From the NCBI GenBank assembly GCA_964057225.1, contig OZ059895.1:13392001-13456000 (forward strand): 64,000 bases of DNA, in the 5' to 3' direction. The notes beneath the pieces are model-generated. The model ran no database searches. It was not told the origin of the DNA and was given only the letters and a program-made list of their open reading frames with translations. This DNA is from Auanema rhodensis. Its lineage: Eukaryota > Animalia > Nematoda. Made by a program: the position numbers and the translations under genes. Below are positions 1-64,000 of this stretch, piece by piece. Every line of letters begins with the position of its first letter. Position 1 is the first letter of the stretch.

Positions 1-3000
1 TGTAGTGGTCGTAAAGATGTATTTATTCCTATTTTGTTGAGAGCTTCTATAAAGTCTATTCCTAATAATATTGGTGCTGGGCAGTGGTTGTTGGCAGAAA
101 TCAGTACTTTGTGCTCGATTTCTGTCTTCCCGATAATAATTGGGATTCTTGTGTAGCCCAGGAAAGAAAATCGTGATTTGTTTGCTACAATGGCTGTTGT
201 CTTTTCCATAACCATTGTTGCTGCCGGTAGTTGTTGAAATGTACTTTCCTTCATGTATGATATAGAAGCTCCTGTGTCCCATAAAGCAGTAAAGATCTGA
301 TTGTGAATGGAGAGAGGTACGAAAGGTAGTCGTGATCCTCCGATGTAGTTAATCCTTGATTCTTTCATAGCGTACCGTGGTAGATAGGCGAAAAAGTCAT
401 TATCTGATAGTGGGGCGTCAGGATCATATCGAGAGGTTCTTGTATATAATTTCTCTTGCTGAGAAGTGACTAGTGGTTTTAATTCGAATTGTTTGTCCTC
501 TCCTCTTGGTTCTTCGTCTTGTTCGTTGAATGTGATTTGATTGATTGGTATCCTTGTGGTACCTGCATATATTTTTAATGCCCAAATGGTAACAGTTATG
601 AGTCCTATTGTGACGATGATTGCTCCAATAATAGCTAGTGTCCTTAGTATCCATGCTGTAATTGATTCTCCTATGTATCCAAAGAAATTTGTGATTTGTT
701 TCTCCGCGTTGTTTGATATGTTATCTGCTATCATTAATGTCGTTCCAACTGTTCCTCCTATAATTCCTATTGGATTCAGATTGGATAGTCCAGAATGTTT
801 GAAGACTGGTTTCAATTTTCCTGGCATAGTTGCTTGTAAAGATGCTAGGCTAGAGCCGTAGGAAATAGCCAGTGCCATTGGAAATGTTGACTCCGTGAGG
901 TTTGAAAATATGTTGGAATTGTTAAACTTAATGTGATCAATTTTTACAGATGTGAGTTCATCCGAAAATGAGAAGTTAGTCACATTCAATGTTGAATTAT
1001 CTTTCATCCATTGATTGTTTTCTCTGTAGGGATCTGATGTAGCCATATCGCATGCTATGATGTGGGCATATGGTGTTAAATCTCTGGATCCTGGTGTGAT
1101 GAAGAGTTTTCCGTGATGATCTGTGTCTACCGGTGTCTCCAGGTAACATTTATCGTCTCGTTTGTGATCCGAGTATACACGTGTTACTTGTACAGGGGTG
1201 CATGGCATGACGTAAATAAGATGTTCTCCAACAAACTTTGCTGAAATATCCTGTCGACGAAGCATAGTGCGAATTCCTATAGTCGGATTAATCTGCAGGA
1301 TAGCCCACCAGGTAAGTAGCTGCTTATTTTGCATTCTGCATACGCTTTTCTTTGTTATTTGGAAAGATTGTAAGATTTCCTCCTCTAGTTTTGACGTAGA
1401 GTATTGGAGGTGGGACCTTGTATCTTGTTGACGTAGTTGATCGTCGTATTTTTGAATGATATCTGCTCGTGTTCGTAGGAAATTGAGGTGGGCTTGTGAT
1501 CCAGTGTGAGATTTGATTTCCTCAATCGGTTGGGTCGTTGTTGCTCGCTTTGTAGTAGTCCGAGTTGTTTGAAGTGTCCTAGTAGATTCCCTGCGGGATG
1601 TGGTGGTGAGAGGACGTGGTGGTGGAGTTACTGGAGTTGTTGTACTCTGGTAATAATAATATCTCCTTGGTGTAGTTGTAGTTTGAGGTGGAGACGTCCG
1701 ATGAGTAGTAGTTGTCGGGGCAGTTGTTGTAGTAGTCGATGTAGTGGTTGTGGTGGTTGTAGTAGTGGTGGTTGTGGGGCTAGCACCAGGTGACTCAATG
1801 AGCTGAAGATATGCTTGTTGAAATAATTTGCTGTCTTCATCCGTGATAGGTCTGATTGTAGGTTGATTTTTGGGCAACCCATAATTTTGTGCGTGTCCGT
1901 TGAAGATGAGGGTATAGTTGGGAAAGACGATTGCTGACGAATTTGCCTGTTTTGTGAGATCTGCCCATTTCTTATTTTCTGTCTCTCTTTGTTCTTTTGA
2001 TATCCGAGTTAGACGATTGTTTTGCTCTAGATAATTAAGAAACTCCTGTATTTGATCCATCTGGGTGTAGAACTGTGTGTCAGTGCGTGATCTAGGCAGT
2101 TTTGTCATCCTGGGTGGGTACAGTTGGTACAGATAGTCCTCCATTGATGGAATAGTCTCTCCTGTTGCCAGAGTGGTAGGTGTATGAGCTATTTCAATTG
2201 CTATTTGTCTTGCTCGGTCGAGATAATCGCCTTCGTAGTTGAGTAGACGTGTGGCAAAGTCGCTGATAGTGATTTGCTTGCTGAGTTTTGCCGTGATCTC
2301 TGATGGCAGTAGGTGTTCGATGGCAATTTTCGTAGAAAGTCGAATCTCAGCTTCTGCAAGTGTGTGCAGGATAACCATGTTGATGTCAGTGTAGTTGTGC
2401 CATAAGAGTCGGTTCTTCAGTTTTGATGAATCTAGTTGTAGGAATTTGATGAAACCTATGTGTACGCTAGATGTCTTGAGATATTCCATAAGGTTATAAG
2501 CGTTGTCCAGTCTTTTCCTATTTCGATATGTCTGGTACATAGGTAGTATACCTGTAGAACTGTCTGTGAGGCGAAGTGATTTGTAGATAGTGATATTGAA
2601 GAATCTCGTAGGGTATTCTTGGGGTGCCATCCTCTTTTGACGTCGGTGTGTTTTTAAGTCCTTGATGGAAATGTACGTACCACTATCAGTTGAGTAGATG
2701 CTTGTATTCATACATCTTGTAGCTGTAGGGTCTGGCGTGTTGTTTTTGAGAATGAATGCTCCTTGTATTTCCGAGATTAATACAGTATCATTGTTGATTA
2801 GTGCTTCGAATTTCCCTAATGTCGTGTAGTCGCAATTTCGATGATCATTGGGTGGGATCCATGTGATAACTGCGTTGGTGGTGTTGCATACTCCTTGTTG
2901 CTTAGTGCATCCTTCAGTGTTGATGAATAAGTCGGAGATTATAGTGTCATCGTGTAGGCTAGTCATCATTCCTCTTTCTAAGGTGAATCTTGACTTGGTT

Positions 3001-5105
3001 GTGCAAGAGGATGCCCAAAACGATTTTGATTGTGTACTAGATGGCATAGGGGCTTTGAATAGTCCTGGTGCTTCGCGATTGAGGTCGTTATCCATGTGTC
3101 GTCTTTCTTGAATGGCTGTTTGGCATTCTTGTGGAGTGGCTGGTTCTATTCGGAGTAATGTAACGTTATTTTCCCTGATGAAGAATAAGTCGTGGGCGCA
3201 CGTTTTATAGATTTCCTTGGCGCATTTCCATGCTTCCCATTCCTTGTAATTCATATTTTCTGCGAATAGTTCCACTGTTTTTATCTCGACTCCGTCCTTG
3301 TGTGCATAGTCTGAGCAGGTGGTTGGGCGAGGTGGTTCGAGGAAAATACCTCCTCGTTTGCCAATGCAGAGTTGATAGGTGTTGTCTGCCTGGCAAGGTA
3401 TCATAGATAGGGCGATGACGGATAAGAATAGCGGTATGAACGGAAGTGTCTTCTTTGTTTTGACTGTTTCCTTTTCTACTTTGTTAACGTGAAAACGGAC
3501 GCTGGGGCTTCTTGTGCGATCTCTGTTCCTGTTATGTGGTCCATATGAAGTGCTGCGATTTCGTTGTTGAAATCCGCGATCAGGACAGTTTCCGCGGTTG
3601 TATCGGTCGTTTCCTCTGTGCTCCTGTCGATCATTCCTTCTGCTATCATATCGATCGTTTCCTCTGCTGTTGTATCGATCATTGTATCTATCGTACCGTT
3701 GGGGGCTACGATAATTGTTGTATCCTCGTTGATATCCATTGTTTCTGTTATCCTGTCTGAAGTTGTGACGGTTATTTTGTCGATCCTCTTGGTATCTTGG
3801 TGAGCGGTATCCTCCTCTTCTTTGATTCCATTGCTCTTGTGGTTGTTGTGGTCTTGATTGATTTCCATAGAATGTTCTTGATTGGTGTGTTTGTGATCCG
3901 TCATAGATTTTCTCCTGTTGTGATGCTCTCATGTGGTTTATGAGACCATTATTAATCTCTAGTTGTTCCACGTCTTTAATCAAGTTGTTGACCAAGAGCG
4001 AAGGATCCTCGTCAGCTTCCACAGTTTCGGCAATAGTCACGGCTGCATCAAAGGTGATAGGGCTGCGGTTATTGACATGTGTTCTTAAAGTCTTTCGTAG
4101 TCCTCCTAAGAATGAAACTCGTAGTATTCTTTCATCGGCTGTCGAGTCCATGTTGCATGATTCGTAGGCAAGGTTTCTGCAGCGTTGAGCGAAATTTTGT
4201 ACCGTTTCGTGCTCTCCTTGTTTCAAATGAGTGAGTTTTGTGAATGCTGCATCTCTCTTTTCTGGAGGTTGTAATTTCTCCGATAGTATGCGTTTGACGT
4301 GGTTCCATCCCTGGCGTAAGTCTTCTGCTGGTATAGTTCGAAGAGCTTCAGCGGCTCTATCCGTTCCGAGAAGTAGATAGAGATGGGAAAGTCTCTCGGC
4401 AATAGGGACTTGAAGGGCATCGAAATATCCTTCTAGTCTTTGCATGTAGAGGTTGAATGGAACCGATCCATCATAAAGCGTAGGTTTGTGATGGCGAATA
4501 GAAACGTTGTGGGCTCTTGCAATAGGAGAGTTGTCTTGCTCCATCTGCTCTGCCATTTGAGGGCGACTTCTCTGCTCTGTAACATTCGAAGTCAAATTTA
4601 CGTTATTGTCTGACGAAGAAGAGACAGGAGACAGAGAGTGCCCGTGCAAAGATTGATCAGTGGAAGAGGGAGAGTTTCTAGGAATAGGAGAGGTGAGGAT
4701 TTCCGCATTTGCGGTTTGAACAAGGCGTTGAGGAGAAGTGTGATTTGGAGGACAAGTGTTAGTGCCGGTATTAACAACTGTTTTTGGAGAGTGAGAAGAG
4801 CGTTTGGGCGTAGATTTACTGGATGATGCTTTATTCTTATTCAAGCTAATTGCATGCCTAGTAGTTTTAATAGCAGTAGTATAAAGTTTCTTAGCAGTTA
4901 GCGGTGTACCCGGAATAGGGGGTAATTTCTTTGATTTCGCGTTCGTTTTCGGATATTTCGCATCTGGTCGGAATGCATCCGGTGGTCCTCTTTTTCTTTG
5001 GTTTTTATGCAGTGCTGCTTCCACTGTCTGAGTTTTCTCTGCGCTATTCGTAGCATTTTGGGCAATATTTCCCGGCGGAGGGTTTTGATTCGCTGCGTCA
5101 GCCAT
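1..5105 (-). CDS. Gag-Env-Pol polyprotein, partial (Gag, gB-like Env, protease; runs off the window)
   Basis: ATG at 5105 (MADAANQ...), colinear with the 2946-aa ORF of A2; protease DTG near 278, TM near 576-638. Confidence 0.9.
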   Translation of the reverse strand, partial: MADAANQNPPPGNIAQNATNSAEKTQTVEAALHKNQRKRGPPDAFRPDAKYPKTNAKSKKLPPIPGTPLTAKKLYTTAIKTTRHAISLNKNKASSSKSTPKRSSHSPKTVVNTGTNTCPPNHTSPQRLVQTANAEILTSPIPRNSPSSTDQSLHGHSLSPVSSSSDNNVNLTSNVTEQRSRPQMAEQMEQDNSPIARAHNVSIRHHKPTLYDGSVPFNLYMQRLEGYFDALQVPIAERLSHLYLLLGTDRAAEALRTIPAEDLRQGWNHVKRILSEKLQPPEKRDAAFTKLTHLKQGEHETVQNFAQRCRNLAYESCNMDSTADERILRVSFLGGLRKTLRTHVNNRSPITFDAAVTIAETVEADEDPSLLVNNLIKDVEQLEINNGLINHMRASQQEKIYDGSQTHQSRTFYGNQSRPQQPQEQWNQRRGGYRSPRYQEDRQNNRHNFRQDNRNNGYQRGYNNYRSPQRYDRYNDRYNSRGNDRYDSRRNDRQEHRGNDRYNRGNCPDRGFQQRNRSTSYGPHNRNRDRTRSPSVRFHVNKVEKETVKTKKTLPFIPLFLSVIALSMIPCQADNTYQLCIGKRGGIFLEPPRPTTCSDYAHKDGVEIKTVELFAENMNYKEWEAWKCAKEIYKTCAHDLFFIRENNVTLLRIEPATPQECQTAIQERRHMDNDLNREAPGLFKAPMPSSTQSKSFWASSCTTKSRFTLERGMMTSLHDDTIISDLFINTEGCTKQQGVCNTTNAVITWIPPNDHRNCDYTTLGKFEALINNDTVLISEIQGAFILKNNTPDPTATRCMNTSIYSTDSGTYISIKDLKTHRRQKRMAPQEYPTRFFNITIYKSLRLTDSSTGILPMYQTYRNRKRLDNAYNLMEYLKTSSVHIGFIKFLQLDSSKLKNRLLWHNYTDINMVILHTLAEAEIRLSTKIAIEHLLPSEITAKLSKQITISDFATRLLNYEGDYLDRARQIAIEIAHTPTTLATGETIPSMEDYLYQLYPPRMTKLPRSRTDTQFYTQMDQIQEFLNYLEQNNRLTRISKEQRETENKKWADLTKQANSSAIVFPNYTLIFNGHAQNYGLPKNQPTIRPITDEDSKLFQQAYLQLIESPGASPTTTTTTTTTTTTSTTTTTAPTTTTHRTSPPQTTTTPRRYYYYQSTTTPVTPPPRPLTTTSRRESTRTLQTTRTTTKRATTTQPIEEIKSHTGSQAHLNFLRTRADIIQKYDDQLRQQDTRSHLQYSTSKLEEEILQSFQITKKSVCRMQNKQLLTWWAILQINPTIGIRTMLRRQDISAKFVGEHLIYVMPCTPVQVTRVYSDHKRDDKCYLETPVDTDHHGKLFITPGSRDLTPYAHIIACDMATSDPYRENNQWMKDNSTLNVTNFSFSDELTSVKIDHIKFNNSNIFSNLTESTFPMALAISYGSSLASLQATMPGKLKPVFKHSGLSNLNPIGIIGGTVGTTLMIADNISNNAEKQITNFFGYIGESITAWILRTLAIIGAIIVTIGLITVTIWALKIYAGTTRIPINQITFNEQDEEPRGEDKQFELKPLVTSQQEKLYTRTSRYDPDAPLSDNDFFAYLPRYAMKESRINYIGGSRLPFVPLSIHNQIFTALWDTGASISYMKESTFQQLPAATMVMEKTTAIVANKSRFSFLGYTRIPIIIGKTEIEHKVLISANNHCPAPILLGIDFIEALNKIGINTSLRPL

Positions 5106-6221
5106 CTTTGTTGGTTTCCTGGAAGGAAATTATTAACCAACGAAGACTGAGCTTATATTATACAAAACGTAAGAGACAATATGGGGTTGGTATGCGCGAC
5201 TCCTGTTCCTGTCAGGGGGCCAGCCTGCAGCGGGTCTCTAGTCGGAGAATAGCCTGGTCAGGTTCATACACGAGTCCGCAACTACGTGTGACCTTTAGCA
5301 AAGGACCAAGTTCTTATCTCTCGAAGAGGCATGAGATATGAGACAGTGGTCTGTGTATTGCTCCTTTTCAGTCATGGACAAGATCAGGTACACAGGCTTC
5401 TCATACTCACTTTTCCAGACTTCTCTTACCTAAGCAAACCCCCAAAAGACGTTCCCTTTTAACGTTACTTCTGTTCCCCTGGGTCTTGCTAGGTGGGACC
5501 ACTCAATTTCAAAATATTCTTTAATTCTCATATGGGACCAAAAGGGTTAATTTCAAATGATTGCGCGTCTTATATCAAAAAGTGTACGCCTCCGCGCGAT
5601 GTCCCGAGAATGTCTGGTATTGTTTCTTACGGGGCTTTCTCATAAAAATGCGTTAGATATCAAGAATAGTGATTTTGTTTATGAATCAATGTTTTCAGAA
5701 TGATTTATGAATAGATATTTTCAAAATTTAGCTTGTGATAAGATGTTTTCAAGATGACTTATGGGTAAGTGTTGCAATATGAATAAATGTCTTTAAGATA
5801 TTTCATGAATTGATAGTTTTTAATATTATTCGTGGTTAAATATTTTGATATGCTTGTTCCAAAAAGAGTTTTTTTATGCATTATATGCCTTTAACATACA
5901 GGAAAGTAGAGGAATAACGTAGGAATATAGATTGTAATAGATAATATGTATAAGACATTTTTTTTTTTTTTCAAATAGATATATCAGAAATGATGTTAGA
6001 AGAATGATATTTAGAGATAAATTCGAATTACTAGATTAAATTGGAGTTTTTGTTTTAGATACAAAATTGACTTGAAAGTTTGAAATATAAAATTTAATTA
6101 GAATTTTTGGATATGAAATCAAGATAAATTTTTAAAGTAAAAAGGATTTCAAAGAAAGAGAAAGTAATTTAAAGGTGAGAAAAGTAGCGGCAATGGTCCA
6201 TAGAGATTCGTCCCTTATAGA

Positions 6222-6242
6222 CGAATCTCGGTGGAACCTCCA
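6222..6242 (-). other. Primer binding site complementary to tRNA-Gln 3' end (A1)
   Basis: TGGAGGTTCCACCGAGATTCG directly after the LTR is the reverse complement of CGAATCTCGGTGGAACCT-CCA, the typical eukaryotic tRNA-Gln 3' end. Confidence 0.88.
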
Positions 6243-6581
6243 CGTTCCATATTGGTTCCTAGGGTTCCGGCTAGGTAACCATATGGACTTTAATAGTGTG
6301 AATGCCATTGTAAAAGTAACAGAAAGTAGAGAAAAAGAAGTTTATTCAGAATATGGAAATACAACTATAAAAGCAAAATACAATAATCAAATAAATGAAA
6401 CTACATGTTATGAGAAAGCCAACCTAGTTGCTTTCTCAGGGGTTTATATAACAAAATATTAATTACAAATATAATTGAATTTATACAAAAAGTAGTTCAG
6501 GTCTAGTTTCTTATTGAATTCTATTAACCAAAAGTCGGTTGACGTTGTCAACCGCCTTCTTTATAAGACACGTATGGAACA
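6243..6581 (-). repeat. Family A 5' LTR (339 bp)
   Basis: TGTTCCATA...TATGGAACG termini; matches the five other family-A LTRs in the window. Confidence 0.95.
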
Positions 6582-6886
6582 TCCAATTTCATGTTAGTTA
6601 TGTAATTTTCTACGTTACATCTAAATTCCTCGATGATATCAAATCTTATGAGCTCCAAATACAATAAATTAAAAAAGGTTTCACAGTTGTATAGTGTTAA
6701 AACAATGTTTGTTTCAATAGGAAATAGATAGAAACAGTAAAGTTAAGATGAAGGTTCATAAACTACTGGTTTATAACTGTAATATAGAAATAAGATTGAA
6801 GATATTTTGATGCCTTGGGTTGAGCTATCTAAGTAAAACTGCTAGAAAATTAAAAACATTTGTTACGGAAGAGAGAAAATTGAAAA
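6582..6886. repeat. 5S rDNA intergenic spacer fragment between elements A1 and B
   Basis: Matches the array spacer from TCCAATTTCATG to AAATTGAAAA; contains no 5S gene. Confidence 0.93.
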
Positions 6887-7252
6887 CGTTCCATTATGCT
6901 CCTACGTATATTGAACAGACCATTGTAGTCTGCTCAACTACGCGTATAGTATTCCATAAGTGTAGCGGTATGGAAACAGAGCATAAGGATTACATAAGAT
7001 AAGGAAATATATAGGTTTATTATACACAATACAATATCATTACAATACAATAACACAAGTATAAAGTAAACTACATTTACAAGACAAAGACTAATATATA
7101 AGATTAACTAAGTTAGATGCAAACCGTCCATGGGCTTGCAAAGGGGCGAACTCCCGAATAGGGGCATGAGGGAAGGCGGTGCCATTCCTCATTCCTCTAG
7201 TCGGTCTGGCTCTAACCCTGCAGTTACATATATAGAGTCTCCGAATGGAACG
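6887..7252 (-). repeat. Family B 3' LTR (366 bp)
   Basis: Direct repeat of 18594-18959; 9-bp terminal inverted repeats CGTTCCATT...AATGGAACG. Confidence 0.95.
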
Positions 7253-7265
7253 TGCCCTTTTTCAA
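7253..7265 (-). other. Polypurine tract of element B
   Basis: TGAAAAAAGGGCA on the minus strand immediately before the 3' LTR. Confidence 0.7.
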
Positions 7266-7952
7266 AGATTGTCGCGACCTCGCGATATTTTAAACAAAAA
7301 TTTGGGCTTATATGTAACTGAGTTTTAGAGTTCAATTGTTTTAGCTTCACAATAACTATAGTATGATAGAGTTTTAGTTAGTATACAAACAAAATTACAA
7401 TAATTTATAAGAAGGGTTCAATATAATATGAAGTGACGATGAATTAGAATATTATTAATTTCATAAATTAATTATCTTAATATTCAAGCATTTCCTAATA
7501 GAGATTGTAGAATAAGGGGCTAGTAATGAATGGGAATATGTTATTATTTTGACTAATGGTCTCAAGAAGTACTCATTTCTAAATTGAACCGAGATTATGA
7601 TTTAATAATGTGTCTCCATATGTCTCCCAGAGTGAATCCTTGATTACTAATGGAGACTACCACTTAAGATGAAATTGTGGTTGATACGCCTACCAGTGTT
7701 TATCTCATCTTATTTGGAGAGGCACATGGAGCTCGGATGGTTGTCAAAATGTCCTCTAGTCCGCATAGGATTACGGTAACTTGGAACCATTAGTCATAAC
7801 ATCTCCTCGTTTAGAATTTGCCTTATTTTTCCTTTCTCAATCTCTATTAAATGCTATTTTTATTTTGAATGTTATTTAGTATTAATTTTTTTTTTCTCTA
7901 ATTCATCGTTATTTTGTTACAATAATTTAAATAACGTAGCATTATCTTGTTG

Positions 7953-10900
7953 TTATTCTTCTTCATTCCTCGGAAGCCATATTTCGTCTTCATTTTCATC
8001 TTCTGGCTCTGTATCTATGCTATCCTTGTTGTTCCTGTTGATCACTTCTATTATTTCGATGTCGCTATCTTCTTCTGCTTGACTTTCTCGAAATCTTGCG
8101 CGAGTGTTGTAAGAGATGTTTTGTGAAGCAGGAGAGAAGATTTTCAAGTTATCTTTGTGGATATCTTGTAGTTTTCCTGATGAATTTCTGATTTGAACTT
8201 TTGATCCTTCTACGTTGATGACTTCGTATGGTCCATCATAGCTTTTCCGAAGCTTTTGGCCGATTTGGTGTGATTTTATAGTCGTCATCACCATGTCGCC
8301 CGGTTGAATGTCTCTATGGTGTGCTCTTTGCGTTCTATCTTTCTTCTTTTTCGCATTTTCTTGATTTTTAGCTATGCGGTTCTTTATTATTTCGTCTCTC
8401 TTGTCCATATCTGGTCTTCTTTGGAGTAATTCTTCAGAAATTTCTTGAATTTTGGTGATCGTTTCTGGTAATTCAGCGTCCATTGACATTCTGCATTCTT
8501 TACCGAATAATGCAATGTAAGGCGCAATCCCTGTAGTCGCGTGCTGAATATTGTTAATAGCAAAAGTGATTTTTGGTAATACAGTATCCCAGTCACTAAG
8601 GTCCTCTTTTAAGTAGTGGGTTAATCCTTCTTCGAGGGTTCTGTGAAGTCTTTCCACTTGTCCATTTGAGTTCTTTTGGTGTGGTAGTGTTGGTTCATGT
8701 TTGATTCCAAGTTTAGTACACATTTCTTCGAACTTTTTGGATACAAAGTTCGAACCTCTATCGGTGATCAAGCGATGGGGTGGTCCAAAAATGTAAACGA
8801 AATGTCGTAGAAATCGGTCAATTGTGATTTCCGTTGTTATTTGTGGTACAGCAATTGTTGTTGACCATTTTGTAAATGCGTCTTGCATGGTAATGACGTA
8901 GGTACAGTTTCTTTTTGAAGGGGGAAATGGTCCCATTACGTCCATGTGGACTCGTTCAAATGGCTTGCTTGGTATCTCAAAATGACCTATTGGTTGTACC
9001 GTCATGGAATGTGGATCTTTTTTTCTTTGAGCACATTTAATGCAGTTCTTGATGAATATAGTAATGTCGTTCTGCATATTTGTCCAATAGAATCTTCTTA
9101 GAATTGCTTCTTTTGTTTTAATAATTCCTTGATGTGCTGCAATTGTAGGATCCTCATGAAAAACTTTGATTATTTCCTCAATTATGGGGTGTTCTTGTGG
9201 TATTACGATAGCGGGTTGTGGCTTTTTGTCTGTTGGTTTTGTATAGAGCAAGTCATTTATGACACAATATCTGTCATTAGCTGTCATGTTCTTTTGTGCT
9301 CTATATTCAATCTCCGCTATCGTCCGTTTAATCCAAGGGGTGCTTAGTTGAATTTCCTTTATTGTTGGTGTATTTATGGCGTTAATGTGAATTTCTTCCA
9401 TTTTCTTCTTCTTTGTTTCCGGCTTAGCATCGTTAGCTTCTTCACCTATATATCGAGATAGAGCATCGCATACTTTATTTAATTGGCCTGCGCGATATTT
9501 TATTTCAATATCATATTCTTGGATGACCAGCTGGAACTTCGCAAGACGACCAAATAAGTCTCTGCGTGTCATTAAGCTGGTGAGAGGTCGATGGTCCGTA
9601 ATACATATAGTATGAGTTCCAAGAATGTATGTACGGAATTGATTTAATGCATATACAAGCCCTAATGCTTCTATCTCGATTGGTGCGTAGTTACGTTCGG
9701 CTTTAACTAGTTTTCTGCTTGCAAATGCGATAGGGTGTAGATTTTTCAGAGGTTGTTTTGGATCTTCCGGTTGTAATAATACAGCACCTATGGCGATGTT
9801 ACTACCGTCGCTTTCAACTATAAACAAGCGGTCCGATTTAGGTGGGCTTAAAACGGGTGCCTGTATTAAACTTCTTTTAAGGAGGTCTAAAGCTTCTTGA
9901 TGTTTGTTTTCCCATTTGAATTCAGTATCTGCCTTTGTCAGATCGTATAAAGGGCTTGCGATACGTGCAAAATCTTTCATGAATTTGCGAAAGAATCCAA
10001 CCATTCCCAAGAATGCTCGTACACCTGTTGCATTCTTTGGTGCCGGATAATCTTGTATGGCGGCGACTTTTTGAGGGTCAGGTTTTATACCTTGACGTCC
10101 AACAATAAGTCCTAGAAATTTCACTTCTGGTTGAGCAAAAGCGCATTTCTTAAGCTTTATCTTCATTCCCAATTCTTCTACTGCTTGCAGTAAATCATCG
10201 ATATCTTTGAGATGTTGTTCTCTTGTATCAGATATAACTAATAGATCATCCAAATAAACAAATAGTTTACAAGAACATTTACTTTGCAAATACCTTACTG
10301 CTGTTTGAAAGGTATGAGGGGCTCCACAAAGGCCCATCGGCATCCGTTTGTACTGGTATGTGCCGGATGTGGTCGTAAATGCTGTTAGTGGTCGATCTGA
10401 TTTTCTCAAGGATATTTGAAAAAATCCTGACACTAAATCGAAATTTGAGAAAAATTGGGCGCCTGCTGCCAAATCAACTATGTCAGAAATGCTTGGAATG
10501 ACATAAGTTTGCTTGCGTGTGACATTATTTAAAGCTCGAAAATCTGTCACAAACCTATACGTGTCATCTTTCTTCTTAACTAGTACTACAGGGCTATTAA
10601 ATAGAGATGTAGAAGGCTCTATTATGCCTTGCTCAAGCATTTCTTTGACTTGTTTTTCAATTTCTTCCTGTTTTCCTAAGGGAATACGTGTTATTCTCGG
10701 CTTTGGCATATCCATATCTGTTCTCAATGGTATGGTATGCTCTATAGAACCTTTAAATAAGCCTATTTTCCTGTCCTCGTTAAGAAATGCCTCACGATGG
10801 CTTTCAATTATTTTTGTAAGCTCATGTTTTTCTTCTTTCGTGAGATCAGCATTCTCTAGATCAAGATCTTTTATGAAGTCTCTTGGAAAATATGGTAGTT

Positions 10901-13900
10901 TACTCTCCCAATCGGCTTCTGGCGGAACATATGGTAGAATTGGCTTATGCTTAAAGGGTTCACAAGCCGGAATTTCTCCAATTATTGCCTGTCCGATGAC
11001 TGAATTAGCTTCCATAGCTATTGTTTCATCGGTATTGTTACGGAACATAACATATACTCCACTGGTATCACGAAACGCAGTTGGATATAATGATTTTAAT
11101 GCGCTTCCACTATCCCCTAAGACAACCACTTCGTTAGATTCTAGTGGTTTATCTGTCTTTATTGGGATAGGTGCCTCTTCATCAGGCTTTAATGTTTTTG
11201 TTCTTAAATTAATGATATTCACAGTTATCTCCGTATGCTTAATAGATTCGTTTCCTATTAATGGGATGGCATTGTTTCCAATCTCCAACCTCTTCTTGGA
11301 TGGTTTAAGGCTGACGTCGATGTTTTCGCTGTCAAGCGCTTTCATGAAATCTAGTCCAATCAAAGCAGGAGCAGGACAGTCACGATCGTTTGAGACCAAA
11401 AAGGTGTGTTCGATCTCGTAGCCGGCAATTTCAATTACAAGATTTATCTTTCCATAAAATGTGAAAGTGGACTTGTTGGCTGCCATCGCTACTAAATGTC
11501 TCTTCTTGACATTTTCGGCCATGTTCAGATATTTGAGGGTGGAGAGCCTAACATATGACACTGATGAGCCTGAATCCCATAAAGCTAAAATCAGTTTATC
11601 TTCAACTGATATATATATTAATGGTAACTTTGTTTCCGCTGATGCAATAGAAGCAACAAATGGTATTGCGATTGGAATAAATGTTACTAAAGCAGGATAG
11701 TATTGCTTCATGATGTTATCTGGCATCTGTTGGTCTGGGCGGCTTACAAGTTCCAATGTTTCTTCATAGCCTGGGGGCTCATTATCTATTTCATGGACAT
11801 GCATTACGGTTAGTGGAGTGGCTCTGAAGAACCAAAATTTAGCAACAACGAAAAGAATTATTAATACTGCGGCAATCGTGACTATTGATCCTATAAAGAT
11901 GAGTGTTCTCTCAATTGAACCTATTAGAAATTGTTTTACGCTAGTCCAGGCGGAAGTTGTGAACTCAGCTGCTTTAGAGATATAGTCACTGCCCTTTTTC
12001 AAAAGATTAAAGGCTGACGTAATCTTTGGATCGTTGTGAATAGTATGTAAAACATGGTTCTGTCGTATGGATGCTAAACTTGCTCCATATGCAATAGCTG
12101 TTGACATTGAGTAAACTCTCAATGATAAATTGGTGTATAAGTTAGCGCCTGTGAACTTTAAAGGTGTTAATTGGTGGTATTGCGCTTTATCAAAGAGTGA
12201 TATTGGTTTTACTTCAACCGATCCATTTATATTTATCCATTCTCCATTTTGATAGTACACATCTGTTGGTACATGTTCGCAATCTATCTCTTTTCCATGT
12301 GTTAATAAGTCTCTTGATCCTGGAGCAGCAAAATATAATCTCTCATCTTCTGTTATTACTGGTGTTTCCAAATAGCATGTATCATTGATCTTATGATTAT
12401 GATAAACAGCTTTAGGTTGAAGAGGTAAGCATATATGAACATGAACTATATCGCTGCCTACGAAACGGGCTGCAATATCCTCTCTTCCTAAAATAGTCCT
12501 CATTGCTATTGTGGGTTCTATGTGTAAAATAGAACGCCATAGCTCGAGGTATCTATTTTGAATCTCACATATGGATTCATAAGATTCCATAAAATGTTTC
12601 TGTAGCTCTTCTTGTATGAGTGTTGTTGTATATTGTAGATGATCTTGAGCTATTCTGCGAGATACGTTGAGGTTGAATTGTATTTCGTTGTTCACTTTTG
12701 ACGCTGTATACGTTGCCTGAGCCTGAATTTCTCTGGTTTCTACGGGTGGAGATGATGTTCTTTGTTTCCTTAAGGTTCGTGACGCCGTGTCAGTGACTGT
12801 TGCTAATGTTGTTGGCGAGAGAGTCGTAGTTATCACGGCTGTTGTCGTGTCAACTATGGTTGTCGTCGGAATCCGAGTCGTATAGCTTATAGTTGTCTCC
12901 TGAACTAGTGAAGCGGGTTTGTCCGTTGTTGTCGTTAATGACAGTCTTCTAGTCAGATAAGGCGGTGTTTCAATATCCTCTAACAGTGGTAAAAATGTTT
13001 TTATAAGTAGCTGGCGTGTATCCGCGCTTGGGGTTTGAATGCGAGGGTGGGGGCCCATCGATATACCGTAGTTAGAATCTTTATCTCGATATAGTTTGTT
13101 GGTATCTGGCACATTGATTGTTAATTGTCGGAACTTTTCATCATCTACGGCTGCTGCTGTTTTATTTGGCCTTATTACTCGCAATGTCATCAAGTTATGG
13201 TATAAGTAAAGTGTATTTCTAAGTACTATACGCTCATCAGCATTGTCAGTTGTTAAAGTTGGTCGGATAGGCGGCATGTTCACAAAGGATTTTAAAACCT
13301 CTTGCCTTGATGGTACCGACAGATTGTTTTCAAATATTACCGGTGTATAAGCTAGCTCCATCGCTATGCTTTCGGCTCTTTCGCGGTAGGATCCGTCCTT
13401 TTCTAGTAGTTTTTCGTCAAATTCGTGTGCTGTTAATCTGTCACCTATCTGTTCTAATAATTGTTGTGAGGTTAAATACCGTATAGCGCCGCGAGTGGTT
13501 GCTGCCAGTTCCTTTTGCGCAAGAAAATAAAGTATTGCTTCCTCAGGGTCGTGTATTTCGTATGTTTGAAGGAAACGTTGTATGGATTTATCAGATACGG
13601 GACTTCTTAAGAAGAAATAAAACTTCTCGGGATGTGCTGAAACCCAATCAATAATTGAATATGAAGGGTTGACAGCTCGTCTGGCCTTTATAAGCGGTAT
13701 TATCTGATAAATACCAGGATTACTCATCACCGGTCGTAAGAAAGGATAAGGACAAATATTTAATATTAAAGTTTCAAAATCTTCCTGTTTTTGTATCCAC
13801 TCCTTGTTTAATTCAACCGTGCATTCCGCAATTGCTCTTTTATCTCTTTTCGCCGGAAGTTTCGTATATTCTCTCTCTATTAAAACATGGATATTGGTGT

Positions 13901-16661
13901 CATTTGGGTACTGTGGTAAGAGAATGTAATTGCCAGTCGTGGTGTGGAAGATTGGCTGTTTAAAACAAGAAGATATTTGCTTCGGTATCTCTTTTTGATC
14001 GATTACAAGGGCTGATTGAGTGGTTGGTAACAGAATAATGCCGTCTCCAATTATCGCATCATATTCACTCATGTCGATATAGTTGCATCGATATTCATAA
14101 GGCTGTTTCTCCCATATGATGATTGAGGTATCTGATGCACATTCTCCATGATGCGCTAAGCATCCTTCAGTATTTAGTATTAAATTGGAGATTATAGTTT
14201 CATCTGGCATCCGTGTCATAGCCCCTCTTTCGATAACCAATCTGGCTTTCTCTTTACATAGTTCATTATTAAAAGATCGGCCTGGCGAGAAGGAAGGCTC
14301 GTCAGTTGCATATGTTATGCTGTCGATCTTCTTTAATTCACTCCAATTCCATCTTCTATCTCTCACTGCCAGTCTGCATTCTGCAGCTGGTATCTTTTCA
14401 ATTCTCGCTATCGTTGTATTGGTATCTCTAAGGAACAAAAGGTCTCTGATACACATTTTATGAATTTCTTTGGAGCATCTCCATGCATCCCATTCATGTG
14501 CCGTTTGATTCCTTGTATAAAGATGAACTTTTGTTCGTAAGATATGCTTTATTGGTGGTAATAAGCATTTTCGGAGAGATGGGGGACGGAGAAGGGCTCC
14601 TCCAGTAGCTTTAGTACATAGCTGGTATGCTTCAGCTGTTGTAACCAGTGATAAGATTACTGATAAAGCTACGGCTAAAGTCAAAGGAGATATCAGAGTC
14701 AAATTATTGACTCTTGAGCCTCTACCTCTGCCTCTATTGTTGTTATTTCCCCTAAAGGTACTGTTATTTCTCTGTCTATTATTGCTCATTTCTTGATTTT
14801 GTGATGCATTGTGGCTTCTTTGATACCCATTTTGATTTTGATTCTGATAATTTCGACCGCGGTCACCAAAATTGCGGTTCCTAGCAAATGGGTTTTGGAA
14901 ATTCCAGCCTTTTTGATTTTTTGAAAATTTATGATAATTTTGATTGTTTTGAAAGTTTGGATGATAATTGTTATAATTATTATTATAATTTTGATAATTT
15001 TTATTATTAAAAGATTGATAACCTCTTGCCATACCTCTCCCACCATTGTTTCTGCGCGGGGGGAAAGTTCTTTCAATTGCGTTAACCAATAGCGCCTGAG
15101 GGTCTGCTACTTGGTTTGCAATTGATTCCTCCCAGCGAGCACTATCAACAGCCTCAGCAAAAGTTTTGGGTTTTGCTCGAATTACCCCTGGGCGTATCGT
15201 ATTTTTCAAGCCTCTCAAAAATGTGGACCTCAGAATGTGATCTTTATGAGTATCACTATTAGAGAAAGCATTTAAGCTGAGGTTTCTTAACGTTTGTGCA
15301 AAACCATCAATTGATAAATCGCCTTGAGTGCTGTTTTGAAGTGTGATAAGGGCAGGGTCTTGATTGTATTCGGGACACAGCTTGGATGTTAACTCTTCTA
15401 TTAGGGTAACCCAAGGTCCAGCTGTTCTGACCTTGTCAGGTAGCTCTAAATAAGCTTCCTCTGCTCTATCATTTTTCAATAGTAATGGTAAAATAGTTAG
15501 TCTTTCGGGCATCACTAAGCCTAAGGCGTTAGAAAAGGTATTAAACTTTGCCACGAAATCTCTAAAGTTACGACTTCCGTCGTATATGGGGCAATAAGGT
15601 GAGCTTAATGCGTGCGCAATGGTAGATTTACCAGCTCCCGGAAGACGTGGTGTCTCCGTCATGGTTGGTATATCCTCAGGGTATGTGCGAGATGACGTAA
15701 TCCCTTTACTGCCTGAGCTTCTCGCCGTTAAGTTCTTACCTCCCTTTTTCGAGTTACCAGATGTTGGATAACTAATGGTAGGGGCGGCTGAGGAGAACCG
15801 CTTCCCTGGGAGTTTGATAACTCGACTCGTTGCCTGAGGCGTCGAATGTATTGAAACGCTTGAACTGGGTATAGCGCTATCTGACTTATTAAGGGTTGGG
15901 TTGGAGGATACGTGAAGAGAGTTATCAACTTGTTCTGTTGTTACCTCCCCTGGAGACAAATTCAAAACTTTTATTAAGCGAGCTGTCAAAGATTTCTTAC
16001 TTTTGAACTTATCAGTAGTTAGTGATAAGGGCAAAACTTCGGTAATTTCCTGATTTGGTTCTACGGGATTATTAGAGGTTGAGCGCCTACGCGGTGTATT
16101 AGTTTTTCTTTTATTAATCTTTTTAGAATCAAGCTTTTTCGAATCAAGCTTATCAGTGATAACTGATAAGGGTGATTTGCGAATAGTGAGAGATGAGGTT
16201 TTATTAAGTTGTGAGTTTTCTGTCGGAGTGGAAAATGCCTGCGGTGTTAGAGTTAGTTCAAAAGAAGATGCAAGATCGTTATCAGTATTAACTGATAAAG
16301 TTGATAAGTTTAGGTGGGGGGTGGCTGGTGAAGTATTAGAGGTTATTTGTTTTGGTTTTTGAATTTTTTGAATCTTTTTATTACTTTTAAAAGAGTGTAC
16401 CTTTGGAGTTGAAGCTGAAGTTTGAATATTGTAGTCCTGAATATAGAAATCAGGGTCCTCCTCGGTGTTGTCCGGAGGTGAATACGTGCCTTCTCGAGGA
16501 ATGAAGGTTTTCTCGACTTTGGGTTTTACCTCTTGTTCAGGCTCTTCAATCTGAACACTGAGGAGTCGAGTGCGGCTTCTGGTTCGACTGGCGACTGCGA
16601 TGTCGTCACTGGACTCAGAAGGGTATAGAGCAGGGACGGCCGAAGAGTATCTTCGTGCCAC
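7953..16661 (-). CDS. Gag-Env(gB-like)-PR-RT-RNaseH-IN polyprotein of element B (start uncertain: GTG at 16661, first ATG at 15662)
   Basis: Gag capsid motifs (YDGS.., QGDLSIDGFA..FLRGL); signal peptide 14628-14696; furin RDKR 13836-13847; TM 11841-11903; protease LWDSGS near 11575; RT YLDD 10245-10256; RNase H ESDGS..IEALG; integrase HHCC, DDE core and GPY motif. Confidence 0.95.
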   Translation of the reverse strand: MARRYSSAVPALYPSESSDDIAVASRTRSRTRLLSVQIEEPEQEVKPKVEKTFIPREGTYSPPDNTEEDPDFYIQDYNIQTSASTPKVHSFKSNKKIQKIQKPKQITSNTSPATPHLNLSTLSVNTDNDLASSFELTLTPQAFSTPTENSQLNKTSSLTIRKSPLSVITDKLDSKKLDSKKINKRKTNTPRRRSTSNNPVEPNQEITEVLPLSLTTDKFKSKKSLTARLIKVLNLSPGEVTTEQVDNSLHVSSNPTLNKSDSAIPSSSVSIHSTPQATSRVIKLPGKRFSSAAPTISYPTSGNSKKGGKNLTARSSGSKGITSSRTYPEDIPTMTETPRLPGAGKSTIAHALSSPYCPIYDGSRNFRDFVAKFNTFSNALGLVMPERLTILPLLLKNDRAEEAYLELPDKVRTAGPWVTLIEELTSKLCPEYNQDPALITLQNSTQGDLSIDGFAQTLRNLSLNAFSNSDTHKDHILRSTFLRGLKNTIRPGVIRAKPKTFAEAVDSARWEESIANQVADPQALLVNAIERTFPPRRNNGGRGMARGYQSFNNKNYQNYNNNYNNYHPNFQNNQNYHKFSKNQKGWNFQNPFARNRNFGDRGRNYQNQNQNGYQRSHNASQNQEMSNNRQRNNSTFRGNNNNRGRGRGSRVNNLTLISPLTLAVALSVILSLVTTAEAYQLCTKATGGALLRPPSLRKCLLPPIKHILRTKVHLYTRNQTAHEWDAWRCSKEIHKMCIRDLLFLRDTNTTIARIEKIPAAECRLAVRDRRWNWSELKKIDSITYATDEPSFSPGRSFNNELCKEKARLVIERGAMTRMPDETIISNLILNTEGCLAHHGECASDTSIIIWEKQPYEYRCNYIDMSEYDAIIGDGIILLPTTQSALVIDQKEIPKQISSCFKQPIFHTTTGNYILLPQYPNDTNIHVLIEREYTKLPAKRDKRAIAECTVELNKEWIQKQEDFETLILNICPYPFLRPVMSNPGIYQIIPLIKARRAVNPSYSIIDWVSAHPEKFYFFLRSPVSDKSIQRFLQTYEIHDPEEAILYFLAQKELAATTRGAIRYLTSQQLLEQIGDRLTAHEFDEKLLEKDGSYRERAESIAMELAYTPVIFENNLSVPSRQEVLKSFVNMPPIRPTLTTDNADERIVLRNTLYLYHNLMTLRVIRPNKTAAAVDDEKFRQLTINVPDTNKLYRDKDSNYGISMGPHPRIQTPSADTRQLLIKTFLPLLEDIETPPYLTRRLSLTTTTDKPASLVQETTISYTTRIPTTTIVDTTTAVITTTLSPTTLATVTDTASRTLRKQRTSSPPVETREIQAQATYTASKVNNEIQFNLNVSRRIAQDHLQYTTTLIQEELQKHFMESYESICEIQNRYLELWRSILHIEPTIAMRTILGREDIAARFVGSDIVHVHICLPLQPKAVYHNHKINDTCYLETPVITEDERLYFAAPGSRDLLTHGKEIDCEHVPTDVYYQNGEWININGSVEVKPISLFDKAQYHQLTPLKFTGANLYTNLSLRVYSMSTAIAYGASLASIRQNHVLHTIHNDPKITSAFNLLKKGSDYISKAAEFTTSAWTSVKQFLIGSIERTLIFIGSIVTIAAVLIILFVVAKFWFFRATPLTVMHVHEIDNEPPGYEETLELVSRPDQQMPDNIMKQYYPALVTFIPIAIPFVASIASAETKLPLIYISVEDKLILALWDSGSSVSYVRLSTLKYLNMAENVKKRHLVAMAANKSTFTFYGKINLVIEIAGYEIEHTFLVSNDRDCPAPALIGLDFMKALDSENIDVSLKPSKKRLEIGNNAIPLIGNESIKHTEITVNIINLRTKTLKPDEEAPIPIKTDKPLESNEVVVLGDSGSALKSLYPTAFRDTSGVYVMFRNNTDETIAMEANSVIGQAIIGEIPACEPFKHKPILPYVPPEADWESKLPYFPRDFIKDLDLENADLTKEEKHELTKIIESHREAFLNEDRKIGLFKGSIEHTIPLRTDMDMPKPRITRIPLGKQEEIEKQVKEMLEQGIIEPSTSLFNSPVVLVKKKDDTYRFVTDFRALNNVTRKQTYVIPSISDIVDLAAGAQFFSNFDLVSGFFQISLRKSDRPLTAFTTTSGTYQYKRMPMGLCGAPHTFQTAVRYLQSKCSCKLFVYLDDLLVISDTREQHLKDIDDLLQAVEELGMKIKLKKCAFAQPEVKFLGLIVGRQGIKPDPQKVAAIQDYPAPKNATGVRAFLGMVGFFRKFMKDFARIASPLYDLTKADTEFKWENKHQEALDLLKRSLIQAPVLSPPKSDRLFIVESDGSNIAIGAVLLQPEDPKQPLKNLHPIAFASRKLVKAERNYAPIEIEALGLVYALNQFRTYILGTHTICITDHRPLTSLMTRRDLFGRLAKFQLVIQEYDIEIKYRAGQLNKVCDALSRYIGEEANDAKPETKKKKMEEIHINAINTPTIKEIQLSTPWIKRTIAEIEYRAQKNMTANDRYCVINDLLYTKPTDKKPQPAIVIPQEHPIIEEIIKVFHEDPTIAAHQGIIKTKEAILRRFYWTNMQNDITIFIKNCIKCAQRKKDPHSMTVQPIGHFEIPSKPFERVHMDVMGPFPPSKRNCTYVITMQDAFTKWSTTIAVPQITTEITIDRFLRHFVYIFGPPHRLITDRGSNFVSKKFEEMCTKLGIKHEPTLPHQKNSNGQVERLHRTLEEGLTHYLKEDLSDWDTVLPKITFAINNIQHATTGIAPYIALFGKECRMSMDAELPETITKIQEISEELLQRRPDMDKRDEIIKNRIAKNQENAKKKKDRTQRAHHRDIQPGDMVMTTIKSHQIGQKLRKSYDGPYEVINVEGSKVQIRNSSGKLQDIHKDNLKIFSPASQNISYNTRARFRESQAEEDSDIEIIEVINRNNKDSIDTEPEDENEDEIWLPRNEEE

Positions 16662-17082
16662 TTTGGAATCACTCTTGGTTTGGAAAAACCGCGAGTGTTT
16701 CGTTATATGGGGGATGTTGACGTTGAATGAGTGACAAGAAATTCAGGTCGGTTATAGGGAAAAGTAAGAAAAGTTTGAAGATTGAGACGTGGCGTCTTTC
16801 GCCGAGAATCGTTATTAGATGAGAAAGAGTTTTAAAATCTTGGCCTGAGATCTGGCTCCGCCTATCTACCGTATTCTCTTTTCTTTATTCTATTTCACAG
16901 ATGTTCATCAATTATAAATTTTGTTGGTCTTCGCTCTTTCTAGCCTCAATCTTAATACTTTACTCTAATTGAATTCTTGAAAGTATGAGAGAGATTTTCA
17001 GTCGTTTTATGTCCCCTTTTTATGCATAAGAATCTTTATATTTGTAGAGCTGAAAAAAAAAAAAAAATAAATAAATCAAAGA

Positions 17083-17616
17083 ATGGCTTATGAAGGTCTA
17101 TCGGGAATGACTTTTGTCTTGAGGAAGCTGTACGCTGACCTCGTCTTGTATGATCAAGACGAAGTGTTAGCTTATAGGCCGCACCCAGACATAATTAAGA
17201 TGGTTGGTTAAAACAAAGAAACATGTTATCTTAATAAGAATTTTTAGTTTATTGAGGATTTAAAGATGCATTATCTGGGAAGGGGATTAGTAAACTTCTC
17301 CCTAATGCAGGAAATAGCGGATGAGGTTGCAGCTATCCGGCGATGGTGCCTCACCGACTTGTGCGCGCATTGGTATGAAAACCCAAATCTGGTCGCATCC
17401 CCTTGGAATTGGTATGAGCATAAGTCTCATGATTTTTATGATTATATGTCTAAAATTTTGTTTAAAATTTATTTATTTTATGAACAGTCTCCTATGGGCT
17501 TATTGCTAAGGACCTCTGCGGATTCAGTGTATTCGCAGTATTTAGAGCCTAGCGATGAGCCCATCTCACAGCCTATAGAATTTGTGAGACAGTTGCATTT
17601 TAAATGGGGCTTTTAA
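17083..17616 (+). CDS. Predicted two-exon antisense accessory gene of element B (join 17083-17202, 17248-17616; 162 aa; unknown function)
   Basis: 40-codon ATG exon, then a 45-nt GT..TTTTTAG intron spliced in frame to the 116-aa ORF; AATAAA at 17633-17638. Confidence 0.65.
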
Positions 17617-18572
17617 CAATTGTTTTATATATAATAAATACTTAATTTCACTCATTTGTTCTCTCTCTCTTTTTTTTTCATAACACAAACTTTGGTCGAG
17701 CTTATTAATAAAGAAGGAGTGCGTGCGCCTTGGGAAAATGGCTCATGTGCACGTTGATTATTAAAAGCCGTGGGCGATTCTTTTTCGGAATGATTATGGC
17801 ATGCTAATGAGATTCCGAGAATATTTAAAAAGATTGCTCATTTTACTAATGGACTGAGACCAAAGCTCGTTTATAAAACGCAATTTTTTTCTTTAAACCA
17901 TTCTACTAATTTATAGAATATTACAATATGAATACTACGGTAGGTGTGTGGGAATATCTTATGATGTTAGCAACAAAAATGAGCTGAGAAAGGTGACACA
18001 TTCTACGGAGAAGAAAACATCCGTAGCCCATGTGCTTTCGCCAAAATGACCTGACAGGCAATAAAATTTGTGCCAGGATTTTTCGGACTAGTGTGGTCTA
18101 TTCTCACAATCAAAAAAAAATAAAAACCGAATAACGGCTCCCGCAAAAATATTTAGTTAGCATGCTCTTTTACGCCTGAATTTAACTTTCAAATCTCTAG
18201 TCCTGACCACAATAAAATATTAAACTTTGTGCGCTTTCAAAATTTCATTCTAACTCCTCGTTGCCAAATAATAATGTAATCAAAATTTCGTTTGGTGAAA
18301 TTGTCCCCTATTTCGATCCAAACGTCCTCAAAAAAAAATGCAAGAGAAGCGGTGCAGGATACGGTATTATAAGGGTGGACACTCAGACGGTTTTATGAGT
18401 GGGGACAGCGGGTGAAATTTCAAAATTATATAGTCCTAGCTCTCTGAAAGAGAGATCCCTTGTACCTGCACCTTATACAAGTTGGCGCCCTCATTATGTT
18501 GCTAACCGTGGAGGAAGTTTTAATTTAGATATCAAAATATGGACTTTTTATGCGAGTTTTTGCGACAAAAAT

Positions 18573-18593
18573 GAGTTCGAGGTGGAACCTCCA
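18573..18593 (-). other. Primer binding site of element B (tRNA-Gln; 13-nt core plus 8-nt T-arm match)
   Basis: TGGAGGTTCCACC then TCGAACTC directly after the 5' LTR. Confidence 0.85.
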
Positions 18594-18959
18594 CGTTCCA
18601 TTATGCTCCTACGTATATTGAACAGACCATTGTAGTCTGCTCAACTACGCGTATAGTATTCCATAAGTGTAGCGGTATGGAAACAGAGCATAAGGATTAC
18701 ATAAGATAAGGAAATATATAGGTTTATTATACACAATACAATATCATTACAATACAATAACACAAGTATAAAGTAAACTACATTTACAAGACAAAGACTA
18801 ATATATAAGATTAACTAAGTTAGATGCAAACCGTCCATGGGCTTGCAAAGGGGCGAACTCCCGAATAGGGGCATGAGGGAAGGCGGTGCCATTCCTCATT
18901 CCTCTAGTCGGTCTGGCTCTAACCCTGCAGTTACATATATAGAGTCTCCGAATGGAACG
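18594..18959 (-). repeat. Family B 5' LTR (366 bp)
   Basis: Direct repeat of 6887-7252. Confidence 0.95.
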
Positions 18960-19002
18960 AAAATCAGCTGCATTGCGTACTTTCAACGTGGTATGATCGT
19001 TA
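18960..19002 (-). pseudogene. Truncated 5S-like fragment (first ~30 nt plus terminator-like tail), representative of the copy downstream of every 5S gene
   Basis: AACGATCATACCACGTTGAAAGTACGCAAT versus 5S TACGACCATACCACGTTGAAAGTACGCCAT, offset 130 bp. Confidence 0.8.
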
Positions 19003-19015
19003 AAAAAAATTGAAA

Positions 19016-19134
19016 AGCTTACGGCACCCGGGATTCCCAAGCCGTCTCCGATCCAAGTACTAACCGGGCCCAACGTTGCTTGACTTGCCAGATCGGACGG
19101 GATGGCGTACTTTCAACGTGGTATGGTCGTAAGC
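19016..19134 (-). rRNA. 5S rRNA
   Basis: 119 nt GCTTACGACCATACCACGTTGAAAG...GTTAGTACTTGGATCGGAGAC...GTAAGCT followed by an oligo-T terminator; nematode-type 5S. Confidence 0.97.
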
Positions 19135-19544
19135 GAAAATACCTGATATTCAATGATTTACATACTTATCCTCGTTATTGTTTTTTTTCCAATTTCATGT
19201 TAGTTATGTAATTTTCTACGTTACATCTAAATTCCTCGATGATATCAAATCTTATGAGCTCCAAATACAATAAATTAAAAAAGGTTTCACAGTTGTATAG
19301 TGTTAAAACAATGTTTGTTTCAATAGGAAATAGATAGAAACAGTAAAGTTAAGATGAAGGTTCATAAACTACTGGTTTATAACTGTAATATAGAAATAAG
19401 ATTGAAGATATTTTGATGCCTTGGGTTGAGCTATCTAAGTAAAACTGCTAGAAAATTAAAAACATTTGTTACGGAAGAGATAAAATTGAAAATCAGCTGC
19501 ATTGCGTACTTTCAACGTGGTATGATCGTTAAAAAAAATTGAAA

Positions 19545-19663
19545 AGCTTACGGCACCCGGGATTCCCAAGCCGTCTCCGATCCAAGTACTAACCGGGCCC
19601 AACGTTGCTTGACTTGCCAGATCGGACAGGATGGCGTACTTTCAACGTGGTATGGTCGTAAGC
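19545..19663 (-). rRNA. 5S rRNA
   Basis: Array copy (1 SNP). Confidence 0.95.
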
Positions 19664-20072
19664 GAAAATACCTGATATTCAATGATTTACATACTTATCC
19701 TCGTTATTGTTTTTTTCCAATTTCATGTTAGTTATGTAATTTTCTACGTTACATCTAAATTCCTCGATGATATCAAATCTTATGAGCACCAAATACAATA
19801 AATTAAAAAAGGTTTCACAGTTGTATAGTGTTAAAACAATGTTTGTTTCAATAGGAAATAGATAGAAACAGTAAAGTTAAGATGAAGGTTCATATACTAC
19901 TGGTTTATAACTGTAATATAGAAATAAGATTGAAGATATTTTGATGCCTTGGGTTGAGCTATCTAAGTAAAACTGCTAGAAAATTAAAAACATTTGTTAC
20001 GGAAGAGATAAAATTGAAAATCAGCTGCACGGCGTACTTTCAACGTGGTATGATCGTTAAAAAAATTTGAAA

Positions 20073-20191
20073 AGCTTACGGCACCCGGGATTCCCAAGCC
20101 GTCTCCGATCCAAGTACTAACCGGGCCCAACGTTGCTTGACTTGCCAGATCGGACGGGATGGCGTACTTTCAACGTGGTATGGTCGTAAGC
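20073..20191 (-). rRNA. 5S rRNA
   Basis: Array copy. Confidence 0.95.
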
Positions 20192-20601
20192 GAAAATATC
20201 TGATATTCAATGATTTACATACTTATCCTCGTTATTGTTTTTTTTCCAATTTCATGTTAGTTATGTAATTTTCTACGTTACATCTAAATTCCTCGATGAT
20301 ATCAAATCTTATGAGCTCCAAATACAATAAATTAAAAAAGGTTTCACAGTTGTATAGTGTTAAAACAATGTTTGTTTCAATAGGAAATAGAAAGAAACAG
20401 TAAAGTTAAGATGAAGGTTCATAAACTACTGGTTTATAACTGTAATATAGAAATAAGATTGAAGATATTTTGATGCCTTGGGTTGAGCTATCTAAGTAAA
20501 ACTGCTAGAAAATTAAAAACATTTGTTACGGAAGAGATAAAATTGAAAATCAGCTGCATTGCGTACTTTCAACGTGGTATGATCGTTAAAAAAAATTGAA
20601 A

Positions 20602-20720
20602 AGCTTACGGCACCCGGGATTCCCAAGCCGTCTCCGATCCAAGTACTAACCGGGCCCAACGTTGCTTGACTTGCCAGATCGGACGGGATGGCGTACTTTC
20701 AACGTGGTATGGTCGTAAGC
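20602..20720 (-). rRNA. 5S rRNA
   Basis: Array copy. Confidence 0.95.
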
Positions 20721-21130
20721 GAAAATACCTGATATTCAATGATTTACATACTTATCCTCGTTATTGTTTTTTTTCCAATTTCATGTTAGTTATGTAATTT
20801 TCTACGTTACATCTAAATTCCTCGATGATATCAAATCTTATGAGCTCCAAATACAATAAATTAAAAAAGGTTTCACAGTTGTATAGTGTTAAAACAATGT
20901 TTGTTTCAATAGGAAATAGATAGAAACAGTAAAGTTAAGGTGAAGGTTCATAAACTACTGGTTTATAACTGTAATATAGAAATAAGATTGAAGATATTTT
21001 GATGCCTTGGGTTGAGCTATCTAAGTAAAACTGCTAGAAAATTAAAAACATTTGTTACGGAAGAGATAAAATTGAAAATCAGCTGCATTGCGTACTTTCA
21101 ACGTGGTATGATCGTTAAAAAAAATTGAAA

Positions 21131-21249
21131 AGCTTACGGCACCCGGGATTCCCAAGCCGTCTCCGATCCAAGTACTAACCGGGCCCAACGTTGCTTGACT
21201 TGCCAGATCGGACAGGATGGCGTACTTTCAATGTGGTATGGTCGTAAGC
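21131..21249 (-). rRNA. 5S rRNA
   Basis: Array copy (2 SNPs). Confidence 0.95.
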
Positions 21250-21660
21250 AAAAATATCTGATATTCAATGATTTACATACTTATCCTCGTTATTGTTTTT
21301 TTTTCCAATTTCATGTTAGTTATGTAATTTTCTACGTTACATCTAAATTCCTCGATGATATCAAATCTTATGAGCTCCAAATACAATAAATTAAAAAAGG
21401 TTTCACAGTTGTATAGTGTTAAAACAATGTTTGTTTCAATAGGAAATAGATAGAAACAGTAAAGTTAAGATGAAGGTTCATAAACTACTGGTTTATAACT
21501 GTAATATAGAAATAAGATTGAAGATATTTTGATGCCTTGGGTTGAGCTATCTAAGTAAAACTGCTAGAAAATTAAAAACATTTGTTACGGAAGAGATAAA
21601 ATTGAAAATCAGCTGCATTGCGTACTTTCAACGTGGTATGATCGTTAAAAAAATTTGAAA

Positions 21661-21779
21661 AGCTTACGGCACCCGGGATTCCCAAGCCGTCTCCGATCCA
21701 AGTACTAACCGGGCCCAACGTTGCTTGACTTGCCAGATCGGACGGGATGGCGTACTTTCAGCGTGGTATGGTCGTAAGC
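21661..21779 (-). rRNA. 5S rRNA
   Basis: Array copy (1 SNP). Confidence 0.95.
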
Positions 21780-22189
21780 GAAAATACCTGATATTCAATG
21801 ATTTACATACTTATCCTCGTTATTGTTTTTTTTCCAATTTCATGTTAGTTATGTAATTTTCTACGTTACATCTAAATTCCTCGATGATATCAAATCTTAT
21901 GAGCTCCAAATACAATAAATTAAAAAAGGTTTCACAGTTGTATAGTGTTAAAACAATGTTTGTTTCAATAGGAAATAGATAGAAACAGTAAAGTTAAGAT
22001 GAAGGTTCATAAACTACTGGTTTATAACTGTAATATAGAAATAAGATTCAAGATATTTTGATGCCTTGGGTTGAGCTATCTAAGTAAAACTGCTAGAAAA
22101 TTAAAAACATTTGTTACGGAAGAGATAAAATTGAAAATCAGCTGCATGGCGTACTTTCAACGTGGTATGATCGTTTAAAAAATTTGAAA

Positions 22190-22308
22190 AGCTTACGGCA
22201 CCCGGGATTCCCAAGCCGTCTCCGATCCAAGTACTAACCGGGCCCAACGTTGCTTGACTTGCCAGATCGGACGGGATGGCGTACTTTCAACGTGGTATGG
22301 TCGTAAGC
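22190..22308 (-). rRNA. 5S rRNA
   Basis: Array copy. Confidence 0.95.
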
Positions 22309-22718
22309 GAAAATATCTGATATTCAATGATTTACATACTTATCCTCGTTATTGTTTTTTTTCCAATTTCATGTTAGTTATGTAATTTTCTACGTTACAT
22401 CTAAATTCCTCGATGATATCAAATCTTATGAGCTCCAAATACAATAAATTAAAAAAGGTTTCACAGTTGTATAGTGTTAAAACAATGTTTGTTTCAATAG
22501 GAAATAGATAGAAACAGTAAAGTTAAGATGAAGGTTCATAAACTACTGGTTTATAACTGTAATATAGAAATAAGATTGAAGATATTTTGATGCCTTGGGT
22601 TGAGCTATCTAAGTAAAACTGCTAGAAAATTAAAAACATTTGTTACGGAAGAGATAAAATTGAAAATCAGCTGCATTGCGTACTTTCAACGTGGTATGAT
22701 CGTTAAAAAAAATTGAAA

Positions 22719-22837
22719 AGCTTACGGCACCCGGGATTCCCAAGCCGTCTCCGATCCAAGTACTAACCGGGCCCAACGTTGCTTGACTTGCCAGATCGGA
22801 CGGGATGGCGTACTTTCAACGTGGTATGGTCGTAAGC
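22719..22837 (-). rRNA. 5S rRNA
   Basis: Array copy. Confidence 0.95.
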
Positions 22838-23247
22838 GAAAATACCTGATATTCAATGATTTACATACTTATCCTCGTTATTGTTTTTTTTCCAATTTCA
22901 TGTTAGTTATGTAATTTTCTACGTTACATCTAAATTCCTCGATGATATCAAATCTTATGAGCTCCAAATACAATAAATTAAAAAAGGTTTCACAGTTGTA
23001 TAGTGTTAAAACAATGTTTGTTTCAATAGGAAATAGATAGAAACAGTAAAGTTAAGATGAAGGTTCATAAACTACTGGTTTATAACTGTAATATAGAAAT
23101 AAGATTGAAGATATTTTGATGCCTTGGGTTGAGCTATCTAAGTAAAACTGCTAGAAAATTAAAAACATTTGTTACGGAAGAGATAAAATTGAAAATCAGC
23201 TGCATGGCGTACTTTCAACGTGGTATGATCGTTAAAAAAATTTGAAA

Positions 23248-23366
23248 AGCTTACGGCACCCGGGATTCCCAAGCCGTCTCCGATCCAAGTACTAACCGGG
23301 CCCAACGTTGCTTGACTTGCCAGATCGGACGGGATGGCGTACTTTCAACGTGGTATGGTCGTAAGC
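23248..23366 (-). rRNA. 5S rRNA
   Basis: Array copy. Confidence 0.95.
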
Positions 23367-23776
23367 GAAAATATCTGATATTCAATGATTTACATACTTA
23401 TCCTCGTTATTGTTTTTTTTCCAATTTCATGTTAGTTATGTAATTTTCTACGTTACATCTAAATTCCTCGATGATATCAAATCTTATGAGCTCCAAATAC
23501 AATAAATTAAAAAAGGTTTCACAGTTGTATAGTGTTAAAACAATGTTTGTTTCAATAGGAAATAGATAGAAACAGTAAAGTTAAGATGAAGGTTCATAAA
23601 CTACTGGTTTATAACTGTAATATAGAAATAAGATTGAAGATATTTTGATGCCTTGGGTTGAGCTATCTAAGTAAAACTGCTAGAAAATTAAAAACATTTG
23701 TTACGGAAGAGATAAAATTGAAAATCAGCTGCATTGCGTACTTTCAACGTGGTATGATCGTTAAAAAAAATTGAAA

Positions 23777-23895
23777 AGCTTACGGCACCCGGGATTCCCA
23801 AGCCGTCTCCGATCCAAGTACTAACCGGGCCCAACGTTGCTTGACTTGCCAGATCGGACGGGATGGCGTACTTTCAACGTGGTATGGTCGTAAGC
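23777..23895 (-). rRNA. 5S rRNA
   Basis: Array copy. Confidence 0.95.
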
Positions 23896-24305
23896 GAAAA
23901 TACCTGATATTCAATGATTTACATACTTATCCTCGTTATTGTTTTTTTTCCAATTTCATGTTAGTTATGTAATTTTCTACGTTACATCTAAATTCCTCGA
24001 TGATATCAAATCTTATGAGCTCCAAATACAATAAATTAAAAAAGGTTTCACAGTTGTATAGTGTTAAAACAATGTTTGTTTCAATAGGAAATAGATAGAA
24101 ACAGTAAAGTTAAGATGAAGGTTCATAAACTACTGGTTTATAACTGTAATATAGAAATAAGATTGAAGATATTTTGATGCCTTGGGTTGAGCTATCTAAG
24201 TAAAACTGCTAGAAAATTAAAAACATTTGTTACGGAAGAGATAAAATTGAAAATCAGCTGCATTGCGTACTTTCAACGTGGTATGATCGTTAAAAAAAAT
24301 TGAAA

Positions 24306-24424
24306 AGCTTACGGCACCCGGGATTCCCAAGCCGTCTCCGATCCAAGTACTAACCGGGCCCAACGTTGCTTGACTTGCCAGATCGGACAGGATGGCGTAC
24401 TTTCAATGTGGTATGGTCGTAAGC
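24306..24424 (-). rRNA. 5S rRNA
   Basis: Array copy (2 SNPs). Confidence 0.95.
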
Positions 24425-24835
24425 AAAAATATCTGATATTCAATGATTTACATACTTATCCTCGTTATTGTTTTTTTTTCCAATTTCATGTTAGTTATGT
24501 AATTTTCTACGTTACATCTAAATTCCTCGATGATATCAAATCTTATGAGCTCCAAATACAATAAATTAAAAAAGGTTTCACAGTTGTATAGTGTTAAAAC
24601 AATGTTTGTTTCAATAGGAAATAGATAGAAACAGTAAAGTTAAGATGAAGGTTCATAAACTACTGGTTTATAACTGTAATATAGAAATAAGATTGAAGAT
24701 ATTTTGATGCCTTGGGTTGAGCTATCTAAGTAAAACTGCTAGAAAATTAAAAACATTTGTTACGGAAGAGATAAAATTGAAAATCAGCTGCATTGCGTAC
24801 TTTCAACGTGGTATGATCGTTAAAAAAAATTGAAA

Positions 24836-24954
24836 AGCTTACGGCACCCGGGATTCCCAAGCCGTCTCCGATCCAAGTACTAACCGGGCCCAACGTTGCT
24901 TGACTTGCCAGATCGGACGGGATGGCGTACTTTCAACGTGGTATGGTCGTAAGC
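24836..24954 (-). rRNA. 5S rRNA
   Basis: Array copy. Confidence 0.95.
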
Positions 24955-25364
24955 GAAAATACCTGATATTCAATGATTTACATACTTATCCTCGTTATTG
25001 TTTTTTTTCCAATTTCATGTTAGTTATGTAATTTTCTACGTTACATCTAAATTCCTCGATGATATCAAATCTTATGAGCTCCAAATACAATAAATTAAAA
25101 AAGGTTTCACAGTTGTATAGTGTTAAAACAATGTTTGTTTCAATAGGAAATAGATAGAAACAGTAAAGTTAAGATGAAGGTTCATAAACTACTGGTTTAT
25201 AACTGTAATATAGAAATAAGATTGAAGATATTTTGATGCCTTGGGTTGAGCTATCTAAGTAAAACTGCTAGAAAATTAAAAACATTTGTTACGGAAGAGA
25301 TAAAATTGAAAATCAGCTGCATGGCGTACTTTCAACGTGGTATGATCGTTAAAAAAATTTGAAA

Positions 25365-25483
25365 AGCTTACGGCACCCGGGATTCCCAAGCCGTCTCCGA
25401 TCCAAGTACTAACCGGGCCCAACGTTGCTTGACTTGCCAGATCGGACGGGATGGCGTACTTTCAACGTGGTATGGTCGTAAGC
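25365..25483 (-). rRNA. 5S rRNA
   Basis: Array copy. Confidence 0.95.
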
Positions 25484-25893
25484 GAAAATATCTGATATTC
25501 AATGATTTACATACTTATCCTCGTTATTGTTTTTTTTCCAATTTCATGTTAGTTATGTAATTTTCTACGTTACATCTAAATTCCTCGATGATATCAAATC
25601 TTATGAGCTCCAAATACAATAAATTAAAAAAGGTTTCACAGTTGTATAGTGTTAAAACAATGTTTGTTTCAATAGGAAATAGATAGAAACAGTAAAGTTA
25701 AGATGAAGGTTCATAAACTACTGGTTTATAACTGTAATATAGAAATAAGATTGAAGATATTTTGATGCCTTGGGTTGAGCTATCTAAGTAAAACTGCTAG
25801 AAAATTAAAAACATTTGTTACGGAAGAGATAAAATTGAAAATCAGCTGCATTGCGTACTTTCAACGTGGTATGATCGTTAAAAAAAATTGAAA

Positions 25894-26012
25894 AGCTTAC
25901 GGCACCCGGGATTCCCAAGCCGTCTCCGATCCAAGTACTAACCGGGCCCAACGTTGCTTGACTTGCCAGATCGGACGGGATGGCGTACTTTCAACGTGGT
26001 ATGGTCGTAAGC
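25894..26012 (-). rRNA. 5S rRNA
   Basis: Array copy. Confidence 0.95.
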
Positions 26013-26422
26013 GAAAATACCTGATATTCAATGATTTACATACTTATCCTCGTTATTGTTTTTTTTCCAATTTCATGTTAGTTATGTAATTTTCTACGTT
26101 ACATCTAAATTCCTCGATGATATCAAATCTTATGAGCTCCAAATACAATAAATTAAAAAAGGTTTCACAGTTGTATAGTGTTAAAACAATGTTTGTTTCA
26201 ATAGGAAATAGATAGAAACAGTAAAGTTAAGATGAAGGTTCATAAACTACTGGTTTATAACTGTAATATAGAAATAAGATTGAAGATATTTTGATGCCTT
26301 GGGTTGAGCTATCTAAGTAAAACTGCTAGAAAATTAAAAACATTTGTTACGGAAGAGATAAAATTGAAAATCAGCTGCATTGCGTACTTTCAACGTGGTA
26401 TGATCGTTAAAAAAAATTGAAA

Positions 26423-26541
26423 AGCTTACGGCACCCGGGATTCCCAAGCCGTCTCCGATCCAAGTACTAACCGGGCCCAACGTTGCTTGACTTGCCAGAT
26501 CGGACGGGATGGCGTACTTTCAACGTGGTATGGTCGTAAGC
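26423..26541 (-). rRNA. 5S rRNA
   Basis: Array copy. Confidence 0.95.
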
Positions 26542-26951
26542 GAAAATACCTGATATTCAATGATTTACATACTTATCCTCGTTATTGTTTTTTTTCCAAT
26601 TTCATGTTAGTTATGTAATTTTCTACGTTACATCTAAATTCCTCGATGATATCAAATCTTATGAGCTCCAAATACAATAAATTAAAAAAGGTTTCACAGT
26701 TGTATAGTGTTAAAACAATGTTTGTTTCAATAGGAAATAGATAGAAACAGTAAAGTTAAGATGAAGGTTCATAAACTACTGGTTTATAACTGTAATATAG
26801 AAATAAGATTGAAGATATTTTGATGCCTTGGGTTGAGCTATCTAAGTAAAACTGCTAGAAAATTAAAAACATTTGTTACGGAAGAGATAAAATTGAAAAT
26901 CAGCTGCATTGCGTACTTTCAACGTGGTATGATCGTTAAAAAAAATTGAAA

Positions 26952-27070
26952 AGCTTACGGCACCCGGGATTCCCAAGCCGTCTCCGATCCAAGTACTAAC
27001 CGGGCCCAACGTTGCTTGACTTGCCAGATCGGACAGGATGGCGTACTTTCAACGTGGTATGGTCGTAAGC
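26952..27070 (-). rRNA. 5S rRNA (element A2 inserted 65-68 bp upstream)
   Basis: Array copy (1 SNP). Confidence 0.95.
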
Positions 27071-27138
27071 GAAAATACCTGATATTCAATGATTTACATA
27101 CTTATCCTCGTTATTGTTTTTTTTCCAATTTCATGTTA

Positions 27139-27477
27139 CGTTCCATATTGGTTCCTAGGGTTCCGGCTAGGTAACCATATGGACTTTAATAGTGTGAATG
27201 CCATTGTAAAAGTAACAGAGAGTAGAGAAAAAGAAGTTTATTCAGAATATGGAAATACAATTATAAAAGCAAAATACAATAATCAAATAAATGAAACTAC
27301 ATGTTATGAGAAAGCCAACCTAGTTGCTTTCTCAGGGGTTTATATAGCAAAATATTAATTACAAATATAATTGAATTTATACAAAAAGTAGTTCAGGTCT
27401 AGTTTCTTATTGAATTCTATTAACCAAAAGTCGGTTGACGTTGTCAACCGCCTTCTTTATAAGACACGTATGGAACA
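27139..27477 (-). repeat. Family A 3' LTR (A2)
   Basis: Direct repeat of 38517-38855. Confidence 0.95.
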
Positions 27478-27701
27478 TGCCTTATATTGAAAAAGTAGCT
27501 GACCTCAGCTATAAGAAATTAGACCTTTTAAAGAAAAGAAACAAAAGAGAAAAATATATATATAAATGAATTAGAATTAGAATACTAGAATAGGAATAAT
27601 AGTGTAATAGGAATAATATTAAAAAAAAATGAAAACAATATAAAAAGAAAAAGAAAAGAAAAGAAAAGAGAAGAAAACTATGAATTCACCTCGTGCAGCT
27701 G

Positions 27702-28337
27702 TTATCCTTCTTCCTCCTCGATTTGTCCCAGCTGGAAGTCGGTCGCGGGTTGCCGGTCGGCGACCGTCCATATGTGGAACAGGCTGACGTCTGTTAGCAG
27801 TTCCGTCGCCTGGCCTGCTATCATCATTTTCTTTCTTTTCTGGTCCGGAGTGGTGGCGCGCGTCGCCATTAGTATCCTTAAGGCCTGGCTGATCAGGTCT
27901 CCCGCCTTCCTAATCGACTGGTTGGTCGATTCCATCATACTTTCTTCTGTCCAGCTCTTGTGGATCTCTTCCGCGGCCCATCTTGGGATGAGATCCGCGC
28001 TAGCTACATTTTCGGAGGCTGGATAGCCTAGATCTTCGCGTAGTTTGTTGATGGTGGCCTTGGTGCGGGCAGTGGCCTCGGACCAGTTTTGCGCCATTTT
28101 TGCCATCTCTTCTTCATCATTGTTACATGAACATTGTAACCTTTCCAGAGTCTCTATTAATAGAGTAACTCTGGCTAAATTCTCCGAAAATGATTGGAGG
28201 ATTCTTATCTTTTTAGTCCTGTTGTTTGTTGTCTCCAGTTGTTGTAGTTCTATCTGGAGCGAATGTATCTTGATCCACTTTTCCTTGATCATCGCGATAG
28301 GTGTCTCGCAGGCTGGTGGAGGGAAGACGAGTGCCAT
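27702..28337 (-). CDS. Accessory ORF2 of family A (211 aa, predicted helical, unknown function)
   Basis: ATG-initiated, intact in A2 and A3 with only conservative substitutions, GC-richer than its AT-rich flanks. Confidence 0.75.
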   Translation of the reverse strand: MALVFPPPACETPIAMIKEKWIKIHSLQIELQQLETTNNRTKKIRILQSFSENLARVTLLIETLERLQCSCNNDEEEMAKMAQNWSEATARTKATINKLREDLGYPASENVASADLIPRWAAEEIHKSWTEESMMESTNQSIRKAGDLISQALRILMATRATTPDQKRKKMMIAGQATELLTDVSLFHIWTVADRQPATDFQLGQIEEEEG

Positions 28338-28549
28338 TCTTGTGGTGCTGGGAGTTTTTCTGCTTGAGGTGAATTTTGAGCTTATATAGGGTGAAAAAAA
28401 ATAGGTAAGTATATATTTTGTGATACATAGATATTAAGATTGATGATTGGGGAAAACATTGTTTTTGTTGTTTGGGTAGCAGATAGAATGAATTATTAAA
28501 AAAAAATTAATTAATAAAGTTATTTTCCCAAAAAAGTTTCTATTTTTGA

Positions 28550-31500
28550 TTAAATGGTTGTTGTTGCTCCAATCACTGTTGAAGGTCGTTTCTTTCGTAC
28601 AACCGGTGTTTTTGGAGAATTGAAATGAGCATCAGGTATCTGAGAGCGTGTGAGCCTGTTTTTAGACTCTAAGGTGGGTATCACGCTGTTGTACCTTATT
28701 GGTACGTGGAATGGTTTTGGAGCGGTTATAGGATTTTTGTCTTCTATTCCAAGTGCCAACTTGAGGGCTGAGCTCCATCTTTTGGTTGTGGGTATCTCTT
28801 TACGTCTTTCTTCATAGAGCTCTTGCCTTGTTTCTTCTCCAATTTTATCGACAAGTTGTTGAAATAAGTTGTTTTCGTCCTTGTCCGTAGCTGACTTGTC
28901 TGCCGTATTCGGTCCGGTTTCTGGTTGATAATTGTCCTGTTGTGTTTCCCGCGTAATTTCCTGTGGTGCTCTTGTTTCTTGTGGTGTTATTGAAGGTCGG
29001 CTTTGTTCGTAGAATTCGTCCTCGTTGTCGCTTTCTGAATCAGAGATTGATGTTGCGGTGGGCGTGCTATTTTTAGCGCGCGTATTTTCCGTATCCTGCT
29101 GTGAGCCGTCGCTATAAATGGCGGGTGCGGAGTCGTTTCTGTTGTGCTCGCTTTCTTCGACGTTGTTATCGTCGGGTGGAAAGTATCTTATATTATTCTT
29201 GTGAGCTATAATCGTATTCCCTTCGCTATCTGCTAATATTACGTTATTTCCTTTTATTTCCTTGATTATATATGGTCCATCGCTTGTTGTTTGTAATTTA
29301 TTTGCTGGCTTTGCTCGCTTGACGAGTGCTCTATTTTCCACGAAGATCTCTCTTTCCTGCGTCCTGTGATTTTCGTCGTATTTCTTCTTCATTCTTTCAT
29401 TATTCAACTCTATCCTTTCATGAATCTTCTCGTGTAAGTCCGGGGCGTTCTTGATTGTGGCTCCTGGAGTTTCTAAGTCCTTATCTATTGGTAACCGAGC
29501 TGTTTGTCCAAACAGACAGTCGTAGGGTGGTGTGCGAGTAGTAGCGTTTGGTAGTCGATTCATCGTAAAAACAATTTTTGGTAGAATAATATCCCAATTG
29601 TCTTGGTCGTCATTAACGTAGGAAGTTAATGCTTCTTCCAGTGTTCTGTGTAGCCGTTCCACTTGACCATTTGCGTTTTTGTAGTATGGCATAGTTGTGT
29701 GATGTTCCGATCCAAGATTATCGCACATGCTTTTGAATTCGTGTGAGACAAAGTTTGATCCATTGTCTGTGATGATTTTCTTTGGGGGTCCGAAGACATA
29801 GAATAAGTGTGTCATAATAGCTGATACTATTTCTTCTGATGTCTGACGAATTAATGGTATCGCTATAATCCATTTGGAAAATGCGTCCTGTATAGATAAA
29901 ATGTATCTATTATCCTTTGCAGTTCTAGGTAATGGTCCTAGTATGTCCATGTGAACTCGTTCCCATGGATGTGTCACTGTTGGGAAGTTTCTCATTGGTT
30001 CAACTGTGGCTTCATGTGGGTTATTTTTCCTCTTTGCACAGTCGAGACATCTGTTCACATATCTTGTGATATCATCCTGTATTCCTGTCCAAGTGTACCG
30101 TCGCAAAATGGAGTCTTGAGTCTTATTGATTCCAAGATGTGCTCCGAGAATTGGGTCTTTATGAAATTTTTCTATAATTGGTATTGTGATTGCTGGATCG
30201 TTTGGTAGAATGGCTCGCGGAGTTTGTAAAGCTGTTTTGGGTTTTGCATACAGAGCGTCGTTCACAACGATATATCGATCCATTAGTTGCCTTCCTGCTG
30301 TTTTGTTCCGAATCTTTTCTTTTGTTTCCATGATCCATTCTGTATTGCCTTGGATGGTCCGAAGGTCCGTAATAGTTGAAATAGTCGAGATTTTGTGTGT
30401 AGGAGTTTCTTTTGGTTTCTTCTTTCTTTCCTTGGCTTCGTTGACTTCGTCTTCAAAATATCGTGAAAGTGCATCACAGACGCTGTTAAGACGTCCTGGG
30501 CGATACACTATCTCGATGTCGTATTCTTGTAATACGATTTGAAATTTTGCTAGCCTGCCAATGAGATCTTTTCTTGTCATGAGGCTAGTAAGAGGCCTGT
30601 GATCGGTAATGATTCTTATTGGTGTGCCTAGTATGTAAGTCCGAAATTGATGTACTGCGAAAGTGAGTGCTAAGGCTTCGATTTCAATTGGCGGGTAATT
30701 CCGTTCGGCTTTGTTCAGTTTTCGGCTGGCAAATGCAATTGGGTGAAGTGGTTCCTTGTCGTCTTTAGCCTGTAATAGTACTGCGCCAACTGCAATTATA
30801 CTTCCATCGCTTTCAATGACGTAAGGTCGTTTTGCTATAGGTGCTTGTAGTACAGGAGCTTGACAGAGTATCTGTTTAAGTTGTTGAAATGCTTGTTCTT
30901 CTGCATCTCCCCATTTGAAAGCTGTATCCTTTTTCGTGAGCTCATAAAGTGGTGACGCAATGCCTGCGGCATTCCTAATAAATCTGCGAAAGTAGTTCAC
31001 AACTCCCATAAATGCTCGAACTCCTGTTATTGATTTTGGTCTTGGATAATCTTGGATTGCTTTTACTTTCTGAGGGTCTGGTTTTATTCCTTCGTGTCCA
31101 ACAATGAATCCTAGGAATTTGACTTCTTGTTGTCCAAAGGTACATTTCTTAAGCTTGATTTTCAATCCTAGCTCTGCTGATGCGTTCAGTACTTCGTCGA
31201 TATCTTGTAAATGTTTCGTCGTTGATTCCGATATGAGAAGTAGATCGTCGAGATAGACGAAGAGCTTGCATCGTACGTGTTGTTGTAAATATCGTACAGC
31301 ATTTTGGAATGTGTGTGGAGCTCCGCAGAGTCCCATCGGCATTCTGCAGTATTGATAAGTTCCGCTCGTAGTAGTGAATGCGGTGAGGTGTCTATCTTCT
31401 GATCTAAGAGGGATTTGAAAGAATCCAGATACTAGATCAAAGTTACTGAAGATACGCGCTCCGGCTGCTAGGTCCAAGATGTCTTGAATGTTAGATATAA

Positions 31501-34500
31501 CGTAGATTTGTTTTTGCGTTATTGCGTTGAGTGCTCGAAAATCAGTCACAAATCTGTACGTTTTATCCTTTTTCTTGACCAATATTACGGGACTGGTAGT
31601 CATAGAAAAAGATGGCTCAATTATTCCTTGTTCTAACATTTCCTCCACTTGTTTTTCTACTTCTTCTTGTTGTGATAGAGGTATTCTGTACGTGATCTTG
31701 AAAGATGGAACTTTTCCTTCGATGATCGGGATGCTATGTTCCACTGGTCCTTTGAAAAGTCCAATATTGCGATCCTCGTTTAAGAAAGCTTCCTTGTTTC
31801 TGAGCACTATTTTCTTTAACTGTTGTCTCTCTAGCTGAGTAAAGATGGTGTTTGTTACATCGAGGTCTTTTATAAAGTCCTGTGGGAAGTATGGTAGTTG
31901 ATCTTCCCATCTTGCTTCTGGTGGCACATATTGTCCTTTTTGCTCCTCCGTGTTTTTCGGGATAGCGTAAGCTGTTCCAATGCCTTGATTTGTCTGTACT
32001 ACAATTGTGTCTGGAGAGATATTTGTAGCAAATATCTGAACTCCATATCCCGTTGGGGTGAAAGTAGTAGGGGCGAAACTCATTTTTCCTGTCCGCTGTG
32101 AGCTTCTAATGAAAGCTTGTTCGTAAGAGGCGGGATCGTCTACTTCCAATGTAAGCGATCTGGTTTCTCCTGGGTAGAACTGTTTAGTTTCCAGGCTTAC
32201 GACGTGTGCTATCGTGTGGTTCTCAGTCCATGGCGCGTAGTCTTGTGCTAAAGGTACTATTGTGTCTCCAATTAGTAGTGAATTTTGTAGTGGTCGTAAA
32301 GATGTATTTATTCCTATTTTGTTGAGAGCTTCTATGAAGTCTATTCCTAATAATATTGGTGCTGGGCAGTGGTTGTTGGCAGAAATCAGTACTTTGTGCT
32401 CGATTTCTGTCTTCCCGATAATAATTGGGATTCTTGTGTAGCCCAGGAAAGAAAATCGTGATTTGTTTGCTACAATGGCTGTTGTCTTTTCCATAACCAT
32501 TGTTGCTGCCGGTAGTTGTTGAAATGTACTTTCCTTCATGTATGATATAGAAGCTCCTGTGTCCCATAAAGCAGTAAAGATCTGATTGTGAATGGAGAGA
32601 GGTACGAAAGGTAGTCGTGATCCTCCGATGTAGTTAATCCTTGATTCTTTCATAGCGTACCGTGGTAGATAGGCGAAAAAGTCATTATCTGATAGTGGGG
32701 CGTCAGGATCATATCGAGAGGTTCTTGTATATAATTTCTCTTGCTGAGAAGTGACTAGTGGTTTTAATTCGAATTGTTTGTCCTCTCCTCTTGGTTCTTC
32801 GTCTTGTTCGTTGAATGTGATTTGATTGATTGGTATCCTTGTGGTACATGCATATATTTTTAATGCCCAAATGGTAACAGTTATGAGTCCTATTGTGACG
32901 ATGATTGCTCCAATAATAGCTAGTGTCCTTAGTATCCATGCTGTAATTGATTCTCCTATGTATCCAAAGAAATTTGTGATTTGTTTCTCCGCGTTGTTTG
33001 ATATGTTATCTGCTATCATTAATGTCGTTCCAACTGTTCCTCCTATAATTCCTATTGGATTCAGATTGGATAGTCCAGAATGTTTGAAGACTGGTTTCAA
33101 TTTTCCTGGCATAGTTGCTTGTAAAGATGCTAGGCTAGAGCCGTAGGAAATAGCCAGTGCCATTGGAAATGTTGACTCCGTGAGGTTTGAAAATATGTTG
33201 GAATTGTTAAACTTAATGTGATCAATTTTTACAGATGTGAGTTCATCTGAAAATGAGAAGTTAGTCACATTCAATGTTGAATTATCTTTCATCCATTGAT
33301 TGTTTTCTCTGTAGGGATCTGATGTAGCCATATCGCATGCTATGATGTGGGCAAATGGTGTTAAATCTCTTGATCCTGGTGTGATGAAGAGTTTTCCGTG
33401 ATGTTCCGTGTCTACCGGTGTCTCCAGGTAACATTTATCGTCTCGTTTGTGATCCGAGTATACACGTGTTACTTGTACAGGGGTGCATGGCATGACGTAA
33501 ATAAGATGTTCTCCAACAAACTTTGCTGAAATATCCTGTCGACGAAGCATAGTGCGAATTCCTATAGTCGGATTAATCTGCAGGATTGCCCACCAGGTAA
33601 GTAGCTGCTTATTTTGCATTCTGCATACGTTTTTCTTTGTTATTTGGAAAGATTGTAAGATTTCCTCCTCTAGTTTTGACGTAGAGTATTGGAGGTGGGA
33701 CCTTGTATCTTGTTGGCGTAGTTGATCGTCGTATTTTTGAATGATATCTGCTCGTGTTCGTAGGAAATTGAGGTGTGCTTGTGATCCAGTGTGAGATTTG
33801 ATTTCCTCAATCGGTTGGGTCGTTGTTGCTCGCTTTGTAGTAGTCCGAGTTGTTGGAAGTGTCCTAGTAGATTCCCTGCGGGATGTGGTGGTGAGAGGAC
33901 GTGGTGGTGGAGTTACTGGAGTTGTTGTACTCTGGTAATAATAATATCTCCTTGGTGTAGTTGTAGGTTGAGGTGGAGACGTCCGATGAGTAGTAGTTGT
34001 CGGGGCAGTTGTTGTGGTAGTCGATGTAGTGGTTGTGGTGGTTGTAGTAGTGGTGGTTGTGGGGGTAGCACCAGGTGACTCAATGAGCTGAAGATATGCT
34101 TGTTGAAATAATTTGCTGTCTTCATCCGTGATAGGTCTGATTGTAGGTTGATTTTTGGGCAACCCATAATTTTGTGCGTGTCCGTTGAAGATGAGGGTAT
34201 AGTTGGGAAAGACGATTGCTGACGAATTTGCCTGTTTTGTGAGATCTGCCCATTTCTTATTTTCTGTCTCTCTTTGTTCTTTTGATATCCGAGTTAGACG
34301 ATTGTTTTGCTCTAGATAATTAAGAAACTCCTGTATTTGATCCATCTGGGTGTAGAACTGTGTGTCAGTGCGTGATCTAGGCAGTTTTGTCATCCTGGGT
34401 GGGTACAGTTGGTACAGATAGTCCTCCATTGATGGAATAGTCTCTCCTGTTGCCAGAGTGGTAGGTGTGTGAGCTATTTCAATTGCTATTTGTCTTGCTC

Positions 34501-37390
34501 GGTCGAGATAATCGCCTTCGTAGTTGAGTAGACGTGTGGCAAAGTCGCTGATAGTGATTTGCTTGCTGAGTTTTGCCGTGATCTCTGATGGCAGTAGGTG
34601 TTCGATGGCAATTTCCGTAGAAAGTCGAATCTCAGCTTCTGCAAGTGTGTGCAGGATAACCATGTTGATGTCAGTGTAGTTGTGCCATAAGAGTCGGTTC
34701 TTCAGTTTTGATGAATCTAGTTGTAGGAATTTGATGAAACCTATGTGTACGCTAGATGTCTTGAGATATTCCATAAGGTTATAAGCGTTGTCTAGTCTTT
34801 TCCTATTTCGATATGTCTGGTACATAGGTAGTATACCTGTAGAACTGTCTGTGAGGCGAAGTGATTTGTAGATAGTGATATTGAAGAATCTCGTAGGGTA
34901 TTCTTGGGGTGCCATCCTCTTTTGACGTCGGTGTGTTTTTAAGTCCTTGATGGAAATGTACGTACCACTATCAGTTGAGTAGATGCTTGTATTCATACAT
35001 CTTGTAGCTGTAGGGTCTGGCGTGTTGTTTTTGAGAATGAATGCTCCTTGTATTTCCGAGATTAATACAGTATCATTGTTGATTAGTGCTTCGAATTTCC
35101 CTAATGTCGTGTAGTCGCAATTTCGATGATCATTGGGTGGGATCCATGTGATAACTGCGTTGGTGGTGTTGCATACTCCTTGTTGCTTAGTACATCCTTC
35201 AGTGTTGATGAATAAGTCGGAGATTATAGTGTCATCGTGTAGGCTAGTCATCATTCCTCTTTCTAAGGTGAATCTTGACTTGGTTGTGCAAGAGGATGCC
35301 CAAAACGATTTTGATTGTGTACTAGATGGCATAGGGGCTTTGAATAGTCCTGGTGCTTCGCGATTGAGGTCGTTATCCATGTGTCGTCTTTCTTGAATGG
35401 CTGTTTGGCATTCTTGTGGAGTGGCTGGTTCTATTCGGAGTAATGTAACGTTATTTTCCCTGATGAAGAATAAGTCGTGGGCGCACGTTTTATAGATTTC
35501 CTTGGCGCATTTCCATGCTTCCCATTCCTTGTAATTCATATTTTCTGCGAATAGTTCCACTGTTTTTATCTCGACTCCGTCCTTGTGTGCATAGTCTGAG
35601 CAGGTGGTTGGGCGAGGTGGTTCGAGGAAAATACCTCCTCGTTTGCCAATGCAGAGTTGATAGGTGTTGTCTGCCTGGCAAGGTATCATAGATAGGGCGA
35701 TGACGGATAAGAATAGCGGTATGAACGGAAGTGTCTTCTTTGTTTTGATTGTTTCCTTTTCTACTTTGTTAACGTGAAAACGGACGCTGGGGCTTCTTGT
35801 GCGATCTCTGTGCCTGTTATGTGGTCCATATGAAGTGCTGCGATTTCGTTGTTGAAATCCGCGATCAGGACAGTTTCCGCGGTTGTATCGGTCGTTTCCT
35901 CTGTGCTCCTGTCGATCATTCCTTCTGCTATCATATCGATCGTTTCCTCTGCTGTTGTATCGATCATTGTATCTATCGTACCGTTGGGGGCTACGATAAT
36001 TGTTGTATCCTTGTTGATATCCATTGTTTCTGTTATCCTGTCTGAAGTTGTGACGGTTATTTTGTCGATCCTCTTGGTATCTTGGTGAGCGGTATCCTCC
36101 TCTTCTTTGATTCCATTGCTCTTGTGGTTGTTGTGGTCTTGATTGATTTCCATAGAATGTTCTTGATTGGTGTGTTTGTGATCCGTCATAGATTTTCTCC
36201 TGTTGTGATGCTCTCATGTGGTTTATGAGACCATTATTAATCTCTAGTTGTTCCACGTCTTTAATCAAGTTGTTGACCAAGAGCGAAGGATCCTCGTCAG
36301 CTTCCACAGTTTCGGCAATAGTCACGGCTGCATCAAAGGTGATAGGGCTGCGGTTATTGACATGTGTTCTTAAAGTCTTTCGTAGTCCTCCTAAGAATGA
36401 AACTCGTAGTATTCTTTCGTCGGCTGTCGAGTCCATGTTGCATGATTCGTAGGCAAGGTTTCTGCAGCGTTGAGCGAAATTTTGTACCGTTTCGTGCTCT
36501 CCTTGTTTCAAATGAGTGAGTTTTGTGAATGCTGCATCTCTCTTTTCTGGAGGTTGTAGTTTCTCCGATAGTATGCGTTTGACGTGGTTCCATCCCTGGC
36601 GTAAGTCTTCTGCTGGTATAGTTCGAAGAGCTTCAGCGGCTCTATCCGTTCCGAGAAGTAGATAGAGATGGGAAAGTCTCTCGGCAATAGGGACTTGAAG
36701 GGCATCGAAATATCCTTCTAGTCTTTGCATGTAGAGGTTGAATGGAACCGATCCATCATAAAGCGTAGGTTTGTGATGGCGAATAGAAACGTTGTGGGCT
36801 CTTGCAATAGGAGAGTTGTCTTGCTCCATCTGCTCTGCCATTTGAGGGCGACTTCTCTGCTCTGTAACATTCGAAGTCAAATTTACGTTATTGTCTGACG
36901 AAGAAGAGACAGGAGACAGAGAGTGCCCGTGCAAAGATTGATCAGTGGAAGAGGGAGAGTTTCTAGGAATAGGAGAGGTGAGGATTTCCGCATTTGCGGT
37001 TTGAACAAGGCGTTGAGGAGAAGTGTGATTTGGAGGACAAGTGTTAGTGCCGGTATTAACAACTGTTTTTGGAGAGTGAGAAGAGCGTTTGGGCGTAGAT
37101 TTACTGGATGATGTTTTATTCTTATTCAAGCTAATTGCATGCCTAGTAGTTTTAATAGCAGTAGTATAAAGTTTCTTAGCAGTTAGCGGTGTACCCGGAA
37201 TAGGGGGTAATTTCTTTGATTTCGCGTTCGTTTTCGGATATTTCGCATCTGGTCGGAATGCATCCGGTGGTCCTCTTTTTCTTTGGTTTCTATGCAGTGC
37301 TGCTTCCATTGTCTGAGTTTTCTCTGCGCTATTCGTAGCATTTTGGGCAATATTTCCCGGCGGAGGGTTTTGATTCGCTGCGTCAGCCAT
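28550..37390 (-). CDS. Gag-Env(gB-like)-PR-RT-RNaseH-IN polyprotein (2946 aa)
   Basis: Gag (YDGS, LKQGEHETVQNFA, FLGGL); signal peptide ~35672-35734; furin RRQKR 34916-34930; Thr-rich stalk; TM 32861-32923; LWDTGA; YLDD 31244-31255; RNase H; HHCC/DDE integrase with GPY. Confidence 0.96.
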   Translation of the reverse strand: MADAANQNPPPGNIAQNATNSAEKTQTMEAALHRNQRKRGPPDAFRPDAKYPKTNAKSKKLPPIPGTPLTAKKLYTTAIKTTRHAISLNKNKTSSSKSTPKRSSHSPKTVVNTGTNTCPPNHTSPQRLVQTANAEILTSPIPRNSPSSTDQSLHGHSLSPVSSSSDNNVNLTSNVTEQRSRPQMAEQMEQDNSPIARAHNVSIRHHKPTLYDGSVPFNLYMQRLEGYFDALQVPIAERLSHLYLLLGTDRAAEALRTIPAEDLRQGWNHVKRILSEKLQPPEKRDAAFTKLTHLKQGEHETVQNFAQRCRNLAYESCNMDSTADERILRVSFLGGLRKTLRTHVNNRSPITFDAAVTIAETVEADEDPSLLVNNLIKDVEQLEINNGLINHMRASQQEKIYDGSQTHQSRTFYGNQSRPQQPQEQWNQRRGGYRSPRYQEDRQNNRHNFRQDNRNNGYQQGYNNYRSPQRYDRYNDRYNSRGNDRYDSRRNDRQEHRGNDRYNRGNCPDRGFQQRNRSTSYGPHNRHRDRTRSPSVRFHVNKVEKETIKTKKTLPFIPLFLSVIALSMIPCQADNTYQLCIGKRGGIFLEPPRPTTCSDYAHKDGVEIKTVELFAENMNYKEWEAWKCAKEIYKTCAHDLFFIRENNVTLLRIEPATPQECQTAIQERRHMDNDLNREAPGLFKAPMPSSTQSKSFWASSCTTKSRFTLERGMMTSLHDDTIISDLFINTEGCTKQQGVCNTTNAVITWIPPNDHRNCDYTTLGKFEALINNDTVLISEIQGAFILKNNTPDPTATRCMNTSIYSTDSGTYISIKDLKTHRRQKRMAPQEYPTRFFNITIYKSLRLTDSSTGILPMYQTYRNRKRLDNAYNLMEYLKTSSVHIGFIKFLQLDSSKLKNRLLWHNYTDINMVILHTLAEAEIRLSTEIAIEHLLPSEITAKLSKQITISDFATRLLNYEGDYLDRARQIAIEIAHTPTTLATGETIPSMEDYLYQLYPPRMTKLPRSRTDTQFYTQMDQIQEFLNYLEQNNRLTRISKEQRETENKKWADLTKQANSSAIVFPNYTLIFNGHAQNYGLPKNQPTIRPITDEDSKLFQQAYLQLIESPGATPTTTTTTTTTTTTSTTTTTAPTTTTHRTSPPQPTTTPRRYYYYQSTTTPVTPPPRPLTTTSRRESTRTLPTTRTTTKRATTTQPIEEIKSHTGSQAHLNFLRTRADIIQKYDDQLRQQDTRSHLQYSTSKLEEEILQSFQITKKNVCRMQNKQLLTWWAILQINPTIGIRTMLRRQDISAKFVGEHLIYVMPCTPVQVTRVYSDHKRDDKCYLETPVDTEHHGKLFITPGSRDLTPFAHIIACDMATSDPYRENNQWMKDNSTLNVTNFSFSDELTSVKIDHIKFNNSNIFSNLTESTFPMALAISYGSSLASLQATMPGKLKPVFKHSGLSNLNPIGIIGGTVGTTLMIADNISNNAEKQITNFFGYIGESITAWILRTLAIIGAIIVTIGLITVTIWALKIYACTTRIPINQITFNEQDEEPRGEDKQFELKPLVTSQQEKLYTRTSRYDPDAPLSDNDFFAYLPRYAMKESRINYIGGSRLPFVPLSIHNQIFTALWDTGASISYMKESTFQQLPAATMVMEKTTAIVANKSRFSFLGYTRIPIIIGKTEIEHKVLISANNHCPAPILLGIDFIEALNKIGINTSLRPLQNSLLIGDTIVPLAQDYAPWTENHTIAHVVSLETKQFYPGETRSLTLEVDDPASYEQAFIRSSQRTGKMSFAPTTFTPTGYGVQIFATNISPDTIVVQTNQGIGTAYAIPKNTEEQKGQYVPPEARWEDQLPYFPQDFIKDLDVTNTIFTQLERQQLKKIVLRNKEAFLNEDRNIGLFKGPVEHSIPIIEGKVPSFKITYRIPLSQQEEVEKQVEEMLEQGIIEPSFSMTTSPVILVKKKDKTYRFVTDFRALNAITQKQIYVISNIQDILDLAAGARIFSNFDLVSGFFQIPLRSEDRHLTAFTTTSGTYQYCRMPMGLCGAPHTFQNAVRYLQQHVRCKLFVYLDDLLLISESTTKHLQDIDEVLNASAELGLKIKLKKCTFGQQEVKFLGFIVGHEGIKPDPQKVKAIQDYPRPKSITGVRAFMGVVNYFRRFIRNAAGIASPLYELTKKDTAFKWGDAEEQAFQQLKQILCQAPVLQAPIAKRPYVIESDGSIIAVGAVLLQAKDDKEPLHPIAFASRKLNKAERNYPPIEIEALALTFAVHQFRTYILGTPIRIITDHRPLTSLMTRKDLIGRLAKFQIVLQEYDIEIVYRPGRLNSVCDALSRYFEDEVNEAKERKKKPKETPTHKISTISTITDLRTIQGNTEWIMETKEKIRNKTAGRQLMDRYIVVNDALYAKPKTALQTPRAILPNDPAITIPIIEKFHKDPILGAHLGINKTQDSILRRYTWTGIQDDITRYVNRCLDCAKRKNNPHEATVEPMRNFPTVTHPWERVHMDILGPLPRTAKDNRYILSIQDAFSKWIIAIPLIRQTSEEIVSAIMTHLFYVFGPPKKIITDNGSNFVSHEFKSMCDNLGSEHHTTMPYYKNANGQVERLHRTLEEALTSYVNDDQDNWDIILPKIVFTMNRLPNATTRTPPYDCLFGQTARLPIDKDLETPGATIKNAPDLHEKIHERIELNNERMKKKYDENHRTQEREIFVENRALVKRAKPANKLQTTSDGPYIIKEIKGNNVILADSEGNTIIAHKNNIRYFPPDDNNVEESEHNRNDSAPAIYSDGSQQDTENTRAKNSTPTATSISDSESDNEDEFYEQSRPSITPQETRAPQEITRETQQDNYQPETGPNTADKSATDKDENNLFQQLVDKIGEETRQELYEERRKEIPTTKRWSSALKLALGIEDKNPITAPKPFHVPIRYNSVIPTLESKNRLTRSQIPDAHFNSPKTPVVRKKRPSTVIGATTTI

Positions 37391-38495
37391 CTTTGTTGGT
37401 TTCCTGGAAGGAAATTATTAACCAACGAAGACTGAGCTTATATTATACAAAACGTAAGAGACAATATGGGGTTGGTATGCGCGACTCCTGTTCCTGTCAG
37501 GGGGCCAGCCTGCAGCGGGTCTCTAGTCGGAGAATAGCCTGGTCAGGTTCATACACGAGTCCGCAACTACGTGTGACCTTTAGCAAAGGACCAAGTTCTT
37601 ATCTCTCGAAGAGGCATGAGATATGAGACAGTGGTTTGTGTATTGCTCCTTTTCAGTCATGGACAAGATCAGGTACACAGGCTTCTCATACTCACTTTTC
37701 CAGACTTCTCTTACCTAAGCAAACCCCCAAAAGACGTTCCCTTTTAACGTTACTTCTGTTCCCCTGGGTCTTGCTAGGTGGGACCACTCAACTTCAAAAT
37801 ATTCTTTAATTCTCATATGGGACCAAAAAGGGTTAATTTCAAATGATTGCGCGTCTTATATCAAAAAGTGTACGCCTCCGCGCGATGTCCCGAGAATGTC
37901 TGGTATTGTTTCTTACGGGGCTTTCTCATAAAAATGCGTTAGATATCAAGAATAGTGGTTTTGTTTATGAATCAATGTTTTCAGAATGATTTATGAATAG
38001 ATTTTCAAAATTAGCTTGTGAAAAGAAGTTTTCAAGATGACTTATGGGTAAGTGTTGCAATATGAATAAATGTCTTTAAGATATTTCATGAATTGATAGT
38101 TTTTAATATTATTCGTGGTTAAATATTTTAATATGCTTGTTCCAAAAAGAGTTTTTATGCATTATATGCTTTTAACATACAGGAAAGTAGAGGAATAAAG
38201 TAGGAATATAGATTGTAATAGATAATATGTATAAGACATTTTTTTTCAAATAGATATATCAGAAATGATGTTAGAAGAATGATATTTAGAGATAAATTCG
38301 AATTACTAGATTAAATTGAAGTTTTTGTTTTAGATACAAAATTGACTTGAAAGTTTGAAATATAAAATTAAATTAGAATTTTGGATATGAAATCAAGATA
38401 AATTTTTAGAGTAAAAAGGATTTCAAAGAAAGAGAAAGTAATTTAAAGGTGAGAAAAGTAGCGGCAATGGTCCATAGAGATTCGTCCCTTATAGA

Positions 38496-38516
38496 CGAAT
38501 CTCGGTGGAACCTCCA
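38496..38516 (-). other. PBS (tRNA-Gln) of A2
   Basis: TGGAGGTTCCACCGAGATTCG adjacent to the 5' LTR. Confidence 0.88.
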
Positions 38517-38855
38517 CGTTCCATATTGGTTCCTAGGGTTCCGGCTAGGTAACCATATGGACTTTAATAGTGTGAATGCCATTGTAAAAGTAACAGAGAG
38601 TAGAGAAAAAGAAGTTTATTCAGAATATGGAAATACAATTATAAAAGCAAAATACAATAATCAAATAAATGAAACTACATGTTATGAGAAAGCCAACCTA
38701 GTTGCTTTCTCAGGGGTTTATATAGCAAAATATTAATTACAAATATAATTGAATTTATACAAAAAGTAGTTCAGGTCTAGTTTCTTATTGAATTCTATTA
38801 ACCAAAAGTCGGTTGACGTTGTCAACCGCCTTCTTTATAAGACACGTATGGAACA
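38517..38855 (-). repeat. Family A 5' LTR (A2)
   Basis: Direct repeat of 27139-27477. Confidence 0.95.
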
Positions 38856-39201
38856 GTTAGTTATGTAATTTTCTACGTTACATCTAAATTCCTCGATGAT
38901 ATCAAATCTTATGAGCACCAAATACAATAAATTAAAAAAGGTTTCACAGTTGTATAGTGTTAAAACAATGTTTGTTTCAATAGGAAATAGATAGAAACAG
39001 TAAAGTTAAGATGAAGGTTCATAAACTACTGGTTTATAACTGTAATATAGAAATAAGATTGAAGATATTTTGATGCCTTGGGTTGAGCTATCTAAGTAAA
39101 ACTGCTAGAAAATTAAAAACATTTGTTACGGAAGAGATAAAATTGAAAATCAGCTGCACGGCGTACTTTCAACGTGGTATGATCGTTAAAAAAATTTGAA
39201 A

Positions 39202-39320
39202 AGCTTACGGCACCCGGGATTCCCAAGCCGTCTCCGATCCAAGTACTAACCGGGCCCAACGTTGCTTGACTTGCCAGATCGGACGGGATGGCGTACTTTC
39301 AACGTGGTATGGTCGTAAGC
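39202..39320 (-). rRNA. 5S rRNA
   Basis: Array copy. Confidence 0.95.
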
Positions 39321-39729
39321 GAAAATATCTGATATTCAATGATTTACATACTTATCCTCGTTATTGTTTTTTTTCTAATTTCATGTTAGTTATGTAATTT
39401 TCTACGTTACATCTAAATTCCTCGATGATATCAAATCTTATGAGCTCCAAATACAATAAATTAAAAAGGTTTCACAGTTGTATAGTGTTAAAACAATGTT
39501 TGTTTCAATAGGAAATAGATAGAAACAGTAAAGTTAAGATGAAGGTTCATAAACTACTGGTTTATAACTGTAATATAGAAATAAGATTGAAGATATTTTG
39601 ATGCCTTGGGTTGAGCTATCTAAGTAAAACTGCTAGAAAATTAAAAACATTTGTTACGGAAGAGATAAAATTGAAAATCAGCTGCACGGCGTACTTTCAA
39701 CGTGGTATGATCGTTAAAAAAATTTGAAA

Positions 39730-39848
39730 AGCTTACGGCACCCGGGATTCCCAAGCCGTCTCCGATCCAAGTACTAACCGGGCCCAACGTTGCTTGACTT
39801 GCCAGATCGGACGGGATGGCGTACTTTCAACGTGGTATGGTCGTAAGC
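39730..39848 (-). rRNA. 5S rRNA
   Basis: Array copy. Confidence 0.95.
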
Positions 39849-40258
39849 GAAAATATCTGATATTCAATGATTTACATACTTATCCTCGTTATTGTTTTTT
39901 TTCCAATTTCATGTTAGTTATGTAATTTTCTACGTTACATCTAAATTCCTCGATGATATCAAATCTTATGAGCTCCAAATACAATAAATTAAAAAAGGTT
40001 TCACAGTTGTATAGTGTTAAAACAATGTTTGTTTCAATAGGAAATAGATAGAAACAGTAAAGTTAAGATGAAGGTTCATAAACTACTGGTTTATAACTGT
40101 AATATAGAAATAAGATTGAAGATATTTTGATGCCTTGGGTTGAGCTATCTAAGTAAAACTGCTAGAAAATTAAAAACATTTGTTACGGAAGAGATAAAAT
40201 TGAAAATCAGCTGCATTGCGTACTTTCAACGTGGTATGATCGTTAAAAAAAATTGAAA

Positions 40259-40377
40259 AGCTTACGGCACCCGGGATTCCCAAGCCGTCTCCGATCCAAG
40301 TACTAACCGGGCCCAACGTTGCTTGACTTGCCAGATCGGACGGGATGGCGTACTTTCAACGTGGTATGGTCGTAAGC
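40259..40377 (-). rRNA. 5S rRNA
   Basis: Array copy. Confidence 0.95.
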
Positions 40378-40787
40378 GAAAATACCTGATATTCAATGAT
40401 TTACATACTTATCCTCGTTATTGTTTTTTTTCCAATTTCATGTTAGTTATGTAATTTTCTACGTTACATCTAAATTCCTCGATGATATCAAATCTTATGA
40501 GCTCCAAATACAATAAATTAAAAAAGGTTTCACAGTTGTATAGTGTTAAAACAATGTTTGTTTCAATAGGAAATAGATAGAAACAGTAAAGTTAAGATGA
40601 AGGTTCATAAACTACTGGTTTATAACTGTAATATAGAAATAAGATTGAAGATATTTTGATGCCTTGGGTTGAGCTATCTGAGTAAAACTGCTAGAAAATT
40701 AAAAACATTTGTTACGGAAGAGATAAAATTGAAAATCAGCTGCATTGCGTACTTTCAACGTGGTATGATCGTTAAAAAAAATTGAAA

Positions 40788-40906
40788 AGCTTACGGCACC
40801 CGGGATTCCCAAGCCGTCTCCGATCCAAGTACTAACCGGGCCCAACGTTGCTTGACTTGCCAGATCGGACGGGATGGCGTACTTTCAACGTGGTATGGTC
40901 GTAAGC
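40788..40906 (-). rRNA. 5S rRNA
   Basis: Array copy. Confidence 0.95.
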
Positions 40907-41316
40907 GAAAATACCTGATATTCAATGATTTACATACTTATCCTCGTTATTGTTTTTTTTCCAATTTCATGTTAGTTATGTAATTTTCTACGTTACATCT
41001 AAATTCCTCGATGATATCAAATCTTATGAGCTCCAAATACAATAAATTAAAAAAGGTTTCACAGTTGTATAGTGTTAAAACAATGTTTGTTTCAATAGGA
41101 AATAGATAGAAACAGTAAAGTTAAGATGAAGGTTCATAAACTACTGGTTTATAACTGTAATATAGAAATAAGATTGAAGATATTTTGATGCCTCGGGTTG
41201 AGCTATCTAAGTAAAACTGCTAGAAAATTAAAAACATTTGTTACGGAAGAGATAAAATTGAAAATCAGCTGCATTGCGTACTTTCAACGTGGTATGATCG
41301 TTAAAAAAAATTGAAA

Positions 41317-41435
41317 AGCTTACGGCACCCGGGATTCCCAAGCCGTCTCCGATCCAAGTACTAACCGGGCCCAACGTTGCTTGACTTGCCAGATCGGACA
41401 GGATGGCGTACTTTCAACGTGGTATGGTCGTAAGC
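41317..41435 (-). rRNA. 5S rRNA
   Basis: Array copy (1 SNP). Confidence 0.95.
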
Positions 41436-41845
41436 GAAAATACCTGATATTCAATGATTTACATACTTATCCTCGTTATTGTTTTTTTTCCAATTTCATG
41501 TTAGTTATGTAATTTTCTACGTTACATCTAAATTCCTCGATGATATCAAATCTTATGAGCACCAAATACAATAAATTAAAAAAGGTTTCACAGTTGTATA
41601 GTGTTAAAACAATGTTTGTTTCAATAGGAAATAGATAGAAACAGTAAAGTTAAGATGAAGGTTCATAAACTACTGGTTTATAACTGTAATATAGAAATAA
41701 GATTGAAGATATTTTGATGCCTTGGGTTGAGCTATCTAAGTAAAACTGCTAGAAAATTAAAAACATTTGTTACGGAAGAGATAAAATTGAAAATCAGCTG
41801 CACGGCGTACTTTCAACGTGGTATGATCGTTAAAAAAATTTGAAA

Positions 41846-41964
41846 AGCTTACGGCACCCGGGATTCCCAAGCCGTCTCCGATCCAAGTACTAACCGGGCC
41901 CAACGTTGCTTGACTTGCCAGATCGGACGGGATGGCGTACTTTCAACGTGGTATGGTCGTAAGC
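41846..41964 (-). rRNA. 5S rRNA
   Basis: Array copy. Confidence 0.95.
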
Positions 41965-42374
41965 GAAAATATCTGATATTCAATGATTTACATACTTATC
42001 CTCGTTATTGTTTTTTTTCTAATTTCATGTTAGTTATGTAATTTTCTACGTTACATCTAAATTCCTCGATGATATCAAATCTTATGAGCACCAAATACAA
42101 TAAATTAAAAAAGGTTTCACAGTTGTATAGTGTTAAAACAATGTTTGTTTCAATAGGAAATAGATAGAAACAGTAAAGTTAAGATGAAGGTTCATAAACT
42201 AATGGTTTATAACTGTAATATAGAAATAAGATTGAAGATATTTTGATGCCTTGGGTTGAGCTATCTAAGTAAAACTGCTAGAAAATTAAAAACATTTGTT
42301 ACGGAAGAGATAAAATTGAAAATCAGCTGCACGGCGTACTTTCAACGTGGTATGATCGTTAAAAAAATTTGAAA

Positions 42375-42493
42375 AGCTTACGGCACCCGGGATTCCCAAG
42401 CCGTCTCCGATCCAAGTACTAACCGGGCCCAACGTTGCTTGACTTGCCAGATCGGACGGGATGGCGTACTTTCAACGTGGTATGGTCGTAAGC
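42375..42493 (-). rRNA. 5S rRNA
   Basis: Array copy. Confidence 0.95.
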
Positions 42494-42903
42494 GAAAATA
42501 TCTGATATTCAATGATTTACATACTTATCCTCGTTATTGTTTTTTTTCTAATTTCATGTTAGTTATGTAATTTTCTACGTTACATCTAAATTCCTCGATG
42601 ATATCAAATCTTATGAGCTCCAAATACAATAAATTAAAAAAGGTTTCACAGTTGTATAGTTTTAAAACAATGTTTGTTTCAATAGGAAATAGATAGAAAC
42701 AGTAAAGTTAAGATGAAGGTTCATAAACTACTGGTTTATAACTGTAATATAGAAATAAGATTGAAGATATTTTGATGCCTTGGGTTGAGCTATCTAAGTA
42801 AAACTGCTAGAAAATTAAAAACATTTGTTACGGAAGAGAGAAAATTGAAAATCAGCTGCACGGCGTACTTTCAACGTGGTATGATCGTTAAAAAAATTTG
42901 AAA

Positions 42904-43022
42904 AGCTTACGGCACCCGGGATTCCCAAGCCGTCTCCGATCCAAGTACTAACCGGGCCCAACGTTGCTTGACTTGCCAGATCGGACGGGATGGCGTACTT
43001 TCAACGTGGTATGGTCGTAAGC
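42904..43022 (-). rRNA. 5S rRNA
   Basis: Array copy. Confidence 0.95.
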
Positions 43023-43432
43023 GAAAATATCTGATATTCAATGATTTACATACTTATCCTCGTTATTGTTTTTTTTCCAATTTCATGTTAGTTATGTAAT
43101 TTTCTACGTTACATCTAAATTCCTCGATGATATCAAATCTTATGAGCTCCAAATACAATAAATTAAAAAAGGTTTCACAGTTGTATAGTGTTAAAACAAT
43201 GTTTGTTTCAATAGGAAATAGATAGAAACAGTAAAGTTAAGATGAAGGTTCATAAACTACTGGTTTATAACTGTAATATAGAAATAAGATTGAAGATATT
43301 TTGATGCCTTGGGTTGAGCTATCTAAGTAAAACTGCTAGAAAATTAAAAACATTTGTTACGGAAGAGATAAAATTGAAAATCAGCTGCATTGCGTACTTT
43401 CAACGTGGTATGATCGTTAAAAAAAATTGAAA

Positions 43433-43551
43433 AGCTTACGGCACCCGGGATTCCCAAGCCGTCTCCGATCCAAGTACTAACCGGGCCCAACGTTGCTTGA
43501 CTTGCCAGATCGGACGGGATGGCGTACTTTCAACGTGGTATGGTCGTAAGC
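43433..43551 (-). rRNA. 5S rRNA
   Basis: Array copy. Confidence 0.95.
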
Positions 43552-43961
43552 GAAAATACCTGATATTCAATGATTTACATACTTATCCTCGTTATTGTTT
43601 TTTTTCCAATTTCATGTTAGTTATGTAATTTTCTACGTTACATCTAAATTCCTCGATGATATCAAATCTTATGAGCTCCAAATACAATAAATTAAAAAAG
43701 GTTTCACAGTTGTATAGTGTTAAAACAATGTTTGTTTCAATAGGAAATAGATAGAAACAGTAAAGTTAAGATGAAGGTTCATAAACTACTGGTTTATAAC
43801 TGTAATATAGGAATAAGATTAGAGATAATTCGCTGCCTTGGGTTGAGCTATCTAAGTAAAACTGCTAGAAAATTAAAAACATTTGTTACGGAAGAGATAA
43901 AATTGAAAATCAGCTGCACGGCGTACTTTCAACGTGGTATGATCGTTAAAAAAATTTGAAA

Positions 43962-44080
43962 AGCTTACGGCACCCGGGATTCCCAAGCCGTCTCCGATCC
44001 AAGTACTAACCGGGCCCAACGTTGCTTGACTTGCCAGATCGGACGGGATGGCGTACTTTCAACGTGGTATGGTCGTAAGC
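43962..44080 (-). rRNA. 5S rRNA
   Basis: Array copy. Confidence 0.95.
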
Positions 44081-44490
44081 GAAAATACCTGATATTCAAT
44101 GATTTACATACTTATCCTCGTTATTGTTTTTTTTCCAATTTCATGTTAGTTATGTAATTTTCTACGTTACATCTAAATTCCTCGATGATATCAAATCTTA
44201 TGAGCTCCAAATACAATAAATTAAAAAAGGTTTCACAGTTGTATAGTGTTAAAACAATGTTTGTTTCAATAGGAAATAGATAGAAACAGTAAAGTTAAGA
44301 TGAAGGTTCATAAACTAATGGTTTATAACTGTAATATAGAAATAAGATTGAAGATATTTTGATGCCTTGGGTTGAGCTATCTAAGTAAAACTGCTAGAAA
44401 ATTAAAAACATTTGTTACGGAAGAGATAAAATTGAAAATCAGCTGCACGGCGTACTTTCAACGTGGTATGATCGTTAAAAAAATTTGAAA

Positions 44491-44609
44491 AGCTTACGGC
44501 ACCCGGGATTCCCAAGCCGTCTCCGATCCAAGTACTAACCGGGCCCAACGTTGCTTGACTTGCCAGATCGGACGGGATGGCGTACTTTCAACGTGGTATG
44601 GTCGTAAGC
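44491..44609 (-). rRNA. 5S rRNA
   Basis: Array copy. Confidence 0.95.
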
Positions 44610-45019
44610 GGAAATATCTGATATTCAATGATTTACATACTTATCCTCGTTATGGTTTTTTTTCCAATTTCATGTTAGTTATGTAATTTTCTACGTTACA
44701 TCTAAATTCCTCGATGATATCAAATCTTATGAGCTCCAAATACAATAAATTAAAAAAGGTTTCACAGTTGTATAGTGTTAAAACAATGTTTGTTTCAATA
44801 GGAAATAGATAGAAACAGTAAAGTTAAGATGAAGGTTCATAAACTACTGGTTTATAACTGTAATATAGAAATAAGATTGAAGATATTTTGATGCCTTGGG
44901 TTGAGCTATCTAAGTAAAACTGCTAGAAAATTAAAAACATTTGTTACGGAAGAGAGAAAATTGAAAATCAGCTGCACGGCGTACTTTCAACGTGGTATGA
45001 TCGTTAAAAAAATTTGAAA

Positions 45020-45138
45020 AGCTTACGGCACCCGGGATTCCCAAGCCGTCTCCGATCCAAGTACTAACCGGGCCCAACGTTGCTTGACTTGCCAGATCGG
45101 ACGGGATGGCGTACTTTCAACGTGGTATGGTCGTAAGC
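45020..45138 (-). rRNA. 5S rRNA
   Basis: Array copy. Confidence 0.95.
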
Positions 45139-45548
45139 GAAAATATCTGATATTCAATGATTTACATACTTATCCTCGTTATTGTTTTTTTTCCAATTTC
45201 ATGTTAGTTATGTAATTTTCTACGTTACATCTAAATTCCTCGATGATATCAAATCTTATGAGCTCCAAATACAATAAATTAAAAAAGGTTTCACAGTTGT
45301 ATAGTGTTAAAACAATGTTTGTTTCAATAGGAAATAGATAGAAACAGTAAAGTTAAGATGAAGGTTCATAAACTACTGGTTTATAACTGTAATATAGAAA
45401 TAAGATTGAAGATATTTTGATGCCTTGGGTTGAGCTATCTAAGTAAAACTGCTAGAAAATTAAAAACATTTGTTACGGAAGAGATAAAATTGAAAATCAG
45501 CTGCATTGCGTACTTTCAACGTGGTATGATCGTTAAAAAAAATTGAAA

Positions 45549-45667
45549 AGCTTACGGCACCCGGGATTCCCAAGCCGTCTCCGATCCAAGTACTAACCGG
45601 GCCCAACGTTGCTTGACTTGCCAGATCGGACGGGATGGCGTACTTTCAACGTGGTATGGTCGTAAGC
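45549..45667 (-). rRNA. 5S rRNA
   Basis: Array copy. Confidence 0.95.
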
Positions 45668-46077
45668 GAAAATACCTGATATTCAATGATTTACATACTT
45701 ATCCTCGTTATTGTTTTTTTTCCAATTTCATGTTAGTTATGTAATTTTCTACGTTACATCTAAATTCCTCGATGATATCAAATCTTATGAGCTCCAAATA
45801 CAATAAATTAAAAAAGGTTTCACAGTTGTATAGTGTTAAAACAATGTTTGTTTCAATAGGAAATAGATAGAAACAGTAAAGTTAAGATGAAGGTTCATAA
45901 ACTACTGGTTTATAACTGTAATATAGGAATAAGATTAGAGATAATTCGCTGCCTTGGGTTGAGCTATCTAAGTAAAACTGCTGGAAAATTGAAAACATTT
46001 GTTACGGAAGAGATAAAATTAAAAATCAGCTGCATGGCGTACTTTCAACGTGGTATGATCGTTAAAAAAATTTGAAA

Positions 46078-46196
46078 AGCTTACGGCACCCGGGATTCCC
46101 AAGCCGTCTTCGATCCAAGTACTAACCGGGCCCAACGTTGCTTGACTTGCCAGATCGGACGGGATGGCGTACTTTCAACGTGGTATGGTCGTAAGC
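46078..46196 (-). rRNA. 5S rRNA
   Basis: Array copy (1 SNP). Confidence 0.93.
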
Positions 46197-46607
46197 AAAA
46201 ATATCTGATATTCAATGATTTACATACTTATCCTCGTTATTGTTTTTTTTTCCAATTTCATGTTAGTTATGTAATTTTCTACGTTACATCTAAATTCCTC
46301 GATGATATCAAATCTTATGAGCTCCAAATACAATAAATTAAAAAAGGTTTCACAGTTGTATAGTGTTAAAACAATGTTTGTTTCAATAGGAAATAGATAG
46401 AAACAGTAAAGTTAAGATGAAGGTTCATAAACTACTGGTTTATAACTGTAATATAGAAATAAGATTGAAGATATTTTGATGCCTTGGGTTGAGCTATCTA
46501 AGTAAAACTGCTAGAAAATTAAAAACATTTGTTACGGAAGAGATAAAATTGAAAATCAGCTGCATTGCGTACTTTCAACGTGGTATGATCGTTAAAAAAA
46601 ATTGAAA

Positions 46608-46726
46608 AGCTTACGGCACCCGGGATTCCCAAGCCGTCTCCGAATCAAGTACTAACCGGGCCCAACGTTGCTTGACTTGCCAGATCGGACGGGATGGCGT
46701 ACTTTCAACGTGGTATGGTCGTAAGC
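46608..46726 (-). rRNA. 5S rRNA
   Basis: Array copy (2 substitutions in the internal control region). Confidence 0.9.
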
Positions 46727-47136
46727 GAAAATACCTGATATTCAATGATTTACATACTTATCCTCGTTATTGTTTTTTTTCCAATTTCATGTTAGTTATG
46801 TAATTTTCTACGTTACATCTAAATTCCTCGATGATATCAAATCTTATGAGCTCCAAATACAATAAATTAAAAAAGGTTTCACAGTTGTATAGTGTTAAAA
46901 CAATGTTTGTTTCAATAGGAAATAGATAGAAACAGTAAAGTTAAGATGAAGGTTCATAAACTACTGGTTTATAACTGTAATATAGAAATAAGATTGAAGA
47001 TATTTTGATGCCTTGGGTTGAGCTATCTAAGTAAAACTGCTAGAAAATTAAAAACATTTGTTACGGAAGAGATAAAATTGAAAATCAGCTGCACGGCGTA
47101 CTTTCAACGTGGTATGATCGTTAAAAAAATTTGAAA

Positions 47137-47255
47137 AGCTTACGGCACCCGGGATTCCCAAGCCGTCTCCGATCCAAGTACTAACCGGGCCCAACGTTGC
47201 TTGACTTGCCAGATCGGACGGGATGGCGTACTTTCAACGTGGTATGGTCGTAAGC
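47137..47255 (-). rRNA. 5S rRNA
   Basis: Array copy. Confidence 0.95.
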
Positions 47256-47621
47256 GGAAATATCTGATATTCAATGATTTACATACTTATCCTCGTTATG
47301 GTTTTTTTTCCAATTTCATGTTAGTTATGTAATTTTCTACGTTACATCTAAATTCCTCGATGATATCAAATCTTATGAGCTCCAAATACAATAAATTAAA
47401 AAAGGTTTCACAGTTGTATAGTGTTAAAACAATGTTTGTTTCAATAGGAAATAGATAGAAACAGTAAAGTTAAGATGAAGGTTCATAAACTACTGGTTTA
47501 TAACTGTAATATAGGAATAAGATTAGAGATAATTCGCTGCCTTCGGTTTAGCTATCTAAGTAAAACTGCTGGAAAATTGAAAACATTTGTTACGGAAGAG
47601 ATAAAATTAAAAATCAGCTGC

Positions 47622-47654
47622 ATGGCGTACTTTCAACGTGGTATGGTCGTAAGC
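47622..47654 (-). pseudogene. 5S remnant (first 33 nt only; 130-bp deletion)
   Basis: 5S 5' end fused directly to the tail of the downstream pseudo-fragment. Confidence 0.9.
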
Positions 47655-48064
47655 GAAAATATCTGATATTCAATGATTTACATACTTATCCTCGTTATTG
47701 TTTTTTTTCCAATTTCATGTTAGTTATGTAATTTTCTACGTTACATCTAAATTCCTCGATGATATCAAATCTTATGAGCTCCAAATACAATAAATTAAAA
47801 AAGGTTTCACAGTTGTATAGTGTTAAAACAATGTTTGTTTCAAAAGGAAATAGATAGAAACAGTAAAGTTAAGATGAAGGTTCATAAACTACTGGTTTAT
47901 AACTGTAATATAGAAATAAGATTGAAGATATTTTGATGCCTTGGGTTGAGCTATCTAAGTAAAACTGCTAGAAAATTGAAAACATTTGTTACGGAAGAGA
48001 TAAAATTGAAAATCAGCTGCATTGCGTACTTTCAACGTGGTATGATCGTTAAAAAAATTTGAAA

Positions 48065-48183
48065 AGCTTACGGCACCCGGGATTCCCAAGCCGTCTCCGA
48101 TCCAAGTACTAACCGGGCCCAACGTTGCTTGACTTGCCAGATCGGACGGGATGGCGTACTTTCAACGTGGTATGGTCGTAAGC
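48065..48183 (-). rRNA. 5S rRNA
   Basis: Array copy. Confidence 0.95.
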
Positions 48184-48593
48184 GAAAATACCTGATATTC
48201 AATGATTTACATACTTATCCTCGTTATTGTTTTTTTTCCAATTTCATGTTAGTTATGTAATTTTCTACGTTACATCTAAATTCTTCGATGATATCAAATC
48301 TTATGAGCTCCAAATACAATAAATTAAAAAAGGTTTCACAGTTGTATAGTGTTAAAACAATGTTTGTTTCAATAGGAAATAGATAGAAACAGTAAAGTTA
48401 AGATGAAGGTTCATAAACTACTGGTTTATAACTGTAATATAGAAATAAGATTGAAGATATTTTGATGCCTTGGGTTGAGCTATCTAAGTAAAACTGCTAG
48501 AAAATTAAAAACATTTGTTACGGAAGAGATAAAATTGAAAATCAGCTGCATTGCGTACTTTCAACGTGGTATGATCGTTAAAAAAAATTGAAA

Positions 48594-48712
48594 AGCTTAC
48601 GGCACCCGGGATTCCCAAGCCGTCTCCGATCCAAGTACTAACCGGGCCCAACGTTGCTTGACTTGCCAGATCGGACGGGATGGCGTACTTTCAACGTGGT
48701 ATGGTCGTAAGC
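48594..48712 (-). rRNA. 5S rRNA
   Basis: Array copy. Confidence 0.95.
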
Positions 48713-49122
48713 GAAAATATCTGATATTCAATGATTTACATACTTATCCTCGTTATGGTTTTTTTTCCAATTTCATGTTAGTTATGTAATTTTCTACGTT
48801 ACATCTAAATCCCTCGATGATATCAAATCTTATGAGATCCAAATACAATAAATTAAAAAAGGTTTCACAGTTGTATAGTGTTTAAACAATGTTTGTTTCA
48901 ATAGGAAATAGATAGAAACAGTAAAGTTAAGATGAAGGTTCATAAACTACTGGTTTATAACTGTAATATAGAAATAAGATTGAAGATATTTTGATGCCTT
49001 GGGTTGAGCTATCTAAGTAAAACTGCTGGAAAATTAAAAACATTTGTTACGGAAGAGATAAAATTGAAAATCAGCTGCATTGCGTACTTTCAACGTGGTA
49101 TGATCGTTAAAAAAATTTGAAA

Positions 49123-49241
49123 AGCTTACGGCACCCGGGATTCCCAAGCCGTCTCCGATCCAAGTACTAACCGGGCCCAACGTTGCTTGACTTGCCAGAT
49201 CGGACGGGATGGCGTACTTTCAACGTGGTATGGTCGTAAGC
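49123..49241 (-). rRNA. 5S rRNA (solo LTR junction 55-58 bp upstream)
   Basis: Array copy. Confidence 0.95.
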
Positions 49242-49299
49242 GAAAATACCTGATATTCAATGATTTACATACTTATCCTCGTTATTGTTTTTTTTCCAA

Positions 49300-49638
49300 C
49301 GTTCCATATTGGTTCCTAGGGTTCCGGCTAGGTAACCATATGGACTTTAATAGTGTGAATGCCATTGTAAAAGTAACGGAGAGTAGAGAAAAAGAAGTTT
49401 ATTCAGAATATGGAAATACAACTATAAAAGCAAAATACAATAATCAAATAAATGAAACTACATGTTATGAGAAAGCCAACCTAGTTGCTTTCTCAGGGGT
49501 TTATATAGAAAAATATTAATTACAAATATAATTGAATTTATACAAAAAGTAGTTCAGGTCTAGTTTCTAATTGAATTCTATTAACCAAAAGTCGGTTGAC
49601 GTTGTCAACCGCCTTCTTTATAAGACACGTATGGAACA
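49300..49638 (-). mobile_element. Family A solo LTR at the array inversion breakpoint (no TSD)
   Basis: Complete 339-bp LTR; left flank CCAA belongs to the minus-oriented array, right flank ATAC to the plus-oriented array. Confidence 0.95.
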
Positions 49639-50027
49639 ATACCACATTGAAAGTACGCAATGCAGCTGATTTTCAATTTTATCTCTTCCGTAACAAATGT
49701 TTTTAATTTTCCAGCAGTTTTACTTAGATAGCTCAACCCAAGGCATCAAAATATCTTCAATCTTATTTCTATATTACAGTTATAAACCAGTAGTTTATGA
49801 ACCTTCATCTTAACTTTACTGTTTCTATCTATTTCCTATTGAAACAAACATTGTTTTAACACTATACAACTGTGAAACCTTTTTTAATTTATTGTATTTG
49901 GAGCTCATAAGATTTGATATCATCGAGGAATTTAGATGTAACGTAGAAAATTACATAACTAACATGAAATTGGAAAAAAAACAATAACGAGGATAAGTAT
50001 GTAAATCATTGAATATCAGGTATTTTC

Positions 50028-50146
50028 GCTTACGACCATACCACGTTGAAAGTACGCCATCCCGTCCGATCTGGCAAGTCAAGCAACGTTGGGCCCGGTT
50101 AGTACTTGGATCGGAGACGGCTTGGGAATCCCGGGTGCCGTAAGCT
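50028..50146 (+). rRNA. 5S rRNA
   Basis: Array copy, plus strand. Confidence 0.95.
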
Positions 50147-50556
50147 TTTCAAATTTTTTTAACGATCATACCACGTTGAAAGTACGCCATGCAGCTGATT
50201 TTCAATTTTATCTCTTCAGTAACAAATGTTTTTAATTTTCCAGCAGTTTTACTTAGATAGCTCAACCCGAGGCATCAAAATATCTTCAATCTTATTTCTA
50301 TATTACAGTTATAAACCAGTAGTTTATGAACCTTCATCTTAACTTTACTGTTTCTATCTATTTCCTATTGAAACAAACATTGTTTTAACACTATACAACT
50401 GTGAAACCTTTTTTAATTTATTGTATTTGGAGCTCATAAGATTTGATATCATCGAGGAATTTAGATGTAACGTAGAAAATTACATAACTAACATGAAATT
50501 GGAAAAAAAACAATAACGAGGATAAGTATGTAAATCATTGAATATCAGGTATTTTC

Positions 50557-50675
50557 GCTTACGACCATACCACGTTGAAAGTACGCCATCCCGTCCGATC
50601 TGGCAAGTCAAGCAACGTTGGGCCCGGTTAGTACTTGGATCGGAGACGGCTTGGGAATCCCGGGTGCCGTAAGCT
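50557..50675 (+). rRNA. 5S rRNA
   Basis: Array copy, plus strand. Confidence 0.95.
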
Positions 50676-51085
50676 TTTCAAATTTTTTTAACGATCATAC
50701 CACGTTGAAAGTACGCCATGCAGCTGATTTTCAATTTTATCTCTTCAGTAACAAATGTTTTTAATTTTCCAGCAGTTTTACTTAGATAGCTCAACCCGAG
50801 GCATCAAAATATCTTCAATCTTATTTCTATATTACAGTTATAAACCAGTAGTTTATGAACCTTCATCTTAACTTTACTGTTTCTATCTATTTCCTATTGA
50901 AACAAACATTGTTTTAACACTATACAACTGTGAAACCTTTTTTAATTTATTGTATTTGGAGCTCATAAGATTTGATATCATCGAGGAATTTAGATGTAAC
51001 GTAGAAAACTACATAACTAACATGAAATTGGAAAAAAAACAATAACGAGGATAAGTATGTAAATCATTGAATATCAGGTATTTTC

Positions 51086-51204
51086 GCTTACGACCATACC
51101 ACGTTGAAAGTACGCCATCCCGTCCGATCTGGCAAGTCAAGCAACGTTGGGCCCGGTTAGTACTTGGATCGGAGACGGCTTGGGAATCCCGGGTGCCGTA
51201 AGCT
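51086..51204 (+). rRNA. 5S rRNA
   Basis: Array copy, plus strand. Confidence 0.95.
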
Positions 51205-51549
51205 TTTCAAATTTTTTTAACGATCATACCACGTTGAAAGTACGCAATGCAGCTGATTTTCAATTTTATCTCTTCCGTAACAAATGTTTTTAATTTTCCA
51301 GCAGTTTTACTTAGATAGCTCAACCCAAGGCATCAAAATATCTTCAATCTTATTTCTATATTACAGTTATAAACCAGTAGTTTATGAACCTTCATCTTAA
51401 CTTTACTGTTTCTATCTATTTCCTATTGAAACAAACATTGTTTAAACACTATACAACTGTGAAACCTTTTTTAATTTATTGTATTTGGATCTCATAAGAT
51501 TTGATATCATCGAGGGATTTATATGTAACGTAGAAAATTACATAACTAA

Positions 51550-51888
51550 TGTTCCATACGTGTCTTATAAAGAAGGCGGTTGACAACGTCAACCGACTTT
51601 TGGTTAATGGAATTCAATAAGAAACTAGACCTGAACTACTTTTTGTATAAATTCAATTATATTTGTAATTAATATTTTGCTATATAAACCCCTGAGAAAG
51701 CAACTAGGTTGGCTTTCTCATAACATGTAGTTTCATTTATTTGATTATTGTATTTTGCTTTTATAGTTGTATTTCCATATTCTGAATAAACTTCTTTTTC
51801 TCTACTCTCTGTTACTTTTACAATGGCATTCACACTATTAAAGTCCATATGGTTACCTAGCCGGAACCCTAGGAACCAATATGGAACG
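51550..51888 (+). repeat. Family A 5' LTR (A3); candidate TATA 51681-51688 and AATAAA 51785-51790
   Basis: Direct repeat of 62950-63288; TATATAAA and AATAAA in U3/R order. Confidence 0.94.
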
Positions 51889-51909
51889 TGGAGGTTCCAC
51901 CGAGATTCG
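51889..51909 (+). other. PBS (tRNA-Gln) of A3
   Basis: TGGAGGTTCCACCGAGATTCG. Confidence 0.88.
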
Positions 51910-53030
51910 TCTATAAGGGACGAATCTCTATGGACCATTGCCGCTACTTTTCTCACCTTTAAATTACTTTCTCTTTCTTTGAAATCCTTTTTACTCTAAA
52001 AATTTATCTTGATTTCATATCCAAAAATTCTAATTAAATTTTATATTTCAAACTTTCAAGTCAATTTTGTATCTAAAACAAAAACTCCAATTTAATCTAG
52101 TAATTCGAATTTATCTCTAAATATCATTCTTCTAACATCATTTCTGATATATCTATTTGAAAAAAAAAAAAAAAAAAAATGTCTTATACATATTATCTAT
52201 TACAATCTATATTCCTACGTTATTCCTCTACTTTCCTGTATGTTAAAGGCATATAATGCATAAAAAACTCTTTTTGGAACAAGCATATCAAAATATTTAA
52301 CCACGAATAATATTAAAAACTATCAATTCATGAAATATCTTAAAGACATTTATTCATATTGCAACACTTACCCATAAGTCATCTTGAAAACATCTTATCA
52401 CAAGCTAAATTTTGAAAATATCTATTCATAAATCATTCTGAAAACATTGATTCATAAACAAAACCACTATTCTTGATATCTAACGCATTTTTATGAGAAA
52501 GCCCCGTAAGAAACAATACCAGACATTCTCGGGACATCGCGCGGAGGCGTACACTTTTTGATATAAGACGCGCAATCATTTGAAATTAACCCTTTTGGTC
52601 CCATATGTGAATTAATGAATATTTTGAAGTTGAGTGGTCCCACCTAGCAAGACCCAGGGGAACAGAAGTAACGTTAAAAGGGAACGTCTTTTGGGGGTTT
52701 GCTTAGGTAAGAGAAGTCTGGAAAAGTGAGTATGAGAAGCCTGTGTACCTGATCTTGTCCATGACTGAAAAGGAGCAATACACAAACCACTGTCTCATAT
52801 CTCATGCCTCTTCGAGAGATAAGAACTTGGTCCTTTGCTAAAGGTCACACGTAGTTGCGGACTCGTGTATGAACCTGACCAGGCTATTCTCCGACTAGAG
52901 ACCCGCTGCAGGCTGGCCCCCTGACAGGAACAGGAGTCGCGCATACCAACCCCATATTGTCTCTTACGTTTTGTATATTATAAGCTCAGTCTTCGTTGGT
53001 TAATAATTTCCTTCCAGGAAACCAACAAAG

Positions 53031-56000
53031 ATGGCTGACGCAGCGAATCAAAACCCTCCGCCGGGAAATATTGCCCAAAATGCTACGAATAGCGCAGAGA
53101 AAACTCAGACAGTGGAAGCAGCACTGCATAGAAACCAAAGAAAAAGAGGACCACCGGATGCATTCCGACCAGATGCGAAATATCCGAAAACGAACGCGAA
53201 ATCAAAGAAATTACCCCCTATTCCGGGTACACCGCTAACTGCTAAGAAACTTTATACTACTGCTATTAAAACTACTAGGCATGCAATTAGCTTGAATAAG
53301 AATAAAACATCATCCAGTAAATCTACGCCCAAACGCTCTTCTCACTCTCCAAAAACAGTTGTTAATACCGGCACTAACACTTGTCCTCCAAATCACACTT
53401 CTCCTCAACGCCTTGTTCAAACCGCAAATGCGGAAATCCTCACCTCTCCTATTCCTAGAAACTCTCCCTCTTCCACTGATCAATCTTTGCACGGGCACTC
53501 TCTGTCTCCTGTCTCTTCTTCGTCAGACAATAACGTAAATTTGACTTCGAATGTTACAGAGCAGAGAAGTCGCCCTCAAATGGCAGAGCAGATGGAGCAA
53601 GACAACTCTCCTATTGCAAGAGCCCACAACGTTTCTATTCGCCATCACAAACCTACGCTTTATGATGGATCGGTTCCATTCAACCTCTACATGCAAAGAC
53701 TAGAAGGATATTTCGATGCCCTTCAAGTCCCTATTGCCGAGAGACTTTCCCATCTCTATCTACTTCTCGGAACGGATAGAGCCGCTGAAGCTCTTCGAAC
53801 TATACCAGCAGAAGACTTACGCCAGGGATGGAACCATGTCAAACGCATACTATCGGAGAAATTACAACCTCCAGAAAAGAGAGATGCAGCATTCACAAAA
53901 CTCACTCATTTGAAACAAGGAGAGCACGAAACGGTACAAAATTTCGCTCAACGCTGCAGAAACCTTGCCTACGAATCATGCAACATGGACTCGACAGCCG
54001 ATGAAAGAATACTACGAGTTTCATTCTTAGGAGGACTACGAAAGACTTTAAGAACACATGTCAATAACCGCAGCCCTATCACCTTTGATGCAGCCGTGAC
54101 TATTGCCGAAACTGTGGAAGCTGACGAGGATCCTTCGCTCTTGGTCAACAACTTGATTAAAGACGTGGAACAACTAGAGATTAATAACGGTCTCATAAAC
54201 CACATGAGAGCATCACAACAGGAGAAAATCTATGACGGATCACAAACACACCAATCAAGAACATTCTATGGAAATCAATCAAAACCACAACAACCACAAG
54301 AGCAATGGAATCAAAGAAGAGGAGGATACCGCTCACCAAGATACCAAGAGGATCGACAAAATAACCGTCACAACTTCAGACAGGATAACCGAAACAATGG
54401 ATATCAACGAGGATACAACAACTATCGTAGCCCCCAACGGTACGATAGATACAATGATCGATACAACAGCAGAGGAAACGATCGATATGATAGCAGAAGG
54501 AATGATCGACAGGAACACAGAGGAAACGACCGATACAACCGCGGAAACTGTCCTGATCGCGGATTTCAACAACGAAATCGCAGCACTTCATATGGACCAC
54601 ATAACAGGCACAGAGATCGCACAAGAAGCCCCAGCGTCCGTTTTCACGTTAACAAAGTAGAAAAGGAAACAGTCAAAACAAAGAAGACACTTCCGTTCAT
54701 ACCGCTATTCTTATCCGTCATCGCCCTATCTATGATACCTTGCCAGGCAGATAACACCTATCAACTCTGCATTGGCAAACGAGGAGGCATTTTCCTCGAA
54801 CCACCTCGCCCAACCACCTGCTCAGACTATGCACACAAGGACGGAGTCGAGATAAAAACAGTGGAACTATTCGCAGAAAATATGAATTACAAGGAATGGG
54901 AAGCATGGAAATGCGCCAAGGAAATCTATAAAACGTGCGCCCACGACTTGTTCTTCGTCAGGGAAAATAACGTTACATTACTTCGAATAGAACCAGCCAC
55001 TCCACAAGAATGCCAAACAGCCATTCAAGAAAGACGACACATGGATAACGACCTCAATCGCGAAGCACCAGGACTATTCAAAGCCCCTATGCCATCTAAT
55101 ACACAATCAAAATCGTTTTGGGCATCCTCTTGCACAACCAAATCAAGATTTACCTTAGAAAGAGGAATGATGACTAGCCTACACGATGACACTATAATCT
55201 CCGACTTATTCATCAACACTGACGGATGCACTAAGCAACAAGGAGTATGCAACACCACCAACGCAGTTATCACATGGATCCCACCCAATGATCATCGAAA
55301 TTGCGACTACACGACATTAGGGAAATTCGAAGCACTAATCAACAATGATACTGTATTAATCTCGGAAATACAAGGAGCATTCATTCTCAAAAACAACACG
55401 CCAGACCCTACAGCTACAAGATGTATGAATACAAGCATCTACTCAACTGATAGTGGTACGTACATTTCCATCAAGGACTTAAAAACACACCGACGTCAAA
55501 AGAGGATGGCACCCCAAGAATATCCTACGAGATTCTTCAATATCACTATCTACAAATCACTTCGCCTCACAGACAGTTCTACAGGTATACTACCTATGTA
55601 CCAGACATATCGAAATAGGAAAAGACTGGACAACGCTTATAACCTTATGGAATATCTCAAGACATCTAGCGTACACATAGGTTTCATCAAATTCCTACAA
55701 CTAGATTCATCAAAACTGAAGAACCGACTCTTATGGCACAACTACACTGACATCAACATGGTTATCCTGCACACACTTGCAGAAGCTGAGATTCGACTTT
55801 CTACGAAAATTGCCATCGAACACCTACTGCCATCAGAGATCACGGCAAAACTCAGCAAGCAAATCACTATCAGCGACTTTGCCACACGTCTACTCAACTA
55901 CGAAGGCGATTATCTCGACCGAGCAAGACAAATAGCAATTGAAATAGCTCACACACCTACCACTCTGGCAACAGGAGAGACTATTCCATCAATGGAGGAC

Positions 56001-59000
56001 TATCTGTACCAACTGTACCCACCCAGGATGACAAAACTGCCTAGATCACGCACTGACACACAGTTCTACACCCAGATGGATCAAATACAGGAGTTTCTTG
56101 ATTATCTAGAGCAAAACAATCGTCTAACTCGGATATCAAAAGAACAAAGAGAGACAGAAAATAAGAAATGGGCAGATCTCACAAAACAGGCAAATTCGTC
56201 AGCAATCGTCTTTCCCAACTATACCCTCATCTTCAACGGACACGCACAAAATTATGGGTTGCCCAAAAATCAACCTACAATCAGACCTATCACGGATGAA
56301 GACAGCAAATTATTTCAACAAGCATATCTTCAGCTCATTGAGTCACCTGGTGCTAGCCCCACAACCACCACTACTACAACCACCACAACCACTACATCGA
56401 CTACCACAACAACTGCCCCGACAACCACTACTCATCGGACGTCTCCACCTCAACCTACAACTACACCAAGGAGATATTATTATTACCAGAGTACAACAAC
56501 TCCAGTAACTCCACCACCACGTCCTCTCACAACCACATCCCGCAGGGAATCTACTAGGACACTTCCAACAACTCGGACTACTACAAAGCGAGCAACAACG
56601 ACCCAACCGATTGAGGAAATCAAATCTCACACTGGATCACAAGCACACCTCAATTTCCTACGAACACGAGCTGATATCATTCAAAAATACGACGATCAAC
56701 TACGTCAACAAGATACAAGGTCCCACCTCCAATACTCTACGTCAAAACTAGAGGAGGAAATCTTACAATCTCTCCAAATAACAAAGAAAAGCGTATGCAG
56801 AATGCAAAATAAGCAGCTACTTACCTGGTGGGCTATCCTGCAGATTAATCCGACCATAGGAATTCGCACTATGCTTCGTCGACAGGATATTTCAGCAAAG
56901 TTTGTTGGAGAACATCTTATTTACGTCATGCCATGCACCCCTGTACAAGTAACACGTGTATACTCGGATCACAAACGAGACGATAAATGTTACCTGGAGA
57001 CACCGGTAGACACGGAACATCACGGAAAACTCTTCATCACACCAGGATCAAGAGATTTAACACCATTTGCCCACATCATAGCATGCGATATGGCTACATC
57101 AGATCCCTACAGAGAAAACAATCAATGGATGAAAGATAATTCAACATTGAATGTGACTAACTTCTCATTTTCGGATGAACTCACATCTGTAAAAATTGAT
57201 CACATTAAGTTTAACAATTCCAACATATTTTCAAACCTCACGGAGTCAACATTTCCAATGGCACTGGCTATTTCCTACGGCTCTAGCCTAGCATCTTTAC
57301 AAGCAACTATGCCAGGAAAATTGAAACCAGTCTTCAAACATTCTGGACTATCCAATCTGAATCCAATAGGAATTATAGGAGGAACAGTTGGAACGACATT
57401 AATGATAGCAGATAACATATCAAACAACGCGGAGAAACAAATCACAAATTTCTTTGGATACATAGGAGAATCAATTACAGCATGGATACTAAGGACACTA
57501 GCTATTATTGGAGCAATCATCGTCACAATAGGACTCATAACTGTTACCATTTGGGCATTAAAAATATATGCATGTACCACAAGGATACCAATCAATCAAA
57601 TCACATTCAACGAACAAGACGAAGAACCAAGAGGAGAGGACAAACAATTCGAATTAAAACCACTAGTCACTTCTCAGCAAGAGAAATTATATACAAGAAC
57701 CTCTCGATATGATCCTGACGCCCCACTATCAGATAATGACTTTTTCGCTTATCTACCACGGTACGCTATGAAAGAATCAAGGATTAACTACATCGGAGGA
57801 TCACGACTACCTTTCGTACCTCTCTCCATTCACAATCAGATCTTTACTGCTTTATGGGACACAGGAGCTTCTATATCATACATGAAGGAAAGTACATTTC
57901 AACAACTACCGGCAGCAACAATGGTTATGGAAAAGACAACAGCCATTGTAGCAAACAAATCACGATTTTCTTTCCTGGGCTACACAAGAATCCCAATTAT
58001 TATCGGGAAGACAGAAATCGAGCACAAAGTACTGATTTCTGCCAACAACCACTGCCCAGCACCAATATTATTAGGAATAGACTTCATAGAAGCTCTCAAC
58101 AAAATAGGAATAAATACATCTTTACGACCACTACAAAATTCACTACTAATTGGAGACACAATAGTACCTTTAGCACAAGACTACGCGCCATGGACTGAGA
58201 ACCACACGATAGCACACGTCGTAAGCCTGGAAACTAAACAGTTCTACCCAGGAGAAACCAGATCGCTTACATTGGAAGTAGACGATCCCGCCTCTTACGA
58301 ACAAGCTTTCATTAGAAGCTCACAGCGGACAGGAAAAATGAGTTTCGCCCCTACTACTTTCACCCCAACGGGATATGGAGTTCAGATATTTGCTACAAAT
58401 ATCTCTCCAGACACAATTGTAGTACAGACAAATCAAGGCATTGGAACAGCTTACGCTATCCCGAAAAACACGGAGGAGCAAAAAGGACAATATGTGCCAC
58501 CAGAAGCAAGATGGGAAGATCAACTACCATACTTCCCAGAGGACTTTATAAAAGACCTCGATGTAACAAACACCATCTTTACTCAGCTAGAGAGACAACA
58601 GTTAAAGAAAATAGTGCTCAGAAACAAGGAAGCTTTCTTAAACGAGGATCGCAATATTGGACTTTTCAAAGGACCAGTGGAACATAGCATCCCGATCATC
58701 GAAGGAAAAGTTCCATCTTTCAAGATCACGTACAGAATACCTCTATCACAACAAGAAGAAGTAGAAAAACAAGTGGAGGAAATGTTAGAACAAGGAATAA
58801 TTGAGCCATCTTTTTCTATGACTACCAGTCCCGTAATATTGGTCAAGAAAAAGGATAAAACGTACAGATTTGTGACTGATTTTCGAGCACTCAACGCAAT
58901 AACGCAAAAACAAATCTACGTTATATCTAACATTCAAGACATCTTGGACCTAGCAGCCGGAGCGCGTATCTTCAGTAACTTTGATCTAGTATCTGGATTC

Positions 59001-60914
59001 TTTCAAATCCCTCTTAGATCAGAAGATAGACACCTCACCGCATTCACTACTACGAGCGGAACTTATCAATACTGCAGAATGCCGATGGGACTCTGCGGAG
59101 CTCCACACACATTCCAAAATGCTGTACGATATTTACAACAACACGTACGATGCAAGCTCTTCGTCTATCTCGACGATCTACTTCTCATATCGGAATCAAC
59201 GACAAAACATTTACAAGATATCGACGAAGTACTGAACGCATCAGCAGAGCTAGGATTGAAAATCAAGCTTAAGAAATGTACCTTTGGACAACAAGAAGTC
59301 AAATTCCTAGGATTCATTGTTGGACACGAAGGAATAAAACCAGACCCTCAGAAAGTAAAAGCAATCCAAGATTATCCAAGACCAAAATCAATAACAGGAG
59401 TTCGAGCATTTATGGGAGTTGTGAACTACTTTCGCAGATTTATTAGAAATGCCGCAGGCATTGCGTCACCACTTTATGAGCTCACGAAAAAGGATACAGC
59501 TTTCAAATGGGGAGATGCAGAAGAACAAGCATTTCAACAACTTAAACAGATACTCTGTCAAGCTCCTGTACTACAAGCACCTATAGCAAAACGACCTTAC
59601 GTCATTGAAAGCGATGGAAGTATAATTGCAGTTGGCGCAGTACTATTACAGGCTAAAGACGACAAGGAACCACTTCACCCAATTGCATTTGCCAGCCGAA
59701 AACTGAACAAAGCCGAACGGAATTACCCGCCAATTGAAATCGAAGCCCTAGCACTCACTTTCGCAGTGCATCAATTTCGGACTTACATACTAGGCACACC
59801 AATAAGAATCATTACCGATCACAGGCCTCTTACTAGCCTCATGACAAGAAAAGATCTCATTGGCAGGCTAGCAAAATTTCAAATCGTATTACAAGAATAC
59901 GACATCGAGATAGTGTATCGCCCAGGACGTCTTAACAGCGTCTGTGATGCACTTTCACGATATTTTGAAGACGAAGTCAACGAAGCCAAGGAAAGAAAGA
60001 AGAAACCAAAAGAAACTCCTACACACAAAATCTCGACTATTTCAACTATTACGGACCTTCGGACCATTCAAGGCAATACAGAATGGATCATGGAAACAAA
60101 AGAAAAGATTCGGAACAAAACAGCAGGAAGGCAACTAATGGATCGATATATCGTTGTGAACGACGCTCTGTATGCAAAACCCAAAACAGCTTTACAAACT
60201 CCGCGAGCCATTCTACCAAACGATCCAGCAATCACAATACCAATTATAGAAAAATTTCATAAAGACCCAATTCTCGGAGCACATCTTGGAATCAATAAGA
60301 CTCAAGACTCCATTTTGCGACGGTACACTTGGACAGGAATACAGGATGATATCACAAGATATGTGAACAGATGTCTCGACTGTGCAAAAAGGAAAAATAA
60401 CCCACATGAAGCCACAGTTGAACCAATGAGAAACTTCCCAACAGTGACACATCCATGGGAACGAGTTCACATGGACATACTAGGACCATTACCTAGAACT
60501 GCAAAGGATAATAGATACATTTTATCTATACAGGACGCATTTTCCAAATGGATTATAGCGATACCATTAATTCGTCAGACATCAGAAGAAATAGTATCAG
60601 CTATTATGACACACTTATTCTATGTCTTCGGACCCCCAAAGAAAATCATCACAGACAATGGATCAAACTTTGTCTCACACGAATTCAAAAGCATGTGCGA
60701 TAATCTTGGATCGGAACATCACACAACTATGCCATACTACAAAAACGCAAATGGTCAAGTGGAACGGCTACACAGAACACTGGAAGAAGCATTAACTTCC
60801 TACGTTAATGACGATCAAGACAATTGGGATATTATTCTACCAAAAATTGTTTTTACGATGAATCGACTACCAAACGCTACTACTCGCACGGACAAACAGC
60901 TCGGTTACCAATAG
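53031..60914 (+). CDS. Gag-Env-Pol polyprotein truncated in the integrase C-terminus (2627 aa)
   Basis: Nearly identical to the A2 protein up to ...NATTRT; a 22-bp deletion at 60889/60890 shifts the frame. Confidence 0.92.
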   Translation: MADAANQNPPPGNIAQNATNSAEKTQTVEAALHRNQRKRGPPDAFRPDAKYPKTNAKSKKLPPIPGTPLTAKKLYTTAIKTTRHAISLNKNKTSSSKSTPKRSSHSPKTVVNTGTNTCPPNHTSPQRLVQTANAEILTSPIPRNSPSSTDQSLHGHSLSPVSSSSDNNVNLTSNVTEQRSRPQMAEQMEQDNSPIARAHNVSIRHHKPTLYDGSVPFNLYMQRLEGYFDALQVPIAERLSHLYLLLGTDRAAEALRTIPAEDLRQGWNHVKRILSEKLQPPEKRDAAFTKLTHLKQGEHETVQNFAQRCRNLAYESCNMDSTADERILRVSFLGGLRKTLRTHVNNRSPITFDAAVTIAETVEADEDPSLLVNNLIKDVEQLEINNGLINHMRASQQEKIYDGSQTHQSRTFYGNQSKPQQPQEQWNQRRGGYRSPRYQEDRQNNRHNFRQDNRNNGYQRGYNNYRSPQRYDRYNDRYNSRGNDRYDSRRNDRQEHRGNDRYNRGNCPDRGFQQRNRSTSYGPHNRHRDRTRSPSVRFHVNKVEKETVKTKKTLPFIPLFLSVIALSMIPCQADNTYQLCIGKRGGIFLEPPRPTTCSDYAHKDGVEIKTVELFAENMNYKEWEAWKCAKEIYKTCAHDLFFVRENNVTLLRIEPATPQECQTAIQERRHMDNDLNREAPGLFKAPMPSNTQSKSFWASSCTTKSRFTLERGMMTSLHDDTIISDLFINTDGCTKQQGVCNTTNAVITWIPPNDHRNCDYTTLGKFEALINNDTVLISEIQGAFILKNNTPDPTATRCMNTSIYSTDSGTYISIKDLKTHRRQKRMAPQEYPTRFFNITIYKSLRLTDSSTGILPMYQTYRNRKRLDNAYNLMEYLKTSSVHIGFIKFLQLDSSKLKNRLLWHNYTDINMVILHTLAEAEIRLSTKIAIEHLLPSEITAKLSKQITISDFATRLLNYEGDYLDRARQIAIEIAHTPTTLATGETIPSMEDYLYQLYPPRMTKLPRSRTDTQFYTQMDQIQEFLDYLEQNNRLTRISKEQRETENKKWADLTKQANSSAIVFPNYTLIFNGHAQNYGLPKNQPTIRPITDEDSKLFQQAYLQLIESPGASPTTTTTTTTTTTTSTTTTTAPTTTTHRTSPPQPTTTPRRYYYYQSTTTPVTPPPRPLTTTSRRESTRTLPTTRTTTKRATTTQPIEEIKSHTGSQAHLNFLRTRADIIQKYDDQLRQQDTRSHLQYSTSKLEEEILQSLQITKKSVCRMQNKQLLTWWAILQINPTIGIRTMLRRQDISAKFVGEHLIYVMPCTPVQVTRVYSDHKRDDKCYLETPVDTEHHGKLFITPGSRDLTPFAHIIACDMATSDPYRENNQWMKDNSTLNVTNFSFSDELTSVKIDHIKFNNSNIFSNLTESTFPMALAISYGSSLASLQATMPGKLKPVFKHSGLSNLNPIGIIGGTVGTTLMIADNISNNAEKQITNFFGYIGESITAWILRTLAIIGAIIVTIGLITVTIWALKIYACTTRIPINQITFNEQDEEPRGEDKQFELKPLVTSQQEKLYTRTSRYDPDAPLSDNDFFAYLPRYAMKESRINYIGGSRLPFVPLSIHNQIFTALWDTGASISYMKESTFQQLPAATMVMEKTTAIVANKSRFSFLGYTRIPIIIGKTEIEHKVLISANNHCPAPILLGIDFIEALNKIGINTSLRPLQNSLLIGDTIVPLAQDYAPWTENHTIAHVVSLETKQFYPGETRSLTLEVDDPASYEQAFIRSSQRTGKMSFAPTTFTPTGYGVQIFATNISPDTIVVQTNQGIGTAYAIPKNTEEQKGQYVPPEARWEDQLPYFPEDFIKDLDVTNTIFTQLERQQLKKIVLRNKEAFLNEDRNIGLFKGPVEHSIPIIEGKVPSFKITYRIPLSQQEEVEKQVEEMLEQGIIEPSFSMTTSPVILVKKKDKTYRFVTDFRALNAITQKQIYVISNIQDILDLAAGARIFSNFDLVSGFFQIPLRSEDRHLTAFTTTSGTYQYCRMPMGLCGAPHTFQNAVRYLQQHVRCKLFVYLDDLLLISESTTKHLQDIDEVLNASAELGLKIKLKKCTFGQQEVKFLGFIVGHEGIKPDPQKVKAIQDYPRPKSITGVRAFMGVVNYFRRFIRNAAGIASPLYELTKKDTAFKWGDAEEQAFQQLKQILCQAPVLQAPIAKRPYVIESDGSIIAVGAVLLQAKDDKEPLHPIAFASRKLNKAERNYPPIEIEALALTFAVHQFRTYILGTPIRIITDHRPLTSLMTRKDLIGRLAKFQIVLQEYDIEIVYRPGRLNSVCDALSRYFEDEVNEAKERKKKPKETPTHKISTISTITDLRTIQGNTEWIMETKEKIRNKTAGRQLMDRYIVVNDALYAKPKTALQTPRAILPNDPAITIPIIEKFHKDPILGAHLGINKTQDSILRRYTWTGIQDDITRYVNRCLDCAKRKNNPHEATVEPMRNFPTVTHPWERVHMDILGPLPRTAKDNRYILSIQDAFSKWIIAIPLIRQTSEEIVSAIMTHLFYVFGPPKKIITDNGSNFVSHEFKSMCDNLGSEHHTTMPYYKNANGQVERLHRTLEEALTSYVNDDQDNWDIILPKIVFTMNRLPNATTRTDKQLGYQ

Positions 60915-61849
60915 ATAAGGACTTAGAAACTCCAGGAGCCACAATCAAGAACGCCCCGGACTTACACAAGAAGATTCATGAAAGGATAGAGTTGAATAAT
61001 GAAAGAATGAAGAAGAAATACGACGAAAATCACAGGACGCAGGAAAGAGAGATCTTCGTGGAAAATAGAGCACTCGTCAAGCGAGCAAAGCCAGCAAATA
61101 AATTACAAACAACAAGCGATGGACCATATATAATCAAGGAAATAAAAGGAAATAACGTAATATTAGCAGATAGCGAAGGGAATACGATTATAGCTCACAA
61201 GAATAATATAAGATACTTTCCACCCGACGATAACAACGTCGAAGAAAGCGAGCACAACAGAAACGACTCCACACCCGCCATTTATAGCGACGGCTCACAG
61301 CAGGATACGGAAAATACGCGCGCTAAAAATAGCACGCCCACCGCAACATCAATCTCTGATTCAGAAAGCGACAACGAGGACGAATTCTACGAACAAAGCC
61401 GACCTTCAATAACACCACAAGAAACAATAGCACCACAGGAAATTATGCGGGAAACACAACAGGACAATTACCAAGCAGAAACCGGACCGAATACGACAGA
61501 CAAGTCAGCTACGGACAAGGACGAAAACAACTTATTTCAACAACTTGTCGATAAAATTGGAGAAGAAACAAGGCAAGAGGTCTATGAAGAAAGACGTAAA
61601 GAGATACCCACAACCAAAAGATGGAGCTCAGCCCTCAAGTTGGCACTTGGAATAGAAGACAAAAATCCTATAACCGCTCCAAAACCATTCCACGTACCAA
61701 TAAGGTACAACAGCGTGATACCCACCTTAGAGTCTAAAAACAGGCTCACACGCTCTCAGATACCTGATGCTCATTTCAATTCTCCAAAAACACCGGTTAT
61801 ACGAAAGAAACGACCTTCAACAGTGATTGGAGCAACAACAACCATTTAA
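60890..61849 (+). pseudogene. Out-of-frame integrase C-terminal region of A3
   Basis: Translates as GQTARLPID...GATTTI, the same as the A2 C-terminus. Confidence 0.9.
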
Positions 61850-62076
61850 TCAAAAATAGAAATTTTTTTTTTCTTGGGAAAATAACTTTATTAATTAATT
61901 TTTTTTATTAATGTACAATAATTCATTCTATCTGCTACCCAAACAACAAAAAACAATGTTTTCCCCAATCATCAATCTTAATATCTATGTATCACAAAAT
62001 ATATACTTACCTATTTTTTTCACCCTATATAAGCTCAAAATTCACCTCAAGCAGAAAAACTCCCAGCACCACAAGA

Positions 62077-62712
62077 ATGGCACTCGTCTTCCCTCCACCA
62101 GCCTGCGAGACACCTATCGCGATGATCAAGGAAAAGTGGATCAAAATACATTCGCTCCAGTTAGAACTACAACAACTGGAGACAACAAACAACAGGACTA
62201 AAAAGATAAGAATCCTCCAATCATTTTCGGAGAATTTAGCCAGAGTTACTCTATTAATAGAGACTCTGGAAAGGTTACAATGTTCATGTAACAATGATGA
62301 AGAAGAGCTGGCCAAAATGGCGCAAAACTGGTCCGAGGCCACTGCCCGCACCAAGGCCACCATCAACAAACTACGCGAAGAACTAGGCTATCCAGCCTCC
62401 GAAAATGTAGCTAGCGCGGATCTCATCCCAAGATGGGCCGCGGAAGAGATCCACAAGAGCTGGACAGAAGAAAGTATGATGGAATCGACTAACCAGTCGA
62501 TTAGGAAGGCGGGAGACCTGATCAGCCAGGCCTTAAGGATACTAATGGCGACGCGCGCCACCACTCCGGACCAGAAAAGAAAGAAAATGATGATAGCAGG
62601 CCAGGCGACGGAACTGCTGACAGACGTCAGCCTGTTCCACATATGGACGGTCGCCGACCGGCAACCCGCGACTGACTTCCAGCTGGGACAAATCGAGGAG
62701 GAAGAAGGATAA
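62077..62712 (+). CDS. Accessory ORF2 of family A (211 aa)
   Basis: Counterpart of 27702-28337; the longer 61987 start exists only through a homopolymer length difference. Confidence 0.75.
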   Translation: MALVFPPPACETPIAMIKEKWIKIHSLQLELQQLETTNNRTKKIRILQSFSENLARVTLLIETLERLQCSCNNDEEELAKMAQNWSEATARTKATINKLREELGYPASENVASADLIPRWAAEEIHKSWTEESMMESTNQSIRKAGDLISQALRILMATRATTPDQKRKKMMIAGQATELLTDVSLFHIWTVADRQPATDFQLGQIEEEEG

Positions 62713-62949
62713 CAGCTGCACGAGGTGAATTCAGAGTTTTTCTTCTCTTTTCTTCTCTTTTCTTTTCTTTTCTTTTTCTTTTTATATTGTTTTCATTTTT
62801 TTTTTATATTATTCCTATTACACTATTATTCCTATTCTAGTATTCCAATTCTAATTCATTTATATATATATTTTTTTCTCTTTTGTTTCTTTTCCTAAAA
62901 AGGTCTAATTTCTTATAGCTGAGGTCAGCTACTTTTTCAATATAAGGCA

Positions 62950-63288
62950 TGTTCCATACGTGTCTTATAAAGAAGGCGGTTGACAACGTCAACCGACTTT
63001 TGGTTAATGGAATTCAATAAGAAACTAGACCTGAACTACTTTTTGTATAAATTCAATTATATTTGTAATTAATATTTTGCTATATAAACCCCTGAGAAAG
63101 CAACTAGGTTGGCTTTCTCATAACATGTAGTTTCATTTATTTGATTATTGTATTTTGCTTTTATAGTTGTATTTCCATATTCTGAATAAACTTCTTTTTC
63201 TCTACTCTCTGTTACTTTTACAATGGCATTCACACTATTAAAGTCCATATGGTTACCTAGCCGGAACCCTAGGAACCAATATGGAACG
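62950..63288 (+). repeat. Family A 3' LTR (A3)
   Basis: Direct repeat of 51550-51888. Confidence 0.95.
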
Positions 63289-63358
63289 CTAACATGAAAT
63301 TGGAAAAAAAAACAATAACGAGGATAAGTATGTAAATCATTGAATATCAGGTATTTTC

Positions 63359-63477
63359 GCTTACGACCATACCACGTTGAAAGTACGCCATCCCGTCCGA
63401 TCTGGCAAGTCAAGCAACGTTGGGCCCGGTTAGTACTTGGATCGGAGACGGCTTGGGAATCCCGGGTGCCGTAAGCT
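63359..63477 (+). rRNA. 5S rRNA (A3 inserted 67-70 bp upstream)
   Basis: Array copy, plus strand. Confidence 0.95.
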
Positions 63478-63887
63478 TTTCAAATTTTTTTAACGATCAT
63501 ACCACGTTGAAAGTACGCCATGCAGCTGATTTTCAATTTTATCTCTTCAGTAACAAATGTTTTTAATTTTCCAGCAGTTTTACTTAGATAGCTCAACCCG
63601 AGGCATCAAAATATCTTCAATCTTATTTCTATATTACAGTTATAAACCAGTAGTTTATGAACCTTCATCTTAACTTTACTGTTTCTATCTATTTCCTATT
63701 GAAACAAACATTGTTTTAACACTATACAACTGTGAAACCTTTTTTAATTTATTGTATTTGGAGCTCATAAGATTTGATATCATCGAGGAATTTAGATGTA
63801 ACGTAGAAAATTACATAACTAACATGAAATTGGAAAAAAAACAATAACGAGGATAAGTATGTAAATCATTGAATATCAGGTATTTTC

Positions 63888-64000
63888 GCTTACGACCATA
63901 CCACGTTGAAAGTACGCCATCCCGTCCGATCTGGCAAGTCAAGCAACGTTGGGCCCGGTTAGTACTTGGATCGGAGACGGCTTGGGAATCCCGGGTGCCG
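63888..64000 (+). rRNA. 5S rRNA (3' end cut by the window edge)
   Basis: Array copy, plus strand. Confidence 0.93.

Follow-up and report, generated by a model that had tools for sequence, protein, structure and literature searches.

Clustered insertions of an envelope-bearing Ty3/gypsy element upstream of 5S rRNA genes in a nematode array: possible tethering to the Pol III machinery

Family A is, to judge from its sequence, a nematode Ty3/gypsy retrovirus with an envelope and with recent activity, and it is inserted repeatedly in the 5S rRNA gene array covered by the window, that is, by the whole analysed stretch of 64 kb. The family-A junctions are clustered non-randomly, and by position: four of five sites fall at -54..-69 relative to the 5S start and are co-oriented with the gene, whereas the fifth is antisense, at -389. 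The cluster represents three to five events at a single locus. Our preferred explanation, with a probability of about 0.5, is that the copies cluster because Pol III machinery on the 5S genes tethers the integration complex. The hot spot is real and statistically strong, but the earlier note, which described the insertions as always co-oriented and all within about 16 bp, overstated it, as only one flank of the solo LTR had been counted.

The window contains 40 5S rRNA genes (RF00001), the only family found by Rfam. The array totals 21,551 bp of 529-bp units and is broken up by five retroelement pieces, A1, B, A2, a solo family-A LTR and A3, where B is a sister family. According to Rfam, the array switches strand at the solo LTR, from minus before it to plus beyond it. 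The reference unit (25894..26422, minus strand) consists of the gene, a T8 tract (-404..-397), a 5S-like fragment, the spacer and an A8 tract (-54..-47), these being exactly two 8-base A/T tracts per unit. The 5S-like fragment, present in the spacer of each unit at -399..-365, corresponds to the 5' part of the gene, with 30 of 40 positions matching from -399. One unit of 399 bp (47666-48064) lacks most of its gene and apparently resulted from recombination between the 5S gene and the spacer fragment. In Caenorhabditis, the 5S units are usually linked to a spliced-leader RNA gene; none was found here by Rfam in the 5S unit, over the whole array in the window. No LTR insertion is mentioned for the C. 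elegans and C. briggsae 5S cluster in the available part of PMC8961926.

A2 (27139..38855, minus strand) is a full-length element of 11,717 bp with identical 339-bp LTRs (27139-27477 and 38517-38855). It is flanked on both sides by GTTA, a 4-bp duplication of -68..-65 (27135-27138 and 38856-38859). A3 (51550..63288, plus strand) is also full-length, points the same way as the inverted part of the array and is flanked by the CTAA/TTAG duplication of -69..-66 (51546-51549 and 63289-63292); a short deletion interrupts its frame near codon 2629, 3' of the integrase core. A1 is represented by its 5' part (1..6581, minus strand, 5' LTR 6243-6581), which runs past the window edge, with the frame open for 1709 codons up to the edge, and is flanked by TCCA at -57..-54 (6582-6585). 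The solo LTR (49300..49638, minus strand), which sits where the array inverts, has CCAA at its 3' flank (-58..-55, 49296-49299) and is co-oriented with the gene at this end. For A1 and the solo LTR, with one flank each, the 4-bp target is assumed. All four sets of letters and positions coincide with those given in the earlier note. The four sites form two groups about 11 bp apart. That the gene itself is left unbroken had been pointed out before, and the flank at -1..-53 is intact at these four sites as well.

At its 5' end (49638) the solo LTR stops precisely at the LTR terminus and is joined there to the opposite strand at unit position -389 (flank 49639-49642), 22 bp behind the preceding 5S gene and within the 5S-like spacer fragment. 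At all five family-A junctions the 3' LTR end points toward the nearest 5S gene, a pattern noticed post hoc. The orientation of the array changes exactly at this solo LTR with its mismatched flanks (49300-49642). Since the units represent many distinct SNP haplotypes, and rare variants are common to units on either side of the flip, the array seems to be real and the inversion local; an assembly error at the 339-bp LTR may also have caused the flip. The inversion likely arose in one of two ways: either a co-oriented LTR at -55..-58 would have recombined with an antisense LTR at -386..-389, or the uncoupled ends of one integration would have struck different sites. The recombination model predicts a reciprocal junction to the right of the window. 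With either of them, one of the ends made by the integrase is located away from the upstream cluster. Family-A insertions are tied to the inversion of a ribosomal array.

SNPs in the LTRs are private to each family-A copy, whereas the LTR pairs are identical within A2, A3 and B. Between A2 and A3 there are 85 differences in 11,693 aligned bases; of the codons concerned, 31 are synonymous and 13 nonsynonymous, which looks like the pattern of a replicating lineage. The elements are young, as seen from the identical LTR pairs and, for A2 against A3, from the codon differences. A2 and A3 clearly inserted independently of each other: we rejected a single duplicated insertion, as the two junctions move in step by one base from A2 to A3, and the surrounding units differ in spacer haplotype. 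This part of the earlier claim of independent insertions stands; A1 and the solo LTR, on the other hand, might go back to one insertion that duplicated 5 bp.

This bears on the possibility that there is no real targeting, and that the copies build up in a tolerant or silent array, with shared ancestry and rearrangement inflating the cluster. The single-event description of A1 and the solo LTR fits it, as do the antisense junction elsewhere and the rearrangement at the solo LTR; moreover, transposable elements are relatively frequent in 5S spacers (according to the available part of the review PMC10946416), and the window was chosen because it looked unusual. However, 5 of 339 positions separate the A1 LTR from the solo LTR, while in each of the complete elements, A2, A3 and B, the two LTRs are identical and the target duplication is 4 bp long, and the shifted, complete duplications of A2 and A3 lie in different unit haplotypes.

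The clustering was assessed by simulation with position and strand uniform within the unit, counting junctions that span 12 bp on the same strand. For four of four junctions the P-value is 5e-6, for four of the five family-A junctions 4e-5 (7e-5 if restricted to the spacer), and for four of six, when B is counted, 1e-4. If A1 and the solo LTR are one event, which leaves three of four junctions in such a cluster, the P-value is still 1.7e-3 (2.7e-3 for the spacer only). Restriction to the spacer increases the values for four of five, three of four and four of six by less than a factor of two. We consider the absence of targeting improbable. Selection alone is an unlikely source of the 16-bp cluster, since the elements are young and the loss of a gene would be cheap in an array of more than 40 copies.

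The array is also enriched for family A as such. Four sites per 21,551 bp would correspond to 9,000–19,000 copies, or 109–217 Mb of element, in an assumed genome of 50–100 Mb, and as such a density is not possible genome-wide, the excess must be in the array. Reads from three studies contain the stretch in question: at least half of the words of the unit-plus-LTR stretch were found in 11 of the 20 listed runs. In four of these 20 runs, reads were placed over all contigs, with the A1 LTR, the spacer and the B LTR as the query. The bin means of depth are about 260 in the family-A internal part against 24,000–64,000 in the spacer in run X3, about 150 against 32,000–51,000 in X2, and 8.6 against 196–628 in X8, although in X8 the gap narrows to 4-fold at the single site where it is smallest. 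The internal part is thus about 20-fold lower or more by bin means in all three, and the LTR-to-internal ratio is 1.3–3.1. As contig depth is not a copy number, and the read samples carry spacer variants other than those in the window, these figures give a weak hint that family A is low-copy with few solo LTRs. No LTR-to-spacer joints are present among the joints listed for the four runs, the query being without the gene and the gene-proximal 53 bp; recurring joints with GATC/TA fillers in run X1 look like ligation artefacts. At three diagnostic sites, the LTR in all four runs is of the A2 type, and their spacers are unlike the window at several near-fixed sites. In the 6243-6886 region, the family-A element is more alike between samples than the 5S spacer is.

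The gene facing the 3' LTR of A2 (26952..27070, minus strand, +1 = 27070; RF00001) is preceded by an intact flank, -1..-68 (27071..27138, minus strand). Reading of this flank yields a putative TATA-like TATGTAAA at -30..-23, then the A8 tract, and, at its distal end, the target duplication of A2. No motif is shared by the targets, and neighbouring sites are 1 bp apart, so position weighs more than sequence. The earlier note had preferred tethering over sequence recognition: non-random, position-based insertion is indeed supported by the differing letters, the 1-bp shifts, P-values from 4e-5 to 2e-3 and the density of copies in the array, while tethering itself is only plausible. The docking of the integrase, be it on TFIIIB, TFIIIC/TFIIIA or Pol III, would be asymmetric, and the enzyme would cut the first accessible DNA beyond the footprint, on one helix face. 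Both the sparing of -1..-53 and the 3' LTR ends pointing at the nearest gene would agree with such docking. Tethering is favoured by the presence of the sister family B in the same 5S array and by distances that match those of the known Pol III-tethered elements TRE5, Skipper-2 and TRE3, as given in the available part of PMC5911963. The antisense junction outside the cluster, one of five, counts against it, as do the position of B at -358 and the small number of events at one locus. The step of about 11 bp, taken earlier for one helical turn, is present as two groups of sites, but it fits any protein-bound or bent DNA, a nucleosome included, and does not point to TFIIIB in particular.

The main rival to tethering is DNA shape. 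Here the integrase would favour bent DNA 5' of an A-tract or a nucleosome edge, with no Pol III protein involved, and the array would merely offer accessible target DNA in many repeats. The A8 tract was overlooked in the earlier note, and it accounts for all five junctions equally well: each of them, the antisense one included, has an A8 tract beginning -1 to 11 nt past the target in the element sense. Among 1058 site-strand pairs of the unit 26 qualify, hence the outlier would fit by chance in about 2.5% of cases, calculated post hoc. Since four of the five junctions use the same tract, the real information is this one extra match, obtained after the fact. The AA/TT periodicity of 10.5 bp in a 42-bp window peaks at -66, the top of the unit; however, widening the window to 63 bp abolishes it at -67 (45th percentile), and it is unremarkable at -56. 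The unit length, 529 bp, is approximately three nematode nucleosome repeats, which also speaks for a role of chromatin. Ty1 and foamy virus use fixed nucleosome faces (the part of PMC5911963 on integration). On the other hand, A8 tracts are common in AT-rich genomes and would leave the enrichment in the array unexplained, and B has no such tract. We regard DNA shape acting alone as rather unlikely. Both models may hold at once, as for Ty1, with the tether selecting the locus and chromatin the base.

If the complex is tethered, some part of it should do the docking. The structure model of the integrase has pLDDT mostly 80–97 over the zinc finger, the core and the SH3-like domain, with a few weaker loops. 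Searches by sequence and by fold retrieve ordinary Ty3 and foamy-virus integrases, the best PDB sequence match being 7q5b (E 1.5e-22), and neither Pfam nor the structure model contains a chromodomain or another known targeting domain. Hence the chromodomain route of Ty3 is not used, and a short tail motif of the Ty1 kind may be the better analogy. Beyond the integrase C-terminal domain, family A has a tail of 238 aa without a Pfam match, disordered except for one predicted helix at about aa 2847-2873 (pLDDT about 78–80). The docking part would likely be this family-specific tail with its helix, by analogy with the short motif of Ty1. The tail of B is 89 aa long, and those of nine relatives with a complete end are 45–212 aa, two truncated or fused models of relatives having been set aside. 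Neither in B nor among the 120 listed proteins was anything similar to the family-A tail found. Such divergence would be expected if A and B use different sites, but just as much if the tail plays no part; together with the lack of a known targeting domain, the lack of conservation in B or the relatives counts against tethering.

Another protein that might be involved is encoded by an orphan ORF of 211 aa, helical, between pol and the 3' LTR (27702..28337, minus strand). It is intact in A2 and A3 (61912-62712 for the region in A3) and was not found in B. Sequence, profile and atlas searches produced no credible homolog and no DNA-binding family; one database match was rejected as repeat-inflated, and the predicted structure is a low-confidence model. 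The integrase or this protein could recognise a spacer motif near -80..-45 directly, with cutting at a loosely fixed distance. The four upstream sites do lie in one 30-bp neighbourhood, and the ORF was not found in B, the family whose site differs. We nevertheless find direct recognition very unlikely: the targets have no common motif and the letters at the outlier differ, the spacer varies among samples having the same family-A LTR, and the orphan ORF has yielded no DNA-binding family.

Family A belongs, by its gene content, to a known clade, the nematode Ty3/gypsy errantiviruses with GAG-ENV-POL order, a gB-type envelope and a tRNA-Gln primer. Its LTRs flank GAG-ENV-POL, with the RT-RH-IN order within pol. 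In A2, one frame of 2954 codons (28550..37414, minus strand) gives profile matches to GAG-ENV-PR-RT-RH-IN. The gB-like envelope at aa 1239-1319 matches PF00606 with E 2e-6, below the Pfam cut-off, and a transmembrane stretch is located at about aa 1489-1523; the closest relatives also carry gB / class III-type envelope families. The first 12 bases of the primer-binding site of A2 (38500..38516, minus strand) are the exact reverse complement of the tRNA-Gln 3' 12-mer of Caenorhabditis errantiviruses, as given in the available part of PMC13524379, and the same 12-mer is present in B. Among the matches listed, the closest named proteins are from Caenorhabditis and Diploscapter, 43–52% identical over pol. 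In a quick maximum-likelihood RT/RH tree of 32 of 122 rows (A, B and 30 of the 120 listed matches), A and B are sisters (SH-aLRT 97, identity 71%) within the Caenorhabditis/Diploscapter clade (98). A rhabditid nematode is accordingly the most probable host. Cer1 was rejected as the closest relative: as far as a supplement legend tells, its proposed envelope ORF has few conserved residues in common with gypsy Env. None of 80 metagenome loci has the family-A type of envelope; their best segments are 29–45% identical, with no 5S match and one tRNA. No related loci were found in viral contigs, and ten prokaryote pattern matches were taken as chance. Most LTRs have TG...CA ends. The LTRs of family A end in TG...CG and those of B in CG...CG, with short terminal inverted repeats (e.g. 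27139-27147 and 18951-18959).

Family B (6887..18959, minus strand), 71% identical to A over RT/RH, has identical 366-bp LTRs and an intact frame of 2929 codons, and is co-oriented with 5S. Its envelope matches PF24664 with E 6e-15, above the cut-off. The insertion has produced a TTTT duplication at -358..-355, 53–56 bp behind the preceding gene; thus B may target the downstream side of the 5S gene. In runs X2, X3 and X8 the internal depth of B is about 2–5 times that of A. A wider scheme, which we put forward tentatively and consider less than probable, is that the sister families A (upstream) and B (downstream) partition the 5S unit via unrelated integrase tails, that a lineage of envelope-bearing animal retroviruses evolved Pol III tethering independently, and that its LTRs invert the ribosomal array.

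The clade of viruses is known, and so is the targeting of Pol III genes; their combination did not turn up in the literature searched. For distance-based targeting of Pol III genes, the table of the review PMC5911963 has yeasts and social amoebae only. An animal LTR element with such a 5S or Pol III window was found nowhere in the literature searched, subscription papers, including the original description of the nematode elements, which may bear on the point, being outside its scope; within this scope, the remark of the earlier note that no env-bearing animal gypsy element was known at 5S arrays is borne out. A supposed 5S-specific gypsy family of Arabidopsis does not appear in PMC5887818. 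If the tethering is real, the safe-harbour strategy would extend to retroelements of the infectious type, family A being an animal example that is young, intact and equipped with an envelope, and the tail would offer a short candidate targeting motif for metazoan Pol III factors.

The nematode errantiviruses with an HSV/gB-type envelope, described with the GAG-ENV-POL order in the available part of PMC13524379, resemble family A in gene order, the gB-like envelope, the tRNA-Gln 12-mer and a length of about 12 kb. Family A differs in the longer integrase tail and the orphan 3' ORF, and its relatives, among the 30 of 36 nematode rows of the master table considered, are listed on several chromosomes. 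In particular, Caenorhabditis elements with the same primer are scattered in this way (in C. latens, four on four chromosome records), which argues against a restriction to 5S throughout the clade. The terms '5S rRNA', 'rDNA' and 'target site' are absent from the available main text of that paper.

Ty3 of S. cerevisiae and Tj1 of S. japonicus share with family A the Ty3/gypsy integrase and insertion within a narrow stretch upstream of Pol III genes, among them 5S in the case of Tj1 (available part of PMC5911963). Ty3 inserts 2–3 bp upstream of the start, with its chromodomain on Brf1 (bioRxiv 2021.07.27.453949, in part), whereas family A inserts 54–69 bp upstream and has an envelope; both Ty3-type features, the chromodomain and insertion a few base pairs from the start, are absent from it. 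Ty1 of S. cerevisiae inserts outside the initiation complex, and a 16-residue C-terminal segment of its integrase binds AC40/AC19 (PMC10050235, in part). Unlike family A, it is a Ty1/copia element that targets nucleosomes upstream of the gene (PMC5911963, same part), and the likeness of the tails would be in the proposed role.

The remaining parallels are more distant. As tabulated in PMC5911963, TRE5 of Dictyostelium inserts 37–41 bp upstream of 5S, but is a non-LTR element in the opposite orientation; Skipper-2 and TRE3 insert 8–23 bp and 40–150 bp downstream of tRNA genes, which may be compared with the -389 junction and family B; and DGLT-A inserts in either orientation at 13–33 bp, in an amoebal host. 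In animals, Mutsu of zebrafish, listed as inserting into 5S itself, and the 5S-associated Jockey of Tribolium freemani are retroelements tied to 5S arrays, but both are non-LTR. Gypsy elements occur in fish 5S spacers with no defined window, according to the available part of a 2024 review (PMC10946416). Four of the five family-A junctions, at this one locus, keep a narrow spacing from a Pol III gene while their target letters vary.

Follow-up and report, generated by a model that had tools for sequence, protein, structure and literature searches.

How is a retroelement expressed when its envelope lies in frame between Gag and Pol, and what is to be made of its position among 5S rRNA genes? 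Both questions are raised by a 64,000-nt stretch of Auanema rhodensis DNA (the window), which is made up of a 5S rDNA tandem array with a 529-bp repeat and 40 5S genes (Rfam matches), into which LTR elements belonging to two families, A and B, have inserted (Table 1). LTRs, a tRNA primer-binding site (PBS), a purine-rich tract and short target-site duplications (TSDs) are all present, as in Ty3/gypsy elements (Metaviridae). The LTR pairs have no mismatches in the three complete copies (A1, A2 and B) and the copies of A share about 99% identity; the insertions are therefore recent. Env is intact in A2, and a deletion near aa 2620 (C-terminal part of the integrase) causes a frameshift; in A0, the Gag-Env-PR frame is open. 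We consider it probable that A is a recent Ty3/gypsy insertion and likely one of the nematode GAG-ENV-POL errantiviruses (NERV type). Host proteases on one face of the ER membrane and the viral protease on the other are predicted to cut its polyprotein.

Table 1. Features of the window. Amino acid (aa) numbers refer to the A1 ORF; signed positions are relative to the start of a 5S gene.
Feature	Position	Strand	Remarks
5S rDNA array hosting the elements	18960..51549	.	Array starts again at 63289
Element A1, full-length LTR retroelement	27139..38855	-	11,717 bp; 4-bp TSD at -68..-65 relative to next 5S gene
A1 5' LTR	38517..38855	-	339 bp; tRNA-Gln-type PBS directly after
A1 3' LTR	27139..27477	-	0 mismatches to 5' LTR; short purine-rich tract just before
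A1 single ORF	28550..37390	-	2946 aa; Gag-Env-PR-RT-RH-IN; translated, no stop
Gag, aa 1-552	35735..37390	-	S/T/P/K-rich disordered N-terminus, capsid core, Arg/Asn/Gln-rich basic region
Predicted internal signal segment, aa 553-576	35663..35734	-	Signal-peptidase-like site at end
Env ectodomain, aa 577-1489, predicted gB-like class III fusogen	32924..35662	-	
Parts of the A ectodomain			Fusion domain; furin-like RQKR at 822; ~250-aa helical insert; Thr-rich mucin-like stretch; long central helix; crown
Predicted transmembrane (TM) helix, aa 1490-1510	32861..32923	-	
Predicted cytosolic tail, aa 1511-1590	32621..32860	-	Two [VI]N-x-hydrophobic motifs, aa 1521 and 1585
Pol	29231..32620	-	Protease DTG at 1610; RT YLDD at 2046; RNase H; integrase HHCC, rve, GPY at 2705
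A1 feature between main ORF and 3' LTR	27705..28337	-	
Element A2	51550..63288	+	98.7% identical to A1; TSD at -69..-66
Element A0, cut by window edge	1..6581	-	99.2% identical to A1; 5' junction at -54
Lone family-A LTR	49300..49638	-	At point of 5S array orientation switch; no TSD
Element B, full length	6887..18959	-	Same PBS as A; TSD at +172..+175 of 5S unit
Element B LTRs	6887-7252 and 18594-18959	-	366 bp; 0 mismatches

In A, Gag, the internal signal, the ectodomain, the TM helix, the tail and PR-RT-RH-IN follow one another in one stop-free frame. The earlier note had described a single uninterrupted Gag-Env-Pol ORF of 2946 aa; translation bears this out, and the order of Pfam matches agrees: Retrotrans_gag (248-337), Glycoprotein_B (1231-1311; E 2e-6, not reaching the curated threshold), aspartyl protease (1597-1687), RT (1938-2097), RNase H (2160-2290) and H2C2 plus rve integrase (2404-2570). 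B has the same Gag-to-IN layout and Pfam order, with an extra Monjiviricetes_fusion match at 1368-1509 (E 6e-15, above cut-off). For this family an ORF at 7953-16661 had been proposed. The frame is indeed open, from stop to stop at 7953-16742, and position 16661 is a GTG codon. Since the first ATG is found only at 15662 (codon 361, giving 2569 aa) in a frame open to 16742, the start of B is provisional. By shuffling, the probability of a stop-free frame of Env length arising by chance is about 5e-24 in A and 3e-28 in B. As the frame is continuous, expression does not require frameshifting, and slippery-like heptamers are scattered. An assembly artefact or a chance fusion is ruled out by the agreement of three A copies, B and many relatives. 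Gag lacks a CCHC knuckle in both families, A Gag having four scattered Cys. The A 3' ORF, the helical insert and the N-terminal extensions gave no significant Pfam match, and the first two no usable match in the Atlas.

Relatives were gathered by a protein search with the region from the Env C-terminus to RH as query, which yielded 113 long proteins. Env similarity to A was detected in 17 of these, always ahead of PR/RT, and 15 of the 17 are named from nematodes (Caenorhabditis, Diploscapter, Oesophagostomum, Acrobeloides and Auanema); the domain order seen in the window thus recurs elsewhere. Gag, then Env, then RT occur within one protein in 7 of 18 proteins scanned by Pfam; all database relatives are gene models, in which exons may have been joined, and P0013 and P0015, at the least, are chimeric. 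An RT-RH tree was built from 110 rows, namely A, B and database relatives, with no rows from GyDB/Repbase or from published GAG-ENV-POL elements; 5 of 115 (P0035, P0039, P0045, P0105 and P0115) were dropped for short RT coverage. Among these rows, A and B are sisters (SH-aLRT 99) nested in a 16-row clade (SH-aLRT 100) in which Env precedes Pol throughout and whose 14 database rows are all named from nematodes. The two Env-bearing relatives not named from nematodes fall outside it. Because A and B are sisters (RT 71% identical), they represent one inherited layout and not two origins, and an independent origin is ruled out by the tree. The argument that the layout is kept in two strongly diverged families therefore stands as to the shared layout and fails as to independent support. 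Judged by these relationships, the Gag-Env-Pol layout of A and B is an inherited trait widespread in nematodes. Pol itself is of Ty3/gypsy (Metaviridae) type by its PR-RT-RH-IN order, by the integrase GPY motif and by its closest RT and IN, and the best PDB sequence matches of the alignment profile were Ty3 Gag-Pol (E 7.5e-210) and RT.

The novelty implied for an Env between Gag and Pol did not hold up: this gene order is already published for nematode Ty3/gypsy elements (Chary & Hayashi, eLife 2026, PMC13524379), and A and B add members to a catalogued group. In the sections of that paper covered here, errantiviruses of nematodes, bryozoans and flatworms are GAG-ENV-POL and carry gB-type Env only, with ectodomains lying between a signal and a TM or between two TMs, and the ENV/POL flip in nematode ERVs (NERVs) is credited to Sacco et al. 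2022 (J Gen Virol 103:001739). A and B have in common with these elements the gene order, an Env of gB type, a Pol of Ty3/gypsy type and a signal/TM-bounded ectodomain. The PBS 12-mer of A and B is the Gln PBS of Clat_errantivirus_4 and Ctro_errantivirus_1; it appears, annotated as tRNA-Gln, in at least two nematode rows of the PMC13524379 table (30 of 36 compared), in which paper tRNA-Gln is a common PBS of Caenorhabditis elements. By eye, domain I of Clat_errantivirus_4 is like that of A and B, with the same cysteine pattern, and the cysteines of Env domains I-II resemble the Nematoda_C1 rows. As far as covered, the main text of PMC13524379 makes no mention of polyprotein, fused, frameshift or rDNA, and a single polyprotein, its processing and an insertion preference are not discussed there.

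A and B thus combine the features of NERV/GAG-ENV-POL elements: Env between Gag and Pol, Env of gB type, a nematode RT clade and the PBS of the clade. Neither has env downstream of pol in an ORF of its own, the trait of Retroviridae and insect errantiviruses, or the C-terminal phlebovirus-like Env and Gag CCHC knuckles of Belpaoviridae (Atlas type). The NERVs of Sacco et al. reportedly have gag-env-pro-pol in one continuous ORF, with an env that is nyamivirus-like, and additional small ORFs, which would match the single frame of A and B, the nyamivirus G fold match described below and the A 3' ORF; we know of no 5S targeting in that description. Atlas virus (bioRxiv 10.64898/2026.03.22.711591), with its relatives in the nematode Belpaoviridae, resembles A and B in having a single chain, one Gag, Pol, Env polyprotein of 2,828 aa, and identical LTRs. 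According to the parts of the preprint covered, it differs in being a BEL/Pao element with three CCHC knuckles in Gag and an Env that comes last and is phlebovirus-like (class II). With the architecture published, the layout will not surprise a specialist. What the young, intact-looking A and B elements offer is a concrete, testable map of polyprotein processing; the covered sections of PMC13524379 do not describe how elements of this class are expressed. The less familiar point is the clustering of family A just upstream of 5S genes, which may reflect targeted insertion.

Four of the five family-A junction sites, those of A1, A2 and A0 (Table 1) and the 3' flank of the lone LTR (at -58), lie 54-69 bp upstream of 5S genes and on the 5S strand. 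Outside this zone are the fifth, the 5' flank of the lone LTR (at +141, opposite strand), and B. The probability that four sites fall in 16 of the 410 spacer bases is 2.5e-4 by simulation and, by arithmetic, about 1e-3 if the fifth site is counted, both figures covering one window that was not chosen at random. We lean, by a modest measure, towards targeting of family-A insertion to the 5S upstream flank, in the manner of Pol III targeting. The clustering might instead come from an AT-rich hotspot, from survival bias or from one insertion re-copied by array recombination, a possibility that we take seriously without preferring it. Besides the non-random choice of the window, the pairing of sites only 1 bp apart and the positions of B and of one family-A junction elsewhere in the spacer speak for such an origin; against it, the TSDs of A1 and A2 differ (TAAC and CTAA), so that these two are separate insertions, and the small probability given above is joined by the common orientation of all four sites.

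Targeted insertion has a model in yeast Ty3. Ty3 inserts a few bases from the start site, and family A 55-70 bp upstream. Both are Ty3/gypsy elements, and the family-A clustering resembles the narrow zone upstream of Pol III genes in which Ty3 integrates (covered part of PMC8632968); Ty3 has no Env, and its targeting is proven where that of family A is suggested. Our literature search brought up no published case like the family-A clustering at 5S genes, nor one like the protease processing code proposed below. The review passages found describe Ty3/gypsy pieces in fish 5S spacers and no nematode LTR element at 5S, and the covered text on the C. elegans 5S cluster (PMC8961926) mentions no LTR insertion there. 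If targeting is real, the Ty3-style Pol III safe haven would extend to an enveloped animal element, and under-counting of such elements would be explained, because short-read assemblies collapse 5S arrays.

Turning to Env, AlphaFold given an alignment of 18 rows produced a model (mean pLDDT 66, pTM 0.37) with long beta-hairpins, a central helix of 69 residues and a crown rich in beta structure; the single-sequence fold (pLDDT 36) was uninformative. Foldseek ranked herpes gB first against the PDB (E 1e-10) and rhabdo-like/nyamivirus G proteins first against viral models (E 2e-18). VIA-align against prefusion gB gave Z 13.4 and an rmsd of 5.4-6.5 Å over about 360 residues. Global TM-scores were low (0.17-0.24), partly because about 350 residues (the helical insert and the Thr-rich stretch) have no counterpart. 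The model predicts a class III fusogen of the herpesvirus gB type and not a retroviral or alphavirus-type protein. This identity had not been named in the earlier note.

The ectodomain had been characterised as Cys-rich with N-glycosylation sequons. Cys-rich is too strong a term for a content of 1.5% against 0.7-0.8% in the rest of A; the conserved pattern is what stands, all 14 Cys of the A ectodomain being Cys also in B at about 30% identity. Sequons are weak evidence of a glycosylated ectodomain, since their density there (1.54 per 100 aa) is equalled in the Asn-rich Gag (1.45; 0.63 in Pol), and 3 of 14 positions are common to A and B. The ectodomain is about 900 aa long in A and B and 530-780 aa in most relatives; the extra length is due to the helical insert, found in full otherwise only in one Auanema protein.

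Such an Env may have been kept for a role inside the body, in budding into ER or endosomes or in short-range transfer from soma to germline, and not for infection between animals. We regard this as possible, if short of probable. The published clades follow host taxa and are read as a sign of long-term vertical inheritance in the covered sections of PMC13524379, and the A/B ectodomain has its large helical insert and mucin-like stretch; the hydrophobic hairpin tips, the predicted fusion-domain fold and the furin-like site are retained, features that either role needs. An intracellular role is compatible with the errantivirus reading that we prefer, and sequence does not separate the two roles.

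To place Env relative to the membrane, hydrophobicity was scored with a simple window. A has just two peaks, at 553-571 and 1489-1507, one at each end of Env; B has both of these plus three weaker ones. The hydrophobic segments and the signal-peptidase-like junctions CQA↓DNTYQLC and AEA↓YQLC that had been proposed to bound the middle region are present. Among relatives, a hydrophobic segment precedes the ectodomain in all 13 proteins that keep both Env ends; K/R content behind the TM exceeds that ahead of it in 10 of the 13 and equals it in 3, and a furin-like site occurs in 10. The predicted layout, with Gag cytosolic, Env luminal and Pol cytosolic behind the TM, fits both the sequence and the relatives. 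In alphaviruses and flaviviruses, one chain runs from a cytosolic capsid through an internal signal into a translocated glycoprotein, and in flaviviruses it continues into the enzymes. The likeness to A and B is an analogy of topology only, since these viruses have class II fusogens and RNA-dependent RNA polymerases and are unrelated.

A second hydrophobic, proline-punctuated stretch lies just upstream of PR in 11 of 17 proteins, including B and excluding A, and is not accounted for by the simple one-TM model. It could act as a weak extra signal or a membrane hairpin that diverts or anchors some Pol and so lowers the Pol:Gag ratio without a frameshift. Its retention in 11 proteins and a small-residue site at its end in B agree with this; we nevertheless think it unlikely, because A, for all its young copies, has the stretch only in degenerate form, one subclade lacks it, and its two prolines would make a full TM helix unlikely.

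The one-TM layout raises the question of how the chain is opened. A [VI]N-x-[VILF] motif occurs in A at aa 540, just ahead of the signal segment, and directly after the capsid core in A and B (aa 372 and 553, respectively); it is absent from the tail of B. Of 13 proteins, 9 have it immediately ahead of the signal and 8 have it no more than 45 aa past the TM, against a background of 16 matches in 9,387 ectodomain residues. Clade members have it at the RH/IN junction in 7 of 15 cases and in the pre-PR stretch in 8 of 15, while the RT core (3 in 4,289 residues) and the RH/IN junctions of other elements (1 of 32) seldom contain it. These statistics are inflated, as the motif was chosen post hoc after inspection of the same sequences and the proteins of the 13- and 15-member sets are related; the count omits 6 of the 17 Env-bearing relatives (P0005, P0006, P0012, P0013, P0015 and P0021), whose N-terminal Env border is missing or chimeric. 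By its position, the motif is likely a viral protease site. Since it occurs on both predicted cytosolic sides of Env and at Pol junctions, the viral protease likely frees both Gag and Pol. The tethering of Pol to the Env tail, which had been put forward before, would thus apply at synthesis and probably be transient, a likely protease site being present in the tail of most relatives.

The following life cycle can be proposed. Genomic RNA would be translated with Gag made in the cytosol. The internal hydrophobic segment would then serve as signal, signal peptidase cleaving behind it, and the ectodomain would pass into the ER lumen, where the 14 conserved cysteines would pair; the furin-like site would be cleaved later. 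The TM helix would halt transfer, leaving the tail and Pol cytosolic and anchored by Env. Capsids would assemble at that membrane, and Env trimers would bring the protease domains together. The viral protease would cut at [VI]N-x-hydrophobic sites, taking Gag off the signal stub and Pol off the Env tail and separating the Pol domains. Reverse transcription would be primed by tRNA-Gln, and the family-A integrase would likely favour positions about 55-70 bp upstream of 5S genes, comparable to yeast Ty3 at Pol III genes. We offer only tentatively the joint reading in which family A uses the 5S (Pol III) upstream flank as a safe haven and its own protease opens the Gag-Env-Pol chain on both cytosolic sides of Env, trimerisation triggering maturation.

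Strict 1:1:1 stoichiometry would hold only at synthesis and only if there are no spliced forms. That the genomic single frame is mostly a precursor of spliced RNAs (Gag-Pol without Env, or a separate Env message), with the full polyprotein minor and ratios set by splicing as in Cer1, is improbable: the leader of B does contain a strong acceptor-like site, and 360 codons stay open ahead of the first ATG of B (P about 4e-9), hinting at splicing or a non-AUG start, but neither A nor B has a consensus donor in the 120 codons before the signal, acceptors are absent from the A tail and limited to one weak candidate in that of B, and the frame is unbroken over both Env borders in A, B and apparently many relatives, which would be unnecessary if Env were always spliced apart. 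Cer1 of C. elegans provides the precedent, having no gag/pol stop and yet using spliced mRNAs (PMC10309623, in the parts covered). Like A, it is a nematode Ty3/gypsy element with gag-pol lacking a stop and an extra 3' ORF; unlike A, it has no Env, and its 3' ORF belongs to the spliced RNA-export protein CERV. Three contig sets presumed to derive from RNA contained 10 short pieces and no joints.

Viral contigs yielded no relatives, and a metagenome scan returned 28 loci with an RT identity of just 26-39%. Between A1 and A2, the Env codons show 16 synonymous and 8 non-synonymous differences. The LTR ends are TG..CG in A and CG..CG in B, the usual ends being TG..CA.

P0053 (2738 aa), one of the database relatives, carries a GDSL-like domain ahead of the protease and a rhabdovirus-G-like Env behind the integrase, all within one protein, a Pol-Env order in a single frame. 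Within the Env of family A, the predicted helical domain (see the table) gave no family match in Pfam; at full length, this insert is limited to A, its sister element B and the Auanema protein P0035. The second hydrophobic stretch, which precedes the protease, is found in B and 10 relatives and is degenerate in A.

The frame of element B is open for a considerable distance before its first ATG, and the probability of such a stretch arising by chance is P ≈ 4 × 10−9. The encoded residues are rich in S, T and K and resemble the N-terminus of A. It is possible that B starts at a non-AUG codon (GTG at 16661) or in an upstream exon.

Coordinates of the features described (window positions unless stated)
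Feature	Position	Strand	Remark
Lone family-A LTR	49300-49638		At exact orientation switch of 5S array
Region within A1	27705-28337	-	
Region within A2	61912-62712	+	
Degenerate 5S duplicate	about +135 to +165 of 5S unit		e.g. 18975-18995
Stop-free stretch 5' of first ATG, B	15663-16742	-	360 codons
Second hydrophobic stretch, B	11637-11693	-	Proline-punctuated; immediately N-terminal to protease
Predicted helical domain in Env	34079-34834	-	~250 aa; 3' of furin-like site

The LTRs (termini at e.g. 27139, 38855, 6887 and 18959) end in TG..CG in A and CG..CG in B, in contrast to TG..CA. Likeness between A and B LTRs is limited to about 21 terminal bases and continues into the PBS.

The flanks of the lone LTR derive from two sites of the 5S unit, −58 and, on the opposite strand, +141, and comparison of both flanks revealed no TSD. 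These observations suggest an inversion mediated by the LTR or by integrase.

Scanning of the 5S unit with Rfam yielded neither SL1 nor any further family above threshold. Directly past the terminator, each 529-bp unit repeats the 5' part of its 5S gene in a short, degenerate form. One 5S spacer holds the insertions of both A0, the edge-cut family-A copy, and B, separated by 305 bp (6582-6886).
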